Source of the DNA: Eledone cirrhosa
Taxonomy: Eukaryota
Direction: 5' to 3'
Assembly: GCA_964016885.1 (NCBI GenBank)
Contig: OZ024742.1
Location: 113,956,001-114,020,000 of the forward strand
Length of the DNA stretch: 64,000 bases
The translations under genes were made by a program, and so were the position numbers. Positions 1 through 64,000 of the stretch are shown here, in pieces (within the stretch, counting starts at the first letter, position 1; every line of letters starts with the position of its first letter). Below the pieces are notes generated by a model that was given only the letters and a program-made list of their open reading frames with translations, did no database searches and had not been told where the DNA came from.

Positions 1-1000
1 AAAAACAGCCTACACAAATACGTGACTGATATTAAGGAGCCAATGCTCAGAATTGTACTGAAGGAGAGGACAATGGACCAGGAGCTGTCCAAGGAGAAAG
101 AACAAGGAGAAAGAACAGCCTTCATGAAAATCCCTTCATAGTACCGTCTTTGAGAAAACTGAATTCATAATCCACAGACATGGAACTGGTTGAAAAGAGG
201 AGACCTTAAAACGCTACAGAAGGAATACTGATGGCTACGCAAGAGCAGGCCCTCAAAACGAAGTGGTTGAAACACCATATTTACAAGGAGGAGGCTAGCA
301 CACTGTGCAGTATCCGTGGAGAGAGTGAGGAGACTGTGGCTCACATTGTATCCGAGTGTAAACACCTTGCCCAGACTCACTATAAAGGCTGGCGACATGA
401 TGTGATGGCCAGGGTGATCCACTGGCACCTATGCAAAGTAAACAATTTACCACATTCTGAGAAGTGGTATGAGCATAAGCCAGAGGCGGTGATAGAAAAC
501 GATCAGGTGAAGGTGCTGTGGGATTTTAGGACACAGACGGACAAGAAACTGGAACACAATAGACCTGACCTTGTGGTTTTGGACAAGGATAAAGATCTTG
601 CCTGATTGTGGATGTGGCCTGACCATTCAACACGAGAGTGCAAGAGATGTAGAGGGAGAAAATTAACCGATACCAGGACTGAAAGTGGGAGGTAAAAAGG
701 ATTTGGAACTGCCATGAAGTCAAAGTGGTCCCAATTGTCATAGGCGCAGCAGGTACTAACTCAAAAAGTGTCCATGGATGGTTAAAGAAATGTAACCACG
801 CCCCGCTTTTTGGAACGCTTCAAAAAGCATGCTTGTTGGGAACAGCAAGTGCTGATACCTCTGATACGTCCTGAATAGCTGAGGCTGCAAGTAGTGGCTT
901 GATATTCATCCCAACCAACTTTCCAGTTCACTAACATCAATGACTGGGACTCAACGAACAATAATAATAATAAGTATAGTAAGAATAATAATAATAATAA
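1..1000 (+). mobile_element. 3' end of R4/Dong-type non-LTR retrotransposon (CCHC knuckle + restriction-like endonuclease), degraded, ending in an (AAT)n tract
   Basis: ORF 231-605 has C..R....ET..HI.S.C, then RHD...IHW.LC and VLWDF..QTDK.LEHNRPDLVV (PD-(D/E)xK RLE). (AAT)n at ~960-1000. Confidence 0.85.
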
Positions 1001-1949
1001 CGTATGGATCTGTAATCCACGTGGTGGATAGAGGGTAATGGAATGCTCCCGTTAGATTTTGATTTTTAACATAGTTAAAACAATTGTGATATAACAATTC
1101 TAAGTACAAATTGGACATAAAAAAACCAGGCTTAGCTCTCAGGAAATGAGAACCCATAATATACTGTTATATCGCTCAAATATCCAATTTTGTATTATAA
1201 ATTTTATATTCAAAAAAGAAAGTGGTTATAAATGGAACAAACTCCCTCTGTCTACACTATATAGAACTGCCAAATAACAGCAATTTCACAATCACAACAA
1301 CCTAGATACACCACCTATTCCATCACATCTCCACTAAATACAACAGCCAGATAACGGCAATTTCACCACCACCATCACCAATCCCAGCATATTAATAATA
1401 ATTACTTTTATTGTATTTCAAGTTTTCTCAAAATGTTTAATTCAAATATTAAGAAAAATATGTCAACACATATATTAAACATACGCGACAAACCCCATAG
1501 ATATACAGATTAAACAAATGCATCCTACTACAGTCGATTCAACAGAACTCAGTAACGACAACGCCACCACTACAGTTACCGCCGCCACCACTCAATCATT
1601 GCGACCACTATCCCATCACCGCCGCCACCACTCCTTCATTGCTGCCACCACTATTCCCACACTACCTTCTGTTAACTTAAGAAAGGGGAAGGTGGTGGTA
1701 TCACTAGAGAAGCGAGAGGCTAGCAAAAGATATGAATAGACTGACTTAGTGTCCCGGTCAAACGTCAACGACTATGGCACTGCTGGCTCCCACCTTCCCT
1801 ACCAACAATAGAAACATCCCAAGCACCACCACCGACATAGCCAACAGGCAACTTCAACAAATAGTATATTATATTATATTATATTATTAATTATTATATT
1901 ATATTATTAATAATAATGTCATTCTGAAGCCACGCAAGGAAACACACAT

Positions 1950-4093
1950 GATAATAACAATTATACCCCGTGACCAAGAAATACCGGCATTGCGGCCGGC
2001 GGGGAATAGCCGTGTATCTAGGGGAGGACGACCCCTCTAGTCCTGGTTGACACTCGTCCTGGAAGTGGTAACACGAAATGATTGCACCTTGGCGTTTAAG
2101 GATAAAAAGCGATAAATTAAAGTAAATGTCAAATGATAAAATCTCATACCGGATCGGCCGTCACCCGGGTCAAAAAGGGCCGCGTCTCTCAGACAGGAAC
2201 CAGACTGGGGTCGAGAAATCAGCTAATGGTTCAAACCTTCCCATCACTTCGGAGCTGGAGACCTCCCATAACCGGAATACTCCTACTGTTAGCCCTCCAT
2301 GCTCTCCACCAAGAAATCCAAAGAAATAGAGAGAAAATGGTCAAGGGAAGACAATAAAGAAGTCCTTGAGGCTTTCTTCACTGCCATGTACTACCCATCA
2401 AATAGATCGAATACAGAACAGACATTTATCAACTGGAAAAAAAACATCCCGATAACAGAAGCAATATTGACAGTAACAAACTAGTCAATATACGAAGAAA
2501 AATTGTAAGAAAAAAGTTACTAACTGATATAGAAATTGATCAGATCAAGCTATTAGCACAGGGTCAGCAAATGGAAAATGAAACATGTGTCAGTGAAAAT
2601 GGGGTGAATTGTAACACTTCGAATCCCAGGGTGGGGGCGGAATAACTGACAGCAGAACAAATTAAAGAAATTATCGAAAAAGTGGAGGAAGTGCATGCTC
2701 AAGATGAAACTCAAAATGAAAACAATGAGATTATAAATGATAAAGAAATTAATGAGAATGAACTCGCCAAATTGAAGGATTAAATTATGATCGAATGAAT
2801 GAAAAAGAAAGAATCTGACATGGGGGAACGAGACACTCTCCCTAAGATCCAGAACGCCAAACAAAAACAAAAGATAATATACAAGACTAACATAATTCTC
2901 AAAAACATTATCATCGCAAAGAAACTAAACATTACTGATCTAAATCATCTCTATTGTGCATAGACTAAAGTCACCACTCACTTATGTGGAGTGAAAATGA
3001 AAAAACAAAGGAATTCCCACGATAAATCTACTTGGCAAGAGAACGTCACTCGCCAAATAAACATTTTCCGATCTGACATAGAAATTTTAACAAACTACAA
3101 AGTAGGTGAACATGTTAAACAAACTAAAAGAATTAAACGAAAATACAGTATAAAATCAGCAAGTGACATAGACATGCTGATATAAATAATCAAGCAAAAA
3201 GTGTCGGCCAAAGCTGCTCGTATAAGGCGCTTTGAAAAACGATCTAGATTCTATAAGGACAATAATATGTTCAAAACCAACCAAATAAATTCTACAGAAA
3301 AATTGGCAAGTCAACAATAACTGCTAAATCAATACCACCCAAGGAAGAAGTGCAAGAATTCTGGGAGATCTGGGCCGAAAAAAAAGTTCATCATATACAT
3401 GCCATATGGATAGACAGAAAAGTGAAAGATACAGCTCACCTTGAAGAACAAACATGGGAAAATATAACAGTTGAACTGTTTGGCTCTTAGAAAAAACCAA
3501 CAAATGGAAATCCCCAGGAAAAGACAAATTTTTGGATAAATGCCTTCACAGAGTCTCATGAGCTGTTAGCCCAACTTTACAATGAAATAGTTAAGGAGCC
3601 AGAAAATATACAATTATGGCTTGTTAATGGCATTACATTCCTACTTCCAAAGAATGATGAGACAAGCAATCCCAAAATATACAGACCGATAACTTGCTTG
3701 ACCACAATGTATAACATTTTAACATCAGTCCTAACTGAATATACATATCACCACCTGATAACAAATGACCTATTTCCCAATGAGCAGAAAGTGTGTAAAT
3801 GAGGCTCATATGGTGTAAGGATCAGCTTTTGGCTGACAAAATGATAGTGGAAGATTGTCATAACAGACACAAACATCTTTCAATTGCTTTGATAGATTAT
3901 AAAAATGCATTCGATAGTTTGCCACACAGTTGAATTGAAAAATGTTTTGAGATTTTCAAAATATCTGTCGTTGTCAGGAGCTTCTTGCCATTCAGTATGA
4001 AGACATGGAAAACGACACTCCTTTTGAATAGTGAAAGAAAAATCATTGGAAGCTGGAGAAGTTAATATTAATTGTGGAATTTTTCAGGGTCAG
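1950..4093 (+). mobile_element. 5' part of R4/Dong-type non-LTR retrotransposon with disrupted ORF and N-terminal RT motifs, truncated by a microsatellite
   Basis: Frameshifted translation gives RKWSREDNKEV, NPKIYRPITCLTTMY, EQK, KDQLL, IDYKNAFDSLPH and INCGIFQG. It starts after TAA-like repeats and ends at a (CA)n(TA)n tract at ~4100. Confidence 0.85.
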
Positions 4094-4099
4094 GTGTCT

Positions 4100-4360
<261 letters not shown>

Positions 4361-5284
4361 GGTATAGGTGGGTATGTGTTGATATAGATAGGTATGGATA
4401 TGTGTGTATATGACTATGTGCACATGTGTAAATGTGTAATTAGATTTGCATCTGTTTGTGCGTATGTATATTTTTGGTTGGATATCAATATATCTCTACA
4501 TCTCTATATATAGTGTGGATATATGCACTATGTAATCTATGGAATTTGAGTTTTAAGTGTGCCAACATGTATTTATCTGAGTTTGATTATTTATGCATAA
4601 ACATACTTCATAGTATTTTAGAGCGTATCATAAGCTGTATTGTACTAAGTGCAATTTGCCACACCGTACTATATTGTGTTGGTTATGTTGTATATTATTA
4701 CATTACTGTGTATCATTATCTTATTATAATTTCTTCTTTTAATATACTATCTTTCCTGGCCATAACCTTAATTTATATTCACCTAAAAACTCAATACAAC
4801 ACTAATCACCATTTCTTTTTACATTTATTTTTACATTATTTTTACAATCCTTTAAAACTTCGCTATACCAGATACATTCAACTATCAGTTTGACAATCCC
4901 TTTCCTCCTAATAGATTGTTATGCCAATTCTACTATTAACACCATTCAACCATTCATTTCAAAGGGTCATGACCTCAACTAAAATGTATCACTTTTCATT
5001 CTTAACACCATATGAAAAAAACAATTTGGTTGGTTGGTTCTTCAACACCCCCGAATAGGGACATGATACTAACATACTACTAATTCTGAATAACATTGTT
5101 ATTGCTTTTGAAAACAGCTGGTGATATGCATGGGAGTAAATATTCTCTTTTTCGGATATTTTGTAATTAACCTTACATAGATCAATAACCGAGTATAGCT
5201 ACAATGTATTATCATCACTTAGAAACGATCACAAAGCACTGAAGTATATCTCTAATGACTTGATTTTTTATTTCATTGTTTTAA

Positions 5285-5353
<69 letters not shown>

Positions 5354-5759
5354 ATATATATTTTCCCTCTACACCTGTGCATACACACATACACAGATTC
5401 GCACATATATTCTTACACATACATAAACAACTATGCAAAGAATACATGAATGAAAAGCATATAAAGATACACATCGGGCTGCACATGCTAAAATGCACGT
5501 TGTTGTACGTGCTGACATAGTTGATATTGTGTTGCCAACGTGGATTAATCCACGTATAGACACTTCAAGCAAAGCTACATATGGGGAGTTCATGGTATTA
5601 ATGTAAAGGGTATGCCCAGACCGTATATAAAAAATGCATGCAGGATATATAACAAAATTAATGTATGCAGAATATATAAATAAAAATACATACATCTGAA
5701 TTATATAATAAAAGTATACAACGATACACATTGGTTTGTAAATGGAAAAATACATGGGG

Positions 5760-6430
5760 TGTTACGTAATGGAGTTCGTCGAGAATATGCACATACAACT
5801 GTAAACATATACATGCAGGGAATGCGTGAACAGGCTATAATGGGGCATGTCACTGTGGGTGAGACAGAATGCCTTATTAATGTATGATACGGGACTGAAT
5901 ATCCGTGAATGTTGTGCCACCGTGTCCCGGCTCATGCGATGTTGTTGCCTAGGATTACGTGCCAAGTCCGATAGGCAGCATCGGTTATGTTGACTCACCC
6001 CACAGGGCATACATAGTCAACAAGGTTTGGTGTCTGATCCCTTGGAACCGAGCCGCAGTTTGGACCGGCGTCCGCTTACCAACATGCCTTTAGCTTGGGC
6101 TGTAGGGTTGCCTCCGTGCAGAGAATGTCACCTTCTCTGGTATCTGCATGTCATTATACTCTCCAATTTTAGCTTTACCGCATCATCCTTCAATCTTACT
6201 ATCGCCATGGCCTCGGTTAGGCATAGCCTACTCTTCCTGTTTCCAGCCGAATATGCATTTGCATGTTGAATGATACTCCAGTTGAGATCATACGGAATGC
6301 CGTTGTCTTTCTAGTCCCATATTAGGTCCGTTAGCCTAGTGGAGTGTCTCTTGCTCGGTCCTTGAAAGAGTTTGGGTGATTATACATCCTCGATTTAAAG
6401 GTCGTGGATGTTGCGCCTATGTAGGTGTGT
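5760..6430 (-). mobile_element. Penelope-like element 3' fragment (GIY-YIG endonuclease tail and pLTR region)
   Basis: Minus strand reads YIGATSTTFKSRMYNH...RHSTRLTDLIWD*KDNGIPYDLNWSII, parallel to the GIY-YIG tails at 10381-10878 and 36769-37062. Confidence 0.7.
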
Positions 6431-6611
6431 TTGGTGTTTTGTATGTATATATATCTATCTTTATATATATATATATATATATATGTAGATAAATCTACAA
6501 AAATAAACGGTAGTGTCCAATCCGTATGTAGAACTCCATGTCATCCAAATATCATGAAAAGAGAAGATGTATTCAACAATTTTTCGATGAAAAACACAGG
6601 AAAACATAATC

Positions 6612-6989
6612 AAAATAAATTAATAAAAATAATGAATAAAAACAAAGAAACAGTTCCTTATATTAAAAAATTCATCATTTTACGATCGTTTCTAGGATAT
6701 ATATGTGTGTGTTGGTATGTATATCATATATATCTATGTACATTTTTTACAAACTATAAGAGGGAATATACATACCTATACATGTATATGCTCTCTTCAG
6801 AAATTATTTCTGAAGACAGCATATATATGTGTAGGTATGTATATTCCCTCTGATAGTTTGTAAAAATGTTACATAGATCTATATGATATCCATACCAACA
6901 CAAACATATATATCCTAGAAACGATCGTAAAATGATGAATTTTTTAATATAAGGAACTGTCTCTTTGTTTTTATTCATTATGTTTATTA

Positions 6990-6995
<6 letters not shown>
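6612..6995. repeat. Near-perfect ~190-bp-arm palindrome (head-to-head duplication) lying between (TA)n tracts
   Basis: Centre is ttcagaaat-t-atttctgaa at ~6805. Mirrored ORFs 6425+ and 7053- give near-identical peptides. Confidence 0.92.
6806..6933 (+). ncRNA. Type I hammerhead ribozyme with long stem II (mirror copy on minus strand at 6677-6804)
   Basis: attt-CTGAAGA-[~100-nt imperfect hairpin]-GAAAC-gatc-GTA-aaat. Stem I is attt/aaat and the stem III loop is palindromic. Confidence 0.65.
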
Positions 6996-7049
<54 letters not shown>

Positions 7050-7076
7050 GCAAACTTGACTGTCACCACATATTAT

Positions 7077-7113
7077 GAACCTGAAAATTGCGAAAGCATG
7101 AACGTACTTGTTC
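7077..7113 (+). ncRNA. Degenerate minimal hammerhead in a dispersed repeat (7048-7300; second copy inverted at 60510-60695)
   Basis: gaac-CTGAAAA-ttgc gaaa gcat-GAAC-gtac-TT-gttc. The other copy has CTGAAGA...GAGA, so the consensus is canonical. Confidence 0.55.
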
Positions 7114-7339
7114 AATTAACACTTATAACTTAATATTCTCCTATACTATTTCATTCGATAAAATAAAGTACCAGTAATGCACTGGGTAATTGCTGGCCTT
7201 GTGCCTAAAGTAGAAACAATTATAATACCATTATAAATTTTAAAAGATTGTAAATAAAACGAGTAAATCAGACAAAGTTGGAATTCCTCTTATTAATATA
7301 AACTTGTATACACAATCATACACAGCCGTGTATATTTAT

Positions 7340-7725
<386 letters not shown>

Positions 7726-7875
7726 TTGGCAACTATTCCCGGTGTGGCTCAATGACGAATTAATTAAATAATTTTTCCTACATGATCCCCGCCAGAAACG
7801 AATTCAAATAGGCTAAGAATCATCACGTAGCTAGTGATAAAGGCAGAAAGTTTGTGATTGATATAACATTCTTGC

Positions 7876-10107
7876 CAGAATTAATTGACCTGCGTGCATA
7901 TTATTTTATCTTTTTTATGTTTTGCGATGACCTCCAGTTCCCGTTTGGTGACGGTGTGAGATTTCTCTTCGTGAGACTGCTAGAATTTCAAATTTGGAGG
8001 TCACTCTAACACAGAAGGGTACCATCGCTGAATGTTAATATCGGTAGGGCTTTTTTATATCGATATTGTTGGGCAACCTCTCATGTTTTATAAGTGCCCA
8101 CCTGCATATATTCCTATGGACTATGTGTAGTCTTCTATATAACCTGGACATTATTTTCCCAACTTGTAGAAAACTTATATTAAAACGATCGTTTGGAAAG
8201 AGGTATGTATTTAATTATATAAAATTGTTATATAAAATAATACAACTGGTTATCCGCAAAATAATTATAGTTAGCACCTCAAACGTATAATTGGGATTAT
8301 ACCAAGGTATATTCTAATGTTTGTTGACTGAGACGGAAGTCGGTCGGAGTATTGCTTAAAGATTTCTCTGTTAATGTATTAAATATTATACTCTTGAATT
8401 GGCCAGAGATGAACATTTCCAGATATTTTTAGTTATGACATTCTTTATTTATTCTTTGTATGAATTATTGACTGTTTTTCTTGTATCTTGTCTCTGTTTT
8501 TAGCCTGAGAAAATACCTATATGAATGTATAAATAATACATGCATATATTTAATTTTTTTAAATCCAATTGAGTTCTTCGCATATGGGTAAAATTATTTA
8601 CAGAATTAATTGACCTGCGTGCATAATATTTTATCTTTTTTTTATGTTTTGCGATGACCTCCAGTTCCCGCTTGGTGACGGTGTGAGATTTCTCTTTGTG
8701 AGACTGCTAGGCTTCTATATAACCTGGACATTATTTTCCCAACTTGTAGAAAACTTATATTAAAACGATCGTTTGGAAAGAGGTATGTATTTAATTATGT
8801 GTTATATAAAATAATACAACTGGTTATCCGCAAAATAATTATAGTTAGCACCTCAAACGTATAATTGGGATTATACCAAGGTATATCCTAATGTTTGTTG
8901 AGTGAGACGGAAGTCGGTCGGAGTATTGCTTAAAGATTTCTCTGTTAATGTATTAAATATTATACTCTTGAATTGGCCAGAGATGAACATTTCCAGATAT
9001 TTTTAGTTATGACATTCTTTATTTATTCTTTGTATGAATTATTGACTGTTTTTCTTGTATCTTGTCTCTGTTTTTAGCCTGAGAAAATACCTATATGAAT
9101 GTATAAATAATACATGCATATATTTAATTTTTTTAAATCCAATTGAGTTCTTCGCATATGGGTAAAATTATTTACAGAATTAATTGACCTGCGTGCATAA
9201 TATTTTATCTTTTTTTTATGTTTTGCGATGACCTCCAGTTCCCGCTTGGTGACGGTGTGAGATTTCTCTTTGTGAGACTGCTAGGCTTCTATATAACCTG
9301 GACATTATTTTCCCAACTTGTAGAAAACTTATATTAAAACGATCGTTTGGAAAGAGGTATGTATTTAATTATGTGTTATATAAAATAATACAACTGGTTA
9401 TCCGCAAAATAATTATAGTTAGCACCTCAAACGTATAATTGGGATTATACCAAGGTATATCCTAATGTTTGTTGAGTGAGACGGAAGTCGGTCGGAGTAT
9501 TGCTTAAAGATTTCTCTGTTAATGTATTAAATATTATACTCTTGAATTGGCCAGAGATGAACATTTCCAGATATTTTTAGTTATGACATTCTTTATTTAT
9601 TCTTTGTATGAATTATTGATTGTTTTTCTTGTATCTTGTCTCTGTTTTTAGCCTGAGAAAATACCTATATGAATGTATAAATAATACATGCATATATTTA
9701 ATTTTTTTAAATCCAATTGAGTTCTTCGCACATGGGTAACATTATTTACAGAATTAATTGACCTGCGTGCATAATATTTTATCTTTTTTTATGTTTTGCG
9801 ATGACCTCCAGTTCCCGCTTGGTGACGGTGTGAGATTTCTCTTTGTGAGACTGCTAGGCTTCTCTATATCCTGGACATTATTTTCCCAACTTGTAGAAAA
9901 CTTATATTAAAACGATCGTTTGGAAAGAGGTATGTATTTAATTATGTGTTATATAAAATAATACAACTGGCTATCCGCAAAATACTTATAGTTAGCACCC
10001 CAAACGTATAATTGGGATTATACTAAGGTATATCCTAATGTTTGTTGAGAGAGACGGAAGTTGGTCGGAGTATTGCTTAAAGATTTCTCTGTTAATGTAT
10101 TAAATAT
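7876..10107 (+). repeat. Tandem array of ~574-bp units (about 3.6 copies; first copy ~150 bp longer)
   Basis: cagaattaattgacctgcgtgc recurs at 7876, 8601, 9175 and 9749. The array ends in a (TA)n tract. Confidence 0.95.
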
Positions 10108-10166
10108 ATATATATATATATATAAATATATATATAAGTGGTTACACAACAGTTAGTTCACCAAAC

Positions 10167-10204
10167 CAAGAACAATTATTTCACCTTAGCATATCCTCAG
10201 CTCG
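10167..10204 (-). ncRNA. Minimal type I hammerhead in PLE pLTR (left copy, diverged)
   Basis: Reverse complement reads cgag-CTGAGGA-tatgctaaggt-GAAAT-aatt-GTT-cttg. Confidence 0.6.
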
Positions 10205-11386
10205 TAAGGAACATGGTTATACGGAACAGGAAGGACAACCGTACGAACGCGCATGCATAGAAACACGTTACTTCACACAGGCAATACTAAAATGCGTGCG
10301 AGATTTGTAAGGGAGATAACTGCGAAAGTCCGAAAAGTGTTTAGTTGATGTTCTTGTAATGATGATGTTCTTGTAATGATTCAATCCGGAGATTTGTAGT
10401 TATGCAAGAGTTCTTTCGAGACGTGTTCACAACGTGTGAAAAATTCATTTCTCGCGTTTAAGCAATCACTAATGTATAATCTCTTCCGAATATTTATTCG
10501 TCCATCAATACATAGTCCACACGAGGGATTTCCCCTTGCGTATGGCTTGGAATTAGTGATGGCTTTCCATTGAATGGAGTAGTCGATATTTGAGTCCTTG
10601 TCGGGCCATACGTGGCACGCAAGCTTCGTGGATGAACGTGTGTCCGGGTACCTAAAGGTCGACTGGTGTTTCAGGATACGTTCCTTAAATCGGCCCTCCA
10701 CCATGCCCACATAGGTTTTGAAATACCGTGGTTGGTTTGGTCGTTTGGAAGTGACCACAGCTTCATAAACTACAGCGGGTGTGTTGCATTGCTGTTGAAG
10801 GGGACAAGCTTCGGGCTTACGGCAGTAGAACCGTGGTGGCGTGCTGCTCCTATGGCTGCTGGTCATGTGGGCCTTCATGTTCTTACGCAGGAGTATCCTA
10901 GTTTTACTTTGTGTCGGTTAAAGATGGAGCAGTATTTATGACCTATGGGAAAGTGTCTATCTAAGAGGGCTAGACATTTTTTGCCTACATTGGTTTTAAC
11001 GTTGAGTGAGAATGGAGGAGAGAACCAGATAGTTTGTCTATTTTTACGCTTTCTTTTCTTATTGCTGTTGTTGATAGTGGGAGAGTCGTATGGACTATGT
11101 ATTGATATACGAATAAATATTCTAAAGAGATTATGCAATAGTGATTGCCTAAACACGAGAAATGAATTCTTCACGCGTTGTCCACACGTCTCGAAACACC
11201 TCTTGAATAACTACAAAACTCCGGATTGAATCATTACAACAACATCATCATTTTCTTTAAAACTTTCGCAGTTATCTCCCTTACAGCTCTCGCACGCATT
11301 GCAATATCGCCTGTGTGAGGTGACCGGTTTCTGCATATGCGCGTTCGTACGGTTGTCCTTCCTGTTCCATATAACCATGTCCATTG

Positions 11387-11425
11387 CGAGCTGAAGATCC
11401 GCATAAAGTGAAACAATTGTTCTCG
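11387..11425 (+). ncRNA. Minimal type I hammerhead in inverted PLE pLTR
   Basis: cgag-CTGAAGA-tccgcataaagt-GAAAC-aatt-GTT-ctcg. Stem I is cgag/ctcg; stem II is weak. Confidence 0.7.
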
Positions 11426-11577
11426 GTATGGTGAACTAACTGTTGTGTAACCACTTCTACCTAACTCGTCTCATGGACTGAGTCCTCTACCACTACGGAT
11501 ATTACCCTCCAGTGTTCTCCCACTATCTATATATATATGTATATATATACACACACATATACATCAACTCAACACAC

Positions 11578-11615
<38 letters not shown>

Positions 11616-11622
<7 letters not shown>

Positions 11623-14600
11623 CAAATAACGAAACGAAATTAAATTTCGTTTCGTTTGTAACTCACTTTTGTATGACTGACGCTTAAACAATTAAGTTAA
11701 AGATGTACATCCATATATGTATACTGAAATACTAGTATGTATATGAATACACACACGTATACATATGTAGATGTACCAAGTTTTTTTCACTGGTCACTTT
11801 ACTGTGAGTGGCCAGCTATTCTGTATGTAAACCCACAGACAAACCGGTTTTTAGAGTCATACTGGTTTTTGAGGAAACACCTTTCCTCTATTCTCCAGAA
11901 AGCCAGACAAGGAATATTGAACTAGTTTCGTTGTTGTTACAACTCATCAGCAATATTTACCTATCTTCCGGCCTCTCTAGAGAATCGTAAAAGCACATAT
12001 CGTTATATGCTTTTTCTATGAAAATTAGTAGTGGGCAGACTAATTTGCATAGAGTGTGAGTAAGTACCGGTTCAACGGAGACGATAAAAACAAATAACGA
12101 AACGAAATTAAATTTCGTTTCGTTTGTAACTCACTTTTGTATGACTGACGCTTAAACAATTAAGTTAAAGATGTACATCCATATATGTATACTGAAATAC
12201 TAGTATGTATATGAATACACACACGTATACATATGTAGATGTACCAAGTTTTTTTCACTGGTCACTTTACTGTGAGTGGCCAGCTATTCTGTATGTAAAC
12301 ACACAGACAAACCGGTTTTTAGAGTCATACTGGTTTTTGAGGAAACACCTTTCCTCTATTCTCCAGAAAGCCAGACAAGGAATATTGAACTAGTTTCGTT
12401 GTTGTTACAACTCATCAGCAATATTTACCTATCTTCCAGCCTCTCTAGAGAATCGTAAAAGCACATATCGTTATATGCTTTTTCTATGAAAATTAGTAGT
12501 GGGCAGACTAATTTGCATAGAGTGTGAGTAAGTACCGGTTCAACGGAGACGATAAAAACAAATAACGAAACGAAATTAAATTTCGTTTCGTTTGTAACTC
12601 ACTTTTGTATGACTGACGCTTAAACAATTAAGTTAAAGATGTACATCCATATATGTATACTGAAATACTAGTATGTATATGAATACACACACGTATACAT
12701 ATGTAGATGTACCAAGTTTTTTTCACTGGTCACTTTACTGTGAGTGGCCAGCTATTCTGTATGTAAACACACAGACAAACCGGTTTTTAGAGTCATACTG
12801 GTTTTTGAGGAAACACCTTTCCTCTATTCTCCAGAAGCCAGACAAGGAATATTGAACTAGTTTCGTTGTTGTTACAACTCATCAGCAATATTTACCTATC
12901 TTCCGGCCTCTCTAGAGAATCGTAAAAGCACATATCGTTATATGCTTTTTCTATGAAAATTAGTAGTGGGCAGACTAATTTGCATAGAGTGTGAGTAAGT
13001 ACCGGTTCAACGGAGACGATAAAAACATATAACGAAACGAAATTAAATTTCGTTTCGTTTGTAACTCACTTTTGTATGACTGACGCTTAAACAATTAAGT
13101 TAAAGATGTACATCCATATATGTATACTGAAATACTAGTATGTATATGAATACACACACGTATACATATGTAGATGTACCAAGTTTTTTTCACTGGTCAC
13201 TTTACTGTGAGTGGCCAGCTATTCTGTATGTAAACACACAGACAAACCGGTTTTTAGAGTCATACTGGTTTTTGAGGAAACACCTTTCCTCTATTCTCCA
13301 GAAAGCCAGACAAGGAATATTGAACTAGTTTCGTTGTTGTTACAACTCATCAGCAATATTTACCTATCTTCCGGCCTCTCTAGAGAATCGTAAAAGCACA
13401 TATCGTTATATGCTTTTTCTATGAAAATTAGTAGTGGGCAGACTAATTTGCATAGAGTGTGAGTAAGTACCGGTTCAACGGAGACGATAAAAACAAATAA
13501 CGAAACGAAATTAAATTTCGTTTCGTTTGTAACTCACTTTTGTATGACTGACGCTTAAACAATTAAGTTAAAGATGTACATCCATATATGTATACTGAAA
13601 TACTAGTATGTATATGAATACACACACGTATACATATGTAGATGTACCAAGTTTTTTTCACTGGTCACTTTACTGTGAGTGGCCAGCTATTCTGTATGTA
13701 AACACACAGACAAACCGGTTTTTAGAGTCATACTGGTTTTTGAGGAAACACCTTTCCTCTATTCTCCAGAAAGCCAGACAAGGAATATTGAACTAGTTTC
13801 GTTGTTGTTACAACTCATCAGCAATATTTACCTATCTTCCGGCCTCTCTAGAGAATCGTAAAAGCACATATCGTTATATGCTTTTTCTATGAAAATTAGT
13901 AGTGGGCAGACTAATTTGCATAGAGTGTGAGTAAGTACCGGTTCAACGGAGACGATAAAAACAAATAACGAAACGAAATTAAATTTCGTTTCGTTTGTAA
14001 CTCACTTTTGTATGACTGACGCTTAAACAATTAAGTTAAAGATGTACATCCATATATGTATACTGAAATACTAGTATGTATATGAATACACACACGTATA
14101 CATATGTAGATGTACCAAGTTTTTTTCACTGGTCACTTTACTGTGAGTGGCCAGCTATTCTGTATGTAAACACACAGACAAACCGGTTTTTAGAGTCATA
14201 CTGGTTTTTGAGGAAACACCTTTCCTCTATTCTCCAGAAAGCCAGACAAGGAATATTGAACTAGTTTCGTTGTTGTTACAACTCATCAGCAATATTTACC
14301 TATCTTCCGGCCTCTCTAGAGAATCGTAAAAGCACATATCGTTATATGCTTTTTCTATGAAAATTAGTAGTGGGCAGACTAATTTGCATAGAGTGTGAGT
14401 AAGTACCGGTTCAACGGAGACGATAAAAACAAATAACGAAACGAAATTAAATTTCGTTTCGTTTCTAACTCACTTTTGTATGACTGACGCTTAAACAATT
14501 AAGTTAAAGATGTACATCCATATATGTATACTGAAATACTAGTATGTATATGAATACACACACGTATACATATGTAGATGTACCAAGTTTTTTTCACTGG

Positions 14601-17600
14601 TCACTTTACTGTGAGTGGCCAGCTATTCTGTATGTAAACACACAGACAAACCGGTTTTTAGAGTCATACTGGTTTTTGAGGAAACACCTTTCCTCTATTC
14701 TCCAGAAGCCAGACAAGGAATATTGAACTAGTTTCGTTGTTGTTACAACTCATCAGCAATATTTACCTATCTTCCGGCCTCTCTAGAGAATCGTAAAAGC
14801 ACATATCGTTATATGCTTTTTCTATGAAAATTAGTAGTGGGCAGACTAATTTGCATAGAGTGTGAGTAAGTACCGGTTCAACGGAGACGATAAAAACAAA
14901 TAACGAAACGAAATTAAATTTCGTTTCGTTTTGTAACTCACTTTTGTATGACTGACGCTTAAACAATTAAGTTAAAGATGTACATCCATATATGTATACT
15001 GAAATACTAGTATGTATATGAATACACACACGTATACATATGTAGATGTACCAAGTTTGTTTCACTGGTCACTTTACTGTGAGTGGCCAGCTATTCTGTA
15101 TGTAAACACACAGACAAACCGGTTTTTAGAGTCATACTGGTTTTTGAGGAAACACCTTTCCTCTATTCTCCAGAAAGCCAGACAAGGAATATTGAACTAG
15201 TTTCGTTGTTGTTACAACTCATCAGCAATATTTACCTATCTTCCGGCCTCTCTAGAGAATCGTAAAAGCACATATCGTTATATGCTTTTTCTATGAAAAT
15301 TAGTAGTGGGCAGACTAATTTGCATAGAGTGTGAGTAAGTACCGGTTCAACGGAGACGATAAAAACAAATAACGAAACGAAATTAAATTTCGTTTCGTTT
15401 GTAACTCACTTTTGTATGACTGACGCTTAAACAATTAAGTTAAAGATGTACATCCATATATGTATACTGAAATACTAGTATGTATATGAATACACACACG
15501 TATACATATGTAGATGTACCAAGTTTTTTTCACTGGTCACTTTACTGTGAGTGGCCAGCTATTCTGTATGTAAACACACAGACAAACCGGTTTTTAGAGT
15601 CATACTGGTTTTTGAGGAAACACCTTTCCTCTATTCTCCAGAAAGCCAGACAAGGAATATTGAACTAGTTTCGTTGTTGTTACAACTCATCAGCAATATT
15701 TACCTATCTTCCGGCCTCTCTAGAGAATCGTAAAAGCACATATCGTTATATGCTTTTTCTATGAAAATTAGTAGTGGGCAGACTAATTTGCATAGAGTGT
15801 GAGTAAGTACCGGTTCAACGGAGACGATAAAAACAAATAACGAAACGAAATTAAATTTCGTTTCGTTTGTAACTCACTTTTGTATGACTGACGCTTAAAC
15901 AATTAAGTTAAAGATGTACATCTATATATGTATACTGAAATACTAGTATGTATATGAATACACACACGTATACATATGTAGATGTACCAAGTTTTTTTCA
16001 CTGGTCACTTTACTGTGAGTGGCCAGCTATTCTGTATGTAAACACACAGACAAACCGGTTTTTAGAGTCATACTGGTTTTTGAGGAAACACCTTTCCTCT
16101 ATTCTCCAGAAAGCCAGACAAGGAATATTGAACTAGTTTCGTTGTTGTTACAACTCATCAGCAATATTTACCTATCTTCCGGCCTCTCTAGAGAATCGTA
16201 AAAGCACATATCGTTATATGCTTTTTCTATGAAAATTAGTAGTGGGCAGACTAATTTGCATAGAGTGTGAGTAAGTACCGGTTCAACGGAGACGATAAAA
16301 ACAAATAACGAAACGAAATTAAATTTCGTTTCGTTTGTAACTCACTTTTGTATGACTGACGCTTAAACAATTAAGTTAAAGATGTACATCCATATATGTA
16401 TACTGAAATACTAGTATGTATATGAATACACACACGTATACATATGTAGATGTACCAAGTTTGTTTCACTGGTCACTTTACTGTGAGTGGCCAGCTATTC
16501 TGTATGTAAACACACAGACAAACCGGTTTTTAGAGTCATACTGGTTTTTGAGGAAACACCTTTCCTCTATTCTCCAGAAAGCCAGACAAGGAATATTGAA
16601 CTAGTTTCGTTGTTGTTACAACTCATCAGCAATATTTACCTATCTTCCGGCCTCTCTAGAGAATCGTAAAAGCACATATCGTTATATGCTTTTTCTATGA
16701 AAATTAGTAGTGGGCAGACTAATTTGCATAGAGTGTGAGTAAGTACCGGTTCAACGGAGACGATAAAAACAAATAACGAAACGAAATTAAATTTCGTTTC
16801 GTTTCTAACTCACTTTTGTATGACTGACGCTTAAACAATTAAGTTAAAGATGTACATCCATATATGTATACTGAAATACTAGTATGTATATGAATACACA
16901 CACGTATACATATGTAGATGTACCAAGTTTTTTTCACTGGTCACTTTACTGTGAGTGGCCAGCTATTCTGTATGTAAACACACAGACAAACCGGTTTTTA
17001 GAGTCATACTGGTTTTTGAGGAAACACCTTTCCTCTATTCTCCAGAAAGCCAGACAAGGAATATTGAACTAGTTTCGTTGTTGTTACAACTCATCAGCAA
17101 TATTTACCTATCTTCCGGCCTCTCTAGAGAATCGTAAAAGCACATATCGTTATATGCTTTTTCTATGAAAATTAGTAGTGGGCAGACTAATTTGCATAGA
17201 GTGTGAGTAAGTACCGGTTCAACGGAGACGATAAAAACAAATAACGAAACGAAATTAAATTTCGTTTCGTTTCTAACTCACTTTTGTATGACTGACGCTT
17301 AAACAATTAAGTTAAAGATGTACATCCATATATGTATACTGAAATACTAGTATGTATATGAATACACACACGTATACATATGTAGATGTACCAAGTTTTT
17401 TTCACTGGTCACTTTACTGTGAGTGGCCAGCTATTCTGTATGTAAACACACAGACAAACCGGTTTTTAGAGTCATACTGGTTTTTGAGGAAACACCTTTC
17501 CTCTATTCTCCAGAAGCCAGACAAGGAATATTGAACTAGTTTCGTTGTTGTTACAACTCATCAGCAATATTTACCTATCTTCCGGCCTCTCTAGAGAATC

Positions 17601-20600
17601 GTAAAAGCACATATCGTTATATGCTTTTTCTATGAAAATTAGTAGTGGGCAGACTAATTTGCATAGAGTGTGAGTAAGTACCGGTTCAACGGAGACGATA
17701 AAAACAAATAACGAAACGAAATTAAATTTCGTTTCGTTTGTAACTCACTTTTGTATGACTGACGCTTAAACAATTAAGTTAAAGATGTACATCCATATAT
17801 GTATACTGAAATACTAGTATGTATATGAATACACACACGTATACATATGTAGATGTACCAAGTTTGTTTCACTGGTCACTTTACTGTGAGTGGCCAGCTA
17901 TTCTGTATGTAAACACACAGACAAACCGGTTTTTAGAGTCATACTGGTTTTTGAGGAAACACCTTTCCTCTATTCTCCAGAAAGCCAGACAAGGAATATT
18001 GAACTAGTTTCGTTGTTGTTACAACTCATCAGCAATATTTACCTATCTTCCGGCCTCTCTAGAGAATCGTAAAAGCACATATCGTTATATGCTTTTTCTA
18101 TGAAAATTAGTAGTGGGCAGACTAATTTGCATAGAGTGTGAGTAAGTACCGGTTCAACGGAGACGATAAAAACAAATAACGAAACGAAATTAAATTTCGT
18201 TTCGTTTGTAACTCACTTTTGTATGACTGACGCTTAAACAATTAAGTTAAAGATGTACATCCATATATGTATACTGAAATACTAGTATGTATATGAATAC
18301 ACACACGTATACATATGTAGATGTACCAAGTTTTTTTCACTGGTCACTTTACTGTGAGTGGCCAGCTATTCTGTATGTAAACACACAGACAAACCGGTTT
18401 TTAGAGTCATACTGGTTTTTGAGGAAACACCTTTCCTCTATTCTCCAGAAAGCCAGACAAGGAATATTGAACTAGTTTCGTTGTTGTTACAACTCATCAG
18501 CAATATTTACCTATCTTCCGGCCTCTCTAGAGAATCGTAAAAGCACATATCGTTATATGCTTTTTCTATGAAAATTAGTAGTGGGCAGACTAATTTGCAT
18601 AGAGTGTGAGTAAGTACCGGTTCAACGGAGACGATAAAAACAAATAACGAAACGAAATTAAATTTCGTTTCGTTTGTAACTCACTTTTGTATGACTGACG
18701 CTTAAACAATTAAGTTAAAGATGTACATCCATATATGTATACTGAAATACTAGTATGTATATGAATACACACACGTATACATATGTAGATGTACCAAGTT
18801 TGTTTCACTGGTCACTTTACTGTGAGTGGCCAGCTATTCTGTATGTAAACACACAGACAAACCGGTTTTTAGAGTCATACTGGTTTTTGAGGAAACACCT
18901 TTCCTCTATTCTCCAGAAAGCCAGACAAGGAATATTGAACTAGTTTCGTTGTTGTTACAACTCATCAGCAATATTTACCTATCTTCCGGCCTCTCTAGAG
19001 AATCGTAAAAGCACATATCGTTATATGCTTTTTCTATGAAAATTAGTAGTGGGCAGACTAATTTGCATAGAGTGTGAGTAAGTACCGGTTCAACGGAGAC
19101 GATAAAAACAAATAACGAAACGAAATTAAATTTCGTTTCGTTTGTAACTCACTTTTGTATGACTGACGCTTAAACAATTAAGTTAAAGATGTACATCCAT
19201 ATATGTATACTGAAATACTAGTATGTATATGAATACACACACGTATACATATGTAGATGTACCAAGTTTTTTTCACTGGTCACTTTACTGTGAGTGGCCA
19301 GCTATTCTGTATGTAAACACACAGACAAACCGGTTTTTAGAGTCATACTGGTTTTTGAGGAAACACCTTTCCTCTATTCTCCAGAAAGCCAGACAAGGAA
19401 TATTGAACTAGTTTCGTTGTTGTTACAACTCATCAGCAATATTTACCTATCTTCCGGCCTCTCTAGAGAATCGTAAAAGCACATATCGTTATATGCTTTT
19501 TCTATGAAAATTAGTAGTGGGCAGACTAATTTGCATAGAGTGTGAGTAAGTACCGGTTCAACGGAGACGATAAAAACAAATAACGAAACGAAATTAAATT
19601 TCGTTTCGTTTCTAACTCACTTTTGTATGACTGACGCTTAAACAATTAAGTTAAAGATGTACATCCATATATGTATACTGAAATACTAGTATGTATATGA
19701 ATACACACACGTATACATATGTAGATGTACCAAGTTTTTTTCACTGGTCACTTTACTGTGAGTGGCCAGCTATTCTGTATGTAAACACACAGACAAACCG
19801 GTTTTTAGAGTCATACTGGTTTTTGAGGAAACACCTTTCCTCTATTCTCCAGAAGCCAGACAAGGAATATTGAACTAGTTTCGTTGTTGTTACAACTCAT
19901 CAGCAATATTTACCTATCTTCCGGCCTCTCTAGAGAATCGTAAAAGCACATATCGTTATATGCTTTTTCTATGAAAATTAGTAGTGGGCAGACTAATTTG
20001 CATAGAGTGTGAGTAAGTACCGGTTCAACGGAGACGATAAAAACAAATAACGAAACGAAATTAAATTTCGTTTCGTTTGTAACTCACTTTTGTATGACTG
20101 ACGCTTAAACAATTAAGTTAAAGATGTACATCCATATATGTATACTGAAATACTAGTATGTATATGAATACACACACGTATACATATGTAGATGTACCAA
20201 GTTTGTTTCACTGGTCACTTTACTGTGAGTGGCCAGCTATTCTGTATGTAAACACACAGACAAACCGGTTTTTAGAGTCATACTGGTTTTTGAGGAAACA
20301 CCTTTCCTCTATTCTACAGAAAGCCAGACAAGGAATATTGAACTAGTTTCGTTGTTGTTACAACTCATCAGCAATATTTACCTATCTTCCGGCCTCTCTA
20401 GAGAATCGTAAAAGCACATATCGTTATATGCTTTTTCTATGAAAATTAGTAGTGGGCAGACTAATTTGCATAGAGTGTGAGTAAGTACCGGTTCAACGGA
20501 GACGATAAAAACAAATAACGAAACGAAATTAAATTTCGTTTCGTTTGTAACTCACTTTTGTATGACTGACGCTTAAACAATTAAGTTAAAGATGTACATC

Positions 20601-23600
20601 CATATATGTATACTGAAATACTAGTATGTATATGAATACACACACGTATACATATGTAGATGTACCAAGTTTTTTTCACTGGTCACTTTACTGTGAGTGG
20701 CCAGCTATTCTGTATGTAAACACACAGACAAACCGGTTTTTAGAGTCATACTGGTTTTTGAGGAAACACCTTTCCTCTATTCTCCAGAAAGCCAGACAAG
20801 GAATATTGAACTAGTTTCGTTGTTGTTACAACTCATCAGCAATATTTACCTATCTTCCGGCCTCTCTAGAGAATCGTAAAAGCACATATCGTTATATGCT
20901 TTTTCTATGAAAATTAGTAGTGGGCAGACTAATTTGCATAGAGTGTGAGTAAGTACCGGTTCAACGGAGACGATAAAAACAAATAACGAAACGAAATTAA
21001 ATTTCGTTTCGTTTGTAACTCACTTTTGTATGACTGACGCTTAAACAATTAAGTTAAAGATGTACATCCATATATGTATACTGAAATACTAGTATGTATA
21101 TGAATACACACACGTATACATATGTAGATGTACCAAGTTTTTTTCACTGGTCACTTTACTGTGAGTGGCCAGCTATTCTGTATGTAAACACACAGACAAA
21201 CCGGTTTTTAGAGTCATACTGGTTTTTGAGGAAACACCTTTCCTCTATTCTCCAGAAAGCCAGACAAGGAATATTGAACTAGTTTCGTTGTTGTTACAAC
21301 TCATCAGCAATATTTACCTATCTTCCGGCCTCTCTAGAGAATCGTAAAAGCACATATCGTTATATGCTTTTTCTATGAAAATTAGTAGTGGGCAGACTAA
21401 TTTGCATAGAGTGTGAGTAAGTACCGGTTCAACGGAGACGATAAAAACAAATAACGAAACGAAATTAAATTTCGTTTCGTTTGTAACTCACTTTTGTATG
21501 ACTGACGCTTAAACAATTAAGTTAAAGATGTACATCCATATATGTATACTGAAATACTAGTATGTATATGAATACACACACGTATACATATGTAGATGTA
21601 CCAAGTTTGTTTCACTGGTCACTTTACTGTGAGTGGCCAGCTATTCTGTATGTAAACACACAGACAAACCGGTTTTTAGAGTCATACTGGTTTTTGAGGA
21701 AACACCTTTCCTCTATTCTCCAGAAAGCCAGACAAGGAATATTGAACTAGTTTCGTTGTTGTTACAACTCATCAGCAATATTTACCTATCTTCCGGCCTC
21801 TCTAGAGAATCGTAAAAGCACATATCGTTATATGCTTTTTCTATGAAAATTAGTAGTGGGCAGACTAATTTGCATAGAGTGTGAGTAAGTACCGGTTCAA
21901 CGGAGACGATAAAAACAAATAACGAAACGAAATTAAATTTCGTTTCGTTTGTAACTCACTTTTGTATGACTGACGCTTAAACAATTAAGTTAAAGATGTA
22001 CATCCATATATGTATACTGAAATACTAGTATGTATATGAATACACACACGTATACATATGTAGATGTACCAAGTTTTTTTCACTGGTCACTTTACTGTGA
22101 GTAGCCAGCTATTCTGTATGTAAACACACAGACAAACCGGTTTTTAGAGTCATACTGGTTTTTGAGGAAACACCTTTCCTCTATTCTCCAGAAAGCCAGA
22201 CAAGGAATATTGAACTAGTTTCGTTGTTGTTACAACTCATCAGCAATATTTACCTATCTTCCGGCCTCTCTAGAGAATCGTAAAAGCACATATCGTTATA
22301 TGCTTTTTCTATGAAAATTAGTAGTGGGCAGACTAATTTGCATAGAGTGTGAGTAAGTACCGGTTCAACGGAGACGATAAAAACAAATAACGAAACGAAA
22401 TTAAATTTCGTTTCGTTTGTAACTCACTTTTGTATGACTGACGCTTAAACAATTAAGTTAAAGATGTACATCCATATATGTATACTGAAATACTAGTATG
22501 TATATGAATACACACACGTATACATATGTAGATGTACCAAGTTTTTTTCACTGGTCACTTTACTGTGAGTGGCCAGCTATTCTGTATGTAAACACACAGA
22601 CAAACCGGTTTTTAGAGTCATACTGGTTTTTGAGGAAACACCTTTCCTCTATTCTCCAGAAAGCCAGACAAGGAATATTGAACTAGTTTCGTTGTTGTTA
22701 CAACTCATCAGCAATATTTACCTATCTTCCGGCCTCTCTAGAGAATCGTAAAAGCACATATCGTTATATGCTTTTTCTATGAAAATTAGTAGTGGGCAGA
22801 CTAATTTGCATAGAGTGTGAGTAAGTACCGGTTCAACGGAGACGATAAAAACAAATAACGAAACGAAATTAAATTTCGTTTCGTTTGTAACTCACTTTTG
22901 TATGACTGACGCTTAAACAATTAAGTTAAAGATGTACATCCATATATGTATACTGAAATACTAGTATGTATATGAATACACACACGTATACATATGTAGA
23001 TGTACCAAGTTTGTTTCACTGGTCACTTTACTGTGAGTGGCCAGCTATTCTGTATGTAAACACACAGACAAACCGGTTTTTAGAGTCATACTGGTTTTTG
23101 AGGAAACACCTTTCCTCTATTCTCCAGAAAGCCAGACAAGGAATATTGAACTAGTTTCGTTGTTGTTACAACTCATCAGCAATATTTACCTATCTTCCGG
23201 CCTCTCTAGAGAATCGTAAAAGCACATATCGTTATATGCTTTTTCTATGAAAATTAGTAGTGGGCAGACTAATTTGCATAGAGTGTGAGTAAGTACCGGT
23301 TCAACGGAGACGATAAAAACAAATAACGAAACGAAATTAAATTTCGTTTCGTTTGTAACTCACTTTTGTATGACTGACGCTTAAACAATTAAGTTAAAGA
23401 TGTACATCCATATATGTATACTGAAATACTAGTATGTATATGAATACACACACGTATACATATGTAGATGTACCAAGTTTTTTTCACTGGTCACTTTACT
23501 GTGAGTAGCCAGCTATTCTGTATGTAAACACACAGACAAACCGGTTTTTAGAGTCATACTGGTTTTTGAGGAAACACCTTTCCTCTATTCTCCAGAAAGC

Positions 23601-24147
23601 CAGACAAGGAATATTGAACTAGTTTCGTTGTTGTTACAACTCATCAGCAATATTTACCTATCTTCCGGCCTCTCTAGAGAATCGTAAAAGCACATATCGT
23701 TATATGCTTTTTCTATGAAAATTAGTAGTGGGCAGACTAATTTGCATAGAGTGTGAGTAAGTACCGGTTCAACGGAGACGATAAAAACAAATAACGAAAC
23801 GAAATTAAATTTCGTTTCGTTTGTAACTCACTTTTGTATGACTGACGCTTAAACAATTAAGTTAAAGATGTACATCCATATATGTATACTGAAATACTAG
23901 TATGTATATGAATACACACACGTATACATATGTAGATGTACCAAGTTTTTTTCACTGGTCACTTTACTGTGAGTGGCCAGCTATTCTGTATGTAAACACA
24001 CAGACAAACCGGTTTTTAGAGTCATACTGGTTTTTGAGGAAACACCTTTCCTCTATTCTCCAGAAAGCCAGACAAGGAATATTGAACTAGTTTCGTTGTT
24101 GTTACAACTCATCAGCAATATTTACCTATCTTCCGGCCTCTCTAGAG
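11616..24147 (-). repeat. 468-bp tandem array, left arm: 27 near-identical units, each with a hammerhead on the minus strand (candidate retrozyme)
   Basis: Period of 467-468 bp is visible in the sequence and in the repeating short ORFs. The arm starts at a (TA)n tract. Confidence 0.95.
11913..11957 (-). ncRNA. Type I hammerhead ribozyme, first of 27 left-arm copies (repeats every ~468 bp)
   Basis: Reverse complement reads aatattg-CTGATGA-gttgt aaca acaac-GAAAC-ta-GTT-caatatt: 7-bp stem I, 5-bp stem II, palindromic AACTAGTT stem III. Confidence 0.88.
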
Positions 24148-27100
24148 TGAGTTACAAACGAAAAGTGAGTTACAAACGAAACGAAATTTAATTTCGTTTC
24201 GTTATTTGTTTTTATCGTCTCCGTTGAACCGGTACTTACTCACACTCTATGCAAATTAGTCTGCCCACTACTAATTTTCATAGAAAAAGCATATAACGAT
24301 ATGTGCTTTTACGATTCTCTAGAGAGGCCGGAAGATAGGTAAATATTGCTGATGAGTTGTAACAACAACGAAACTAGTTCAATATTCCTTGTCTGGCTTT
24401 CTGGAGAATAGAGGAAAGGTGTTTCCTCAAAAACCAGTATGACTCTAAAAACCGGTTTGTCTGTGTGTTTACATACAGAATAGCTGGCCACTCACAGTAA
24501 AGTGACCAATGAAAAAAACTTGGTACATCTACATATGTATACGTGTGTGTATTCATATACATAATAGTATTTCAGTATACATATATGGATGTACATCTTT
24601 AACTTAATTGTTTAAGCGTCAGTCATACAAAAGTGAGTTACAAACGAAACGAAATTTAATTTCGTTTCGTTATTTGTTTTTATCGTCTCCGTTGAACCGG
24701 TACTTACTCACACTCTATGCACATTAGTCTGCCCACTACTAATTTTCATAGAAAAAGCATATAACGATATGTGCTTTTACGATTCTCTAGAGAGGCCGGA
24801 AGATAGGTAAATATTGCTGATGAGTTGTAACAACAACGAAACTAGTTCAATATTCCTTGTCTGGCTTTCTGGAGAATAGAGGAAAGGTGTTTCCTCAAAA
24901 ACCAGTATGACTCTAAAAACCGGTTTGTCTGTGTGTTTACATACAGAATAGCTGGCCACTCACAGTAAAGTGACCAGTGAAAAAAACTTGGTACATCTAC
25001 ATATGTATACGTGTGTGTATTCATATACATACTAGTATTTCAGTATACATATATGGATGTACATCTTTAACTTAATTGTTTAAGCGTCAGTCATACAAAA
25101 GTGAGTTACAAACGAAACGAAATTTAATTTCGTTTCGTTATTTGTTTTTATCGTCTCCGTTGAACCGGTACTTACTCACACTCTATGCAAATTAGTCTGC
25201 CCACTACTAATTTTCATAGAAAAAGCATATAACGATATGTGCTTTTACGATTCTCTAGAGAGGCCGGAAGATAGGTAAATATTGCTGATGAGTTGTAACA
25301 ACAACGAAACTAGTTCAATATTCCTTGTCTGGCTTTCTGGAGAATAGAGGAAAGGTGTTTCCTCAAAAACCAGTATGACTCTAAAAACCGGTTTGTCTGT
25401 GTGTTTACATACAGAATAGCTGGCCACTCACAGTAAAGTGACCAGTGAAAAAAACTTGGTACATCTACATATGTATACGTGTGTGTATTCATATACATAA
25501 TAGTATTTCAGTATACATATATGGATGTACATCTTTAACTTAATTGTTTAAGCGTCAGTCATACAAAAGTGAGTTACAAACGAAACGAAATTTAATTTCG
25601 TTTCGTTATTTGTTTTTATCGTCTCCGTTGAACCGGTACTTACTCACACTCTATGCAAATTAGTCTGCCCACTACTAATTTTCATAGAAAAAGCATATAA
25701 CGATATGTGCTTTTACGATTCTCTAGAGAGGCCGGAAGATAGGTAAATATTGCTGATGAGTTGTAACAACAACGAAACTAGTTCAATATTCCTTGTCTGG
25801 CTTTCTGGAGAATAGAGGAAAGGTGTTTCCTCAAAAACCAGTATGACTCTAAAAACCGGTTTGTCTGTGTGTTTACATACAGAATAGCTGGCCACTCACA
25901 GTAAAGTGACCAGTGAAAAAAACTTGGTACATCTACATATGTATACGTGTGTGTATTCATATACATACTAGTATTTCAGTATACATATATGGATGTACAT
26001 CTTTAACTTAATTGTTTAAGCGTCAGTCATACAAAAGTGAGTTACAAACGAAACGAAATTTAATTTCGTTTCGTTATTTGTTTTTATCGTCTCCGTTGAA
26101 CCGGTACTTACTCACACTCTATGCAAATTAGTCTGCCCACTACTAATTTTCATAGAAAAAGCATATAACGATATGTGCTTTTACGATTCTCTAGAGAGGC
26201 CGGAAGATAGGTAAATATTGCTGATGAGTTGTAACAACAACGAAACTAGTTCAATATTCCTTGTCTGGCTTTCTGGAGAATAGAGGAAAGGTGTTTCCTC
26301 AAAAACCAGTATGACTCTAAAAACCCGTTTGTCTGTGTGTTTACATACAGAATAGCTGGCCACTCACAGTAAAGTGACCAGTGAAAAAAACTTGGTACAT
26401 CTACATATGTATACGTGTGTGTATTCATATACATACTAGTATTTCAGTATACATATATGGATGTACATCTTTAACTTAATTGTTTAAGCGTCAGTCATAC
26501 AAAAGTGAGTTACAAACGAAACGAAATTTAATTTCGTTTCGTTATTTGTTTTTATCGTCTCCGTTGAACCGGTACTTACTCACACTCTATGCAAATTAGT
26601 CTGCCCACTACTAATTTTCATAGAAAAAGCATATAACGATATGTGCTTTTACGATTCTCTAGAGAGGCCGGAAGATAGGTAAATATTGCTGATGAGTTGT
26701 AACAACAACGAAACTAGTTCAATATTCCTTGTCTGGCTTTCTGGAGAATAGAGGAAAGGTGTTTCCTCAAAAACCAGTATGACTCTAAAAACCGGTTTGT
26801 CTGTGTGTTTACATACAGAATAGCTGGCCACTCACAGTAAAGTGACCAGTGAAAAAAACTTGGTACATCTACATATGTATACGTGTGAGTATTCATATAC
26901 ATACTAGTATTTCAGTATACATATATGGATGTACATCTTTAACTTAATTGTTTAAGCGTCAGTCATACAAAAGTGAGTTACAAACGAAACGAAATTTAAT
27001 TTCGTTTCGTTATTTGTTTTTATCGTCTCCGTTGAACCGGTACTTACTCACACTCTATGCAAATTAGTCTGCCCACTACTAATTTTCATAGAAAAAGCAT

Positions 27101-28353
27101 ATAACGATATGTGCTTTTACGATTCTCTAGAGAGGCCGGAAGATAGGTAAATATTGCTGATGAGTTGTAACAACAACGAAACTAGTTCAATATTCCTTGT
27201 CTGGCTTTCTGGAGAATAGAGGAAAGGTGTTTCCTCAAAAACCAGTATGACTCTAAAAACCGGTTTGTCTGTGTGTTTACATACAGAATAGCTGGCCACT
27301 CACAGTAAAGTGACCAGTGAAAAAAACTTGGTACATCTACATATGTATACGTGTGTGTATTCATATACATACTAGTATTTCAGTATACATATATGGATGT
27401 ACATCTTTAACTTAATTGTTTAAGCGTCAGTCATACAAAAGTGAGTTACAAACGAAACGAAATTTAATTTCGTTTCGTTATTTGTTTTTATCGTCTCCGT
27501 TGAACCGGTACTTACTCACACTCTATGCAAATTAGTCTGCCCACTACTAATTTTCATAGAAAAAGCATATAACGATATGTGCTTTTACGATTCTCTAGAG
27601 AGGCCGGAAGATAGGTAAATATTGCTGATGAGTTGTAACAACAACGAAACTAGTTCAATATTCCTTGTCTGGCTTTCTGGAGAATAGAGGAAAGGTGTTT
27701 CCTCAAAAACCAGTATGACTCTAAAAACCGGTTTGTCTGTGTGTTTACATACAGAATAGCTGGCCACTCACAGTAAAGTGACCAGTGAAAAAAACTTGGT
27801 ACATCTACATATGTATACGTGTGTGTATTCATATACATACTAGTATTTCAGTATACATATATGGATGTACATCTTTAACTTAATTGTTTAAGCGTCAGTC
27901 ATACAAAAGTGAGTTACAAACGAAACGAAATTTAATTTCGTTTCGTTATTTGTTTTTATCGTCTCCGTTGAACCGGTACTTACTCACACTCTATGCAAAT
28001 TAGTCTGCCCACTACTAATTTTCATAGAAAAAGCATATAACGATATGTGCTTTTACGATTCTCTAGAGAGGCCGGAAGATAGGTAAATATTGCTGATGAG
28101 TTGTAACAACAACGAAACTAGTTCAATATTCCTTGTCTGGCTTTCTGGAGAATAGAGGAAAGGTGTTTCCTCAAAAACCAGTATGACTCTAAAAACCGGT
28201 TTGTCTGTGTGTTTACATACAGAATAGCTGGCCACTCACAGTAAAGTGACCAGTGAAAAAAACTTGGTACATCTACATATGTATACGTGTGTGTATTCAT
28301 ATACATACTAGTATTTCAGTATACATATATGGATGTACATCTTTAACTTAATT

Positions 28354-28358
<5 letters not shown>
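24146..28358 (+). repeat. 468-bp tandem array, right arm: 9 units in inverted orientation
   Basis: Reverse complement of the left-arm unit. It ends at ...aattgttta|(TA)n. Confidence 0.95.
24342..24386 (+). ncRNA. Type I hammerhead ribozyme, first of 9 right-arm copies
   Basis: aatattg-CTGATGA-gttgtaacaacaac-GAAAC-ta-GTT-caatatt. Confidence 0.88.
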
Positions 28359-28396
<38 letters not shown>

Positions 28397-28404
28397 TTTC
28401 TTTT

Positions 28405-28830
28405 TTTAGTCTCATTCCTTCTCAGCCCCACACTCGTCAATATTGTCTCAACCTCCTGCATCAAATCTTCTGCCGCCTTCACTGTATTTGTCACCAAATC
28501 TATGTCGTCGGCAAATTCAACATCCGATATCTTCTTCGCCTTAACTCTCCTGCTCTGAGCCGGTGCTACAGTAAAGGTAGAGTCCCGGTTGTTCATGATT
28601 GTTGTAGTGGTGTCTGTGCTGCTGTATGGGTCTCAGACTTGGACAGTGACCAAGAAACTCACTTAAATGAGAATGCTGAGGATGGCTCTGAACATTAATC
28701 AGTATACACTGAGGATGTAAAACTGCAAAAGTCAGCTCAAAAGTGACACAGAGGAGACTGAGTTTAGCTGGGCATGCTCACCGACATCCAGAGTTGACAT
28801 TGCACTCAGTGTTCCTGTGGGATAACAGAA
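28405..28830. mobile_element. RTE-like LINE fragment with an inverted 5' piece
   Basis: Minus 28405-28580 reads ISDVEFADDIDL...VGLRRNETK (RT). Plus 28585-28830 reads SVLLYGSQTWT and QRRLSLAGHAHRHPE...FLW. Confidence 0.75.
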
Positions 28831-28949
28831 AAACAACTACAAACACAATAAACAAAAAGAGCAAATTCCTTGCTACAAACGAAATACAGTTAGAAATGGT
28901 AAATGATTTAATGAGACACTTGTTTCTGCTTGTGCGATAACGTATGCAC

Positions 28950-31934
28950 ATCAGGTGAAATATTTGTCGATGACAAGGGCAAAACATCATCCAGGTGGTC
29001 GTCACGCAACATTGTTCTTAAATAACTTTTAGTTTATTTCATTTTGGAAAAAAGTTGTTCACAAGCATATGTACTTCCAAATAATGATATCATCAGTTTC
29101 GTATTAGTCAAGATGTTTTTATATTTTCCGCTCGGCAATATATATTTCTTGCAGAAGTCAGCAGTGGATTCGAACTGAAATTTCGATTTCAAAGATTCGT
29201 CGCCTGTAAGTCAATTAACTCCAACTTATATTCTTCTGCCACTTGCGCTACATCTGTTTCGTAGGGAGTACCAAATAACTTAAATAGCGTTCCATATTGC
29301 CGGAAGTCATTAAAACGAGAGGAAAACTCGCTTCTCAAATCATTAATAGAGCTCACAAAGATGTCTGGTATTATATCTCTCTTGTGATTTTGGAGACTTG
29401 GGAAATGAGAGTAGTTTCTTTTTTGAAGTTGTGATTCCCACAGTCGAAGTTTTCTCTCAAAATGACCAAACATCTCAAATACAACCTTGTTCTTTCCTTG
29501 AAGCTCAAAATTCAAAGTGTTCATGTGGGTCGTGATGTCGACTATAAAAGCTAACTTGACAACCAACTGTGGATCCTAAAAGTAAGAATTATCTTGCTCT
29601 TTGCTCTCTAAAAACTTAGAAATCTCTTCTCTCAATGCATATACTCGTTCTATCATTTTTTTTCCGCGGCTAAGCCATCGAACATTGGAAAGTTATGTAA
29701 GGTCGCCATACTCTGATTCCAATTTGTTTTAGAAATTCTTGAAACTGGCGGTAATTTAGTCCTCTTGACAATATAAAATTCACTGTTTTCACGACAACTG
29801 CCATGATGTCCTTAAAATTCAGTGAATTTGCACATAATGCTTCTCAATGAATAATGCAATGAACTTTGATTAGTTTTTGATTAATACCGATGTGTTTTTC
29901 GAGCAATGCAACACACCCCCTTTTCTCTCCAACCATTGCTACTCCCAAAACCTTTGATAAATCCAGATTCATTTCGGTAATCCATTTTATTATGCTTTCC
30001 AAAATATCTGCTCCAGTGCTTGTGTCCTTCATAGGAATCAATCGTACAAATTCTTCCACAATATCAAATGTTGGTGTTACACCCCTCACAAACACTGCAA
30101 GTTGATAAGTATCCTTCATATATGTGGTTTCATCGATAGCAAAGGAATAATACTCCAGATTATTTAAAATGCTCTTCAAGCCACTTCTGACATTTGCTGC
30201 CACCTCTTCAATTCGCCTTGTTACTGTTCTTGCCGATAAGCTGATCGCAGAAAATAATTCCCTTTTTTCTGGACAAACAACATCTGCTACCTTCAACAAT
30301 AATTATTTGAAGAAATCTCCATCAGTAAAAGGTTTCATCCTTTCTGCAATTAGTTTTGACATCTCGTAGCTAGCCCGTGTATTTCGATCACTTTCTTCAA
30401 CTTTTCTAGTGAAAAATGATGATTGCTTTGTTACATTATTTCTCAGCCGTGCTACTTCGTTTACTCGTGCTTTTCTAGTAAAACTGTTGTAATGATTATG
30501 CTGCGTTTCATAGTGTCGTTTAATATTTGAAACTTTCTTTACGGTAATGGTTTCTTGACAAATTAAGTAAACACATTTTCCGAAGTGCTCAATGAAAAAA
30601 TAGATAAGTGTACAGCCATCGTTAAAAGTTCGGCACTCCAAATCTACTTTTCTCTTCTTAGCTTCCATATAAAAAATAGTTATGGAAAGGAAAAAGAACA
30701 AAAAGTATAATAATCAGAATGAAGAAATAAGAAACAATGAAAACAAATGTAAATTCAAATATAGTAATGCGATAAAATATGATAATTGTGAATAAATTAT
30801 ATAAAACCAGGTTTCTAACGACGCTGTTAGATCAGGGTTGCCATTTATGTTTTTAAACCACTTTTGGTCTAATTCTAATAATAATAATTCACACAATTTA
30901 TCACAAATAATTAAATAAATGTTATTATCGAATAAAGATACCTACTGTATAGTTGTTATACCATCAGACAACAAACTCAAATGAAAATACTCTGGGGAGG
31001 AAGGAACGAAGTCTTTTTTCCGGGGACAGCTTTGCCTTGTGCCGGGGGGGGGGGGGGTGCACAGCTAAGGTCAGGCAAACGAAGACGACAATAATTCACG
31101 AGTGATTTTATTGAATGACAATATGGGTATAAAAGCGAGTCATGCGAACCGTAAGGTAGTATACCTTCTAGTCGCTGACGAAAATGCATACTTCCAGCCA
31201 ACATTTGTGTTTGTTGACTGGAACAAAAACACATACATGAAATCACAGGATATAATAATACAGGTGATATAATGCTTGGCGGAAAGCCCGGAACAAGATG
31301 GATAAGAGGAAATAATTGTTTCTACTTTTGGCACACGGCCATCAATTATCCCAGTGTATTACTGGTACTTTATTTTATCGACCCCGCAAGGATGAAAGGC
31401 AAAGTTAACCTCGGCGGGATTTGAAATCAGACCATAAAGGGGAATAACTCTTTGCTGCAAAGCATGGCGTCCGACCCTCTAGCGATACTGCCAATCCACC
31501 GAGGAAATAATACATGGAAAATATAATTGTTTCTACTTTTGGCACAAGGCCAGCAATTATCACAGTGCATTACTGGTACTTTATTTTATCGACCCCGTAA
31601 GGATGAAAGGCAAAATTAACCTAGGCGGGATTTGAACTCAGAATGGCAAGGGCCGTAACTCTATGCATCAAAGCATGGCGTCCGACTCTCTACCGATACT
31701 ACCAATTCACCGCCCTTAAATGGAAAATATAATAAGGTTACAAAGGTATCTGTAAATATATACGGTATGAGCAGCGATTTTTGATGGGCATCAGGTCGGC
31801 ACAACCTTGAAGTGAACTACTGTATCTGTATTCGATACTAACTAGATAATTAGTGTCCAGTGTAAGATGGCGGGCCGGATAAAAATCATTCAAGAGCCCG
31901 ATGTGGCCCGCGGGCCTGGAGTTGCCGACCCCTG
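28950..31934 (-). mobile_element. Decayed hAT DNA transposon (GTF2IRD2/SPIN/Charlie-like transposase), one terminal inverted repeat retained
   Basis: ORFs contain KKRKVD.ECR.F, C.IC.E...NIKRHY, SLSARTVTRRI, YSFAIDETT...QLAVFVRG, TGADI, HCIIH, VRWLSRG and LNFELQGK. A CAGGGGTCGGCAAC terminus lies at 31921-31934 on the minus strand. The other end is not found and the left boundary is approximate. Confidence 0.85.
31315..31720 (+). mobile_element. Two tandem copies of a SINE-like repeat nested in the hAT element
   Basis: ttgtttctacttttggcac...tactggtactttattttatcgacccc..aaggatgaaaggcaaa at ~31315 and ~31525. The same family occurs at 41997-42112 (+), 61425-61515 (-) and 7160-7222 (-). Confidence 0.8.
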
Positions 31935-32041
31935 CCCTTAGCCTAGACACTGGTCTGTTGGAGACGCAGCACATGGCGGCGATAATGAGGGACAGAGACC
32001 GCTGGAGAGAACTCGTCCATGGATCTCTGGAATTTTACCCG

Positions 32042-32043
<2 letters not shown>
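31935..32043 (+). mobile_element. 3' end of the RTE-like LINE interrupted by the hAT element
   Basis: LSLDTGLLETQHMAAIMRDRDRWRELV is a typical RTE C-terminus, followed by (TA)n. Confidence 0.65.
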
Positions 32044-32075
<32 letters not shown>

Positions 32076-32760
32076 GCTTAAGACATTTAACATTTCTGGA
32101 GTGTCGGAAAAATAAATTTCCATTTCTTTCGCTAGACGATAATACTCGGAACGGTTGACACGCTGTTGGGCCCCGGGCTGGTCGGGTCCACTACGTCGTT
32201 GGTTATTGACCGCTTAGCATGGGCTTAATCTTTACTCGATGTCCTACCCTGAAAATGTATCGTAACTATCTATAATACACTTAAACTTTTTGATAAAAGC
32301 CTCAGTCTGCAAATTCTTTAAGTACATGTCACAGCTTTAAACCTAAGACTTATTTATCTAATTTCATCTTCAATTGCATCTTCTAACTCTAAACATAAAT
32401 TTAACGTTTCTAATTGTTAATCGTAATTTCTCTCCATATATTATACCATGCAGACGCCCACTATATATCACTATATATAGCATTGATAAATAGATATATG
32501 TTCTTTGATAAAATATGTTTCACGGCACTTTCTCGCACGCATGGCCAGCTTGATTGTAACCTGATCTCAACGCCGGCCTCTGTCTTTGGCGAGGTGGTAG
32601 TAGTACACTATAAGCCTACGCCCCTTCACCAGATGGACATATGAAGGCTTAATAATCACCAGTTGAGGGCGGCTGACTGGGGTGAAGCTGCTAAATGTTC
32701 AGTCGCCCGCATGTCTTTGATTTTCAACTCAGCAGCATGGATTGTGTCTATTATATTCCT

Positions 32761-32837
32761 TTGTTATATTTCGAATAACTGATGATGTCACCGGATTCAT
32801 ACAGAACCCGGTCATTGAAATGATCATAATATAATAA
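32761..32837 (+). ncRNA. Degenerate minimal type I hammerhead (probable PLE pLTR)
   Basis: CTGATGA-tgtcaccgg...ccggtcatt-GAAAT-gatc-ATA. Stem I (ttgttatatt/aatataataa) is displaced by 8 nt. Confidence 0.55.
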
Positions 32838-33206
32838 ACCTTTTAAGGAATTACACCAGTCCAGATCCTGTTATTTTATACTATATATATATATACATAT
32901 ATATACAAATATAAATATATTACACAAAGAGAAGTGTGTTACACAGTGAGATGTGTCTTAATAATTATTACAAGTGAGTTTTACCGTTACTGTATAGAGA
33001 ACAATATCTACAGGTTTAGCAATTAAATAGAAAAAAACTAAGTCAGAAACACATCTCACTGTGTAACACACTTCTCTTTGTGTAATATTTTTATATTTGT
33101 ATTTGAGCTCAGAGGAAAATGCTCTATTCCTCCTTGAGTTTATATTATTATTATTACTGTGAATTGCGGAATACTCTTAATTCCGAACATCGTATATATA
33201 TATATA

Positions 33207-33745
33207 AGTTATTCCGGGTTGAAGTGGAGGTAACCACAGTAAAACAGTAAGTAAGGTACTCAATATATGGCAGGGTATAAAGGTTTTAGTATAGAAGAGC
33301 TTCTACAGGACTAGATTTATTTCCATTGTGAGAAATCATCAGGAAGCTGACTGTCCAAGTAAATATGGTTGTATTTATATATTTTCTAAGTGATAGGAGA
33401 GGGTGATGATTCGGATGGGTGGAGGTCATTGGTTGAAATAAATGTACCTGCGTGTGTGTATGTATGTGTATATGTGTGTGTGTATGTATGTACACGTATG
33501 TATATGTGTATGTATATGTATTTATATATATATGCGAGAAGGGAAGTGGATGTCAAGAACTCTGGTAACGCAGAAGAGAGGCGATATTTGAAGGGTGAGG
33601 GTGATTGGGCGTTGGGCCTGAGCAAGGGGGCAGTGTGCTGAACCCCGCAGACAAAACTGCAAAAGTGACGCAGTATGTGCGCACTATATGAGCGATGTGA
33701 CTCCTTGAAATGGGAAGGGGTTGATTCCATGGCGGCATCACCGGG
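33207..33745 (-). mobile_element. PLE 3' fragment with pLTR containing a hammerhead (33298-33348)
   Basis: Reverse complement reads agcttc-CTGATGA...GAAAT...GTA-gaagct. The pLTR end matches 56553-56682. Confidence 0.55.
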
Positions 33746-33779
33746 GTCAACTAGCTTTGCGATGCAAAGCTAGTTGCGT

Positions 33780-35755
33780 TAAGGTTCCTTCTCAGTATGG
33801 TGTTGAAAGCTGCGTGTTGGGGTAACCGGCCTGCTACCACAACATAATCAACAAAAGTACCACCAAACTCTCCTACAGCACCACACCAAACTTTGCACAA
33901 AACATCGTCTCCTCTAACAACAAAAAACCCAAACCCTATGAAAGAAATAACCTAAATAGCAGTGGAGAGCCGACCAGGAGGTGCAACTGTCCTGGTGGAT
34001 CCATTTGCCCCCTCGACACCAGATGCGGAGATCGTAATGTGATCTACCAGTGCAACGTGAGGACTGGACACATCCAACAAAGCTTATATAGGATTAACCG
34101 CATGTGACTTCAAGACACAGTATACCAACACAGTATACTTTCAGAAACCCGGCCCGGCGTCACGCCACCACACTTTCGGGCCACATCTGGGACCTTAAAA
34201 ATAACAATATTAGCTACGATCTCACTGTCCAGAGCCAATTCTTGCAGGGGAGGACGTCGTCCGTGCAATTTATGCTCGGAAGAAACTTTACAAATGTTGT
34301 TTTCGACGGACCAACTCCTAAACAAGAAAGACGAACTGATAACTGCATGCAAACACGTATTTCGTAGGACTTACCTCGCCCTCAAACCCCATAATGACCC
34401 GTGGGGTAGACAAGGGCTGTAACACCCCACTTGCCGACTTTGTAATGGGTAACCGCTGCTTGCAAATGTAGACGTAAGATCTTCTTTTATATCTTTTTAT
34501 CGTTTCCTCTATATTTCCTTCTTGCCCCATCCCTTCCTAGTCCTTCCACCCAAGTCCTCCTTCTTTGTAGTCGTCCTTTTCACTTTCTCGCCCACCCGAG
34601 GCAGCCACTCGTTTCTTCGTAGCCTCAGTAACCCCACCCCCATCCCCTATTTTATGATAGAATTGGCCGACTCCGTTTTTTATAGCAGATGTGATGGACC
34701 CCAGATACTTGCTTTCTTATCCGATGGCTGCCCCATTTCCGTGCTTTCTAAATGTATTAGTGGTATATTGGCTTTTATTTCTCGTATATCAGTATTTTTT
34801 TTTTGGGGGGGGGGGGGGGGGGGAGGGTATTCTGAATTAAATTTCCGTATCAAATTTTTCATATACTTCGTACGAGCATTTATGTAGTTTGCACTAGCAT
34901 TTTTGTATCGTAACGGCACCCTTAGAGATAGTATTAGTATTCATTTTAGGCATTCTGAATTATTATTTCGTATTAGTTTATTTGTTGCAATGGGTGGTTA
35001 GTGGCCTTGTGCCTAGGGTAGAAACAATTATTTCGTATTAGTTTCGGGACTCTGAATTATTATTTGGTGGTAGTTTCTTTAGTATTTTGCCCCCCCCCCC
35101 CCCCACACACACTTGTTGACCTGTCACCGTAAGATATACTCGGTTGATTACTACTAACTCTTAAAATGGTCTCACTACAATTCCGTCCCACCTAGTAAAC
35201 TTTTCTATAGTTTAGCAGAACCAGTGAGAGACTTGATGACTGTGGTTAGGGAATAGTAACCAGAAATTTCTTTTTTTATATTTTTAACATTCTAGGTATT
35301 CTTCTATGTATTTACTCCATATTGTTTTACTTATTGTTTCGACTTCCTCCCCCTCCCCCTCCCTAGTATACATGCTTGACCTCCTGCCCTGCTGTAGTTG
35401 GCACTATCAACGCACGACTGGGTTTCCTCCACTCACTCTCCCCCTTTCTTCTACTGGCAGGTTCAGCTACCCCTTCCTTCCACAAATTGCCATGATAGAA
35501 TTATGTGTCTCAACAACAAACTTTTGACCAATCCCTGTAAGAATCACTTTTACCATATATGGAGTTACCCCCTGAGAAGCTCGGCTATTCATATACCAGG
35601 ATAATCATTTTCATTTAATCCAGAATTAGCCGTCGAAACGGCTTGAGCTCAGCCGTCGGGGTCCTACTCGTTCCTATTACCCACTCTACTACCCTAAGTA
35701 TTGAGTACTTTGGTGCGTTATGGTCCACCTGGTTCCTTACCACATTTCCTTCGGT
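33780..35755 (+). mobile_element. Decayed PLE 3' portion (GIY-YIG tail and pLTR)
   Basis: CNCPGGSICPLDTRC...VIYQC, YIGLT, TFRNPARRHATTLSGHIWDLK, CNLCSEE and LNKKDELITACKH. Hammerhead at 35567-35662. Confidence 0.75.
35567..35662 (+). ncRNA. Type I hammerhead with full stem III and one core deviation
   Basis: acccc-CTGAGAA-g..cggcta...tagccg.c-GAAACGGCT-tgagctc-AGCCGTC-ggggt. Confidence 0.7.
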
Positions 35756-35979
35756 ATATATATATATATATGTATATATATATTGGTTAACAAGTATTCG
35801 TTATAGGTAATCCAGTTAGAGGCTGTGAGTGCTCTGCGCCGTTTTAAGGTGCGGCTTATTTTCACTCAACATGATGCTTCCATAGTTATCCAGCGAGTTC
35901 GCGGTAATTTTTATGCAGGTTATACTTGAAGTAATAATAGTTAAAGAATGAAGATTAGTATGCTTGTCTGTACAATAAG

Positions 35980-38948
35980 GGCTTTATTTAAAGTACTGAC
36001 AATTGTTTCGTTGATCATGTGGTCTAGATTTCGCTAATCACTTGATGTTGCGTTATTCGATCTCCAATACATGATTCACCTATGGTCAACACATTATAGT
36101 ACGTATATATGAAAAGAATTCACCCGAGGCAAGATTATATAGAGAAATAGCGTATAATTAAAACAATAACATCAAAAATAAAATAACGTATAATCTAAAC
36201 AATACATCAATAATAATACATGTATGGTAAATAGGTAGCGAAGTTACAGATGTAAAAAGTAAAAGTAGAATATAAGATAGGGTACAAAAATGTAAGAACA
36301 TGAGAGAATGGAAAATATAAAGAGATAAACAAATGAGAGCTTGTAAGTACATAGTTGTAGTTTTTGAGTAAGTGTTTTTATAAGGATTCGTTGGTTGGAA
36401 ACTAGATTCGAGATGTACATAGATACGTGTAGGGGTTCCGATAAAAGAGACAATAAATTAGAGATTAATTGCTTGATGTATGTATGATATTTAACCTTTG
36501 TTGTAAATGTTTTGCTGATTGTTCTATCTTAATGGGGTTGATGTTGTTTCAGGGAGAGAGGGTAAAAGCAATGTTCAGCGATTTATGATCCAGTGACCAT
36601 TCGGCCGTTTGATAGATAATACCAGTGCAATAGTGTATATTCTATATGTTAAAAGCTAGGTGGTTCAGTATTAATTTTGGGATTGCTGTTTCAATACATG
36701 GTAGTTTAAAGTTTGTGAATCTAGTAGCTATTTTATGTCTAAAGAAATTATATCTTTCTATTTTGCTGTTAAGTAGCATCCCATCGTACCTTAAAATATG
36801 TAGTAGTTCTGATTACAAAGCCCACAGTGGGACATACCGTTACTGTCGGATTCGCTAACGATAATTTTGAACATCTGATCTTAACTTTTAGGTTTCTGTC
36901 CTTAAGCTGCCAGATTTTATTGGCTAGCATCGTATAGCTCTCCAGTGCGCGGTTTTTCATGGAGTGTTTGTGGACGTACAACCTTGTCTTAAACTCCCCA
37001 GCTGTGCAACCTATGTAGTGCCAGGTAGAATTGCCTGAATCCACAGTAAACCGGTATACCATACTTGAATCCAGGCATCTATTCTGTAGTGAGCACTTAT
37101 CCGGTAGGTGGCAATTACAATTTGAGGTTTTATTTTCTGCAGGTTTATCGTTGCGGTTTTGTAAGTTGTTGTGGGTGGGTTGTGATTTAGGCCTATTAAT
37201 GTTTTGTTGCGATGTGTGCTGATGCGTTTGTGGTTGTGATGTTGTTATGTGTTTGTGTTTTGTATTTGGTGCTATTGTGCGTGTTGGTAGGTTAATTTCT
37301 TTAGAGATATTTTTGTGGTTGATCTTACGTATGCGCGATTCTATGTTGGCTGCAGTATAGTAGGACAGTTTTATAGTTTTTTCTATTGAAGATTTAATGG
37401 CATTTGTGTAGTGCAGGGAAGTGCTTATCTATTAGTTTAAAGAATGTAGAATGTAGTTTAGTTTCTATAGAGGACTTGAATATTGAATTGAACCATAGGT
37501 ACTTTCTATCTCTGGATATTCTATAGTGTTTAGGGGTCCTTATATTAGTGTTCTGTTCGGTTATTTTTGATGCTCGTTGTCTAACTCTCTGTTTAGTCCT
37601 ATGCTTGTTATTTTTATATGAGCTGTTAGTGTTGGGGTTGTTAGGTTTGTTATTGTCTCTATCTAGTACGTATTCAATCTTCTCTTTATGTCCAGCCTTA
37701 TGTAAAGCTATGTTATAATGGTTTGCGTGTTCGTTAAAAGTTTCTAGGTTCGAAGATAGGCGGGATATTCTGAGGGATATACTATGTGCTATGGAGTTAA
37801 TTATGGATAGGGGTGGTTTGAGTTATAACTAATGTAGGCTAGATTTTCGTTATTCTTATGGAAGGGTTCTATTAATCCTGTGTTTAGGTTGAGAGTAACA
37901 TCTAAGAAATTCGCTTTTTTAGAGTTAAGTTCGAAAGTGATACATAGGCCTAGTTTTTTGAAGAATACTCTAATGTATTTTCTTAATCTTTCCATGTTCT
38001 GATTGTTTAAGTTTTTGGCTAGAAGGAGTGTATCGTCTCTGTAAATTCCTCCTTGGAGGTTATTGAATTCCTTATGTAAGTTGTGCGCTATATATATTCC
38101 CACCAAGTGCGTTATTTGCGCTGAGTCGTTAGATCCCATTGTGATATCGAAGCTATTCTGTCTGTTTTTTTCGTTTCCTGTAACTATTTTCGAATCTCAT
38201 GATAGTCCTTCTAGCAGCTAATTTTATTTTAATTTCATCCGAGGTAAGGTCCGAATTGTTTGGGGCAAAGTTTAGCGCGTTAAACAAGGTGACTGGGGAT
38301 ATGGATGAGTAGTAGTCCTTAATGTCGAATTGTATGAAGTTGGACGTTTCTCTACTGTTTATTTTGCTGTACCACTCTATTGCTTCGTTAGTGTTACTCC
38401 ATAGCTTAATTACTAGTTTGTTCTTAATTTGTGCGATTACTCTATCTAGTATGTACTTGCTAATTCTACCGATATCCGACTAATTGTGGGGTCTGTTTCG
38501 AAATTATTTTTGGGATCCTTTATGTTAAATGTAGAGTTAAAGGGCGTTAGCGGCTCGGTTCTATCAGCTATTTTCAGTTTGTTTACTATGCTAAGTCCTT
38601 CCTTATTAATGCTAATGAGTGGAGATACTGTTGTTTTTTGTATTTCTTGTGCAATTCCCGGCGTATAGAATTTCTATATATATTGATTGTATTGACCATA
38701 TTTACGATACATCTATTATTATTGATATTATTGTTTAGATTATACGGTATTTTATTATTGATGTTATTGTTTTAATTATAGGATATTCCTCTATATAAGT
38801 CTTGCCCCGGGTGAATTATTTTCATATCTACATACTCTGAATAAGGGGAATAACGTATTGGAGATCGAATAACGCAACATCAAGCGATTAGTGAACTCTA
38901 GACCCACATGATCAACGAAACAATTGTGACTACTTGAAACAAAGCCCT
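35980..38948 (-). mobile_element. Penelope-like element (RT + C-terminal GIY-YIG, Naiad-like), frameshifted, bounded by ~180-bp inverted repeats
   Basis: FIQFDIKDYYSSI, MGSNDSAQI..LVG, GIYRDD, NFLDVTLNL, SNHP and VYRFTV...YIGCT..EFKTRLY.H. 35980-36155 is inverted at 38763-38948. Confidence 0.88.
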
Positions 38949-38992
38949 TTTTGTACGGTCAACCATATCAATCTTCATTCTTTAACTATATA

Positions 38993-40550
<1,558 letters not shown>

Positions 40551-42453
40551 GCCGGTGTTGTAGAAGATATTAGTAAAACTAGTATTATATAAAGACACGA
40601 TCTTCCTTGCTCAAGCTTATATAACTACGACACGTGTCACATGTACAACGAACAGTGAGTACGGAAAATGTGTGTTCTGCTTCTGGCTATTAGAAATATA
40701 TTTTGTATATTAATATTTATAGCGGATCATTATGGAATGGGTCTAGGTAAATCCAGTGTTCTTTTTCATTTCTTACAAGATTCAATTCATATCGAATATC
40801 TGTATAATGTTATCATAGAACGAAGGGTATATTTTGTTGGAGAATCTAATATTTCGTTTTTATAATGAGTGATTTACTTTCAAATGACGTACTTTTTTAA
40901 ATTCAATATGATGCTATTTTAGACAATTTGACTGTTATCTCTAGCCCACTTCAAAATCATAAATGTCCTCACGTTTCTTTTGGCGCTAAACGTGAGTCCT
41001 GAAAACTGAGCAACATTAACAATTTCAACGTTAACAATGTTGTATGTGTGTCGGCCAATAATGTTTGTGTTAATGAGTCGATTTCTGTCTAATTGTACTA
41101 TGCAACATTACCTGAATACAAAGTAGCTAACGGATCAATTATTGACGTCTCACCTTCCTCTTAATTCACAAACTGCTGGGACCAATCTGTCATTTCATCG
41201 TTTTTAGAATAAGTCATAGAATTTTGATACATTAGAAGAAGAGATAACTTCAGTCTTTCTTCTTGCTTCAGAATTCAAATTAGCATTTGTTACATCATTT
41301 TTGCCAGTTCTCTATAAATTCGTGTGGGTGGCTGTGGCCAAGTTCTAGTGCAGACGATGTTGGTGATGATGACGACGTCGCCAATAACGGAAATGACACT
41401 TTTGTCCGTAACGCCAAATTATTTGTGTGTTTTTATCCTAGTTGTGTAATAGTGTTATGAAGTTTCGAAGATACTTCTAAATGCCTAGTTTGGATTATTT
41501 TTAATCCGAAAACAAGTGTGTTAATTTATGTTAGTTGCAAAATTAAACTGTGCCGATTGAAAAGCCGAATCATATTTTAAACAATCTAGGTTAATATGAA
41601 CAGTGCGTGTGCACACATTATTTAACATGGATTATTGCAGTTTCAGAGCAATATATATTCATATGTGTTTATATACATATGTCTATATATATCTTGTTTT
41701 CCCAGCGAAACTCCATTATAGCTCTGGAGACCAGCTGCATTTTTCTGTAAAAGAGGATGTTTGGCAAGTATTCTTTTTTTTTATTTGAGACAGCGTAATA
41801 TGCTTTAATAGAGAGCAAGCCACAAAACAGAGCTGAATCTACAGAAGAGTCCTTATTGTGTAGAGTTTATATGTAAAAGTATAGGCGTAAATGTTAATAT
41901 TGAAATTTTCGAAATATTATCAAAAAATTATATTTTACTGAAAAGTAAGAGTGGGGAACTTGTGGCAGGAAGTAAGGTATGTTAATGTTATGAGATATTT
42001 GTTTCTACTTTTGGCACAAGGTCAGCAATTGCCCAATGCATTACTGGTACTTTATTTTATCGACCCCGTAAGGATGATAGGCAAATTTAACCTCGGCGGG
42101 ATTTGAAATCAGAATATTATGAGATAATTGTACAAGTTATCAATCGACTAAATACATGTCGGCTTATCTCTGTAGTAATACCTACAAGCAACAGTTATAT
42201 GTTGTAAATGAATAGGGTGAGTCGACATAGAAACATTACCAAATATACTTGACTGACACACGCATACACATATATACACGTAAATTCACGTGTATACTAT
42301 CACTTTCACCCGCACATAGATACATAGTACATAGAAATATATCAAATATATAATATATATATGTATATATTTATGTATATATATATATACTACTTGGCAA
42401 ATAACTATATGTATCACCTATCCCCCCTTTTTTTCTCTTTCTCGATACGTAAA

Positions 42454-42486
<33 letters not shown>

Positions 42487-42489
<3 letters not shown>

Positions 42490-43520
42490 ATAAATTATCG
42501 AGATTCGCATTTCGGCCCACGAAATAACGCAAAACAACATCCGAGATATGAGGCAAGTGCTCAGTGATGCAGATGAACCAGATCTATAACAAACATTAAA
42601 GGCCATACACATTGAGACGATGGTTAAACAATCATTCGCAGAGCAAAAAAAAAACGATCAAGTAATTCGAGTATTGAAAATTTTCCCGGACCCCTGGATG
42701 GTTGGTAAAATCCAGTATTTGGGTTTCTGCGGCTCCTAAATCGAGTACCGTCCGCTTACATAAATAATGTCAGGCTTCTGGTAAGATGATTGAACAAGGA
42801 AGCCACTTTCTCAACAGGTTTTAGTTCAATGTTAATACAAGGACTGACTATTGGTGACTCCACGTGGAGATCGGCAAGGGTGGCAGCCCCTATATCAGGC
42901 GAATAAATTCAGTTGTGTATATTTTTGCAAGAATGCAAAAACATCACAAATCGAATACAGTTTTCAACAGTAGGGTTAACATTAACATAAGCTATTCATC
43001 AGTCATTAGAATCAACTAAAAAAATCAAGAAAATTAACTTGTCAATAGCTAGAGTCTGGAGATAAATGCAAACATAAATTATCGAGATTCGCATTTCGGC
43101 CCACGAAATAACGAAAAACAATCTCCGAGGTGTGAGGCAAGTGCTCAATGATTCAGATGAACCAGAGCTATAACAAACGTTAAAGGCCAAACACACTGAG
43201 ACGATGGTTAAACAATCATTCGCATAGCCAACAAAACGATCAAGTAATTTGGGTATTGAAAATTTACCCGGACCCCTGGAAGATTGGTAAAATCCAGTAT
43301 TTGGGTTTCTGCGGCTCTTAAATCAAGTACCGTCCGCTTACATAAATAATGTCAGGCTTGTGGTAAGATGATTACAAGGAAGCCACTTTCTCTATAGGTT
43401 TTTGTTCAATGTTAATACAAGGACTGACTATTGCTTATTCCACGTGGGGATTGGCAAGGGAGGCAGCCCCTATATCAGGCGAATGAATTCAGTTGTGTAT
43501 AGTTTTGCAAGAATGCAAAA

Positions 43521-43525
<5 letters not shown>
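42487..43525. repeat. ~585-bp tandem duplication (about 1.8 copies) between (TA)n tracts
   Basis: aacataaattatcgagattcgcatttcggcccacg occurs at ~42487 and ~43071. Confidence 0.9.
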
Positions 43526-43596
<71 letters not shown>

Positions 43597-43728
43597 TATA
43601 TTTATATATATATATTGTTATATTTTGGGAGGGTCATGTTGCCAAAGTATAACGATCCCAAAGTATAACAATATCGGTTTCAACACACGATTTCAGATAA
43701 AGAATCTTGCTAAACAAATTCAGAAACG

Positions 43729-43765
<37 letters not shown>

Positions 43766-43769
43766 GGAA

Positions 43770-44530
43770 AAATGTGAACAGGGACAAAACAGAGAGGCAG
43801 TACAACGAATGTTTATTAATTTCACGCTCTGGAGAGTGGGGTGTTGGTGGGGGACGGCGTTTCGGGCATAAGCGCTTCCTCAGGTGAGAAGTGTGTGGGA
43901 ACAGAGTTCAAAGGGTGTGCAGGGGAGTGGTGGAGAGACATATAGCGAAAGGAAACGGTGCGAATGAAAAAGATAATAAAATGAAAAAATAAAGCATGAT
44001 CAAAATACAAGGAATGAAATAAATTTAAATATAAAAGCATGATCAAAATAAACTGAAATTAAAAGGGGGGTAAAACAGGTGGTGGAATGGTGTGGGGTGT
44101 GTAGTGGTGGTGGCGGGTGGAGTGGGGAGAGGGAGACAGGGTGTCTGAGCGGGGAGGGCTGAAGGTGGTGTGTGTGTGTAGGTGTACGTGTGTGTGTGTG
44201 TGTGTGTATGTGAAAGTAAGGGTTGGGGAAGAACGGGGGTTGCATGTTCAGGAAGAGGTGTTGTGTGGGGGAGGGGGGAGGGGTCGGGGGGTCGGAGTGT
44301 CTGTTAGTGTGTGAATAGAGGGGGGGAATCAGGAGGCTAAGGGTGTAAATATGTGGTGGAAAGCACGTGTGTGTGGGGTTTAAGCGTGTTGTGGGTGTAG
44401 GTGGCGTGTGGAGAAAAACAATTGTTTGGGGTGTGTGTGTGGGTGAGTTATATAGGTGATTACGTAAGAGGATGGTTGAAAAGTTGGTAAAATCCGAAGG
44501 TGTTTAGTGGATTCTGTGGTGGTCAATTTC
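43770..44530 (-). mobile_element. Probable PLE 3' tail with degenerate hammerhead (43852-43883)
   Basis: Reverse complement reads CTGAGGA-agcgcttatgccc-GAAAC-gcc-GTC. Stem I is not intact. The tail is C/A-rich. Confidence 0.4.
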
Positions 44531-44544
44531 TGCGTGCGAGTATT

Positions 44545-44930
<386 letters not shown>

Positions 44931-45099
44931 TATTAAGGATACTATTTATGGTTATCCATATACAAAAACCTTTTGTAGTTATATATATTTTTATAAACTC
45001 TAAATAGTGATAGGTAGTAATATATTACTACCTTATTACCAGTATGTTAAATAGCTCAATGTAATAACATCAGTTGTTTTACAGAGCAGTTATATGTAA

Positions 45100-47130
45100 G
45101 TCATAAGAATCAAAGTTCTGTTCAAATCATTTATATGCTTACAATTGTTTCCTCCAAACCGAGGTTTGGATTCTACGGAGCGATTTGTTAATGAATGATC
45201 ACATATATGACCTCCTTTTCAACCCAAGAGACATACAGATACATATGCAAATATTGTTGCTTGGTGGGTCCACATCCATTATAACATTTAGCGTGGCAGT
45301 ATATATTTAAAGATTACATTCATATCAAAAGAGGATAAAATTAAAAATTAAAGTTAAAATACAACATGAAATTAATGCGATAGGATAGTCAGAAGCAGTT
45401 AGTTTGTGCACTAGTTACACGTGTGGCAAGCACGTGTGTCTTATTTATATAATACTATAGTGCGGCAGGGTGTTACATGTAATACAAGCACTTAAGCGGG
45501 TAATCAAAAGTATTAAGGGGGTTGAACTGGTAATGTATCTTTTATATGAATGTTATCGAAGCTTGTGTGTAGAGAAATATTATAAATATTAAAAATATTA
45601 CAACTGTGTAGCAAAGCGATGATATGGTTTTCGTGTACAGCACCATTTTCACAGTCCGGATAGCGTAATATCTAGATTACATGCCCCTCACATAATCCAC
45701 GACGATTCAATATTGGACGTTTGATGATTCTGTTAGAGTATCATAGTTTGTTGGTCTTTAGTCCAATATAGCAGGTTGTTTAAGTTGCGAGAATCAACAT
45801 CGTATTATTTTCCGTAAGTGTGTGTGTGACTAAGGGGAGTTAATGAGTGAGGGGAGGTAACTCACTGATTTCTATAACTAAATATACATTAAATGGTGTC
45901 TCAAAAGAGTCCTTATTGTATATGGTTATAAACAGTTTATAAAAATTTAAAGTGTCATATCTATAATGTAACCTATCAAAAAGTATTAAAGGTGTTCATA
46001 TTAGGGTGATTATCCTCCATTATAGAGTGCCACAATTGAATATTTCACACGAAGAGCCAGATCTCCAAATCAATGATCATTGTAATTGTAGTCTACTCGT
46101 AGAACCTGGCAGGGTTATTATAGAATCACTTCTACATATAATAATTCCTGGTAAGCTCTGGGTCAGTGCATGTCAGATTGTATGTGAAAGTTAACTATCA
46201 CTAGGGTAGACCAGAGGTCAAACCTCACTTACCATGTCACTAATCTGACCATCAATTCATGCATATATGAACAACTCATACGCTACTTGCATTTCATTCA
46301 CTACACTCAGCACATAGGTTATATAGCTCATCAATGTTACTAAATTAATTAGTCTTCCACTTATCCAACGATGGTACTCCATCCACAGAACACCAACAGT
46401 ACAATCAATTCGATGTTTAAATCTTACATTTATTATATAGTGGTGTAATGTAGTTCAAGCAATTGAAGGCAGTCACACCGAAAGTAGATGTACAAAGGGG
46501 TATTCCTACTGTAAAGGGTTCTAGAGGGATGTCACTATTTGTGTTATATTGGATCAATGAGTGTGGGGATGTGGTATAAGGTGTGCCCTTGGGGTTTGAT
46601 GCTAGAGGTGGTGCCTGGTTCAAGTCTGACATTGCTATATATTGGGTTTAAAGTTTTGGAAGGAATGTCGGAAGCCGTGCTCGCAAGACGCGAACACTCG
46701 GATTTTTTGTTAAGTAGGTTATGGTTAGAGAAGATAATAGTATGGGCCTCTAGTAGACAGAGGTTACAAAATGTATTAGGTGGTTTGTACGAAGTCGCGC
46801 TACCTATCGCTTCCCATTTAAGTGTGTAAGATTTAATTTTAACTATCCTATCGCATTAATTTCATGTTGTATTTTAACTTTAATTTTTAATTTTATCCTC
46901 TTTTGATATGAATGTAATCTTTAAATAAATACTGCCAGGCTAAATGTTATAATGGATGTCGACCCACCAAGCAACAGTATTTGCATATGTATCTGTATGT
47001 CACTTGGGTTGAAAAGGTGGTCATATATGTGATCATTCATTAATAAATTGCTCCGTAGAATCCAAACCTCGGTTTGGAGGAAACAATTGTAAGCATATAA
47101 ATGATTTGAACAGAACTTTGATTCATATAA

Positions 47131-47132
<2 letters not shown>
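45100..47132. mobile_element. Element bounded by ~290-bp inverted repeats carrying a hammerhead-like fold; interior unassigned
   Basis: 45100-45390 is inverted at 46842-47132, with (TA)n tracts outside. Confidence 0.65.
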
Positions 47133-47174
<42 letters not shown>

Positions 47175-47410
47175 AAAGAATAGAGGTGTAACACACGAGT
47201 TATGATATATAGGTAAACGGAAAGGAAAATGCTGACAAATTGTTCCCAGTGAAAAATACTTTACTTAGGAATAAGTAAACATTAGTAATAGTATTGGTTA
47301 GTATTCAGTTTTGGTTTTTAATTTTACCGGTTGCGCATTTCTAATGCTTTTCAAAAATAATGTTGAGATAGAGCGCCCGTGATGTTTGATCTAGAGCAAA
47401 TATCACGGGA

Positions 47411-48285
47411 GCAAATAAGAAAAAGTTTTAAAATACATTTTAAAAAGTTCAATATGCCTGGTGTAATTACCTTTATCGTGCGATTTCGAGTATCAAAAAT
47501 AAATGGATAATCCATGCGAAAATCCATTGAAAAGGAAGACTCCCGTCAGAGGGCTTTTTCGCTCGGAGAATATAAAATTCCCGTGTTCAAATCACGACCT
47601 GGCGCCATTCAAAATTGCACCCGAGATGAGAGAGTATGATGAAGAAGCAATTCTGTCTAGTGCCGGGTGTAAAGATAGAAGGCAGGGTAAGAAAGGTCAA
47701 TCTACTGCCAATAGAAATAGCAGCAGTTAAAACGATCAAAATGTTATCTCGACCAGGGGAGATAATAATAATAAAGTAAGTATCCCTACATGCAAAATAC
47801 ATATAGGGACACAAGTATTATCCAACCGTATGCCAATGTGGTTCTATGTCAGGTTAATAAATTAACGAGCCAGAACATATATAATCAAGGTTTAGCAAAT
47901 AAGAAAAAGTATTAAAATAAATTTTAAAAAGTTCACTGTACCTGCTATAATTACCCTTACCTACGGTTTCATGTTTCAAAATAAATGGATAATCCATGCG
48001 GAAATCCATTGAAAAGGAATGTTCTCGTCAGAGCGTTCTTTTCGCTCGGAAAATATAAAATACCAGAGTTCAAATCACGACATGACGACATTCAAAATTG
48101 CTCCCGAGATGAGAGTGTATGATGGAGAAGCAATTCTGTCTAGTGCTGTGTGTAAAGATAGAAGGCAAAGGCGGAAGGTAAATCTACTGCCACTAGAAAT
48201 AGCAGCAGTTAAAACGACCAAAATGGTATCTCGACCAGGGGAGATAATAATAATAAAGTATGAATCCCTACATGCAAAATACAAG

Positions 48286-48290
<5 letters not shown>
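47411..48290 (-). repeat. ~484-bp tandem duplication, each copy with a decayed hammerhead on the minus strand (47469-47554, 47953-48036)
   Basis: gcaaataagaaaaagt occurs at 47411 and 47895. The inferred consensus is accct-CTGACGA-gagt...actc-GAAAC-cgtacg-GTA-agggt. Confidence 0.8.
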
Positions 48291-48357
<67 letters not shown>

Positions 48358-48375
48358 ATGTATATATATATATAA

Positions 48376-48459
<84 letters not shown>

Positions 48460-48464
<5 letters not shown>

Positions 48465-49175
48465 TGTATACGTACATACATATATGTATACAGACGTACA
48501 GTAGTATGTATACATATATATACATGCATCCACACATATATATATGTACGTATGGATTCACCGAACATTTATTATGATGCTCGGTGTGTTTGTAAACAAA
48601 CATCTCGAATTAAGCCGTACAGTGTCTAGCAACCATCGTTGCTCATTTGTTCAACACTGACAAAGGAATGTTGTACTAGTTTCAAGCTTATTAGCTATCG
48701 TCAGCAACAGTATACCTTCCTGCCAGATGATTAAACGTCTGAAATTATGCATATTAACGGCTGAACAGCCTAATTTGCATATCCAGTGAGTTAATCGGCC
48801 GAGCGCACCGTAAACGACAAACGGAAAACATGAAACGAAATTTAATTTCTCACACTTAGTACGGTTGTTACTTAAAATAACATTTCCATAACGATAAACG
48901 GAAAAACATGCATACTATTGTACGTATGTATACATATATGTATGTACGGCTGCTCAGCCGTTAATATGTATAAGGAAAGTATATACTTTCAGACGTACAA
49001 TCATCTGGCAGGAAGGTATACGTTGCTGACGATAGCAAATAAGCTTAAAACTAGTAGAGCGTTCCTTTGTAGGTGTTAAAAAAAAGAGCAACTATGGTTG
49101 CTAGACACTGTACGGCTTAATTAGGGATGTTTTGTTTACAAACACACCGAGCATTATAATAAATGTTCGGTGAAA
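48460..49175. repeat. Diverged relative of the 468-bp unit in head-to-head arrangement; HHR at 48669-48709 (-) and 49021-49061 (+)
   Basis: Shares aaggaat.ttg.actagtttc...tc.tcagcaa, ctaatttgcata and gaaacgaaatt.aatttc blocks with the 468-bp unit. HHR reads tgttg-CTGACGA-tagct aata agctt-GAAAC-ta-GTA-caaca. Confidence 0.82.
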
Positions 49176-50445
49176 GATTCAGGATCCCGGCGGCTGTGTC
49201 CGGCTATTTTGACAGCTAGATCCACGTGTGTGTGAGTGTGTGTGTGTGTGTTTGTGTATGTGTGTCTATGTGTGCGTGTGTGAGTGAGTGTACATTGATG
49301 ATGTATTTTTATAGTGCAGATATATAACACACGGATCGGTGAAACTGCAGTCCGGACTTTCAAGAAAAAATGGGTATATTTTTGTTTAGTATTTCCTCAT
49401 TTAACAGCTCTGATTATGGAATTATATTAATTATATTCATTGTTTTAGCTCTATCGCTCAGCGTGCAAAATGTGTTAAGGCGGACACCTCATATACACAT
49501 ATAGATATTAATATATCTGTGTATTTCATTATTATATTTACCAAACTCCTCTATGGTCGAGTAATCGAAGAGCGTAATAACAGTTATTTCTAGCAAAAAT
49601 GTTATTCGCTCATTGTCCACATTACTACACTTCCGTGACCATTCTATCCTGTGTTACTATATCACTCCGCCTATCGATAATTCCTCACTTGCGTCGAAAG
49701 AAACATTCCTTTTTTTAGAGATTGTATCACGTGTTAATTATTCCCTCCGCCTCTCGTGACTGTGTCATTTGCTACCAACGTTTCAAGTAATTCATATTTC
49801 TGAGGGGGTCCCACGGCGATGATGCATATTATAGAGCAGGACATTGTTGCGCATGGATCGGCGAAATTCAGTCGAGACTTTGAAGAAAAAATACGTATAT
49901 ATGTGTCTATTACTTCCACACAGTTTTTAATTTGATATATATATATTAATATATATATTGTTATACTTGGGTAGGGTCATATTGTTGTAATAATATTGCT
50001 GGAAATAATAACAGAACACACTCACTGTTTGGTTGGTTTTCGCCTCTGTATTATTTATTTCTCCCCAGTTAATTCATTTGGTCCACAATGTTTACCATTG
50101 ACTGACCAACGGTCAAAAATACACATATAATATAGATATAAACACATATATATAGTCTAACAAAGTATATATATATATATATATATATGTGCGTATGTGT
50201 CTGTGTGTGTGTATATATGTTGGTGACTGTGGCCTATATACTCTGGTCACAGACACACACACATATACACAGACATTCAGAAACCCTTCCTAATTAGCAG
50301 TAAATATTCGCTACATACATCGATTCATGACAAATATTATATGGTACATATAACTTAATGTTCAGTCACGAAATTCGGACCAGTTACAATAATGCTATAT
50401 TCGATTGTTCCATGTCACTTGTTATATTCATATTCAAGAACTTTG

Positions 50446-50580
<135 letters not shown>

Positions 50581-50699
50581 CAATATATATATATTTAAAT
50601 TCCAAACGAAAAAGCTTATAATTAAAGAATGCAGATGAACATGCACAGATGAGATGCCTTTCCCCCCTCATCGACCACCCTTCTACCTGGCCCCTCAGA

Positions 50700-51180
50700 A
50701 GTCGATCCTTCGTTTTTTAGTTCGCCTATAACCTAACCTCTCCATTTCACCCATTACCCTCCCTTATATTCAAGTGCATTTGTAATCTTCGGAATCTCCT
50801 TTTCCGCAACGCCCTTACGCCCGCAAGACATCTCCTTGACCACACCCCTGTTCTCGACTCCGCTACCATACATGCAGCTTTATCCCCACACCACCATGAT
50901 ATTCCGGGTTAGGAACTCCTTCAGCTTCACCTCCAGCAGCCATGTCTATGGACTCCATTGTACTCTTTTCTGAGGTATATACCTTGGTCATAATGCTCGT
51001 CGTCTAACTGACAGATTTGTTGTACACCTTATCCACACGTGGGTCGGCAACCCGTCTCCGATCTCCTGACATATTCAATCCGCCCGCCACTCGACTCACC
51101 GCATCAGTGACTTCGGGCTCGCACATTGTACCCGACATCCTGACGCACGTTGGCGGAGAGAAAAGCAACTTAATTTCTCC
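50700..51180 (+). mobile_element. Highly decayed PLE GIY-YIG fragment
   Basis: NLRNLLFR and FRVRNSFSFTSSSHVYGLHCTLF*GIYLGHNARRLTDRFVVHL resemble the VY...YIG...R.L..RF..H motif. Confidence 0.6.
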
Positions 51181-54100
51181 TTATATAGCTTTCTTTCCCC
51201 TAATCTTAATGCGCCACCATCTTCCTTTATTCTGCCTTCACTTATACTCTCTATCACACAGTAAAATACCGCCTTTATCCTATGACACATACTCGTTAAT
51301 ACATACATGCCTACACATATATATCAAAGTTAGATACTTTTCACGTACACATTTTGAACTTCAGCATTCATACACACAACTCCACACATCACACGGATAT
51401 ACACTACACTGCCAGTTACTTTACACACTCAGAATATTACTTCAACGCATATATACAGTACGCCCATTCAAAATGACGTTCTCTCAAACACACATGTCCA
51501 CTGCCACTAACACCTGGATATACAGATACACTCACTATCTTTGTTCCTTTACACAATATACCTTACAAATCCCATACGTTTAGACATACACTTACACTCA
51601 CACATTAACAACACTGATACACACACACACTCAACTTTACGTTTCAACTGGTTACCAAGGCTACCTAATGATTGTCTTGTTTTCAATCTTCATTTTCAAT
51701 TTTGTTTTTTTTTTGTAATTCCTGGAAAATGTTTCTGTTTCTCCATTGTTAATACTGTCTCTATGTTGTACTCATGAAGAAGGGGTTAAGCACAACATGT
51801 CAACATGTTTTCTTCTCTCAAATATAACGCGTGCAATAAGAATTGTTGTACTTCTGTTCGTTGTTTCTTTGAACTGTGTATTATATTATATTATATATAT
51901 ATATATATTTATTCAGGAACGACACTAGCTTGAACATGAACACGATTTTACACGAAACTAATGATATTCACCTACTTCATCGGAATCCATAAACCTACTT
52001 TAAAATGCACTCCCAGCCACATACCTAATATGACATACCTATTTCTCTTTCTAAATGTGCACCTATGTATATATATTTACATTCATTATATTCAATAGTT
52101 CGAATTGAATAAGTCTACATACTAGAAGGGAAAGTAAAGAATCTAATATAAGAGATAGTTATTTTTCTTATGATTATTCCATTCTACCTAAACAGATATT
52201 TATTTTAAAAAATTGATGATACGATAAAGGTTAAATGTGCCAAGAGAAAAGTTGCTTGCTGTAAACGTTAATCAAAGAAGACCTGGCGTTTAGCCACAGT
52301 TTATCAGAGAATGTTTGGACAAAAGAAAGACTTACAGACCCCTGCTTCTAAAACTGATTAAGTTATAGAGTTATATTAAAGGCGAGAGATGAACACTGTG
52401 TGGTGCGATGTGTAGTGAGTGGTGTGATTTGATGTGAAGTAGTGTTGTTAAATTGATCAGTAGGATGCCAATGTAAGGAAGGTGCATTACTGTTAAAATA
52501 GGAAATTTATTTTATCTCTGACACCACCGTACACACACACTATCTTTACAGGTATCTGACATTGCCTTTAGTTTACATAAAAACATATTTATCATCTCCA
52601 AAAATTAATTCAATACGCATTGCATCATCATCTCAGGAGAAAGGCATCGTTACTGCATCAATACGGCAACACCATACTTGCCGACGTGGTTGTTGCTGGA
52701 TAAAATAGCATGACAGTATATAGAGAGAGTTTAGTGTGATAGCTGATAAACACTAATGCTAATATCATTGTTACCTAGAATTCTATCCGTGTCATTATTT
52801 CTCCTGCTGATCCTCTTGCTTCTGATGATGCTACTGACGCTGGGAAATTAACTAACATTACGAGAGCAAACATGTATAAAATGTAAATATTTCTAACATA
52901 AATATATTATTGTTCTCACTTACATTACATTTCCGTATTCATTCAGGTCCAGCCTTACAAAGCAGTGTGCGGATTTGACGAGGCAATTACGTTACGATTA
53001 TACGCTTATACGTTAATGTTTTTAGAAAGATTTCATTTGGTCAAACAACAGAATGCACATTGTCGTCGGAGGTGAAGCGATTGCAGGAAACATGCTAAAA
53101 TGATGTTAAAACAGAATTTGTTTTGTTGTTTATTAATACGATATCATGACGTAAACGGCATAATAACGCTACAATCACTAGTCACCTGATTTACGAGTGA
53201 AAGTAAGCCGCCAGTTTGTTTTCAAATTATACTTACACGGTAAATATTGAAAGAGTATTACGTTTCAGCCTATTCCTTAGACACAACATAAATATATACA
53301 ATTTTATAGCACTTAAACTTTTCTGTAAAGTTCTTCTCAAATGGATTTCTGTAGGTGCTACATATATACTATCAAAGAAAGAAGATCTAATGTTTTGTAT
53401 TACCCCATTTGTGTTGCTTGAATTAGTTACGCCTAGTGCCTCAAAATCCATTATGGTACAAATCATTGAAACACCATGACCGCACTGATAATATTGTACT
53501 AACACTACCAAAAGTGTATTCGCATTACCAACAGCAACATTTTACGAAAACAAATAAAATAAAATAGTCACATGCTAGCAATACTACCTGTCAGGAATAG
53601 CCGCATTGCAAAAATACTAAATATTTACTAGTGCAGCCACTATTTCACATGCACTAACAGCATTATATATCAAATGGCAAGCATTTCCATCACGGGCAAT
53701 ACCTTAGCACGTTTACAGATATTCTACACATAACTTTTAATGTACCAAATCGAACCCACCAGTATCAACGTTATCAAGTCGGTACGAACTCAATCGTAAC
53801 AATACCCGTCCCGTCTGAAACTTGTCAAAACTGCACCGGCATGATTAACATTAGTTGTACTCCATAAACACTCAATCAATACAGCCTTCGTGGCAAGTCT
53901 ACTGATGATACAACTAAGAACACTATTACATATGCATCAGTAAGTGAAGCCCTACATTTTCAGTGTTCAGTTAAAACATGTATAAAAACGAAGATCATTA
54001 AAAACTCTGTAGTACCGCTATTACAAGTGCTATCCCAATCTTAAGAAGACTGGTATTACTGTACCAACATTATTAGGTAATGTTATTTAGGTTAGCATTA

Positions 54101-54249
54101 TTACTGAGCTAGAGAAAATCTATATCGCCAATAGCTGGTTTTATTATGTCCTACTTGAAAGGGACTTAATACTCTGCAACATAGTGACATGAAAATCGAA
54201 ATCATTTGCTGAATTTGTTTCCGGTCAACTAAACCGATAATTTCGACAA

Positions 54250-55370
54250 TTATGAATGCGATATCTGCACAAAGACGTTTATACTTGCCATATAAACGCT
54301 GTCACAACACCACCCAAACTGTACCAACTCTTCCATTACTGTATGAACAACACCGACGGAATACTAACACAACCACCAATATCACGCCTACTATCACCAA
54401 CATAACTACTAGCAGCAAGTACATAATACTTATATCTATATGGACAACAGCAACACTATATTTATCAACATTACGATCATTACCCCTTCTATCAAAAAGA
54501 CGAACAACTCCACCAAACCTTAAAACACCTAAACCGAAATCAAGTTTCCCAACACAAATCTAACTACCAAAACCACCATCGAAAGCTCGACCATGAAGAG
54601 AACATCTATCCATAATATTACCAGCAAACCTAATATTAGTGCCAACGCTAAAATTTACGGAGAAACCTATATTTTCATCCACATCAAATCCGCAACAACT
54701 TTAACTACCTATATGACCGATAACATTATCACCTCAACTTGTTCTAACAGCGCTAACATGATCAATATTAAACTCCCTTATACAACAAGCAGCAATCATG
54801 TCTCAGTATCACAACCACCACCATCAACACCACCAACAAGAACAAGAAGAACAAGAACAGAAAACTCAACTATCCCTCATACGAGAACCATTAATACACC
54901 AATAACAACATAACTGCTACTATTAGGACCGCCTCTATAATCAATACTACCAGCAATACCATAAATATGACCATTGACAACACAAATACCATTAACACAT
55001 GTAACGTCAGTATCACAAATTTGACCATCGATAAAACAAACAACATTAACACATGTAACTTCATTACCACAAATTTCACCACACCCATTACTACAACAAA
55101 TAGTTGCGCAATCACATAAGCAACGTTAAACATCTCTACCACCACTATCACCAATACTATGAATACCACAACTACCACTGGCTACTACGATCGGTATCAC
55201 CAGCATTTCTTCCACTATTAAGAAAACCATCACCACCATCATAACCCTAGAAAAATACTTCCATCCCCTTTGCAACTAATGTCAATATCACAATAACCAC
55301 CAATTCTACTAACATCACAATAATATTACTATCACAATTGCGACCTCTACTACCATTATTTCCAATTATT
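54250..55370. repeat. Degenerate ACC/AAC/ACT-rich low-complexity tract
   Basis: Thr-rich short ORFs with scattered stops. A similar tract lies at 1250-1870. Confidence 0.6.
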
Positions 55371-55451
55371 TCTTCGATATATCCTCTATATTTTGTACTG
55401 TCTACATTCAAAACATTTTCGCTATGTATACAAACATACATACATACATCT

Positions 55452-55504
<53 letters not shown>

Positions 55505-55507
<3 letters not shown>

Positions 55508-56110
55508 TGGCTGCCAACTCGTTTTCGAGTTCGGCCACTAATTTATATCCATGTAGGAGAACCCCTGCCGATGCGCTGAACGAGAGTGACTTTTTAGTCC
55601 ACCCAGCGACTTGAAAACTGTGGTACAAACACTACACTTGTGACAATTAATGACACATAGTGCTGGGCCCATGGTACCATGTGACGACAAGTGCAGAGAT
55701 CTCCAGATATAAAGCAATGCTTGTGCCGTGAAGCTTTTATAGTGAGCAAAGGCACTGCAAAAAGCCAGTCCCACACCCTTAACCAAGATGATATTTAATA
55801 AAAAGAAGAGCAAGTCAACATCATTGGATACCATCACGATTGCAGGTGTTATATCAGAGTTTTCCTTCTCCTAGAATTATGCCTTGACAAACGCAAAGGG
55901 GTTATCTCTCCCGGTGATTTTGGATGGACATTGACTCTTAAGAGGTCCTTTGCCCTTTGACAAGTTTTGGTTTTAGTCCTGTAGGATGTCCAAAGCCACC
56001 TTCCTCGCCAAGGAAACTTGGTGGGGGTTACCAGTTTAGACGCCAACGACCCGACCATCAGACAGGTTGTACTGGGATACATGTTACCAGTAGCACCAAC
56101 TGGTTACCTG
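55505..56110 (+). mobile_element. Probable RTE-type LINE 5' UTR fragment between TA tracts
   Basis: GC-richer block with ttaagaggtcc...ctgtaggatgtcca.agccaccttcc...aacttggtggggg.taccagtttagacgccaacg. This resembles RTE 5' ends from memory and is unverified. Confidence 0.4.
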
Positions 56111-56114
56111 ACAT

Positions 56115-56552
<438 letters not shown>

Positions 56553-56682
56553 GTTATTCCGGGTTGAATCGGAGGTAACCACAGTAAGTAAGGAACTCAA
56601 TACAGTGCAGAGTATAAATGTTTTAATATAGATGAGATTCTACAGGACTAGAAATGTTTCATTCTTTAGACATCATCAGGAT
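56553..56682 (-). mobile_element. PLE pLTR end with hammerhead core
   Basis: Homologous to 33207-33348. Reverse complement reads CTGATGA-tgtctaaagaat-GAAACA...TGTA. Confidence 0.6.
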
Positions 56683-56683
56683 T

Positions 56684-57064
56684 ACGTATATACTTACCTT
56701 ATGCATATTAACTCACCGTTAATATGCATAAGGTAAGTATATACGTTCAACAATCTGGCAAGAAGGTATACGTTGCTGACGATATCTAATAAGCTTGAAA
56801 CTAGTACAGCGTTCCTTTGTCAGTGTTGAACAAATGAGCAACGATGGTTGCTAGACACTACGGTTTAATACGGGATGTTTGTTTACAAACACACCGAGCA
56901 TTATAATAAATGTTCGGTGAATCCATACGTACATATATGTATGTGTGCATGTATACATACTACTGTACGTCTGTATACATATATGTATGTACGTGTACAT
57001 ACTTTTATTTAAGTAACAGCCGTACTAAGTGTGGGAAATGAAATTTCGTTTCATTTCTTCCGTT

Positions 57065-57066
<2 letters not shown>
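56684..57066 (+). repeat. Further copy of the 48460-type hammerhead repeat; HHR at 56771-56811
   Basis: cgttg-CTGACGA-tatctaataagctt-GAAAC-ta-GTA-cagcg. The copy ends in (TA)n. Confidence 0.82.
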
Positions 57067-57100
<34 letters not shown>

Positions 57101-57468
57101 GAGTTTAGGCATCGACTGTATATATATTTGTCTGAAGATATGTACGAATGTGTCTCTATATGCATCACCCCACGGATGGATGTGGACATGTTTTTGTGAA
57201 TCTGTATTTGTTCGTAATGATATATATGAGTGTATAATTCATGACCAAACGCATATATGTATAGATGGCTGTGAATATTTTTATGTGTCTATAGGCATGT
57301 CTGCATGTTTCTATATATCAACTTATGAATATATCAACGTATATCTGCATATCCTGACTACATTTGTTTGTATGTTTATATATGTATGCGTTTACACACA
57401 TACACACACACACACATACACATACGCACACACACACACATACGCACACATACGCACACGCACACACC

Positions 57469-57500
<32 letters not shown>

Positions 57501-60356
57501 ACACACACACACACACATATATCTCAATTCCAATACACCTATAATCACACATTTCTCTACGTACCTGTATTTGTCTATGTCCTTTATAGTGTTATGAATA
57601 ACCAATCATGTATGCTATCCTGAACCACTTCTGTGCGGGTGTGCATGTGTCAGTAAGTACGCGTGTTTATTTTCTTATTTTTCATATCGTCTGTCTCATT
57701 TCTCGTACTATATATTTTTTTGTTTCACTTTTGTTCCGAAGAAGGTGTGTTCTTTTTAGTGTTATGGAAAACATAAACCAAATATAGATACAAATAATAG
57801 TGTTTATACAAATAGAGTAATCCCTCACGTCTTTTCATAAAGACTTCGAGGCCTAATGGGAAGTGGGGTATAATAATTCTTTGTTTTTCAAAGTCAAGTT
57901 AAAATGAAAAGAATTTCCTTTGGAGAATAATACAAGAATGGTAATTCCTTCCTCAAACATATTATTATATGAAAAAAGAATATTTTATAGAGAGTTAGAT
58001 AATGTATTTCCATAAGCTATTGAAATAAAGACAACAACATTATACCATTAGTATATTTTATGATATATATGGATAGTAATATAGACTATCAGAAACTGTA
58101 AAACGCAGCGAAGAACAAATCACTGGTTCAATGAACATATCTTATTTTACATAACAGCAGTTTATTTAACTTTCCAATCCCTCCATCCCTACAGAGCTAT
58201 AGACTGATATTTAGCAACACTTCAGATATAAAAAAAGCACTTATGTGCTGCTAACTAGCTACTAATTGCATTAACTCCTACTTTCTCAAATTTAATGGAG
58301 GCGTACATCATGAACAGCATTCTCCTAATGCTTTCTTTTCTTAACGGACATAAATTGTCAATCACCAGGAGGATTTCTACTTAACAGATTTGGTGAAAAC
58401 ATGTTCTGCCCCCTTTCGGCAGCAAAGTGCATGATGGGGTCTGGCATGGAAATATCCTCTTAAAAGTGCCAGTATATAGGACCCATATATATATATTACT
58501 ATTAGTGTTGTTTCGTCCAACGTAATTCTTATATAGATTATCCCAATAAAATGAATTTTAGTTGTGGCCATACCACACTCTTATATATACATTTTCTAAG
58601 GATATCCATAATTATAATGAGTTGTTCAGTGCCGATTTGTAGCGTGTTGTAGATCGACGTCAGCCCAAATCCAACGGATATATTAGCAAATAGTTTTCAA
58701 CCATATATTCTTCATCCTTTTTTTTTTGCTTATAATAGTTACGATTATCCAGTGTCCGTTCACATTTACAAATGAATGGTATGTGTGTGTTGGAGGGAGA
58801 GTTGGCTGATATGTCTAATAGATTAGATCTAGCACCAGCATAGAGTTATTCACTTTTGCTCATCATATAGACTATACTCTTTATTTACAAGTTCGAAGTT
58901 ATGCTCAAGAGTTTCAACTTTTTCTCCAATTCTTTTATACAAAATATCATTCCATTTATAAGAACATAGGATAACATTTGGGCTTTTGCCATCGTTTCCA
59001 ATACGTGGAAAAGGGCTATCTGGCTTTTGGCCAGATGCGTTTGTCAGTGGATATTTGTGTATCAATTATATCGCATTTGGAAAAAAGAGAAGAATCATGT
59101 TGTGTTCCAGATGAATCGTACCCAGAACATTAAAGAATACTTTAATGTCTCATGTACAACTAAATCATTGTTCTGATAAAATGAATGCAAACATATCTAT
59201 TGCTATGTGTGTAGAAGTTTATGAATCAACAAGACTTATGGAGAGCCTTCGATATATGATTAGAGATATTATTAAACAGCTATTTATCGTGCTTAGATTA
59301 TTACTTGATGTATACAGTTTATATGATTATTTACAATTTTATTACGTTGGAATATTTCTTTTAATTTTCTGCTCTTTATTTCACTTGAATTATTGAGATT
59401 AATATAAATCTGTGAGAAGTTATTTTTTTGTTTTTTTTTCAGAATAATGTTTTTGTAAAATTACTATATTAGTCTTCGTTTCTAAAATGCCTTTATGAAA
59501 TATCCAGAGAAAACATATACAATCACTAAGCATTAGATTTCTTTTTAATGCAACTGTAAACGAGTTTGAAGTGTTCAGTTGGGCACAGTTCGAATATAAT
59601 TCTTGTTTATTTTGCACGAAACCTGCTTGCTAGGAGAATATAATAGGACAGAATAGACACACGAGGACAAATTCTGAATGAATAGGTTAAAAAGATAAAA
59701 ACATGATCATAAAGTGCTGATGGGTTTCTTGTTATTGTCGATGTTGCTTTTAACAACGTTATCGATTTTTTGGTAATGCCTCTGATACTAATGTTTTCAT
59801 TCGTGTTTGAAACCAAAAGGGACAATCATCTAAGCATCTACTTGATATTTGCTATGCTATTAGTTGTAAATGTATATAATAAAGCAGTAAACTTACTAGA
59901 TGATGACTTCAAAGTTTGGGTAAAAATTGAAAATGAAAACAAACATAAAAACACATATTAGGATAGTGTATTTAATGAAGACACGTATTAGGATAGTGTA
60001 TTTAATCTAACTAATCCTCAAGGGGAAAGGACATTTAAGATGAGAATAAAGAATATATGGAATATCACACAAAAGAGAAAATCAAAAAGATGTTCGCAAA
60101 GAAATAATCACTAGTGAAGTAATTGCTATTAGTCCAAAGAGAGGGACGAGTATTAACTCGGTATCTGCTTATAGATTCATTCAACTATTCCCGTCACTTT
60201 TCAATGGATAAGTTTATATAATATTTTCATTCAAAATATCTTCGCAGGTATTGATAGAATAAGTCAATATTACTACGACAGGGTACATACAATATTACTA
60301 CGACAGTATATATACATCTATATATATACATATAAACACACATACACATATGTATG

Positions 60357-60419
<63 letters not shown>

Positions 60420-60428
60420 ACGCGCGCA

Positions 60429-60461
<33 letters not shown>

Positions 60462-60699
60462 GTGCGTGCGTGTAGATGAATATACACGGGTGTGTATGAT
60501 TGTGAATAGAAGATTATATTAATAAAAGGAATTCCAACTTTGCCTGATTAACTCGTTTTATTTACAATCCTTTAAAATGATAATGATATTATAATGAAAT
60601 AGTGTGGTAGAATATTAAATGTTAATTGAACAAGTACTCTCATGCTTTCGCAATCTTCAGGTTCATATTCTGTGGTGACAGTCAAGTTTGCAAACATAG

Positions 60700-61330
60700 A
60701 CACATTGTCCTATTACCACTTAGGAACTTTGGCCCGGACAAACATCCCCTCAATTTTGCAACCATCTGGATTGTCCTGAATTGATGGGAAAAGACTTGGC
60801 GGTCTTACTCTGTGCTCCTGGTTAAGAGGCATGTGCCTTACCTGGGACATCACAGTTAGTGACTCTTTTGCTTCTTCCCACATTCTGGATGCAGCGGTAA
60901 AGCCAGGAGCTACAGCATCCGTAGCTGAACGGAGCTAAATCCTATAATACCGTGTACTGTCATGTATCTGCATTATCAGCCTGTGGCGTGCGAGACGTTT
61001 CGGGTGTCGGGCTACTGACATGGAGATTCGTATCTTCACTGGCGGCTCGCCAAACAGAGGTAACTGGTGATGCTCGTGAGGGCACTTGGTTGTTCCAGCA
61101 CCTCAGCGTCGGCATCAACCCAGGTTACGCTGCGAGCGGACTGGCCTGCCTCAAAAAATATTAGAGGTTTCCCTTCCCAATGACCCTCATTATATTGCTA
61201 TCTCTTGTCCTGGTGGCGGCTCGTTTTTTCCACTCTTTCGTCTGTATTTTGTTCTATGTGGTCTAAGATGTGAATATTACGAACTTGTGTATTCTTTCTC
61301 TTTCTTTTCTCCTTTCCACTTCCTTTGTAT
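60700..61330 (+). mobile_element. 3' fragment of CRE-like RLE non-LTR retrotransposon
   Basis: DGKRLGGLTLCSWLRGMCLTWDITVSDSFA and TGDAREGTWLFQHLSVGINPGYAAS match the DGKRPDG.T..PW..G....WD.T and QRLS.AIQRGNAA pattern. Confidence 0.7.
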
Positions 61331-62077
61331 ATACTATTGGTACTATCGGTAGAGGGTCGGTCGCCATTATTTCCAACATAGTTACGTCCCTTTACGGTCT
61401 TAGTTCAAATACCGTGAGGTTAACTTTGCTTTTCATCCTTACGGGGTCGATAAAATAAAGTTCCAGTGATACACTGGGATAATTGCTGGCCTTGTGCCAA
61501 AAGTAGAAACAATTATGTGTTAATGTTTTCGTTCTGTAAACATTATATTAAATGAGTTTTAAAAAAAAAAGAGTTAATAAATAAATAAAGAGTTAATTAA
61601 TAAATAAAACGTTATACTTGTTTTACCCTCCCATTTCCATTTCACCGAACGCTATCATGACTGTATGTGTGTGTTTATGTAAATGTATATATGTGAATGT
61701 ATGTATGTTTGTGTGAAAGTATGTGTGAATGTATGTGTATTTACGTGAATGTCCGTGACGAAAACTTACACACGCACGCAAACTTACACACTTACACACT
61801 TACACATATTGATAGATTTTACTTTCTGTGGAACGCTGCACGCACGCACATACTCATAAACATAACGCGCACGTACATACACACGTAGACATATTAATAG
61901 TTACAGCGTTCACTTTGCCTCTCTGTTTCTTATCTCCTCTCCAACTCCCTCATTAGCATTATGCGTATAAATATAAGTTTGGCGTCGTTGAGGAGGCAGA
62001 GTCGTTTGAAACCTATGAACCAATGATAATCGAGAATTATGACACACGGAATACTGATGTTGTTGAAATTAATATAT

Positions 62078-62440
62078 AGACTAGCTGACGTACCCAGCTT
62101 CGCCTGAGTAAACAGATGATAAGAGAAGAGAGATAAAAGAGAAAATGACTGTATTGGATATTTGTCTGGTTACAGCATGAGGCGAGTCCGTGGTGTCCGT
62201 GTGATACACAAAACAGTAAAAAAAATTCTTCCAGATATACCAGATTCTTCGTTGTTACGTTTGTGCATAGTAATTGAACAATTCTAGGTGCTCCCATTTA
62301 GAATAGTGACATCTAGGAGATGGTTCATCTTCTACCTGACTGTAAAACGTATATCATTGCATAGACGTGGTTGGTCCACGTTTCTCAAAAGGATGATGGA
62401 AGTTCCAATCTTTTATATTATATGTAGATATAGATATAGA
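62078..62440. mobile_element. Possible non-autonomous Helitron/Helentron-type element
   Basis: Has an actagctgacgtacccagcttcgcc end and an aatcttttatattatatgtagatatagat end. Recognised from memory only. Confidence 0.3.
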
Positions 62441-62829
62441 TGATTAATATAAAAGATGTCCGTCAATATAAAAAAGGTCCCTATTTACTTGAAATGGGTT
62501 ATACAAATGCCAAATTAATATGGATATGGATAACATGCTTATCTATAAGTGGTCAGCTATAATAATAAAACAACAAATTATATGACACAAACATTTATTC
62601 GGTAATTTACAGGATTTTAGCCACTAACTAATAGACAGTCAATATTGCCCAGATTTTTACTCGGGGAGGTGGTCGGGTTTGAACTCTAAATGGCGGATCC
62701 TTCTACTTCAAAAATAGAATCGTTTTTTCAATATTACTCTAGCCCTGGTCGGCCATAGGCACCAAACTGTTTGCCAGACTCAGCATATGATGAGGTTTTA
62801 TTACCACCGCTATCAGAAGCGATAAATTT

Positions 62830-63180
62830 GATGGCAATTTCTACCAATACTTATTGGTTGTTATTGCTCATTATCTACAATACATGACATTGAACAGAAA
62901 ATATAATTCTGTCAAAGCTCACAACACTGATCAAAGGACAGCTATTTCTGAATCATTTACGTCAAATATTCATAGCAGTGAAGGCAATTTCTACCAATAC
63001 TTGTTGGTATTTTTTGCGCAACATAACAGTGAAAGCAATTTTTACCAATACTTCTTTGATTTTATTGCTCATAACGACAATAAATGACATTGAACATAAA
63101 TGATAACTCTGTCAAATCACACAATACTGATCAAAGGACACCAATGTCCAAATCATTTACGTCGCTTATTGATAGCATTA
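62830..63180. repeat. Short degenerate local duplications
   Basis: gcaattt.taccaatactt occurs three times, and atgacattgaaca...ctgatcaaaggaca occurs twice. Confidence 0.7.
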
Positions 63181-63189
63181 AAGATATTC

Positions 63190-64000
63190 ATACATCAGCT
63201 CAAAGGTTCATTATAGACAATATCAGGGTTGTTCCTCTGTTAGTGGTATCAATTGCAAATTTTACACCATGAGGATCGCACACTCGATATGCAGCAACAT
63301 ACAGCTGCCCATGGCTGAATGCTGGATGATTCAAGTAGACGCCGACTCGCTTTAAAGTCTGTCCCTGTGCCTTGTTGACAGTCATGGAGAAGACCAAATT
63401 GACGGGAAACTGTCTCCTTTGCCAAATGGATGGCAGCAGATCTTCACTAGGTCTCATCATGATCCTCGGAATGAGAACCGAGGCCTCTGAGCCTGGGAAT
63501 TTAGCCTCTAAAACGCTTCCGTTAATCAACCTCTCAACAATCAATATGGTACCATTGCAAAGACCCATTTTATGATTGATATTTCTAAGCAATATAATCG
63601 GCATACGCTCTTTCAACCTCAACATATGTGGGAGGAATCAGGGTATTTGAAGTGAATTCAGATACTCAGTCGGAACATCCATATTGTTCTGCTAATTAGG
63701 CTCCATTGCATCCGCACTGACGGTCAACCATTCCTCTCCAGGAAATATTCCGGCTACTTGTGAATATATTTCATCGACCGTTGCATTCGTATGAGTTAGA
63801 ATAACGCGTTCCGATATCCAGGACATATTCTGCCAAAAACATTCAAATTAGGGAACCCCCAGTCAATCAATGCTTGGCGGTCCAGTCGCATGACCAAATG
63901 GTATGGGATACTTACAGTCTGATTATCACCAACGTGTGGAAATTCATCGTCTCCCATCTGCATCAAACATTGGCTAAGTGTCAGCCGCTTCGCTTAGCCC
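63190..64000 (-). mobile_element. Helitron RepHel PIF1-like helicase C-terminal fragment (pseudogenised, runs off the window)
   Basis: LRLK....ILLRNI...GLCNGT...V, IPRI, RRQFPV...FSMTVNKAQGQTL..VGVYL...FSHGQLYVA..RV. Confidence 0.9.

Follow-up and report, generated by a model that had tools for sequence, protein, structure and literature searches.

An inverted two-arm array of 468-bp units with a predicted hammerhead ribozyme: a small non-coding RNA parasite inserted at least 2,020 times in its genome

The window, i.e. the whole stretch of 64,000 nucleotides analysed here (G000:C3:113956001-114020000 of a 3.0-Gb genome), contains a block of tandem 468-bp units. The block is an inversion: two arms of 27 and 9 copies lie within a (TA)n run, with their ribozyme strands directed outward (Table 1). 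TRF describes the first arm (11616-24147) as 26.8 copies with a period of 468 and the second (24161-28358) as 9.0 copies, each with 99% matches. The arms are joined at 24147/24161 through a 13-nt templated insert, which may be either an abortive template switch or an end-joining scar. (TA)n stands on both sides of the block and, because both flanks are (TA)n, a target-site duplication of more than 4 bp is unreadable. Units are numbered here from the first base after the predicted hammerhead cut, which is position 1. The 34 full units show a mean identity of 99.8% to the commonest unit, and 14 of them are identical to it. Remnants of Penelope-like elements (PLEs) are also present in the window; they were named by tblastn with H1, a PLE of the same genome described below, and were left unnamed by Pfam.

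The original prediction for this DNA had placed 36 hammerheads in 468-bp units in the block, and all 36 proved to be exact copies of one 45-nt stretch, 27 on the - strand and 9 on the + strand. The fold it had described was recovered as well: stem I has 7 bp, stem II has 5 bp and a 4-nt loop, stem III has 1-2 bp within an 8-nt palindrome, and the predicted cut site on the + strand lies where it had been put, after 24379. Such a minimal, palindromic stem III is of the kind reported to need dimers (PMC7229834 and PMC4209133, in the parts available). An Rfam search, also proposed there, gave a divided answer, with no match at the gathering score over the whole window and, in 24200-25000, a best match to Hammerhead_HH9 (37.7 bits, E 7.7e-8, Rfam by E-value) that lies below the gathering score of 52. 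The claim that the unit encodes no credible protein was borne out, the longest stop-free frame of the tandem unit being 57 codons in sense (19 from an ATG) and 65 in antisense (62 from an ATG). The cut-to-cut monomer listed in Table 1 is predicted to be strongly self-paired, at -147.5 kcal/mol (z -9.2 against 100 shuffles). Unit and array had also been called large for their class. Here the prediction was mistaken: published units range from 51 to 972 bp and published arrays reach 300 units (available text of bioRxiv 10.64898/2026.07.22.740005), and another arm in the same genome, at G000:C1:5738326-5752335, carries 31 hammerheads.

Table 1. Features of the block, in positions of the window
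Feature	Position	Strand	Remarks
Left (TA)n-rich target flank	11524..11615	.	
Long arm, 26.8 units, ribozyme-sense	11616..24147	-	Outer end at unit position 304 (the 'long' start site); inner end at 406
69-nt 'tail' (unit 236-304), at the long-arm outer end only	11616..11684	-	
13-bp hairpin inside the tail	11628-11656	-	
First of 27 - strand type I hammerheads	11913..11957	-	Predicted cut between 11920 and 11919
Inversion junction, 13-nt insert from unit ~254-268	24148..24160	+	18-bp duplication at 24146-24181 (TRF)
Short arm, 9.0 units, ribozyme-sense	24161..28358	+	Inner end at unit 250; outer end at the 'short' start site, 235
First of 9 + strand type I hammerheads	24342..24386	+	Predicted cut after GUU at 24379
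Single 468-nt monomer, from cut to cut	24380..24847	+	
Right (TA)n target flank	28357..28393	.	

The block in the window belongs to a dispersed family, a small non-coding RNA parasite with a predicted self-cleaving ribozyme motif that has inserted at no fewer than 2,020 places. At least 2,020 exact junctions of the long end (304) with TATATA were counted genome-wide (control 0), and a stricter pattern for the 235 end gave 147 matches. The genome holds 9,265 exact copies of the hammerhead, a search with the unit yielded 236 candidate places, of which 40 were scored, and the unit is present in 4/4 independent contig sets. Subfamilies were resolved at about 99, 97, 96 and 88% identity, with the same design in all. 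The two divergent arms and the membership in a dispersed family are both absent from the original prediction. Loci were read in three sets: 28 loci among the 150 matches listed for the unit, a set biased to long arrays; 20 regions corresponding to the first 21 of the 2,020 long-end matches; and 40 loci not read before, found within the first 46 of the 147 short-end matches.

Both ends could be read at 64 loci, and at 61 of them the end of one arm lies 304 nt past the cut and that of the other 230-235 nt past it. All 15 readable regions (of 20) picked by their long end have a short end (230-235) opposite. Among those picked by their short end, a long end is found opposite in 25 of the 26 readable (of 40), the remaining one, L133, ending at position 347. 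In the length-biased set together with the window, 21 of 23 readable loci (of 29) are mixed, the exceptions being L041 (long and long) and L044 (short and short). Some opposite arms measure just 10-20 nt. This end pattern is the 'tail' and inversion signature of PLEs, whose insertions are described as an inverted truncated copy plus a tail at one end (PMC8557442, in the part available; the tail concept is found also in PMC11167929).

Inner ends were analysed in 142 hand-curated arms (53 two-arm loci plus single arms, with L041, L076 and other complex loci excluded). They are spread round the unit, with termination about once per 1,200 nt. The cut site was passed by 110 of the 136 arms of known length, and 375 of 376 such passes carry no indel. 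No significant excess of inner ends was seen at the cut site (4 versus 1.8 expected, p 0.10; L118 has two 5' ends exactly there), at 112-123 (11 versus 3.9 expected, scan p 0.18) or elsewhere, nor was there one of symmetric fold-back junctions (9/53 versus 5.8 expected, p 0.12); apparent inner ends at position 1 were mostly an artefact of the reference cut point. The 53 junctions comprise 23 with at least 2 bases of microhomology, 18 with 0-1 and 12 with inserts. Arm lengths correlate (rho 0.47, p 0.004, in the 36 end-selected loci that fit within the fetched stretch), and 18 of the 53 two-arm loci have more than one full extra unit in both arms. Twin priming as in L1 likewise uses a pair of primers at a single target and leaves an inversion with a microhomology joint; the first arm is then predicted to stop where the second starts. 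Unlike this prediction, just 7 of 53 long arms end at 225-265, and L1-type twin priming on linear RNA is not supported.

Two sister families share the two-end design of the window's family (A), to which they are about 65-70% alike: B, with a unit of 472-506 nt and end sites at 257/311, and C, with a unit of 444 nt and end sites at 238/289, mixed in 4 of 5 readable loci. Neither has an attached ORF; no attached PLE ORF was found in 9 of 10 family-C and in 3 family-B loci, one weak remnant lying 1 kb away. Across 11 distinct hammerheads of families A, B and C, 6 of the 12 stem pairs have changed on both sides and 90% of cells pair, a level reached by 0 of 500 shuffles, with slid controls pairing at 31-57%; because the 11 are related and fall into three lineages, this count of covariation stands for few events. 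The G-C pair at the base of stem II is missing from the B and C hammerheads, and in the whole-unit consensus two-sided change is found at 20 of 81 pairs. Judged from these substitutions, the hammerhead motif is under selection, and the original reading of a young non-LTR retrozyme is supported. By sequence, the window element fits the definition of that class, having type I hammerhead units, no coding capacity, low GC and a dispersed distribution. The unit contains no RT plus GIY-YIG ORF, as an autonomous PLE would. A plant LTR retrozyme, with a type III hammerhead in LTRs and a 4-bp duplication, was ruled out by the type I fold and the lack of an LTR pair.

Alleles were then compared within and between loci. 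For the 225 units of 38 young loci, the mean number of substitutions separating two units is 0.87 when both lie in the same arm, 0.63 when they lie in opposite arms and 4.00 when they come from different loci. The 46 loci with at least four pieces represent 24 haplotypes; of their alleles, 78 are fixed, 30 are shared by some of the pieces and 130 are singletons. L074, with 22 pieces, has three alleles fixed in both arms and no singleton. In 44 two-arm loci, no position with at least two copies was fixed differently in each arm. These patterns point to a monomer bottleneck followed by immediate many-fold copying, for which a circle is the best fit. The first pass of short arms seemed to be enriched in known alleles, but this proved to be mostly an alignment artefact at 108-109.

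Some variation is of another kind. In the window, 136A>C (7 units), 262C>G (4) and a one-base deletion (4) recur every 3 to 6 units of the long arm and are absent from the short arm. Since these periodic alleles are confined to the long arm, part of its 27 copies must have been made as DNA, after or during insertion. Allele patterns of period 2 to 4, likewise in one arm only, were found at L038, L049, L058 and L063; dimer circles were considered and rejected, the period-2 alleles being in one arm only. The original prediction had offered a recent insertion or an expansion. Both apply: the block is an insertion that was later expanded.

Candidate partners are found in the same genome. N1 is a young Neptune-type PLE with a C-terminal GIY-YIG and a CX4CxxC linker, represented by a 1,176-aa frame in L090 (L090:244-3771); 59 of its 46,107 candidate places were scored and show 98-100% identity. 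Its two end sites, both in (TA)n, bound a tail of 39 nt, and 6/6 two-arm loci (25 read) have one of each. No canonical hammerhead was found in N1 or in N2, a second Neptune family. H1 is a Hydra-type PLE (758-aa frame in L161, at L161:991-3264; DKT, CxCX5C, no CCHH; defining features as in section 11 of PMC8557442, in the part available). It carries its own hammerhead, ends 22 or 91 nt after its cut and is mixed in 2 of 4 two-arm loci; its 69-nt tail equals the family A tail in length, which is suggestive only. Start sites are A-rich in H1 and U-rich in A, N1 and N2. When the unit was compared with the terminal repeats of these three PLE families, no kinship above that of shuffles was found. 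At L076, one insertion running from TA to TA combines an 88% family-A long arm, 40 nt of sense unit and a 5'-truncated N2 whose end is the short site of N2; a template switch separates the parts. At L109 a C long end is paired with an A short end. The three chimeras could alternatively be deletions between neighbouring insertions in one TA run, and because such deletions could give chimeras too, the Neptune assignment rests on one locus and the U-rich start sites; we lean, on balance, towards a Neptune-type rather than a Hydra-type partner.

Together, these results lead us to propose that the family is a non-autonomous non-LTR retrozyme moved by a PLE reverse transcriptase-endonuclease, and we give this stepwise model, as a whole, a probability of about 0.6. 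PLE-driven twin priming is highly probable, and a monomer circle is the probable template. By analogy with other retrozymes, arms would be transcribed as multimers, the hammerheads would cut as dimers, and the monomers would be ligated to 468-nt circles. A dimeric PLE protein, the putative enzyme, would then bind the RNA near the tail hairpin and nick both strands of the (TA)n target in which the insertions are seen. One 3' end would prime at 304 and the other at 230-235, the two positions at which arms end, presumably on the same RNA, as the shared alleles suggest. Both would copy round the RNA through the ribozyme junction, with a random stop about every 1,200 nt as read from arm lengths; here a circle is assumed. 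The two cDNAs would then meet head to head, with microhomology or a short templated insert at the joint, as is seen in the insertions, and some arms, including the window long arm, would later gain units by DNA-level duplication, to which the periodic one-arm alleles attest.

Several observations go against this model. At L118, the jump from position 1 back to 234 requires a linear cut RNA. Among the 52 variants of matched passes, 2 recur as mirror images in the two arms, as expected from a heterogeneous linear multimer. In the one PLE assayed, ribozyme cleavage was dispensable and uncut RNA was the main substrate (PMC11167929). The lack of unit similarity to the N1, N2 and H1 terminal repeats and the end-rule exceptions L041, L044 and L133 also count against it, and the periodic one-arm alleles (window, L038, L049, L058, L063), being DNA-made copies, speak against it as the sole source of copies.

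Such points raise the alternative that the PLE twin-primes on a linear multimer that a donor arm has produced and that stays uncut, in which case the ribozyme would be of little weight for mobility. In vitro, ribozyme mutants inserted normally and no reads ended at the cut site (PMC11167929), 8/9 Xenopus dimers were uncleaved (bioRxiv 10.64898/2026.07.22.740005, in the part available), two alleles are mirrored, and the 11 inner ends at 112-123, against 3.9 expected, could mark a transcription start, although after scanning their p is 0.18. However, without a monomer bottleneck the fixation of private alleles over whole arrays and both arms is unexplained. Moreover, 50 of the 52 variants in matched passes are unmirrored, and families that are about 65% alike have conserved the hammerhead through compensatory changes; we consider this alternative unlikely. 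It is improbable that insertions began as one or two units copied from linear RNA and that most copies arose through later slippage or unequal exchange, as in the birth of a satellite. This process, proposed for retrozymes in the available text of bioRxiv 10.64898/2026.07.22.740005, would suit 136A>C and 262C>G, found in 7 and 4 units of the window long arm and in none of the short arm, and the period-2 to -4 patterns at L038, L049, L058 and L063. Against it, the alleles form a star-like pattern (of the 160 that are not fixed, 130 are singletons), both arms exceed one full extra unit at 18 of the 53 two-arm loci, arm lengths correlate, and the long arrays L074 (apart from its fixed alleles), L113 and L121 are variant-free.

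Helentron derivatives have a terminal hairpin near one end and form tandem arrays, and the present family resembles them in both respects. A DNA-based origin, with the hammerhead as an incidental part of either a rolling-circle element of Helitron/Helentron type or a satellite derived from a MITE, is nevertheless largely excluded and very improbable: the ribozyme motif is strand-specific with covarying stems, the arms are 5'-variable and 3'-fixed with microhomology joints, and RT-encoding PLEs of the same genome have an identical anatomy. Finally, units 99.8% identical and a copy number taken from the assembly alone might suggest an assembly artefact, but alleles are unit-specific, the same design is found at 88 other regions and the unit in all four contig sets; with this anatomy repeated at dozens of further loci, an artefact is hardly credible.

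Returning to the PLE-moved retrozyme, a more specific version can be offered tentatively, at somewhat below even odds. In twin-primed rolling-circle reverse transcription, a dimeric Neptune-type enzyme without a canonical hammerhead would copy one circular RNA from two fixed sites simultaneously, at both (TA)n ends. The rule might explain PLE tails and inversions generally, and families A, B and C would be an old independent parasite and not a recent piece of the partner's terminal repeat. Young natural replicates of this family number in the thousands, its two start sites are mapped exactly, and its genome also encodes intact candidates for the enzyme, so that questions of retrozyme mobility are directly testable. 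It also illustrates how a single retrotransposition event can seed a ready-made inverted minisatellite.

The retrozyme class itself and the idea of PLEs copying circles are already in print, and circles templating more-than-unit cDNA were proposed earlier (PMC4209133 and PMC7229834, available parts). The route of animal retrozymes to new loci, the circle as template and the origin of PLE tails and inversions are stated as open in PMC11167929 and in the available parts of PMC7229834, PMC8557442 and bioRxiv 10.64898/2026.07.22.740005. A literature search, outside which lay subscription papers, Repbase and supplements, returned no paper on two-arm, two-start-site, (TA)n-targeted retrozyme insertions or on the window family. 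Nor did it return allele evidence for both arms coming from one template, figure S9 of PMC7229834 (the proposed cycle) lying outside the search.

Metazoan non-LTR retrozymes have been described by Cervera and de la Pena 2020 (PMC7229834) and by Li, Clavereau and Pollet 2026 (bioRxiv 10.64898/2026.07.22.740005). The window family resembles them in that its tandem units are non-coding and each contain one type I hammerhead, in its GC of about 35%, lack of LTRs and highly self-paired monomer, and in a genome that contains PLEs; its weak palindromic stem III is as in the axolotl HHR_Amex1. In the available parts of these two sources, published elements are head-to-tail tandems with target duplications, whereas here the insertions are inverted and two-armed; neither this inversion nor a pair of fixed start sites, a tail or a preference for (TA)n is described there. 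In Xenopus, 24/57 retrozyme families are similar to a PLE terminal repeat, and here no such similarity was found with N1, N2 and H1; dimer cleavage in vitro was seen in 1 of 9 tested (both from the available part of the 2026 study).

With EN+ PLEs of the Neptune and Hydra clades (Craig et al. 2021, PMC8557442, available part), the family shares partial tandems, an inverted 5'-truncated arm, a one-end tail and a (TA)n target. It differs in having no ORF, many full repeats in both arms and a tail of 69-74 nt, against the 30-40 nt cited. The Poseidon PAc protein, for which a dimer is predicted, nicked both strands in vitro and extended them from two internal sites bounding the tail (Frangieh et al. 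2024, PMC11167929). The tail-bounding start sites, AT-rich DNA and little primer-template homology of that system are all found again here. However, the RNA in that study was linear and start sites did not differ between strands, whereas in the family described here each event uses one site of each kind and copying proceeds beyond unit length.

The design of the family-A retrozyme, the 468-nt family of the window, is shared by its two sister families, B and C (loci L044:2317-3905, L109:2740-4762, L187, L188 and L172). In L044 an in-register switch between A and B is placed at the tail hairpin, and L109 carries the corresponding switch between C and A. A family-A arm is also joined to a Neptune-type Penelope-like element (PLE), N2, in one chimeric insertion (L076:353-4089; G000:C1:41489300 onward), which conforms to the rule that one arm ends at the long site and the other at the short site. 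N2 itself has 2,705 candidate places in the genome, 40 of which were scored, at 94-98%.

At L118:4208-4749, unit positions 1-234/235 are present as two successive copies; synthesis appears to have reached the predicted cut site, restarted at the short site and halted at the cut site again, which would be a hint, from a single locus, of ribozyme cleavage in vivo. Many independent substitutions, in different loci, cluster at unit positions 20-27, possibly a reverse-transcription error hotspot.

Further hammerhead-like motifs, several as inverted pairs, adjoin the insertions in the flanks of 12 loci (L036, L037, L039, L045, L057, L064, L074, L078, L085, L096, L136 and L140): additional ribozyme-bearing families accumulate in the same TA runs. 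At another locus (L056:931-1672), the TA sequence separating the two arms contains an unrelated palindromic insert of ~450 bp.

Other repeats of the window
Feature	Window position	Basis or detail
Decayed Hydra-type PLE remnant	6137-6367	tblastn with H1
Decayed Hydra-type PLE remnant	10507-11057	tblastn with H1
Decayed Hydra-type PLE remnant	33835-34389	tblastn with H1
Decayed Hydra-type PLE remnant	36901-38524	tblastn with H1; bracketed by inverted pair, 36145-36216 and 38716-38787
SINE-like repeat	31312-31712	211 bp
Stretches holding the LINE-like, hAT-like and Pif1 pieces	210-605, 3491-3802, 28400-28700, 29189-30713, 63200-63637

To the left of the array, at a distance of 560 bp, is one of the Hydra-type remnants. 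The Pif1 helicase fragment, matched by Pfam PF21530 at E 1e-11, is probably a Helitron remnant. By eye, we take other fragments to be LINE reverse transcriptase-like and hAT-type transposase-like, and the SINE-like repeat and microsatellite load are, we presume, reminiscent of cephalopod genomes.

Hammerheads are reported as a general feature of canonical PLEs, whereas no canonical hammerhead was found in the young, very abundant Neptune-type PLE of L079-L103, which retains an intact 1,176-aa frame and whose 3' region holds a long stretch of TG/TA microsatellite. The young Hydra-type PLE of L189-L196 differs in size from its clade, reported as under 3 kb: its units reach 5-6 kb because the 3' region holds a TA/TG microsatellite of about 2.5 kb.

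Follow-up and report, generated by a model that had tools for sequence, protein, structure and literature searches.

Two hammerhead-ribozyme repeats are joined at one (TA)n site in Eledone cirrhosa. Did they arrive in a single integration event that used two RNA templates, or one after the other, and does their junction tie a retrozyme to the machinery of Penelope-like elements (PLEs)? An earlier note on this DNA had read the site as a PLE pLTR linked to a retrozyme copy through a 29-bp fold-back in one event. We therefore analysed the locus within its window, the 64-kb stretch of contig OZ024742.1 that surrounds it, which is AT-rich and dense in (TA)n, with 33 merged tracts counted.

Two unrelated hammerhead families are joined 5' end to 5' end

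The insertion is flanked by TA tracts on both sides, as the earlier note had described, the left tract ending at 56551 and the right one starting at 57065. Between them lie three pieces (Table 1): a repeat of family B on the left, pointing left; a hairpin; and a repeat of family A on the right, pointing right. B and A meet at their 5' ends without any TA spacer, and the 3' ends of both lie on TA. Alignment of B against A never reached z 2.5, and we therefore treat them as two unrelated hammerhead families. Head-to-head geometry is typical of PLE insertions, and that of the B–A junction agrees with it. The junction is real, well formed and built from known PLE-type parts, and the locus as a whole is a fairly ordinary Penelope-type insertion scar.

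Table 1. Features of the locus and of related repeats in the window
Feature	Position	Strand	Remarks
Tandem array, 468-bp period	11616..28358		36 hammerhead cores (27 minus, 9 plus); relative of A
Longer family B copy	33207..33450	-	3' end identical in position, at (TA)7; no coding sequence in its own orientation
Head-to-head insertion, same A subfamily	48453..49174		left arm just over 1 monomer; short templated pieces at junction
Left (TA)n-rich tract	56134..56551		CA interruptions; insertion target
Left TACGT	56550..56554	+	candidate B target-site duplication; carries C where other B copy has A
Family B 3' end	56553..56681	-	129 bp; 5'-truncated 2 nt upstream of hammerhead core
Incomplete type I hammerhead of B	56636..56679	-	core CTGATGA 56679-56673, GAAA 56660-56657, GUA triplet 56643-56641
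Right TACGT	56683..56687	+	overlaps outer palindrome end
Perfect hairpin	56684..56746		29-bp arms (56684-56712, 56718-56746), 5-nt loop TCACC
Inverted family-A sequence	56684..56706	-	23 nt; must derive from fold-back or second-end copying
ATTAACTCAC	56707..56716	+	identical to native A sequence from farther upstream in another copy (48786-48795, minus strand)
Family A sub-monomer copy	56707..57065	+	~360 of ~408 nt; non-coding; 35% GC
Type I hammerhead of A	56770..56812	+	core 56776-56782, GAAA 56797-56800, palindromic ACTAGT stem III, GUA triplet 56804-56806
Right (TA)n tract	57065..57088		24 bp; fused to family A 3' end

The left part has the geometry of a PLE end

The left part had been called homologous to positions 33207-33348. 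The homology held and its extent did not, the match ending at 33344: BLAST aligned 56553-56681 with 33208-33344 at 81% identity (E 1.7e-37), flanking TA being counted among its 152 columns, and 109 of the 129 ungapped columns are identical, a divergence of 15.5%. In both copies the B 3' end falls on the same base of the family, on a (TA)n tract (2/2). At 33193-33206 only 14 bp of TA separate B from the end of unrelated sequence. The end motif shared by the two copies was found at only those two places in the window and never in 100 shuffles, and a profile search of the window for B returned only these two copies (next match, E 0.36). The hammerhead of the longer copy, at 33342, has a 6-bp stem I, a 3-bp stem III and a weak stem II (one such hit against 0.03 expected), and it lies ~140 nt from the fixed 3' end, within the roughly 100-200 nt expected of a PLE pLTR. 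In the accessible Hydra rows of Files S1 and S2 of PMC8557442 the hammerhead stands about 100-150 nt from the end. At the locus itself, the 5' strand of stem I of the hammerhead at 56679 was lost at the junction. With a hammerhead at this distance from a fixed end on TA, B has PLE-end geometry; it could equally be a non-autonomous family.

The further claim that the left part is the pLTR of a coding PLE was not supported, since it matched none of the coding-PLE ends compared in the window. When each B copy was set against the ends of four of the five mapped coding PLEs and against hammerhead repeats elsewhere, in 15 comparisons apiece, no convincing match emerged, the best coding-linked p, uncorrected among the 15 comparisons, being 0.036 for the copy at the locus and 0.128 for the copy at 33207. 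Apart from the match between the two B copies, the best B score was a 20-nt match to nearby unassigned sequence (p = 0.006, uncorrected), and unassigned repeats gave p 0.02-0.038 (uncorrected). The coding PLE that adjoins 33207 is oriented opposite to the B copy there, with a microsatellite between them. We considered and rejected B as the inverted pLTR of this element (33.76-35.75 kb): the hammerhead at its 3' end is another one, and this end could not be aligned with the 33207 copy (p = 0.128). We also rejected the idea that B and A together make up a single native element, as their upstream continuations elsewhere differ (33345-33450 and 48761-48818, respectively). The 16-mer end motif of B was not found in the accessible supplement text of PMC8557442, where line breaks could hide a match.

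Family A is a non-coding hammerhead repeat with a tandem relative

The right-pointing hammerhead repeat was confirmed, with a core at 56776 on the plus strand, a 6-bp stem I and a weakened stem II; the folding z of the hammerhead region in this copy is -0.06. The copy is ~87% identical to both arms of the insertion at 48453-49174 and ~70% identical to parts of the 468-bp array (nhmmer E 2e-16). Rfam gave no match at gathering threshold over the window; with the Hammerhead_HH9 model, an array unit reached E 4.8e-8 and the 56776 copy only E 0.27. Among the properties that define retrozymes, family A is non-coding, low in GC and without an LTR: neither A nor the array holds an ORF of at least 120 aa, and tblastn with 150 PLE-related proteins gave no match there. 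Tandem units that each carry a type I hammerhead are present in the array, with its 36 cores; in the subfamily at the locus, tandem arrangement is only partial, at 48453-48876.

The array units are ~99.7% identical and both array ends lie on (TA)n. The array is inverted once, at 24147/24161, with a 13-nt duplication at the junction (24147-24173), and has a one-sided tail of 66 nt. It looks like a single young PLE-type insertion or a local amplification, and it is the best retrozyme candidate in the window. A conserved hairpin at 57030-57056, also found in each array unit, stands ~10 nt before the distal A 3' end and is a candidate initiation stem-loop; the array version has 14-bp perfect arms.

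The hairpin belongs to the A copy and forms its 5' end

The perfect 29-bp hairpin with loop TCACC at 56684-56746 was borne out. It is the longest of the nine non-microsatellite perfect hairpins listed, the masked array interior being left out, and the next has 14-bp arms; its folding z is -13.9, and none of 200 shuffles was equally stable. The idea that this fold-back joins two templates was not supported, as both arms and the loop are family-A sequence throughout. The right arm is ordinary family-A sequence, within which 56707-56716 supplies a 6-bp inverted repeat together with the loop (chance about 1e-4 per 60-nt window). This 10-mer occurs at two places only in the window and, by the A alignment, lies ~26 nt further upstream in the A copy at 48.8 kb.

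Its sequence marks the hairpin as the A copy's own 5' end and not as a linker. It probably arose by snap-back copying primed by the 6-bp inverted repeat in the A template: an A template or cDNA that lacks the 26 nt has this repeat around TCACC and so could prime snap-back of the remaining 23 nt. Alternatively, the hairpin may reflect a 1-nt deletion and 1-bp priming, in which case the loop is still A-derived. Such palindromes are a published hallmark of PLEs: the accessible text of PMC3846280 describes single PLE copies that begin with palindromes of 18 and 38 bp at the 5' end, and reads these as self-priming. A microRNA was rejected as an explanation of the hairpin, Rfam miRNA models matching far below their gathering scores.

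Family A carries marks of PLE-type integration

That PLE machinery moves A is better argued from features that do not depend on the chimera, namely (TA)n targets, head-to-head inversions, the tail, recurrent 3' ends and a Hydra-type ribozyme core. All three A-family loci (the array, 48453-49174 and the present locus) are inverted, with a perfect junction palindrome at the present locus only. Four of the five A-family outer ends are TA-joined and fall into two pairs, which by-eye mapping places at the equivalents of about 57007-10 and 57064-65; this clustering has P = 0.0008 for uniform ends and P = 0.026 if only TTT sites are allowed, and the fifth outer end, at 49174, fits neither position. 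Two recurrent end positions are as predicted by the PLE initiation at two sites reported in the accessible text of PMC11167929. In six measured head-to-head pairs (of seven), one arm ends at most 4 nt from the TA tract and the other extends 66-167 nt further; the one-sided extra is 66 nt in the array and 68 nt in the coding PLE at 10.1-11.5 kb. The core form of the A subfamily, CTGACGAT...TGAA, agrees with 9 of the 12 Hydra rows of File S2 of PMC8557442 among the matches listed.

Order of arrival at the (TA)n tract

We favour, with a probability of about 45%, a history in which one (TA)n tract received two PLE-type target-primed insertions in turn, A first and B later. In the first step, a family-A RNA would have been copied into cDNA from the TA nick on the right, beginning at one of the two recurrent 3' ends; the 5' end of the A cDNA would have folded back on the template-borne 6-bp inverted repeat and copied 23 nt of itself, and joining of the fold-back end to the left TA end would have given the order (TA)n, palindrome, A, (TA)n. 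In the second step, a family-B RNP would later have nicked at the TA/palindrome boundary and primed at the usual B 3' end through 2 nt of matching sequence (GT), copying ~128 nt and leaving a 5-bp duplication, TACGT. Both insertions would have had an RNA intermediate, for which the likeliest enzyme may be a (TA)n-targeting Hydra-clade PLE protein.

This order is favoured because the TACGT pair brackets B alone, and does so exactly, such that excising B with one TACGT leaves (TA)n directly on the palindrome; because the hairpin arms and loop are all family A; and because different families pile into the same TA tracts in the window. The repeat also accounts for the C at 56552, where the 33207 copy has A, and for one of the two T bases that do not belong to B (base-frequency product, 0.058). 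The identical start base in both B copies is expected if B initiated independently. A repeat of at least 5 nt arose in 3.2%, 3.8% and 3.2% of 200,000 simulated end-to-end joins under three nulls.

The A-then-B order is weakened because TACGT is short, was noticed post hoc and reaches p ~0.03-0.04 only, and because rotifer PLE target-site duplications are 8-10 bp or absent in the accessible text of PMC3846280. B would also have had to land no more than a few bases from the border of a ~420-bp tract (present length), the scheme does not account for the T at 56682, and B, with two copies, can be neither dated nor polarised; moreover, a second RNP on the free top strand in the same reaction could yield TACGT too. 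Two related schemes were rejected: insertion of B inside a longer left A arm, there being no A remnant to the left of B (nhmmer over 56297-56568, E 0.9-7), and a target-site duplication of B plus the fold-back in the form of the 10-mer at 56546 and 56738, which would need a second A template.

Somewhat unlikely, in our estimate, is a single integration with two RNAs, in which a (TA)n break was primed leftwards on B RNA and rightwards on A RNA and the A fold-back enabled joining; in a variant, B was captured out-and-back during resolution of the A 5' end. The missing TA spacer and the head-to-head arrangement with both 3' ends on TA fit this reading, as does the agreement between a perfect hairpin and the age of the A copy (four private substitutions in 165 columns, 2.4%; P = 0.24 for an unmutated hairpin). 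In the accessible texts, nicking and extension of both strands by a PLE protein is described in vitro, and a dimer is predicted for that protein (PMC11167929); L1 yields opposite-orientation insertions from two RNAs (PMC11702581; PMC13174262). The missing spacer is weak evidence for one event, however, because a spacer-less fusion also occurs at 49174/49175, where the end of an A copy abuts, tail-to-tail and with no TA in between, a reverse-oriented fragment (49175-49225) that matches the 35.6-kb coding PLE in its hammerhead region (0 of 3,000 shuffles).

TACGT, for its part, is not predicted by plain end-joining (3-4%), and its position around B points to entry into a site that already held the palindrome, contrary to the single event of the earlier note. 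A target-site duplication enclosing both parts would be invisible, the outer flanks being (TA)n; the visible 5-bp repeat encloses B alone. A scan of prokaryotic contigs returned 0 matches. The locus would also be a lone example, since all seven other head-to-head pairs detected by self-BLAST of the window are single-family, in a search to which mixed pairs are invisible. A two-RNA event, even if true, would tie A to the machinery of B, itself a putative PLE end. We consider it improbable that one PLE reaction took a retrozyme RNA on one break end and a second hammerhead RNA on the other, with the ends served independently and retrozyme RNAs competing for the PLE enzyme.

The opposite history, which strikes us as quite doubtful, has B arriving first and A entering later into a short TA run at the B 5' edge, trimming the spacer, or has the two standing apart until a later deletion took away the spacer along with most of an originally longer inverted A arm. 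It finds parallels in the spacer-less join of A to the coding-PLE fragment at 49174/49175 and in a near-palindrome with 190-bp arms at 6616-6994; the right TA tract is just 24 bp, and the B copies differ by 15.5% against 2.4% private changes in the A copy. However, TACGT must then be a chance repeat (3-4%), and the join between the expected B and A continuations has no clear microhomology. An assembly or library artefact is very improbable. Fold-back chimeras are a known sequencing artefact, but both outer ends here lie at family-typical positions on TA tracts and the loop is identical to native upstream A sequence.

Relation to known elements

EN+ Penelope-like elements resemble the locus in their head-to-head inverted arms, 5'-junction palindrome, one-sided tail, (TA)n targets and hammerhead near the 3' end (accessible texts of PMC3846280, PMC8557442 and PMC11167929). 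In contrast to those descriptions, the arms at the locus come from two different families, neither with an ORF there, and tails in the A family are 55-66 nt rather than 30-40 nt. With Hydra-clade PLEs, as far as PMC8557442 is accessible, the coding fragments of the window share the CxCX5C linker, the flanking CxxC/CxH and the (TA)n preference, and the core form CTGANGAT...TGAA, found in 9 of the 12 Hydra rows of File S2 among the matches listed, is also present in the A subfamily and in the B copy at the locus; neither A nor B, however, can be aligned to the ends of the coding copies in the window. L1 twin-priming chimeras likewise draw on two templates that face opposite ways, and filler or microhomology is seen where they meet (accessible texts of PMC13174262 and PMC11702581). 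There, the target-site duplication surrounds the whole chimera and co-arrival is established by comparative genomics, whereas the only repeat at the B–A locus encloses B alone. A search by title and abstract opening, which covered subscription literature thinly, found no published description of a two-family head-to-head PLE insertion.

Metazoan non-LTR retrozymes are similar to family A in having non-coding, low-GC tandem units, every one of which carries a single type I hammerhead whose stem III is palindromic (accessible texts of PMC7229834 and bioRxiv 10.64898/2026.07.22.740005); the A copy at the locus differs in being shorter than one monomer. A link between retrozymes and PLEs has already been proposed in print. 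The accessible text of PMC7229834 names PLEs as a strong candidate for mobilisation of animal retrozymes, and both sources propose retrozymes as non-autonomous PLE derivatives; in Xenopus, matches at the pLTRs link 24 of 57 retrozyme families to 22 known TEs, of which 21 are PLEs (10.64898/2026.07.22.740005). In the accessible parts of both (PMC7229834; 10.64898/2026.07.22.740005), the case rests on co-occurrence and pLTR homology, not on junction anatomy. Junction anatomy is a separate test of which enzyme moves animal retrozymes, and family A shows PLE-specific marks (inversion, tail, 5' palindrome and TA targets) that can be counted genome-wide. Should one PLE reaction have used both RNAs and B turn out to end a coding Hydra-type PLE, the genome would here preserve direct evidence of a retrozyme mobilised in trans. 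How PLEs make inverted ends is a question on which a proven two-RNA insertion would also bear, but this single locus does not amount to such proof.

Coding PLEs and other repeats in the window

PLE coding regions were mapped with 150 relatives at five places (6113-6516, 10387-11217, 33727-34401, 36772-38610 and 46697-46852), and the HMMER protein search found 1543 relatives. Word-index protein searches with two endonuclease fragments returned 0 of 488 and 0 of 10 candidates. Read in translation, the coding fragments have the Hydra-clade motifs, a CxCX5C linker with CxxC and CxH around conserved E and N; among the 150 relatives CxCX5C is present in 125 and CxxCxxEK in 70, and RWK and DKT are found in P0005. 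Pfam assigned no family to any of five long relatives, nor to four PLE fragments.

Decayed Hydra-like PLE copies lie at 10133-11525, 33760-35755, 35784-38989, 44930-47134 and 6113-6516, and three such copies have inverted terminal arms that are 87-97% identical. A perfect 13-bp hairpin at 33748-33776, near the 5' truncation of a Hydra-like ORF, is possibly a second junction palindrome; protein matches to this ORF run from 33826, with one weak alignment at 33727, and the sequence to the left of the hairpin (33536-33747) weakly resembles the 3' end of the same element (p = 0.056). The near-perfect palindrome at 6616-6994 (177/189 identical) lies between TA tracts and has CTGAAGA on both strands at its centre. 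Short hairpins by TA tracts or repeat ends at 43613-43673, 45012-45033 and 47373-47412 are perhaps similar junction scars.

Further repeat families lie by TA tracts at 7864-10112, 42478-43521, 47410-48283, 39091-40428 and 32520-32880, several with hammerhead-like cores; the first three have tandem periods of ~574, 584 and 484 bp, respectively. By eye, we noted hAT-like transposase pieces at 29192-30713, a fragment like the RT end of a non-LTR element at 210-602 and a possible second PLE type at 50600-51000. A Pif1 helicase fragment, which we take to be Helitron-like, is present at 63203-63637 (Pfam E 4.7e-12).
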